IMG/VR virus record: IMGVR_UViG_3300038464_000026
Reading direction: 5' to 3' (one strand)
Source: an uncultured virus (IMG/VR IMGVR_UViG_3300038464_000026)
Taxonomy: Duplodnaviria; Heunggongvirae; Uroviricota; Caudoviricetes; Crassvirales
DNA length: 20,000 nucleotides
Within the stretch, counting starts at the first letter, position 1, and each line of letters begins with the position of its first letter. Of this stretch, positions 1 through 20,000 are shown in pieces. The position numbers and the translations under genes are program-made. Under the pieces are notes generated by a model. The model had not been told where the DNA came from. It worked only from the letters and a program-made list of their open reading frames with translations, and did no database searches.

Positions 1-180
1 TCCATATTCGTGAAAAGCACTATCTCTTCTAATATCAGTAGGATTATATTTAACTACAAACTTACCATTTTTACCTTCAACTTCTGCATGACCTGATATA
101 TTTCTATCTTCAATAAATGGTACATTAACTCCATGCTTAGCCCATATACTATTCAAATACTTCATCTTCTTTGAGAACCT
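1..180 (-). other. Second zincin-like metallopeptidase domain (truncated by the window edge)
   Basis: KMKYLNSIWAKHGVNVPFIED..ISGHAEVE..NGKFVVKYNP....DSAFHEYG at nt 1-12. The lead-in parallels zincin 1. The second His of HExxH would fall just outside the window. Confidence 0.65.
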
Positions 181-3100
181 ATCAGCAGAATCCTCTGGTA
201 AAATATTAGCTCTTTGTTCAAATCTAAATTGTTCACCAGAAGGTTTAACATTAATATCAGGTACGTCTAATAGTTTCAATTCAGACTTAAAAATTTCATT
301 CTGAAATACTTCAAAATCACTATATGATTTAAGAGCATCTTCCACATATTCTTTTTCATTATTATATGGGAATTTCTGATTAGGATGCTCTTTATTCCAT
401 CTATCTTCATTTTTATCATAAGCTGTAATAATAACTTGAGCAATATCACTATTATAATAATCTCCTAATTCATCATCATTATCTTTATCAAAATGAGTAA
501 TAAAATCTTTTAAATCATCAACTTTAATATCCCTATTAGCTAATTTAATAGTAGGAGATTCTTTAGGTTCTGTAAAATCTAATGAAGTTTGTTCAATTTT
601 AGACTTAGGCTCTTTAAGTCCTCTTACTTCATTAATATAATCTCTTAAAGCATCAGCATGAGAATAGTACTTTTCAGTCTTATAATATAATAATGTTTTA
701 CCATCTAATTTACCACTATTAATTTGTTCTAATATCCATTTTCTTTGTTCAGGTTTAACATTAGTCCATTCTTTACCATTTTTATCAGTAAATGTAGCAT
801 CAGGATTCTTTAACCATTCTTTATATGCAGTAACAGCATCATTTATATTCTTCATTTGTATAGTACCTGTTCCTTTATCTGTCCCAGTAAATGGATTACC
901 ATAATGTTCATCTGTATTATATTTTCTTAATACATTAACTTCATTAGAATTAGATTCTTTAACATCAGAGAGTCTACTAAAATCCCTAACTTTACTAGGA
1001 ATATATCTAACTTCATATTCTTTAGGAAGCACTACATTACTAGGAATATTATCTTTTAGTTCACTAAATATATTCTTAATTTCATCTACTTTATATCCTG
1101 CTAAATTTGAACCTAATTTGGTTACTAAGAACTTCTTATCTGGAGTATTCTTAGCAAAAGTAAGCATTTTATTAATACCTTCTTTTATCTCATCTAAAGA
1201 AGATGATTTAGAAACTTTCCAATCTTTCTTAGTTATAATAGCATAAGATTGACCTTGTAATCCTTCTGCTTGACCCTGTATAGCCCCAAACTTATCCTTA
1301 GCTATTAATGCAGCACCTTTACCATGATTACCTTCTGCATTACTTCCAAATACAAATATTTCATTAGGTTTCAATGAGGTTATATTATCAGGAGTAGATT
1401 CTTTAGGAATATTACTCACTTTTTTATAAGCATCAATTAGAGATTTAATAAAAGAATTTGATTTTCCTTCTCCTGATTCCCAAAAATTATCTCCTTTAAC
1501 TATATGTGTACACTTTTCTAAATATTCTATTCCTCCTCTTTCAGTTATTCCTTTTACTAGTTCAGGATAAGTTTTTAATTTAATCTCTATTAAATCACTC
1601 ATTAATTTATTAGTAGTCTTATTTTTAAGATATTCAGTTTTATTAGCTTGATAAGCAGCTTCTACGTCCTTATATTTTTTTCCATTATATTCAATAGGAT
1701 AATCTTCACTTAAATGACCTTTAGATTTAGCTAATACTGTGGGATTAGTTAAAGATGCAGCAAATCCTTTACTATTAGAACTAATATTATCACCTTTAAT
1801 TTTTTCATTAAGCAATTTAATATTATCCTTATTTTCCTCCAAAGGGGGATTCTCTATATTCTCTTCAGTTCTATTAAGTTTACCACTAGCTATACTTCTT
1901 AGCATCTTTTTTTCTAAATATTTATCTAAGAACCTTTCATCTCTACTATAATCTTCTATAGTAAAATAAGATTCATTAATTTGGTCTTTAAATTGTTGTT
2001 CTGTTGCACCAACTTTATTACTATCAAACATAGTAGGTTCATTAGTAATTTCTTGAACATTCCATTTACCTTTAGTTTCAACAGGATAAAATATCATATA
2101 TTTAATATCCCTATTAGTATGATACCTTTTAAATATAGTATATGATTTAGTTTTATCATTACGTACTTTAATATACATACTATTCTTAATAGAATTATCT
2201 ATGTGTTTAGTAAATTTATCAATATTATAAAATATCATAGGAGTATTAGGATTACTATCCCATCTTGGAGTACCCCAATCAAGTTCATTATTATGAAACA
2301 TAGCTCTAGCTTCTGGTATATTATTTATATTACCTCTTATAAATATATCAGTTAATTCCTTAGGCAATGATATAGTTCCATTGTGTATATCTTTATTTGC
2401 GTTATTAAGCACATCCCCAACTTCTGCATTAATTAAAGCTTCAATAGGTACTAATTTAGCAAAACTATTATTTCCATAAGCAAACCCAAATGTATCTTTA
2501 GCATATTTAACAGCACTATCAAATAATTCATTTTCAAATTCTTCATCTATAGACATATTAACACTACCTCTATGATTCATAGCTTGGAAACTATTAATCA
2601 AATCATTATCTAAATCAATCTCATTATGAGTATTCTTAAAATCTACATAATGAAATTCATTTTTATCAATATCATAAGGAGATAACTTAGTATCTAAATA
2701 ATTAAGTACATGCTTAGATAAAGGGTTTAAATCAAGCCTTATTTTTTGAGCTTCTATTTTCTCACCAAAACTTAAATCTTTAAATGTATCAAATGATATA
2801 TTTTTAGAAGGTTTATTAATTTCAATCTTACCAACTCCTAAATTCTTAATCGTTTCTTCTCGATTAGGTTTAAACCAATCATGTTCTTCTAGTAGATGAT
2901 TAATAAGCATATTAATAAATTTTCTATATAATCTATCTTTAGCACTTTGATTAAATATATTTAAATCATTATATATCTTATTAATAAGGAAATGAACTTG
3001 ATTACTTTCAATAGTAAAATGTTTAGCAAGTATATCTATAGCAGCTTGATTAACATATTTTACATAATGCTCTAAATTAGGATATACAGATTCTTTATTA

Positions 3101-6100
3101 AATCCAAATAAATTAGGAAATACAGCATATTCAAAAGGTTTACCATTTATGATTATATTACCATTAGTTTTAAGTATATTATCTATATAATCTCTATTAA
3201 ATGATACATTATCTCCAGCACCAGCTTTATAACTATTTAATTTCTGAGAAGCACTAAGAAGGTCTTTACCAACCTTAGTTAATTCCTCATATCTATTAAT
3301 TAAATTTAATTGTTGAGCATAATATATAACTTTTTGTTCAGGAGATAATTCATCTATTTTAGTACCATTTTTAAGAATAGTATTCATTTCAGGGACAGTA
3401 TAATATTCAGGACTATCTTTATCGTAATATTTACCTATAAGTTTTATATTAGATTTGTTAAATATATTATAAGTATAGTTTTTATTAGCTATATTCTCAT
3501 CAATTTTTACTACATCATAGTCTTTAAATAAAGTTGGGTCAAATGAGGTTGGGTCTATTTCTTTCTGAGTTTGATATAGTAATTTAGCATATTTGTTTCT
3601 TATATAAGCCACTGCAAACTTCTTATCTACTTCTGAACTAGTTAATAATGAATTATCAGTATGCACTTTAGTTATATCTCTAATACTATTTTGAGCTATA
3701 AGATTCCAAGCATAATCATAATCACCATTTAAAAGAACAGAGCTATGAACGATACTATCAGTAAATTTATTATAATTAACAGGTATATCTTCAAGTTTGG
3801 AAATATCTGTCATAGCATCTAAAAGTTGACCAAGTTCAGCAGTACTTACTTTTTTATGATTAATATAAACTATATCAGGATTTTTATCATCTTTTGTAAT
3901 AATACCCCTTTTTTCTAAATCCTCTAATTTAAGTCCTCTTCTATCTTCTAAATCTTTTAAACTATATTTTTGAGTTACACCCTCAGATAATTCTCCTCCA
4001 ATAAAACTTAGAGCATCTATAGTAGGTATTTCACCAGCAATATGTGATATAAGTTCTTTTCCACTACTATGTTTATCTGTAAATCTGTGTTGCTCATTAA
4101 GTGTACTATATGATTCAATTCCAGTAGGGTCTACTATATCTCTGACTTTACTTGCTGCATCCATAGATTCTTTATATAATACAGGCTTAACTTGAGCATA
4201 TAATGTAGAAGGATGAGAATATATAGTTTTCCATATACTTACTAATTCATTCTCATCTGCTTCTTGAGAACCTGGTTTAGCATCAGTATTATGAATATGA
4301 ATATATAATTTATCACTATCATTATCACTACCCATAGCAGTCATAGCATGAGGAGGAATTATACATATACCTCCAGATGATTTAGGTAATATTTCAACTA
4401 CTTTAAATACACCTCCACTATGTAAATCTGAAAATGGAGTTCTATACCCAAACATAGATTGTTGTTCTTCTGTAAGTTCATTAGCAAGTTTCAATACAGG
4501 TTCACCATTTACGAATATTAATTTTCCATTTTCATCAGATTTATAACATTCATCTCCCCAAGCACTAATAGCTATTTCATGTACTATTCCTTTTTTCTCA
4601 TCATAGTAACTTTTAACAGATTTACCTCCTCTTCCAGCATTACTAACTATAGTAAACTGTCCACCATTTATTTTATAATTAGTAATTCTATTATCAAATA
4701 GAGCCATTAAATCTTGAGCTACTTTATTAGTAATAGAAGGCCAATTAAGTCCCATAGGAAGTTCACCATTCTCATTAGTTTTAAAAAGTAATTGAATATT
4801 TATATTAGTACCAAATTTAGAACTAGAAGAATTTAGTATCTTAGCTAATTCATTAGGGTCATTTAATTCACCTTTTAATTTATCAGATTCTCCCTTTATT
4901 ATATTATATTGAGCATTATTGAACCTAGTAAATAATTCAGTACCACTAATATTATTTCCATTATGATTATATGTTTCGGTAAGTATAAGATGATTAATAA
5001 TCATAGCCTTAATTTGCTTACTGACTCTTATCTTAGCTTTCCATGAATGGTCAGGTATTTCAACCTGACTACCAGTAGCAGAAGTAGGAATATCTGTAAT
5101 TTCACCAGTAAACTTACTATTTATAACTGAACCTACACCATGTGCACCAACTTTAACAGCAGAATTATAAGATACTTTATCTATTCTAGCATCTTCTATT
5201 GCCTTTCTAATTTCAGCTAATAGACTACCTTCATTTGCATAATAATCATCTAGTCTATAAATAGCACTCTTGAGTTGAGTACTAAATATTTGATTTAAAT
5301 CTGGATTATATATTCTATCATAAGTATAACTTTTTTGTACTCCTAATTGAGGAGCATCATATTCATCCATGTGTATAAACTTATATACTCCATCTTTACT
5401 TTTTTCTATATAACCATTAAGATTAACACCTTTTTCAAGTAGATATTTAATATAGAAATCATTAGATACTAATTCTTGACCATCAGATTCAGTAGTACCA
5501 TCTCTGTATGTTTGAAGTGCTTCATTTATCTTTCTATCACTAATTCCTTGTTTTCTTAATGCTTTCTCTAAATCATCTATTATATTAGATTTACCCATTA
5601 TGTCATGGAGTGTTATATTCTTATAACCATCTCCCATGTGTAATCCAGAGAAGTTACTTCTAGGAGCTAATAATTCCTTAGCTCTTTTAGCTTTATCTTC
5701 AGAAGTAGCATATTCAGCATCTGTTCCAAGAAATAAGTTACCTGTTTCAACATTATTAATATAACTATTTACTCCAAATTCAGTTATAACTTGTTTCCAT
5801 ACACCTCCTGCTATAGGATTTTTACTATCAGTCCATATACCCTCACTCATCTTTTCAAATGGAGCATACTTAGGAAGTTCAGTATTAATTATATTGTCTA
5901 TAAACTTATCTACAATATCTGTTATTTCTTTGACTGTTTTATTTTGTGATTCATTCTTCCTATCTCTTTTACTATCATCAATTAAGAAATCTATCCCATC
6001 AACTATCATACCTTGAGAGAATAAATCTTTACTAAGATTATTTAATTCAGGTATATTATGAAACTTAAATACTCTACCTATAGCATTATCATCTTTGTCA

Positions 6101-9100
6101 ATATATGTAGGATTCTTAGTTTTTTTATCTTCAATATAATGATAATTCTTTACAAGACCTGTTAAATCATCTTTTAATTTATACTTACCATCTTCTTGTT
6201 GTTCAAACATTTGATGTTTAGCTTGTAACATTCTAGCAAGTTCTTGTCTAACTGTATTCATAATTCCATTATATAATGGAGAGTTCTGTTTAAGCTTACC
6301 ATTAAGATAATCTCTCTCAGATGTATAAATTATAGGAGCAGCAAGTCCATATCTTTGACCACTATCACCTTGCGTAACTAATGGAGTTCTACTTATATGA
6401 CTATTATCAATAGGTATAAGATATGAATATAAATCATATAGATAACGGTCAGAGTTAGTCATTTCGCTATTATCTTTACTATCTATACCAAACTTCATAC
6501 CTTCAACAGGATATATTCTAAGTTTAGTAAAATCTTTTATAGTTTTTTCTATATCCTTAGAGAACCAATTACAAAAAGATATTCCAGGAATATGCTTATA
6601 TAATATCAATTTAGCTCTAACAGCTTTCTGTATTTCAGGATTACTATTATTAAATTTATCAAATTCATTAGTTAATGAGGATGGAGGACTAATAGGATAT
6701 TTTAACTTACCTTTAAAATCTAGATAACTGGCTTGATAACTAACCATTCTAAATGGATATACTGCCTCAGCTAATTTGTTAACTCTATCTCCTATAGTTC
6801 TATCCTTCCCAACTTTACCTTCTTTATCAAGTTTACTACCTAAATATCCAGCTATAAATCTTAATGGCACAACAAATATTTTATAAAAAGCTTCTACAGG
6901 AGCTTCTTGAGTATTCATAAAATTAGATATTTCATCAGGGGTTATTCTAATACCAAATTCCTTATATTGTTTACTAACAATATTAATTACTTTATCTAAT
7001 TTATCAGAGGTAATATCTTCATTATATTTAGTAGTACCTGCTGTATCTTTAGTAGTAAGACCACCTTCTAAATTATGAAGTAATCCTTCTCCAATATTAC
7101 TCTTTTTAATAGGGTCATATTTTCCTTTAGTTGTTAATCCACTTTCTAAATCTTTTCTTACTTTCTCTTCTAAAGTATTCATTTTTTGACCTAATTGCTC
7201 ATACCAACTATCTACTAATTGATGTGATATATCTTTATAAGAATGTTGTACTTTAGCTATTATTTTATAAGAACCATCATTACTAAATATTTTTGTAAAA
7301 TGTATTCCTAATTCATCTCTTAAAGATTGACTAAATGAGGTAAAAAATGCAGCAACTAAATCCTTATTATCCCCGTTGAGACGCTTAATTATTTCTTTTA
7401 CAGTAGGATTACTTGAAGACAATTTATTTAATTTATAAAACATATCTTGTACAGTACTAGACCTTAATATTCCATTAGCACCATCAGATAATGTATTAAA
7501 TATATCACTATAATTAGTAAATTTAGGTAATCCTGTAATATCATTTATTTTGTATTCTCCTTTCATATTGGTTAAAGGAAGATTTCTTAGAAAATTCTTA
7601 ACTCTAATATTTACACTATTATTTATATTAATAATATGGTTATCTTCTTGAAATCCCTTACCTTCTGTTTCTCTTTTATTAGTCTCTTTTTCATCATCAT
7701 CTATATTAATCTTATAGTCTCTATTTAAAGCTATCTGAGCTTTAGTCCATATACTATTTTTAGTAGTAGATTCATCTTTAATATCATGTGCAGTTATAGC
7801 ATCAACAACTTTAGCATGAAATGCTTGTTGAGCATCTGTACGAGGATATATATTACCTACATTAACATTATTTGGTTGACTCCAATTTCTAAATTGATTA
7901 GTAACTCTATCTTTAAGACTATACTTACTTCGTTTATCTTTATCTTTTTTAGTATCTCCTTGTGTAAGTTGGTCTATAGTATGATTTATTAATTCAATAG
8001 CAGCCTTTTCTTCAATTCCATTAAATCCTGTAGCAAATTTATCTTCTTGTTTAACTTGACTATACCCTACAAAAGGTTTAACACTATCATATTCATTTCT
8101 ATCAAGTTCTATATTAGGGTCTAACATAAACTTAGCTAAATCACTTATAGTAGTTTTAGGCCCAAAGTAATCTAATCCAACTCTATTAGGAACTATACTT
8201 TTAATAGTTTCTTTAATTTCATTCCAGAAAGCTAATATAGCCTCTTTAAGAGATTGTTTAACATTTCTATCTTGTAATATATCAACTGCTTTTCTACCAC
8301 TTACTTCAACTATAGCTTCTTCATAACCAGCATCAGTTAGTGATTTACCATCAGTGCTGTAATCTTTATCAGATAATATATTAGATAATAATCCTGAATT
8401 ATTAATTAAAGTATCATTAATCTCATTTATTAAATTAAGATAAGCAGGAGTATTCTTAGTCTTTAAAGCACGTACAAGTGGATGTAAATATTCATGGAAA
8501 GGAGTATCATAACTAGCATATCTAGTATTAATATCAACTTCTTTACCAAATCTACCTTTGAATTTATCTGCAACATCAAGTAAATTAAATTTATAACCCA
8601 TCTTCTCTCCAAGCATATTTAATATACCTTTTATTGCTTCAGGAGCATCTTTATAAGCAGGTAATATAGGATTACCTTTATAATCTACTGTAACACCTTC
8701 TTTAAGTCCTTTATGTTCTATAGAATTATTAACTTTACTAAATAATATAGATTCTTTATCTATATTTTTAAGTGATATTTTGTTCCAACTATTACCATAT
8801 TCATCAGTAAATTCAGTAAGCCTATCACCATATAATTTGGTTAATATATTTTTAATAGTTTTACCATAATAAGCTTCTATTGGAGCAAGTTTCTCAATAC
8901 CTTGAGTTTTAAGGTCAGATTTTTGTTTTTCTAAATTTTCAATTCTATAATCTATCTTTTTTTGAGCAGATTCTATATCATTATATTCACTAAGAATTTC
9001 TCCATTTTTAGTAATAACTCTATAAGTAGCTTGTAAACTAGTAGGAAAATCATCATCTATACCTTTATCTATTTTTTCTATTTTAGCAGATTTCCATTTA

Positions 9101-12100
9101 TCTAAAATTATATCTAAAGCAATTATTTCATCAGCTATAATTTGATGTCTTTGTATTCTTGCAGCAGTTTCACCCATTGGGAACATTATATTTTCATATC
9201 CTTTATTAGCTGCCTTCTGCATTATAGATTTAATAAAAAATGTAACCCAATTATTATCTTTATTAAGTAATTGAAGAAATCTATTAGCATTATTAGGCTT
9301 TCCTTGTTCCCAATTATCTAATCTAGTTTGATATTCTTCCTCACTCTCATCAATATACGGATGGTCATGTATATCTACCTCATGCTGATAGTCAAGTATA
9401 TCTACCTCATATGACCAATGAGAATCATTTTTTCCTTTAGGTCTTTTAATATATACTAAACTATCCCTACCTCTACTTTTCTGAAATAAATCAGATTGTA
9501 CTTCTTGTACTCTAAGGTCTTTAGTTTCAGTTTTATAGTAATCTCTTGCTATTTCAACTGCATGATTATAAACATCACTTGAAACTTCTTTTTCAATAAA
9601 ATCAGAACCTTTTTCCCTTATATAATATTTACCATTTTTACTATAATACTCATGAGTACCAGTTTCTATTTTATTGCCATCATCTTTTATGAAACCATTA
9701 CTTTTTTCATCAGCTCTAAACCATCCAATACTATTCTTATTAGCAAAATTAGCATGAGATTTAATACTAGGTTCTACTCCAGGCACTCTAATATCCCATT
9801 CTTGATAATTAGTACCACCTTTAGCAGATAAATATTGATAAACTTTAGATGATGTAACAATATTATCTGGAAGAGAGTTATATATATTCTCATAATCTTC
9901 TTTATTAATCTCTTGACCATTTTTATAATATTTAACTCTATATAATTCATCAATCTCTTCATCAGTACGTCCTCTAGTAATATATGCTAAGGCAGCTTCA
10001 TCAATATTATTTGTAGCTTCATCAAATGTTAAATCTTGTATATAATATCTATCTCCATCTATATTAAAATTAGAAATTGATTGAGGAATAGTTTTATCAT
10101 CAGATAAACCTCTTTTGATTACTATATCTTTCTTAAAATCTTTATCTAATAATTCAGCAACTTCTTTACCAGTTAAATTATTATATCCTTTAACTACTTC
10201 CCTAACTAAATCTATTTGTTCTTTTTTTACTCCACTATTTTTAAGTGCATTAAAGAATGCTTCACCTTTATTCTTAGATATATCATATTTAGGGAAACCT
10301 TCTTTATACATGGCATTAACTGCCTTAAACATATATTTAACATTATCATTACCTAATTCAAACTTTTGATATTTATATTTATTATTAAGTTCTTTTAGTT
10401 TATTCTCAGCATCATTAGAGTTATCAAAAGATAATTGATTATTATTATCAAATCCTTCTTCATATTTAATAGCAAGAGATTCATCAAGTAAAGTAGGAGT
10501 AACCTTTTGAAATAAAATATTATCATCACCAATACCTTTATATTCAGTACCTTTTATTCTATCTACTCTTTCAGCATAAACTTTATCTGATTCACCAGAA
10601 CGTCTAGTAGATGTATTATAAGGTATCTCTTCTTTATATTCTCCAGTTTCTATTAATTTATCATAAGCAGCTAAAGTATGATGACCTATAACAGTAGTAT
10701 AAGTTTCATTATTATTTTTTATAAGTTTACCACTTTCGTCTACTTCAAGTTGTATAGGAGGTCTTTCACCATTTCTAATTTGAGCTATTTTTTTTTGTAC
10801 AGATTCATTATCAACTACACCTTTGAGTTTATCTTCATCATTAATATCAGAATGAGCAAAAGATTTCCATTGATATTTATCAGGTTCTGTAATAATATTA
10901 GCTCTGGGCATAGTTTCCACTCTAGTAGGAGTAACTATAGGTTCAACTTCTTTAAATTCATCTAATTCAGATTCTAATACAGCTATAGCAGCATTTAAAT
11001 TATTTATTATATATTCATTTTTATCTTTTACTATAGGTTTAGATTTAGAAGTTCTAGGAGCATTAGTAATAGTTCTTTCAGAGGTTAAATCCATATGAGT
11101 ATCATAATCTCCAGCAGGTATTATTTCATTAGGGGCAACTTCTCTATACCCCTCAGGTATTTTCTTTTTAAGTAAATTAATTAAAGTATCATTTAATAAA
11201 TCTAGGTTACTAGTAACTTCTTCTTTACTATTATAATCTTTGTTTACTAATTTATCTAAATAATTAGTAAGAAGACCATACCTATCAGCTTCAATAGATT
11301 TATCTATTACATTAGATAACTCAGTATTAACTATAGATTTATTATTTGCAATCTTATCTTCACTAGTAGGTAAATCTTGAGATTTAGAAGATTCCCCCTT
11401 TGGAGGAAATAATGATAGAGATTTCTCTTTTTCTATATTATCACCTTCTTTTTCTATATCACTTGATGAAGTTATTGTAGCAGGTTGAGTTCCTCTTATA
11501 ACATTATTACCTAAATATTCATTATCATTACTAACAAGTTTACCATTATAACATTGTATTCTACCTGATTTTATTAATTCATTACCTTCTTTGTTTAATT
11601 CAGTTTCATCTGTATCCTTACCATTTTCATCTTTTACTTTAGTAGTTTCTTTTGAAACAGGCATGTACTTACCTTCTTTATCAGAATACTCATATCTATT
11701 CTTATTTATATTTCTTTGTTTATTTTCTAATAAAGGTTTTAATATTTTTTCTAATTCATCATTAGTAGTTGCTTTAGCAAATGGCTTATCATCAACTATA
11801 ATACTATATTCTTTATTTTTACTATCTAATATAACCTTTACGTATTCACTTTTTGTAATATCAATATAATGTTCAAACTCAAGAACATCTATATCTCCAG
11901 CATGAATACCAGTATTAGGTTTAGCATTACTATTAATTGTAAAGTTAATCTTTTTTCTATCTGTTGTATTATCAGGAAAACTATACCATATTAACTGTTC
12001 TATTGCATTTACTTCTTTTCTTATATCCTTTTTACCCTCTTTAATCTTAGTTAGTGCCTTATCTATATTATCCCATATAATCTTATATTCAGCTTCATTA

Positions 12101-15100
12101 ATAGGAGGCATTTTATGATTTATAGTAACCCATTGATGCTTAGCATTAAAATCACTCTCAAATACAATCTTTTTTGAAGATTTACCAGTTTTACTATCTT
12201 CTACATTTTTTATTACCCATCTACCATTACTTTCATATTTTGGAAATATATCTTTTATAGGATGAGGTTTGTCAGTAGTAATTAAATTACCCATAGCAGT
12301 AACTGTAGTCCTAGTTTTCTTAGTTAATTTACTAATAGGGTCAGTATCATTACCATTATTAATTTGCTCTATAAAATCTTGTATTACAGCTTGTGTACCT
12401 TTGAAGTCATTATCTAAAGTATTTAACCAACCATCTAAAGAAGGTGTTATATCTTCTTTAGTTAATTGGTCAACTGTCTTTCCATTAGTCCCAAGACTAA
12501 ATGTAAGTAGTTTATATAAATGCTCTAGCATATTATTATAGCTATAAACATCTACTTTTAGTCTATCAGCAGTATTACTTAGTAAATCTTTATCTTCAAA
12601 TTTATCATTAAATATTTTATTTAATATTTTTAATATAGTAGCCTTAGTTTTACTATCTTCTATATCCTTAGTACCTTCTAAAGCTCTATTATTATTAGTA
12701 TAAGTTTTAGTTAAAGATTTAATATCTTCTATTATTTCTTTTATAGGGAGGTTGGCAATATATTTATTAATTAACCCATCCGTTAACGCATATTCACCAA
12801 TATCAGTACCACCTTTATCTGTATCATTGAATTTATAATAACTATATCTAGCTAAATAAGGAGGATGATTCTTATTATCTATTTGAATAGATAATCTATC
12901 TATAAATAAATTCCTTGCTTTATTATCTTTAAGTAATTCTTTTAAATCACCGATATTCTTAACAGCTTTAAATAATTTAGCAGTCTCTTCATCTGCTACA
13001 TTTTTTATTCTATCTGTTAAATAATCCCAATTTAAACTAAAGTTAGTATTTTTATTATGGAGTTCATTAAGAGCTTTATATATAGATGAAGCATTTTTAC
13101 TTAATTTTTGACTACCACTATTATTAGTATTATATTGTGAACCTGTATTATGTCCTTCAACATTTAGGCTAGATTGTATATCACGTGCTTTATCAGATTT
13201 ATTAAGAACTATGGGAGCAACTAAATTAGCTTGCTTATTATCCTGCTTTTCAGTAGCAATTCTTTCTGCCTCTGTCGCTTCACCTGTTTGCTCTGGTTGA
13301 ATGATAATTTCTGAATCAGGGGTTTGTACAGTTGATACAGTTTGGACATCAGTGGACTTTAATAAATTATTTTTAATATTAGTTCTTATTTCATCTATTC
13401 TATTTTCAATAAGTTTACTAAATTCTTTATCATCTAACTTGTCATATTTATCCTTAACTTCTAATAGAGTAGGTAAATCATTAATACTATTAATCATTCT
13501 TTTAAAATCATCTCTTTTAGCAGTCCTTTCTTGTCTCTCCAAAATCTTGATGGATTTATAAAAATCCTTCATAAAATCTATACGACCTTTATTTGAAGTA
13601 ATCTTATTAAAAGCTGTATTATAACTATCTACTAAAGATTCATTAAATAACTGTTTATTTAAAAGATATTGTTTTTCTCTTCTATTATCTAATGAATAAT
13701 GAGTTTCAGCAGCTTTAAGAATAGAATTAACTTCTTTGTCTACCTTTTCATCATATTCTTTATTTAATCTTTCATTAATTTCTTTTAATTCCTTAATTCT
13801 AGATTTAGATACATCATCATCTTTACCAGATAAAGACTTTATTTCTTTATCATTATCATCTACTTTAGTTAAGTATTGTTCTGTATATTTTTCTCCAACT
13901 CTAGATATGATACCATTCATAGCATTAGTATAATCAACTTGGGCTTTTGATTCAGCTTTAGCTATCTTATCTTTATCAGCTAGTATTCTACCATCATATA
14001 TATAACCTGTAAACTCTTCATCATAATTCTTAACTAAAATTTGAGCAGCAATTAATTTATCCTGTAAGTCAATTAAAGATTTATAACTCTCTGTATCTAT
14101 TGTACTAGTAGTATCATTAATTTTATTATCAAGTTTATTTATATTATCCTTAATTTCAGTTAATCTCTTTTCAGCACTAAATCTATTTAATTTGATATTA
14201 TATAATACATCAAGGACATTAGTCATTCTCTCTTCATAAGTCCAATTATAATCATTAACTAATTTATCCCATATATCTCTTTTATCTTTAATGTCCTTTA
14301 TTTTATCTGATAAAATCTGTTGTAGTTCTTTATCTTCTTTATGTTGTTTTGTGTATGCTTCAAGCCCATCAGATAAGTACTTATCTAAACCATTTCTTAT
14401 AGAGAATTGCATTTGTGCATTTTGCATATCCTCTTTAGCACGTTCTACTTCTTCATGTGCCTTCTTATCTTTCTCACTACCACTATTATCAATATCAACT
14501 ATATTCTTTATATATCTATTATAAGCATCTTTTAATGTTATAACGTCTTGTTTAGCTCCTTCAATAGCTATAGTATTAATCCTATTTCTTTCTAATTTTA
14601 ATAGTTTTTCTTTAGATACAATTCTCCTCTTAGTATCAAATATAGTATTACCTAAATAATCTGTAACAACTTTACCTTTATTGTCTACTTTAGCTTTTGG
14701 AGTATATCCTATAGTTTCACCTTTATCGTTCTTTACTTCATCAAATATAGATTCCTTATATAAAAATGGCACATGACCAAATAGACTCATAACAACTCCC
14801 ATACCAAATCCACTAAGTACATTATCTTTTTCTTCCTGATATAATTTTAATATATCAAATGTATTATCTTTAGTAGTATAATCTCCATATTTTCTAGTAC
14901 CATATATATGTTCTCCTGCTATCTCAGAACCTATAGATACAGGGTGCATAGCTCCAAACATCCAAGCATCTTGTCCAGCTCTACCTAATATCTTACTTGT
15001 TTTCTTTAACCAACCTTCACCATTGTTCTCTAATAATTCTCTATTTAACTTACTATATGTTTCTTCTAATTCTTGTAATCCTTTAACTTCACCTTTACCT

Positions 15101-16245
15101 TCTAATGATTTTATTAAATCTTCTGGTAAGCCAAAAGCTTTAGTTTTTTGTAATAAAGCACCTATAGGTACAGCAAATAATAACCCATTACCTAATGTCT
15201 CTATTCTCATATTTAAATTAGCAGCTTTAGTAGCATCTTGCTCTGCTAAGAATATAGCTCTTTTATTATCATATCCTCTGTTAGTATAATATTTTATTTT
15301 AGATTCTCTGACTTTATCAAATGTCTCATCAGCAGAATATCCACTCATCCCATAAGACATAGCAAAAGGAACACCTAAACTACTATTACCTAAACTTTCC
15401 GCTAAACTTGCAGCTTCTGGAAATTCAATACCATACAATAAACGTGCAGCTAAAGCACCAGATGTTTTAAGTGCAGCAGCTATAACTATACCTTGTGCTG
15501 CCATACCAGCTACACCTTTAAATATACCTGCTGGTTTAGCTATCCATTGATTAGGAACAGGAAGGTCTTGTTCTATATTACTTTTAATACCACCTATTTT
15601 ACTATCATGCCCAGATAAATAAGTAGCCATTAAATCTACATCATTGATAAACCTATTCTTAGTATCTGGAAAAAATGCTTTTACTATATTATTACCTTCT
15701 CTAGCATTTTTATCAAAATCCATTTGTGTTTTATGAATAGCTTCATCTTGCTTTTTAAAATCTTTTATATCCTTTTCAGAGTATCCCATCTTACGCCTAT
15801 CATCATCACTTAATACAGCATCTTTAGTTAGAGGATTTTCTCTAGCTTCTTTATCTGTAAAAGTTCTAGGTCTAGCTATATCTTCAACAATAGGATATAT
15901 AAGTCTATTAACAAGTTTATATAAATCTCCAGTAACATAAGCAATACTCTGTTTACCTTCATTTTCTAATTGTTTCCAAAATCCAGGTTCATTACCTACA
16001 TTATTAGACTTTATATCATCAAAAGTTTTATTTGCAGGAGGAACTATTGTAGGAGATTGATTAACATAGTTACCTTTATCATCTAAAACAACACTAGTTT
16101 CAGAACCACCTTTACTGAAACTAGGATTATTAGGGTTAGAAGGTATTACCACCTCACCACTAGAATTAATATATTTATTTGTTGTACCTTTTTTTGGAAT
16201 ACTGTCATTCCCTTCGGCAGTATTACTAATCAAATCATTAGTCAT
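1..16245 (-). CDS. Giant virion polyprotein containing a crAss-like virion RNA polymerase (>5,415 aa; 3' end beyond the window)
   Basis: ATG at 16245-16243 (MTNDLISNTAEGNDS...), 22 nt after the TAA of the upstream gene. Manually translated stretches across the window are stop-free in this frame down to ...RRDSAFHEYG at nt 1. Its absence from the ORF track fits an ORF with no stop inside the window. It carries RNAP, zincin, NADAR and other motifs in one frame. Confidence 0.95.
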   Translation of the reverse strand, partial: MTNDLISNTAEGNDSIPKKGTTNKYINSSGEVVIPSNPNNPSFSKGGSETSVVLDDKGNYVNQSPTIVPPANKTFDDIKSNNVGNEPGFWKQLENEGKQSIAYVTGDLYKLVNRLIYPIVEDIARPRTFTDKEARENPLTKDAVLSDDDRRKMGYSEKDIKDFKKQDEAIHKTQMDFDKNAREGNNIVKAFFPDTKNRFINDVDLMATYLSGHDSKIGGIKSNIEQDLPVPNQWIAKPAGIFKGVAGMAAQGIVIAAALKTSGALAARLLYGIEFPEAASLAESLGNSSLGVPFAMSYGMSGYSADETFDKVRESKIKYYTNRGYDNKRAIFLAEQDATKAANLNMRIETLGNGLLFAVPIGALLQKTKAFGLPEDLIKSLEGKGEVKGLQELEETYSKLNRELLENNGEGWLKKTSKILGRAGQDAWMFGAMHPVSIGSEIAGEHIYGTRKYGDYTTKDNTFDILKLYQEEKDNVLSGFGMGVVMSLFGHVPFLYKESIFDEVKNDKGETIGYTPKAKVDNKGKVVTDYLGNTIFDTKRRIVSKEKLLKLERNRINTIAIEGAKQDVITLKDAYNRYIKNIVDIDNSGSEKDKKAHEEVERAKEDMQNAQMQFSIRNGLDKYLSDGLEAYTKQHKEDKELQQILSDKIKDIKDKRDIWDKLVNDYNWTYEERMTNVLDVLYNIKLNRFSAEKRLTEIKDNINKLDNKINDTTSTIDTESYKSLIDLQDKLIAAQILVKNYDEEFTGYIYDGRILADKDKIAKAESKAQVDYTNAMNGIISRVGEKYTEQYLTKVDDNDKEIKSLSGKDDDVSKSRIKELKEINERLNKEYDEKVDKEVNSILKAAETHYSLDNRREKQYLLNKQLFNESLVDSYNTAFNKITSNKGRIDFMKDFYKSIKILERQERTAKRDDFKRMINSINDLPTLLEVKDKYDKLDDKEFSKLIENRIDEIRTNIKNNLLKSTDVQTVSTVQTPDSEIIIQPEQTGEATEAERIATEKQDNKQANLVAPIVLNKSDKARDIQSSLNVEGHNTGSQYNTNNSGSQKLSKNASSIYKALNELHNKNTNFSLNWDYLTDRIKNVADEETAKLFKAVKNIGDLKELLKDNKARNLFIDRLSIQIDNKNHPPYLARYSYYKFNDTDKGGTDIGEYALTDGLINKYIANLPIKEIIEDIKSLTKTYTNNNRALEGTKDIEDSKTKATILKILNKIFNDKFEDKDLLSNTADRLKVDVYSYNNMLEHLYKLLTFSLGTNGKTVDQLTKEDITPSLDGWLNTLDNDFKGTQAVIQDFIEQINNGNDTDPISKLTKKTRTTVTAMGNLITTDKPHPIKDIFPKYESNGRWVIKNVEDSKTGKSSKKIVFESDFNAKHQWVTINHKMPPINEAEYKIIWDNIDKALTKIKEGKKDIRKEVNAIEQLIWYSFPDNTTDRKKINFTINSNAKPNTGIHAGDIDVLEFEHYIDITKSEYVKVILDSKNKEYSIIVDDKPFAKATTNDELEKILKPLLENKQRNINKNRYEYSDKEGKYMPVSKETTKVKDENGKDTDETELNKEGNELIKSGRIQCYNGKLVSNDNEYLGNNVIRGTQPATITSSSDIEKEGDNIEKEKSLSLFPPKGESSKSQDLPTSEDKIANNKSIVNTELSNVIDKSIEADRYGLLTNYLDKLVNKDYNSKEEVTSNLDLLNDTLINLLKKKIPEGYREVAPNEIIPAGDYDTHMDLTSERTITNAPRTSKSKPIVKDKNEYIINNLNAAIAVLESELDEFKEVEPIVTPTRVETMPRANIITEPDKYQWKSFAHSDINDEDKLKGVVDNESVQKKIAQIRNGERPPIQLEVDESGKLIKNNNETYTTVIGHHTLAAYDKLIETGEYKEEIPYNTSTRRSGESDKVYAERVDRIKGTEYKGIGDDNILFQKVTPTLLDESLAIKYEEGFDNNNQLSFDNSNDAENKLKELNNKYKYQKFELGNDNVKYMFKAVNAMYKEGFPKYDISKNKGEAFFNALKNSGVKKEQIDLVREVVKGYNNLTGKEVAELLDKDFKKDIVIKRGLSDDKTIPQSISNFNIDGDRYYIQDLTFDEATNNIDEAALAYITRGRTDEEIDELYRVKYYKNGQEINKEDYENIYNSLPDNIVTSSKVYQYLSAKGGTNYQEWDIRVPGVEPSIKSHANFANKNSIGWFRADEKSNGFIKDDGNKIETGTHEYYSKNGKYYIREKGSDFIEKEVSSDVYNHAVEIARDYYKTETKDLRVQEVQSDLFQKSRGRDSLVYIKRPKGKNDSHWSYEVDILDYQHEVDIHDHPYIDESEEEYQTRLDNWEQGKPNNANRFLQLLNKDNNWVTFFIKSIMQKAANKGYENIMFPMGETAARIQRHQIIADEIIALDIILDKWKSAKIEKIDKGIDDDFPTSLQATYRVITKNGEILSEYNDIESAQKKIDYRIENLEKQKSDLKTQGIEKLAPIEAYYGKTIKNILTKLYGDRLTEFTDEYGNSWNKISLKNIDKESILFSKVNNSIEHKGLKEGVTVDYKGNPILPAYKDAPEAIKGILNMLGEKMGYKFNLLDVADKFKGRFGKEVDINTRYASYDTPFHEYLHPLVRALKTKNTPAYLNLINEINDTLINNSGLLSNILSDKDYSTDGKSLTDAGYEEAIVEVSGRKAVDILQDRNVKQSLKEAILAFWNEIKETIKSIVPNRVGLDYFGPKTTISDLAKFMLDPNIELDRNEYDSVKPFVGYSQVKQEDKFATGFNGIEEKAAIELINHTIDQLTQGDTKKDKDKRSKYSLKDRVTNQFRNWSQPNNVNVGNIYPRTDAQQAFHAKVVDAITAHDIKDESTTKNSIWTKAQIALNRDYKINIDDDEKETNKRETEGKGFQEDNHIININNSVNIRVKNFLRNLPLTNMKGEYKINDITGLPKFTNYSDIFNTLSDGANGILRSSTVQDMFYKLNKLSSSNPTVKEIIKRLNGDNKDLVAAFFTSFSQSLRDELGIHFTKIFSNDGSYKIIAKVQHSYKDISHQLVDSWYEQLGQKMNTLEEKVRKDLESGLTTKGKYDPIKKSNIGEGLLHNLEGGLTTKDTAGTTKYNEDITSDKLDKVINIVSKQYKEFGIRITPDEISNFMNTQEAPVEAFYKIFVVPLRFIAGYLGSKLDKEGKVGKDRTIGDRVNKLAEAVYPFRMVSYQASYLDFKGKLKYPISPPSSLTNEFDKFNNSNPEIQKAVRAKLILYKHIPGISFCNWFSKDIEKTIKDFTKLRIYPVEGMKFGIDSKDNSEMTNSDRYLYDLYSYLIPIDNSHISRTPLVTQGDSGQRYGLAAPIIYTSERDYLNGKLKQNSPLYNGIMNTVRQELARMLQAKHQMFEQQEDGKYKLKDDLTGLVKNYHYIEDKKTKNPTYIDKDDNAIGRVFKFHNIPELNNLSKDLFSQGMIVDGIDFLIDDSKRDRKNESQNKTVKEITDIVDKFIDNIINTELPKYAPFEKMSEGIWTDSKNPIAGGVWKQVITEFGVNSYINNVETGNLFLGTDAEYATSEDKAKRAKELLAPRSNFSGLHMGDGYKNITLHDIMGKSNIIDDLEKALRKQGISDRKINEALQTYRDGTTESDGQELVSNDFYIKYLLEKGVNLNGYIEKSKDGVYKFIHMDEYDAPQLGVQKSYTYDRIYNPDLNQIFSTQLKSAIYRLDDYYANEGSLLAEIRKAIEDARIDKVSYNSAVKVGAHGVGSVINSKFTGEITDIPTSATGSQVEIPDHSWKAKIRVSKQIKAMIINHLILTETYNHNGNNISGTELFTRFNNAQYNIIKGESDKLKGELNDPNELAKILNSSSSKFGTNINIQLLFKTNENGELPMGLNWPSITNKVAQDLMALFDNRITNYKINGGQFTIVSNAGRGGKSVKSYYDEKKGIVHEIAISAWGDECYKSDENGKLIFVNGEPVLKLANELTEEQQSMFGYRTPFSDLHSGGVFKVVEILPKSSGGICIIPPHAMTAMGSDNDSDKLYIHIHNTDAKPGSQEADENELVSIWKTIYSHPSTLYAQVKPVLYKESMDAASKVRDIVDPTGIESYSTLNEQHRFTDKHSSGKELISHIAGEIPTIDALSFIGGELSEGVTQKYSLKDLEDRRGLKLEDLEKRGIITKDDKNPDIVYINHKKVSTAELGQLLDAMTDISKLEDIPVNYNKFTDSIVHSSVLLNGDYDYAWNLIAQNSIRDITKVHTDNSLLTSSEVDKKFAVAYIRNKYAKLLYQTQKEIDPTSFDPTLFKDYDVVKIDENIANKNYTYNIFNKSNIKLIGKYYDKDSPEYYTVPEMNTILKNGTKIDELSPEQKVIYYAQQLNLINRYEELTKVGKDLLSASQKLNSYKAGAGDNVSFNRDYIDNILKTNGNIIINGKPFEYAVFPNLFGFNKESVYPNLEHYVKYVNQAAIDILAKHFTIESNQVHFLINKIYNDLNIFNQSAKDRLYRKFINMLINHLLEEHDWFKPNREETIKNLGVGKIEINKPSKNISFDTFKDLSFGEKIEAQKIRLDLNPLSKHVLNYLDTKLSPYDIDKNEFHYVDFKNTHNEIDLDNDLINSFQAMNHRGSVNMSIDEEFENELFDSAVKYAKDTFGFAYGNNSFAKLVPIEALINAEVGDVLNNANKDIHNGTISLPKELTDIFIRGNINNIPEARAMFHNNELDWGTPRWDSNPNTPMIFYNIDKFTKHIDNSIKNSMYIKVRNDKTKSYTIFKRYHTNRDIKYMIFYPVETKGKWNVQEITNEPTMFDSNKVGATEQQFKDQINESYFTIEDYSRDERFLDKYLEKKMLRSIASGKLNRTEENIENPPLEENKDNIKLLNEKIKGDNISSNSKGFAASLTNPTVLAKSKGHLSEDYPIEYNGKKYKDVEAAYQANKTEYLKNKTTNKLMSDLIEIKLKTYPELVKGITERGGIEYLEKCTHIVKGDNFWESGEGKSNSFIKSLIDAYKKVSNIPKESTPDNITSLKPNEIFVFGSNAEGNHGKGAALIAKDKFGAIQGQAEGLQGQSYAIITKKDWKVSKSSSLDEIKEGINKMLTFAKNTPDKKFLVTKLGSNLAGYKVDEIKNIFSELKDNIPSNVVLPKEYEVRYIPSKVRDFSRLSDVKESNSNEVNVLRKYNTDEHYGNPFTGTDKGTGTIQMKNINDAVTAYKEWLKNPDATFTDKNGKEWTNVKPEQRKWILEQINSGKLDGKTLLYYKTEKYYSHADALRDYINEVRGLKEPKSKIEQTSLDFTEPKESPTIKLANRDIKVDDLKDFITHFDKDNDDELGDYYNSDIAQVIITAYDKNEDRWNKEHPNQKFPYNNEKEYVEDALKSYSDFEVFQNEIFKSELKLLDVPDINVKPSGEQFRFEQRANILPEDSADRFSKKMKYLNSIWAKHGVNVPFIEDRNISGHAEVEGKNGKFVVKYNPTDIRRDSAFHEYG
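625..945 (-). other. DUF4326-like domain within the polyprotein
   Basis: LRK....HYGNPF...DAVTAYKEWL...GKLDGKTLLYY......SHADALRDYIN matches the DUF4326 pattern R...GNPF...Y..WL...L.GK.L.....H.D.L. Confidence 0.72.
1012..1395 (-). other. Macrodomain-like module (A1S_2505-type phage family) within the polyprotein
   Basis: TPDNITSLKPNEIFVFGSNAEGNHGKGAALIAKDKFGAIQGQAEGLQGQSYAIITK...FAKNTPDKKFLVTKLGSNLAGY...NVVLPKEY. This closely matches the IFVFGSN-x-x-G-x-HG-x-GAA family, with the macro-like N...GxGAA and GxxxAG loops. Confidence 0.8.
1414..1797 (-). other. NADAR (YbiA-like) domain within the polyprotein
   Basis: ...LTNP...YPIEYNGKKYKDVEAAYQANK...LMSDLIEIKLKTYPELVKGITERGG...GDNFWESGEGKSNSFIKSLIDAY matches the NADAR pattern G-x-x-Y-x-x-x-E-x-x-Y-Q-A-x-K, M...K...P-x-L, D-x-x-W...G-x-x-N. 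Confidence 0.75.
1950..7980 (-). other. Two-barrel (double-psi beta-barrel) RNA polymerase region, beta-like and beta'-like parts fused, crAss virion RNAP type
   Basis: Ordered motifs: LFLGTDAEY..EDKAKRAKELLAP (~5660-5740); ESDGQ (~5476-5490); VQKSY...TQLKSA with the two beta-type lysines (5332-5334, 5269-5271); IDKVSYNSAVKVG; GYRTP...FKVVEILP...IIPP..TAMGSDNDSDKLY (~4300-4450); GKELI; AVKYAKDTFGF...FAKLVP; FYPVETKG. These follow the pattern I recall for phi14:2 gp66/crAssphage RNAP. Confidence 0.92.
4309..4332 (-). other. RNAP Mg2+-binding catalytic loop GSDNDSDK (DxDxD, about residues 3974-3978)
   Basis: Direct translation. It lies downstream of the R-x-P motif (GYRTP) at the spacing expected in the beta' double-psi beta-barrel. 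Confidence 0.92.
8110..8640 (-). other. Zincin-like metallopeptidase domain (HExxH...E)
   Basis: FKGRFGKEVDINTRYASYDTPFHEYLHPLV (HEYLH at 8482-8496), then GYEEAIVE (candidate third ligand) and ILAFWNEIKE. This is the typical layout of zincins in large phage virion proteins. Confidence 0.85.
8760..9840 (-). other. 'GGxNYxE...ExQSD' domain of large phage virion/polyvalent proteins, possibly GNAT-like fold
   Basis: YQYLSAKGGTNYQEWDIRVP...SHANF..NSIGWFR...LRVQEVQSDLFQK (9481-9504)...NWVTFFIKSIMQKAANKGYENIMFPMGETAA...YYGKTIKNIL...DEYGNSW. Recognised by motif only; the fold is inferred. Confidence 0.5.
9364..9410. repeat. Short in-frame duplication with 27-bp period (YEVDILD/HEVDIHD)
   Basis: gtcatgtatatctacctcat (9364-9383) versus gtcaagtatatctacctcat (9391-9410); 19 of 20 bases identical. 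Confidence 0.8.
10612..10920 (-). other. ParB/sulfiredoxin-like domain, degenerate (GHHT in place of GHHR)
   Basis: VETMPRANIITEPDKYQWK...VQKKIAQIRNGERPPIQLE...TYTTVIGHHTLAAYDKL...EIPY; GHHT at 10675-10686. Confidence 0.6.
14761..15545 (-). other. Gly/Ala-rich hydrophobic helices, putative membrane-inserting/ejection region
   Basis: AGIFKGVAGMAAQGIVIAAALKTSGALAARLLYGI; LGVPFAMSYGMSG; LGNGLLFAVPIGALL; VLSGFGMGVVMSLFGHVPFL. Confidence 0.6.
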
Positions 16246-16267
16246 ATTTATTATATTTAAATTAACA
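16246..16267 (-). promoter_or_regulatory. AT-rich translation initiation region without a Shine-Dalgarno sequence
   Basis: TGTTAATTTAAATATAATAAAT-ATG. The region upstream of 18841 is similar (TTAATACAATATACT-ATG). Both have A at -3 and no GGAG, which is typical of Bacteroidota. Confidence 0.55.
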
Positions 16268-18841
16268 TTATTTTTCTTCTATTTCAACATCTTTATTCCA
16301 AGATTTTGTTACATAGCCATCATTAGATGCCTTCATAGGTTCACCTTTTTCTAGTACATGTAATGTATTAATTAGTCCTTGATAGTTATTATTTTCATTA
16401 CCATTTACATAAAATCTATCAGTCTTATGCGTAGTTACACCATTTTTATCAGTAAAATCATATTCTAATACCCATGTAGCACCAGGAGATTCTTTACTAC
16501 CTTTTTCACTTAAAGTTTGAGGATTTCTAATTATTATATTTTTTGTATCAGATGTTGCAGAAGGTACACTAACTTCACCAAGACCATTCTCAGGAGCACT
16601 AACCATAGCGATTTGTCTCATAATACCTACTGTAGCTGGAGCAAATCCTTTAGTCATCTTTACTATATTTCTGTCATAAGCAGAACCACCTTCTATATAA
16701 AATGTTCTATATTTAGCATTATCCCTAACAAGGTCTTGTGCTATAGAAGCAGTACTACCACTTACATTAGGATTTTTATCTACAGTACGAGGATTAGTAT
16801 TCACAGAGTATAAATCTTCTAAAGTAATAGCTAATCCATTATGTATAGTACCATCATTCATAGTTCTAAGAGACCATCCTATACTTCCACTATTATGTAC
16901 TGTATTAACTACATCCATCATAGGTACTTGTTTTGTTTCGTATCCTCCTGGTTTATCTTTATTAGCTTTAGTTTTATCAAGAACTGTAACTAATGTACCA
17001 GGATGTACTTCATTACCTTCATTATCCCATATCCTATCTCTAAATTCTTGTCTCCCATTTTTACTTGTTATCTCTAAACTTTTAGTTAAATCTGCATCAA
17101 ATCCTTTTAGTATTGCTTTCTGCTCAGGTGTACCAGAAACAAAGTTATTAACTGTATAAGTAGGATTATAATCTTTAGCCATTCTTTCTATAACCTTAGA
17201 TACAGCATCTTTATCAGATTTAGAACTACCATAACCAAGTTTATCAGTCATACCAGCTTCTTGACTAGCCCTAGTTAATAAATCATCTGCTTCCTTCTTT
17301 ATAAATAGATTATTCTGATGTGTCATAACTTGTTCACCAAACCAATCAGCTTCTTTTTTACTAAGTTTTGTACCATTAGGTAAAGTATTATTATTTATAG
17401 GATTATCATCACCATTTTGTATTGAAGAAATAATACTTATTATACTCTTGAGTTTACTCTCTTTTTCAGTAGGAGTTCCTTCTAAAGTTGTATTAAACAC
17501 AGATTTATAAATATCACTATTTTTATCACTAAGATTATTTATTAATTTTTGATTAGCTGCTTCTGCATTAGAAGATTGTGCCATCACTTTTATAACAGAA
17601 GTTACACCTGCTGCTTTCTCAAATTTATCAGGTATAAACTTACTAGTAGGTACATTACTATATTTATAATCTTTGCTATCTAAATCCATCTTATTTACTT
17701 GCTTAATTTGATTAAGACCTTCATTAAATTCTAATTCTTTTTCTCTAACTCTATCTTCAACAACTTTCATGCTTGTTTGCTTAATAGCAAAAGGTATAGC
17801 ATAATTCTGTATATCCACTTTATACTGTGAAGCTAATTCATCATAATACTTTGCCTCTTTAGATTTGGCATCTAATCCTTTAATATTAACTCCACTATTG
17901 GTATATTCAGGTTTACCTTTAGCATCATAAGTTGTAATATATTCATCTCCTAACATATTATATTTGTTAGGATTAATAGTGACAAAATCCTTTGCAGTTA
18001 TACCTACTTCAGTACTTCCAAAATTATCTACTGTTGATTTAGGATTATACTTAGGTATACCATTTTCTTCACTTCTTTTATATTCAACATCATATAATTT
18101 ATTTAATGTCTCAAATCTTAACTGGTCTTGAACCTCTGGCTGCTTATATACATATTGTTCAATAGCATCTGTTAAAGATGATAATTTCCATTGTTTAGTT
18201 GTATATTGACCTAAAAATTGTGTTAGATTAGGGTCTATTCCTTTTCCTTTACCAAGAGAATCAGAAAATCTAATAAGACCACTTGGAGATTCTGTATAGA
18301 AACCTTTTAATTTCTCCATTACATCTAGTATTCTCTTAGGTACATCAATATGTTCTCTAGGTGCTATTGGACTAAATCTATTATTTATCATACCAGTCTT
18401 ATCATCTTTAGTTAATGGTTTCCTATTCATCTCTAATTCTCTATTTTGCCATGCTTTATAATCATCAGGTTCTTTAGATGACATTATTTCAGACTTATTT
18501 TTATTATAAGCTTCCCAATCAGATACAGCATAATGTAGCATTTTATCTTTACTATAATCCTTGATAGCACTAGATACAGCATCAGCACCTAAATCATACA
18601 TACCTGTATCAGTAACTTGTTTTAAGATACCATTAATTCTATCTTTAGATGCGTCTAATACAGGTTTATTTAAAGGGTCTACCTCTAAATTATCATACAT
18701 CATATCAAGTTTATCTTTTGTATCTTTAGTTTGAGCGTATCTCTGATTAAATGTAGAAACCATTTCCTTATATGCTTCTACAGGTTCAACAGAACCTTCT
18801 CTTTTAACATCATTATAATATAATTCTCCAAAATATGGCAT
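16268..18841 (-). CDS. 857-aa hypothetical protein, probable virion cargo/ejection protein
   Basis: Long ORF from ATG to TAA with 15-nt and 22-nt intergenic gaps. Helical, charged N-terminus and no recognisable catalytic motif. It lies directly upstream of the vRNAP gene, like cargo genes of crAss-like phages (function inferred from position). Confidence 0.85.
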   Translation of the reverse strand: MPYFGELYYNDVKREGSVEPVEAYKEMVSTFNQRYAQTKDTKDKLDMMYDNLEVDPLNKPVLDASKDRINGILKQVTDTGMYDLGADAVSSAIKDYSKDKMLHYAVSDWEAYNKNKSEIMSSKEPDDYKAWQNRELEMNRKPLTKDDKTGMINNRFSPIAPREHIDVPKRILDVMEKLKGFYTESPSGLIRFSDSLGKGKGIDPNLTQFLGQYTTKQWKLSSLTDAIEQYVYKQPEVQDQLRFETLNKLYDVEYKRSEENGIPKYNPKSTVDNFGSTEVGITAKDFVTINPNKYNMLGDEYITTYDAKGKPEYTNSGVNIKGLDAKSKEAKYYDELASQYKVDIQNYAIPFAIKQTSMKVVEDRVREKELEFNEGLNQIKQVNKMDLDSKDYKYSNVPTSKFIPDKFEKAAGVTSVIKVMAQSSNAEAANQKLINNLSDKNSDIYKSVFNTTLEGTPTEKESKLKSIISIISSIQNGDDNPINNNTLPNGTKLSKKEADWFGEQVMTHQNNLFIKKEADDLLTRASQEAGMTDKLGYGSSKSDKDAVSKVIERMAKDYNPTYTVNNFVSGTPEQKAILKGFDADLTKSLEITSKNGRQEFRDRIWDNEGNEVHPGTLVTVLDKTKANKDKPGGYETKQVPMMDVVNTVHNSGSIGWSLRTMNDGTIHNGLAITLEDLYSVNTNPRTVDKNPNVSGSTASIAQDLVRDNAKYRTFYIEGGSAYDRNIVKMTKGFAPATVGIMRQIAMVSAPENGLGEVSVPSATSDTKNIIIRNPQTLSEKGSKESPGATWVLEYDFTDKNGVTTHKTDRFYVNGNENNNYQGLINTLHVLEKGEPMKASNDGYVTKSWNKDVEIEEK

Positions 18842-18856
18842 AGTATATTGTATTAA

Positions 18857-20000
18857 TTATTTAAAATCTCCACTACTCCAATCAAGTTCAAATCTATCTC
18901 TTCTTGCATTAGGATATTTTTTACTATATTCATTCCAGAAACTCTCTTTATCTAATTTAGTACCAGTATTAGTAAGGTTGTTCCATAAATTTAACATATT
19001 AACTCTCTCTGGGTCATAAGCAGTTTCTTTATATACATTTAATTGCTTATTTTCTAAATTTATTTTATCTTGTCTATTTACTAAGTTTGAAGCTTGTTCT
19101 CCAACTTTATTATATAATTGAGATTCTTTACTTATAATATCCCTTATTCTAGCATCTTCATTCATATTATAAGTATCCATTTTACCTAAATTTCTATTAT
19201 TAACTTCAGTATTTAATTGAGATTGTGCCATTTCTCTTTCATTTTTAAAGTTTACTTGACTTTGATATAAAGCACCAAGTTTATCATCACTATCTAACAT
19301 ATTAGCTCTAGTTCTAGCAGAAGCAACATTACCACTACTAGTACCTTCTCTAATACTTCTATTCATAGTAGTTTGATTATCTTTTATATTCTTCTCAGAT
19401 TGGCTTATATCTAAATTCTTATTTAAAGTAGGTATCTGTTCCATATTAGGTAAAGGAAGTGCTTTACCTTTCAATTGATTAATTAAACCTTGATTAGCTA
19501 TATCTCCTATAAATGGAGTTAAATTAGCAAGTTTACTCCAAGTATTATCTGAATTAGATGAAGTATTATCTGAATTAGATGAAGTATTATTAGTATAACC
19601 ATTAGGATTACTAGGACTAGAAGGAATTGCTGGATTAGTGGGTTGGGCTTTAGTATTATTCATACTATAATTAGTAGCAGCAAATGTCTTATAATTATAC
19701 ATAGGGTCATTTATACTTTGATTATTCTCTGTTATTAAATCAGCATCAGTAGGAGTATGTTGAGCATCATAAGCTGTAATACTAACAGGACTATTATCAT
19801 CTTTATTATTAGGATTTAAAGGAACATACCCATCTTGTTGTTTTGCTACATTTGTTAAATCATCATCCCCCTTATAAAGTATTTTACCATAAGCAGCTTG
19901 TTTATCATTACTTTCAGGTTTCATTCTTTCTTGCATAGCTGGTAGCATAGACATTTTAGTATCTATTTTATCCATTTCTCTTTCAATAGTACCTCTTTTA
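18857..20000 (-). CDS. Probable virion cargo protein, likely 5'-truncated (at least 372 aa)
   Basis: The track ORF is 18857..19975, but the frame stays open upstream to the window edge (KRGTIERE-MDKID...), so Met 19975 may be internal. N/S/P-rich disordered middle, amphipathic WSKLANLTPFIGDIANQGLI, and an N/Q-rich helical C-terminus. Confidence 0.8.
   Translation of the reverse strand, partial: KRGTIEREMDKIDTKMSMLPAMQERMKPESNDKQAAYGKILYKGDDDLTNVAKQQDGYVPLNPNNKDDNSPVSITAYDAQHTPTDADLITENNQSINDPMYNYKTFAATNYSMNNTKAQPTNPAIPSSPSNPNGYTNNTSSNSDNTSSNSDNTWSKLANLTPFIGDIANQGLINQLKGKALPLPNMEQIPTLNKNLDISQSEKNIKDNQTTMNRSIREGTSSGNVASARTRANMLDSDDKLGALYQSQVNFKNEREMAQSQLNTEVNNRNLGKMDTYNMNEDARIRDIISKESQLYNKVGEQASNLVNRQDKINLENKQLNVYKETAYDPERVNMLNLWNNLTNTGTKLDKESFWNEYSKKYPNARRDRFELDWSSGDFK
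19540..19590. repeat. Perfect 21-bp in-frame tandem repeat, about 2.4 copies (encodes NTSSNSD)
   Basis: aagtattatctgaattagatg at 19540-19560 and 19561-19581, plus a partial aagtattat at 19582-19590. Confidence 0.95.

Follow-up and report, generated by a model that had tools for sequence, protein, structure and literature searches.

The closest described counterpart of the locus analyzed here is the RNA polymerase (RNAP) cargo block of Crassvirales phages, which comprises gp67, gp66, and gp65 in phi14:2, gp47, gp50, and gp49 in crAss001, and gp45 and gp44 in p-crAssphage. Passages of a preprint (bioRxiv 10.1101/2020.03.07.982082) show that gp66 of phi14:2 is packaged in the virion and transcribes early genes, and passages on crAss001 report the presence of its RNAP cargo in virions by mass spectrometry. 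A review gives the length of crAss RNAP proteins as "up to ~6000 aa" (PMC10136315). Our locus shares with these blocks a homologous DxDxD RNAP, a gp65-type C-terminus, zincins, and a position after two smaller cargo-like genes. It differs in the predicted length of its protein (about 7,000 aa), in a DNDSD catalytic motif, in the presence of at least six passenger domains, and in an optional in-frame cassette of 1,242 bp (574..1815, minus strand; 414 aa, residues 4811-5224) that is absent from twin alleles. All coordinates refer to the window, meaning the whole 20,000-nucleotide stretch of uncultured-virus DNA that was analyzed.

The polyvalent proteins (Iyer et al. 2017, PMC5512222) are a second point of reference. 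As characterized in passages of that study, these are large multidomain virion-type proteins with zincin MPTases, unrelated enzymatic passengers, and mosaicism between relatives. The protein encoded here likewise combines several biochemically unrelated domains and a zincin MPTase in one large chain. Its carrier, however, is a crAss two-barrel RNAP rather than one of the N4/T7-type treated in those passages. The term "NADAR" has 0 occurrences in PMC5512222, and the mosaicism here lies between alleles that are 99.97% identical.

Two stand-alone phage enzymes resemble parts of the cassette. AdfN (T4 gp30.3; PMC11825919) and AdfM (phiKZ gp104; PMC13309987) are, according to passages of these papers, demonstrated anti-DarT enzymes. 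With AdfN the locus shares a NADAR fold, an E-x6-K spacing, and a last-strand His, and with AdfM it shares a DarG-like macrodomain in which the catalytic Asn is aligned. Whereas AdfN and AdfM are separate genes expressed during infection, their predicted counterparts here appear to be fused in tandem within a virion polyprotein. The same trio of domain types has been described as fused in viral SLOG/Macro/NADAR/DUF4326 proteins (Iyer et al. 2022, PMC9503650); the main text of that paper has 0 occurrences of "crAss", and its relevant passages do not describe carriage on a virion RNAP. Within the literature covered, consisting mostly of the main texts of papers that need no subscription, we found no report that RNAP genes of crAss phages carry ADP-ribose-type passengers or occur as coexisting cassette alleles. 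Comparable architectures may already be depicted in Yutin 2021 Fig. 3 or in the tables of Iyer 2022. Fusion of the cargo genes is commonplace, and what the locus adds is the coexistence of cassette alleles, with a payload that seems to be swappable within a population.

A giant cargo ORF built around a crAss-type RNA polymerase

The original prediction of a hidden ORF of more than 16 kb was correct. On the minus strand, from 16245 to 1, the window contains an ORF that starts with ATG, continues for 5,415 stop-free codons under table 11, and is still open at the left edge. Its frame is free of stops over 5,426 codons, compared with a maximum of 862 in the other five, and from base composition the log10 of the chance of such an open frame is about -240. 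This ORF is listed only if open ends are allowed, which explains why the ORF track missed it. GC makes up 27.6% of the window, and throughout the ORF, the cassette region included, GC3 remains at 8-12%. An alternative genetic code was considered and is unneeded, given that table 11 already leaves the frame free of stops.

Leftward extension was possible through a near-twin. A protein search returned a protein of 6,590 aa (P0004), whose contig (L005) was recovered by a metagenome scan. It has 6 differences from the window protein in the first 4,810 residues, and over the 10,000 bases upstream of 1816 the two DNAs differ by 3 substitutions and no gap, corresponding to an allele that is 99.97% identical. 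The stop codon lies outside the window, and in the twin it is found 1,589 aa beyond the window edge. If the window allele ends like the twin, then 6,590 aa plus the 414-aa cassette would yield a protein of about 7,004 aa. Cysteines of P0004 are found at residues 1565, 3225, 3900, 3961, 6483, and 6534, and are thus not confined to the termini of the protein.

The integrity of the ORF was also examined by aligning four sequencing runs to the window as contigs. In run X7, a single 20,814-bp contig spans 1816-20000 with 4 differences and no gaps, and a downstream contig places a repeat at the same spacing as in L005. The collinear L005 and X7 contigs rule out a chimera or frameshift, such that the ORF is not chimeric over aa 1-4810. 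A 2-base insertion at 7845 in one RNA-run contig is without support in three DNA runs. Continuity is judged here from contigs rather than raw reads, and no single piece covers the whole window. Nevertheless, the idea that a chimeric ORF or a false indel has been created by assembly is largely refuted, and we consider it very improbable. The forms with and without the cassette are both found in separate assemblies and databases, an X12 contig spans the 1815/1816 junction and continues 100 letters past it, and 14 DNA runs (11 study codes, from peat or permafrost, and possibly including the source of the window itself) each contain 0.87-0.97 of the words sampled from 1-4000, a region that includes the cassette. 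Five further runs, of RNA, contain 0.22-0.31 of these words. No close relative of the window was found in the viral contig collection that was searched.

The central part of the ORF (1966..8148, minus strand) was identified by tblastn and profiles as a crAss-type two-barrel virion RNAP, as originally predicted. Residues from about 3,280 to 3,990 match 63 phage records by tblastn; the 40 that were listed, at 22-25% identity, represent either RNAP genes of the crAss type or crAss-like records that lack annotation. E values for this piece include 3e-21 for crAss002 gp33 and 1e-7 for phi14:2 gp66. A profile built from 150-odd relatives (the best 150 listed of 200 matches) covers residues 681-2086 of the 2,180 in gp66, and the homology thus extends across both barrel regions. 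The three catalytic aspartates of DxDxD are kept as DNDSD (aa 3974-3978; 4312-4326), in which the second and fourth residues are atypical. This variant is found once among 135 motifs counted, most of which are DFDID or DFDVD. The literature on gp66 describes I or V at the fourth position as general in crAss RNAPs, and the departure seen here may change the self-inhibited state of the active site. More general searches were less productive: phmmer of the RNAP piece against the PDB found no RNAP, Pfam gave nothing above cut-off for four large pieces of the ORF, phrog_2072 was the sole PHROGs match of the large pieces, and tblastn of aa 1-1500 and 1401-2800 against phages returned no match.

Within the RNAP coding region, 32 bp (6160-6191) recur with 31 of 32 letters identical between two downstream genes (about 17157-17188 in L005; also in X2 and X7). 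The recurrence may represent a small antisense element or the relic of a repeat.

The C-terminus of the twin, in the region beyond the window edge, matches phi14:2 gp65 (E 1.9e-43) and crAss001 gp49 (E 1.6e-55). Judged by homology, the ORF is a Crassvirales virion-RNAP cargo polyprotein with RNAP and gp65-like parts and, more weakly, a gp67-like part. Of the fusion of neighboring genes that had been proposed, the gp66 and gp65 portions hold (E 1e-43 for the latter), whereas the gp67 portion is weak and is reached transitively through P0008, the closest relative.

Our survey of RNAP gene architectures indicates that fusion is ordinary for this group. Among 152 relatives, some of which are fragments, 8 combine a gp67-type N-terminus, RNAP, and a gp65-type C-terminus, 39 combine gp67 and RNAP, 10 combine RNAP and gp65, and 95 have RNAP only. 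P0008 is counted among the 10 and is three-way by a weaker test, which would bring the three-way total to 9 of 152. These fusions are scattered over several clades of an RNAP-core tree (71 sequences, FastTree, 656 columns, midpoint root), and the gp66 preprint, in passages, already reports a three-way fusion in "some phages". The fusion is thus not new, and the architecture can be regarded as described in part.

The surroundings of the ORF also conform to the group. Gene order is as in phi14:2 g069-g065 and crAss002, and in L005 the ORF is followed by an oppositely oriented (convergent) block that bears a dUTPase gene, as in crAss002 and p-crAssphage. Upstream are two separate genes on the minus strand, one of 857 aa that is cargo-like by size and position (16268..18841) and one of more than 380 aa that is open at the right edge (18857..19999). 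Homologues of neither gene were detected in Pfam or PHROGs, nor of the 857-aa gene by tblastn against phages. Passages on crAss001 indicate that the channel-forming proteins C1 and C2 stay separate from the RNAP cargo. The two cargo-like genes of the window are similarly unfused, which argues against the original prediction of an all-in-one ejection protein. At 19677-19896, within the second of these genes, runs X2, X12, and X15 have 218 bases swapped for 173 others, which leaves the gene 45 bases shorter and in frame. This replacement adjoins a cluster of 7 substitutions, both forms are present in X2, and it constitutes a second variable cargo-like region.

The N-terminal region and the fixed passengers

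The N-terminal, putatively gp67-like region (14566..15948, minus strand) had been called membrane-type, a tentative label that reflects a pair of moderately hydrophobic 19-mers (aa 241-259 and 476-494; KD 1.72 and 1.51). It is 23% identical to P0008 over 1,554 columns. P0008 in turn matches the gp67 profile with an E value of 7e-7, compared with 0.012 for the best of 50 shuffled sequences. Direct comparison of the window protein with gp67 by profile and hhalign gave no match. This chain of similarity weakly suggests that the N-terminus is gp67-like. The predicted stalk that follows (13336..14568, minus strand; aa 560-970) is a putative helical stretch named from its composition, which is proline-free and rich in K, E, and D.

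The ORF has two zincin-like domains, as originally predicted, and these flank the RNAP. The first (8146..8814, minus strand) has HEYLH at aa 2584-2588 (8482-8496), and the second begins at 1..228 on the same strand, where its motif is cut by the window edge to HEYG and reads HEYGH in the twin. In the twin, a nuclease-like domain of the PD-(D/E)XK type, which matches a PHROG exonuclease at E 2e-8, comes after the second zincin and before the gp65-like C-terminus. The zincins may cut the polyprotein into units; release of such units by MPTases is a hypothesis found in passages of PMC5512222 and of the gp66 preprint. However, P0008 has HGVAH in place of HEYLH, and this degeneration of zincin 1 weakens the case for a general role in self-cleavage.

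Another conserved passenger (9046..9855, minus strand; aa 2,131-2,400) bears the signature H..GWFR.D..EVQSDLFQK, and we refer to it as the EVQSD domain. Its H, R, E, Q, S, and D residues are invariant, a pattern of conservation that is enzyme-like. It was found at 158 viral loci, of which 80 were kept (L023-L102); among these, 78 place it in ORFs of at least 1,000 aa, 73 have crAss cargo markers, and 42 have it in gp65-type ORFs. Searches for a family or structure gave an atlas best of 0.87 to an unnamed entry, nothing convincing in Pfam for any of 56 members, and no PDB match, and the domain is absent from the text of PMC5512222. A cold-shock identity was considered because of weak matches and was rejected. 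The 13 matches in genome contigs are to MAG contigs of unrelated taxa and are uninformative with regard to the host.

Residues 1,784-1,900 (10546..10896, minus strand), which include GHHTLAAY, form a possible passenger that may be ParB-like (DdrB-like). Pfam, NCBIfam, and PDB sequences gave no support for this assignment.

Predicted domains and function of the optional cassette

The cassette contains three predicted domains. Domain 1 (1411..1815, minus strand) appears to have a NADAR fold. Its AF2 model, made from 9 sequences, has a pLDDT of 86, and the top three structures in a VIA comparison are all NADARs (Z 9.1, 8.9, and 6.6), with the next unrelated structure at 3.9. The first of these is 8bau (rmsd 3.0, 118 residues aligned) and the second is YbiA, which is also the top Foldseek match (E 0.16); NADAR/Phage_30_3 entries lead the atlas search. 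Pfam gave no match to domain 1, and 0 of 11 alignment members match PF08719, so that the domain would at best represent a divergent NADAR subfamily. The putative active-site residues are E52, K59, H104, and W112. The E52-x6-K59 spacing equals that of E36 and K43 in AdfN, as given in passages of PMC11825919, and H104 is an invariant last-strand His of the kind described for phage NADARs; E52, K59, and H104 were assigned by spacing and motif rather than by superposition, and K59 is not invariant in relatives. In the giant ORFs that contain members of this NADAR-like subfamily (L006-L018), the neighboring domains, as judged by eye, are SLOG-like, macro, kinase-like, and zincin.

Domain 2 (991..1398, minus strand) is an A1S_2505-family macrodomain that resembles DarG, TARG1, and AdfM. 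It matches the NCBIfam A1S_2505 model above cut-off (E 9e-38) and the DarG model weakly. Its structural model, based on 78 sequences, retrieves the DarG macrodomain first in VIA (Z 11.9, rmsd 2.7, 127 aligned), followed by PARP9 at 11.0, although Z-scores for DarG, PARP9, and Poa1p all lie within about 1. N24 is invariant in 88 sequences and K61 is nearly so. In an hhalign comparison with phiKZ gp104 (AdfM; probability 90.9%), N24 falls on N23, the residue mutated in work described in passages of PMC13309987, and a TK motif falls on TKDNW. From its modeled fold, domain 2 is most likely a DarG/TARG1-class macrodomain and is a candidate thymine de-ADP-ribosylase. The identity of the NADAR-like domain and the macrodomain to characterized enzymes is 13-24%. 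Domain 3 (616..978, minus strand) is DUF4326-like, with a score against PF14216 of 20.4 bits (gathering score 25; E 8e-4); its model is of low to middling confidence, and its fold-match lists are filled by the macrodomain.

Given these features, we assign a probability of roughly 60% to the reading that the polyprotein is packed, injected, and transcribes early, and that its dispensable cassette removes or processes ADP-ribose from the start of infection. Three RNAP-associated cargo proteins would be made late as a single polyprotein of about 7,000 aa in a Crassvirales-type phage of peat and permafrost. By extension from phi14:2 gp66, this protein would be packed into the capsid and threaded unfolded into the host, where it would transcribe the early genes. 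The cassette trio would strip or process ADP-ribose from the first minute, most likely by removing from phage DNA the marks that DarT1 places on guanine and DarT2 on thymine, and it would also clear ADP-ribose products. The known anti-DarT enzymes are made after entry, whereas a virion-delivered version, if real, would act before transcription.

Two reports count against the anti-DarT part of this proposal. NADARs that are active in vitro were non-protective in vivo (PMC11125620), and passages of PMC9503650 favor soluble ADP-ribose derivatives as the substrates of phage Macro, NADAR, and SLOG proteins. Perhaps, then, the cassette counters soluble immune signals or metabolites derived from NAD or ADP-ribose (Thoeris/sirtuin-type) rather than ADP-ribosylation of DNA. 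The same passages propose that DUF4326 fused to Macro, NADAR, or SLOG domains trims ribose phosphates, and SLOG-like sequence is seen by eye beside the NADAR relatives in L013 and L016. However, domain 2 is most similar, both in structure and by profile, to two DNA de-ADP-ribosylases, DarG and AdfM, and its catalytic Asn aligns. We regard a purely soluble target as unlikely.

Cassette alleles and a probable modular slot

The cassette is cleanly missing from the twin (L005/P0004), with no microhomology at the junction, and it is also missing from P0157, a third database protein that has the downstream residues of the window. Both states occur together in run X2. There, a piece covering 544-1845 without any difference has a depth of 6.41, a joint that skips the 1,242 bp has a depth of 5, and the flanks are at 12.8-12.9, indicating two alleles of similar depth in one sample. 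The joint taken alone is borderline, with a short side of 30 letters called at 90% likeness; the short side of the other skip joint, also called at 90%, is 25 letters. In RNA run X15, depth is 0.02 at 668-1334, in the middle of the cassette, and the flanks are covered, but an uncovered part of a contig proves nothing.

Run X7 probably holds a third insert. Its long contig skips the cassette, continues with 25 letters to 549, and then departs into 142 non-window letters, and the next contig has 99 foreign letters before it joins the window at 565. The two 30-letter foreign ends are open in the ORF frame, with GC3 of 1/9 and 0/9. The probable insert would be flanked on both sides by a 17-bp repeat (549..565, minus strand) that encodes KESPT. 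A near copy of this stretch is situated between the first two cassette domains (1385-1407), which suggests that the cassette was built up stepwise.

Just downstream of the slot, substitution clusters at 54-69 and 202-293 differ among the runs and between L005 and P0157. They are apparently unlinked to the presence of the cassette, and recombination is suggested as a result.

Since three of the domains belong to an optional cassette, copies of this phage need not all have one and the same domain combination. The prediction of accessory domains in polyvalent style with a counter-defence-like payload is upheld, with the correction that three of these domains are optional. Comparison of sequences across relatives indicates that the linker from the RNAP C-terminus to zincin 2 serves as a modular slot. 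For P0008, motifs identified by eye indicate an SF1 helicase of the RecD/Dda type in the same slot (about 4370-4810). The cassette-type macrodomain is present in 8 of the 152 relatives, in 7 of them just after the RNAP, and the NADAR-like domain is present in 3. The macrodomain of P0015 is 72% identical to that of the window, compared with 25% for the RNAP core, which points to horizontal exchange. Among GenBank records, the RNAP genes of cr50_1, 'frurule', and cr112_1 contain this macrodomain. The RNAPs of cr112_1 and crAss001 (gp50) are 97.3% identical (L021 1886-9574 compared with L002 12040-19278), and that of cr112_1 has an N-terminal insert of about 150 aa with the same macrodomain. Walker-type motifs are also seen in P0096, P0125, P0133, and P0150.

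The preferred reading holds that the cassette is dispensable and would be useful on some hosts only. The coexistence of alleles that are empty, loaded, and probably loaded with something else is what would be expected if its benefit depends on host defence content. A more ambitious version, which we offer tentatively, is that the linker of crAss-like phages is a dedicated, hot-swappable payload bay in which, inside a single wild population, at least three in-frame alleles cycle by host-dependent selection, and that a paired DarT1 and DarT2 antidote is joined to the injected polymerase to erase marks on the template before expression.

Selection might also have little part in this variation. 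Neutral domain traffic could produce alleles that drift if a flexible linker tolerates in-frame inserts, for which short direct repeats offer a possible mechanism. Empty alleles are indeed common, and 8 of 16 relatives with RNAP and gp65-type parts, counted whether or not the slot is measurable, have short linkers of 8-95 aa. We give this idea little credence, since the catalytic residues of the cassette are intact, ADP-ribose-type domains have been gained repeatedly and independently across Crassvirales, and the extra cargo costs 47 kDa per copy. On the preferred reading, swappable cargo could help to explain why crAss RNAP genes vary so extremely in size. Natural alleles that differ by a 414-aa cassette, or by one macrodomain as for cr112_1 and the cultured crAss001, provide a ready-made test of passenger function and of polyprotein cutting. 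They also give a measure of the additional cargo that podophages are able to thread into their hosts, at about 0.8 MDa per chain.

The cassette lies near one copy of a second, dispersed 17-bp motif, TCCCCCTTTGGAGGAAA. Within the ORF, an antisense copy is located inside a linker (11393..11409, plus strand) and a sense copy (1833..1849, minus strand) stops 17 nt short of the cassette junction. A third exact copy is intergenic in L005 (16262-16278), upstream of an oppositely oriented gene of the early block; 0.02 such copies would be expected. This arrangement raises the idea that the cassette is a captured early-type gene that has its own upstream signal and is translated by itself, being in frame merely to spare the polyprotein. 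The first cassette codon is TTG, and stand-alone macrodomain homologues of about 135 aa that are 65-73% identical stand at the top of 2,839 matches to domain 2. However, the cassette is not followed by a stop, and 13 of 13 viral NADAR-like relatives lie inside long ORFs. The motif is present in the empty allele as well, and any role as a promoter is putative. We consider separate expression improbable and prefer delivery of the cassette as part of the polyprotein. A stable hairpin was also considered for the 17-bp motif and was rejected, because it folds no better than shuffled sequences. A loose contig end at 1828 in X2 may reflect yet another copy of the motif elsewhere in the genome.
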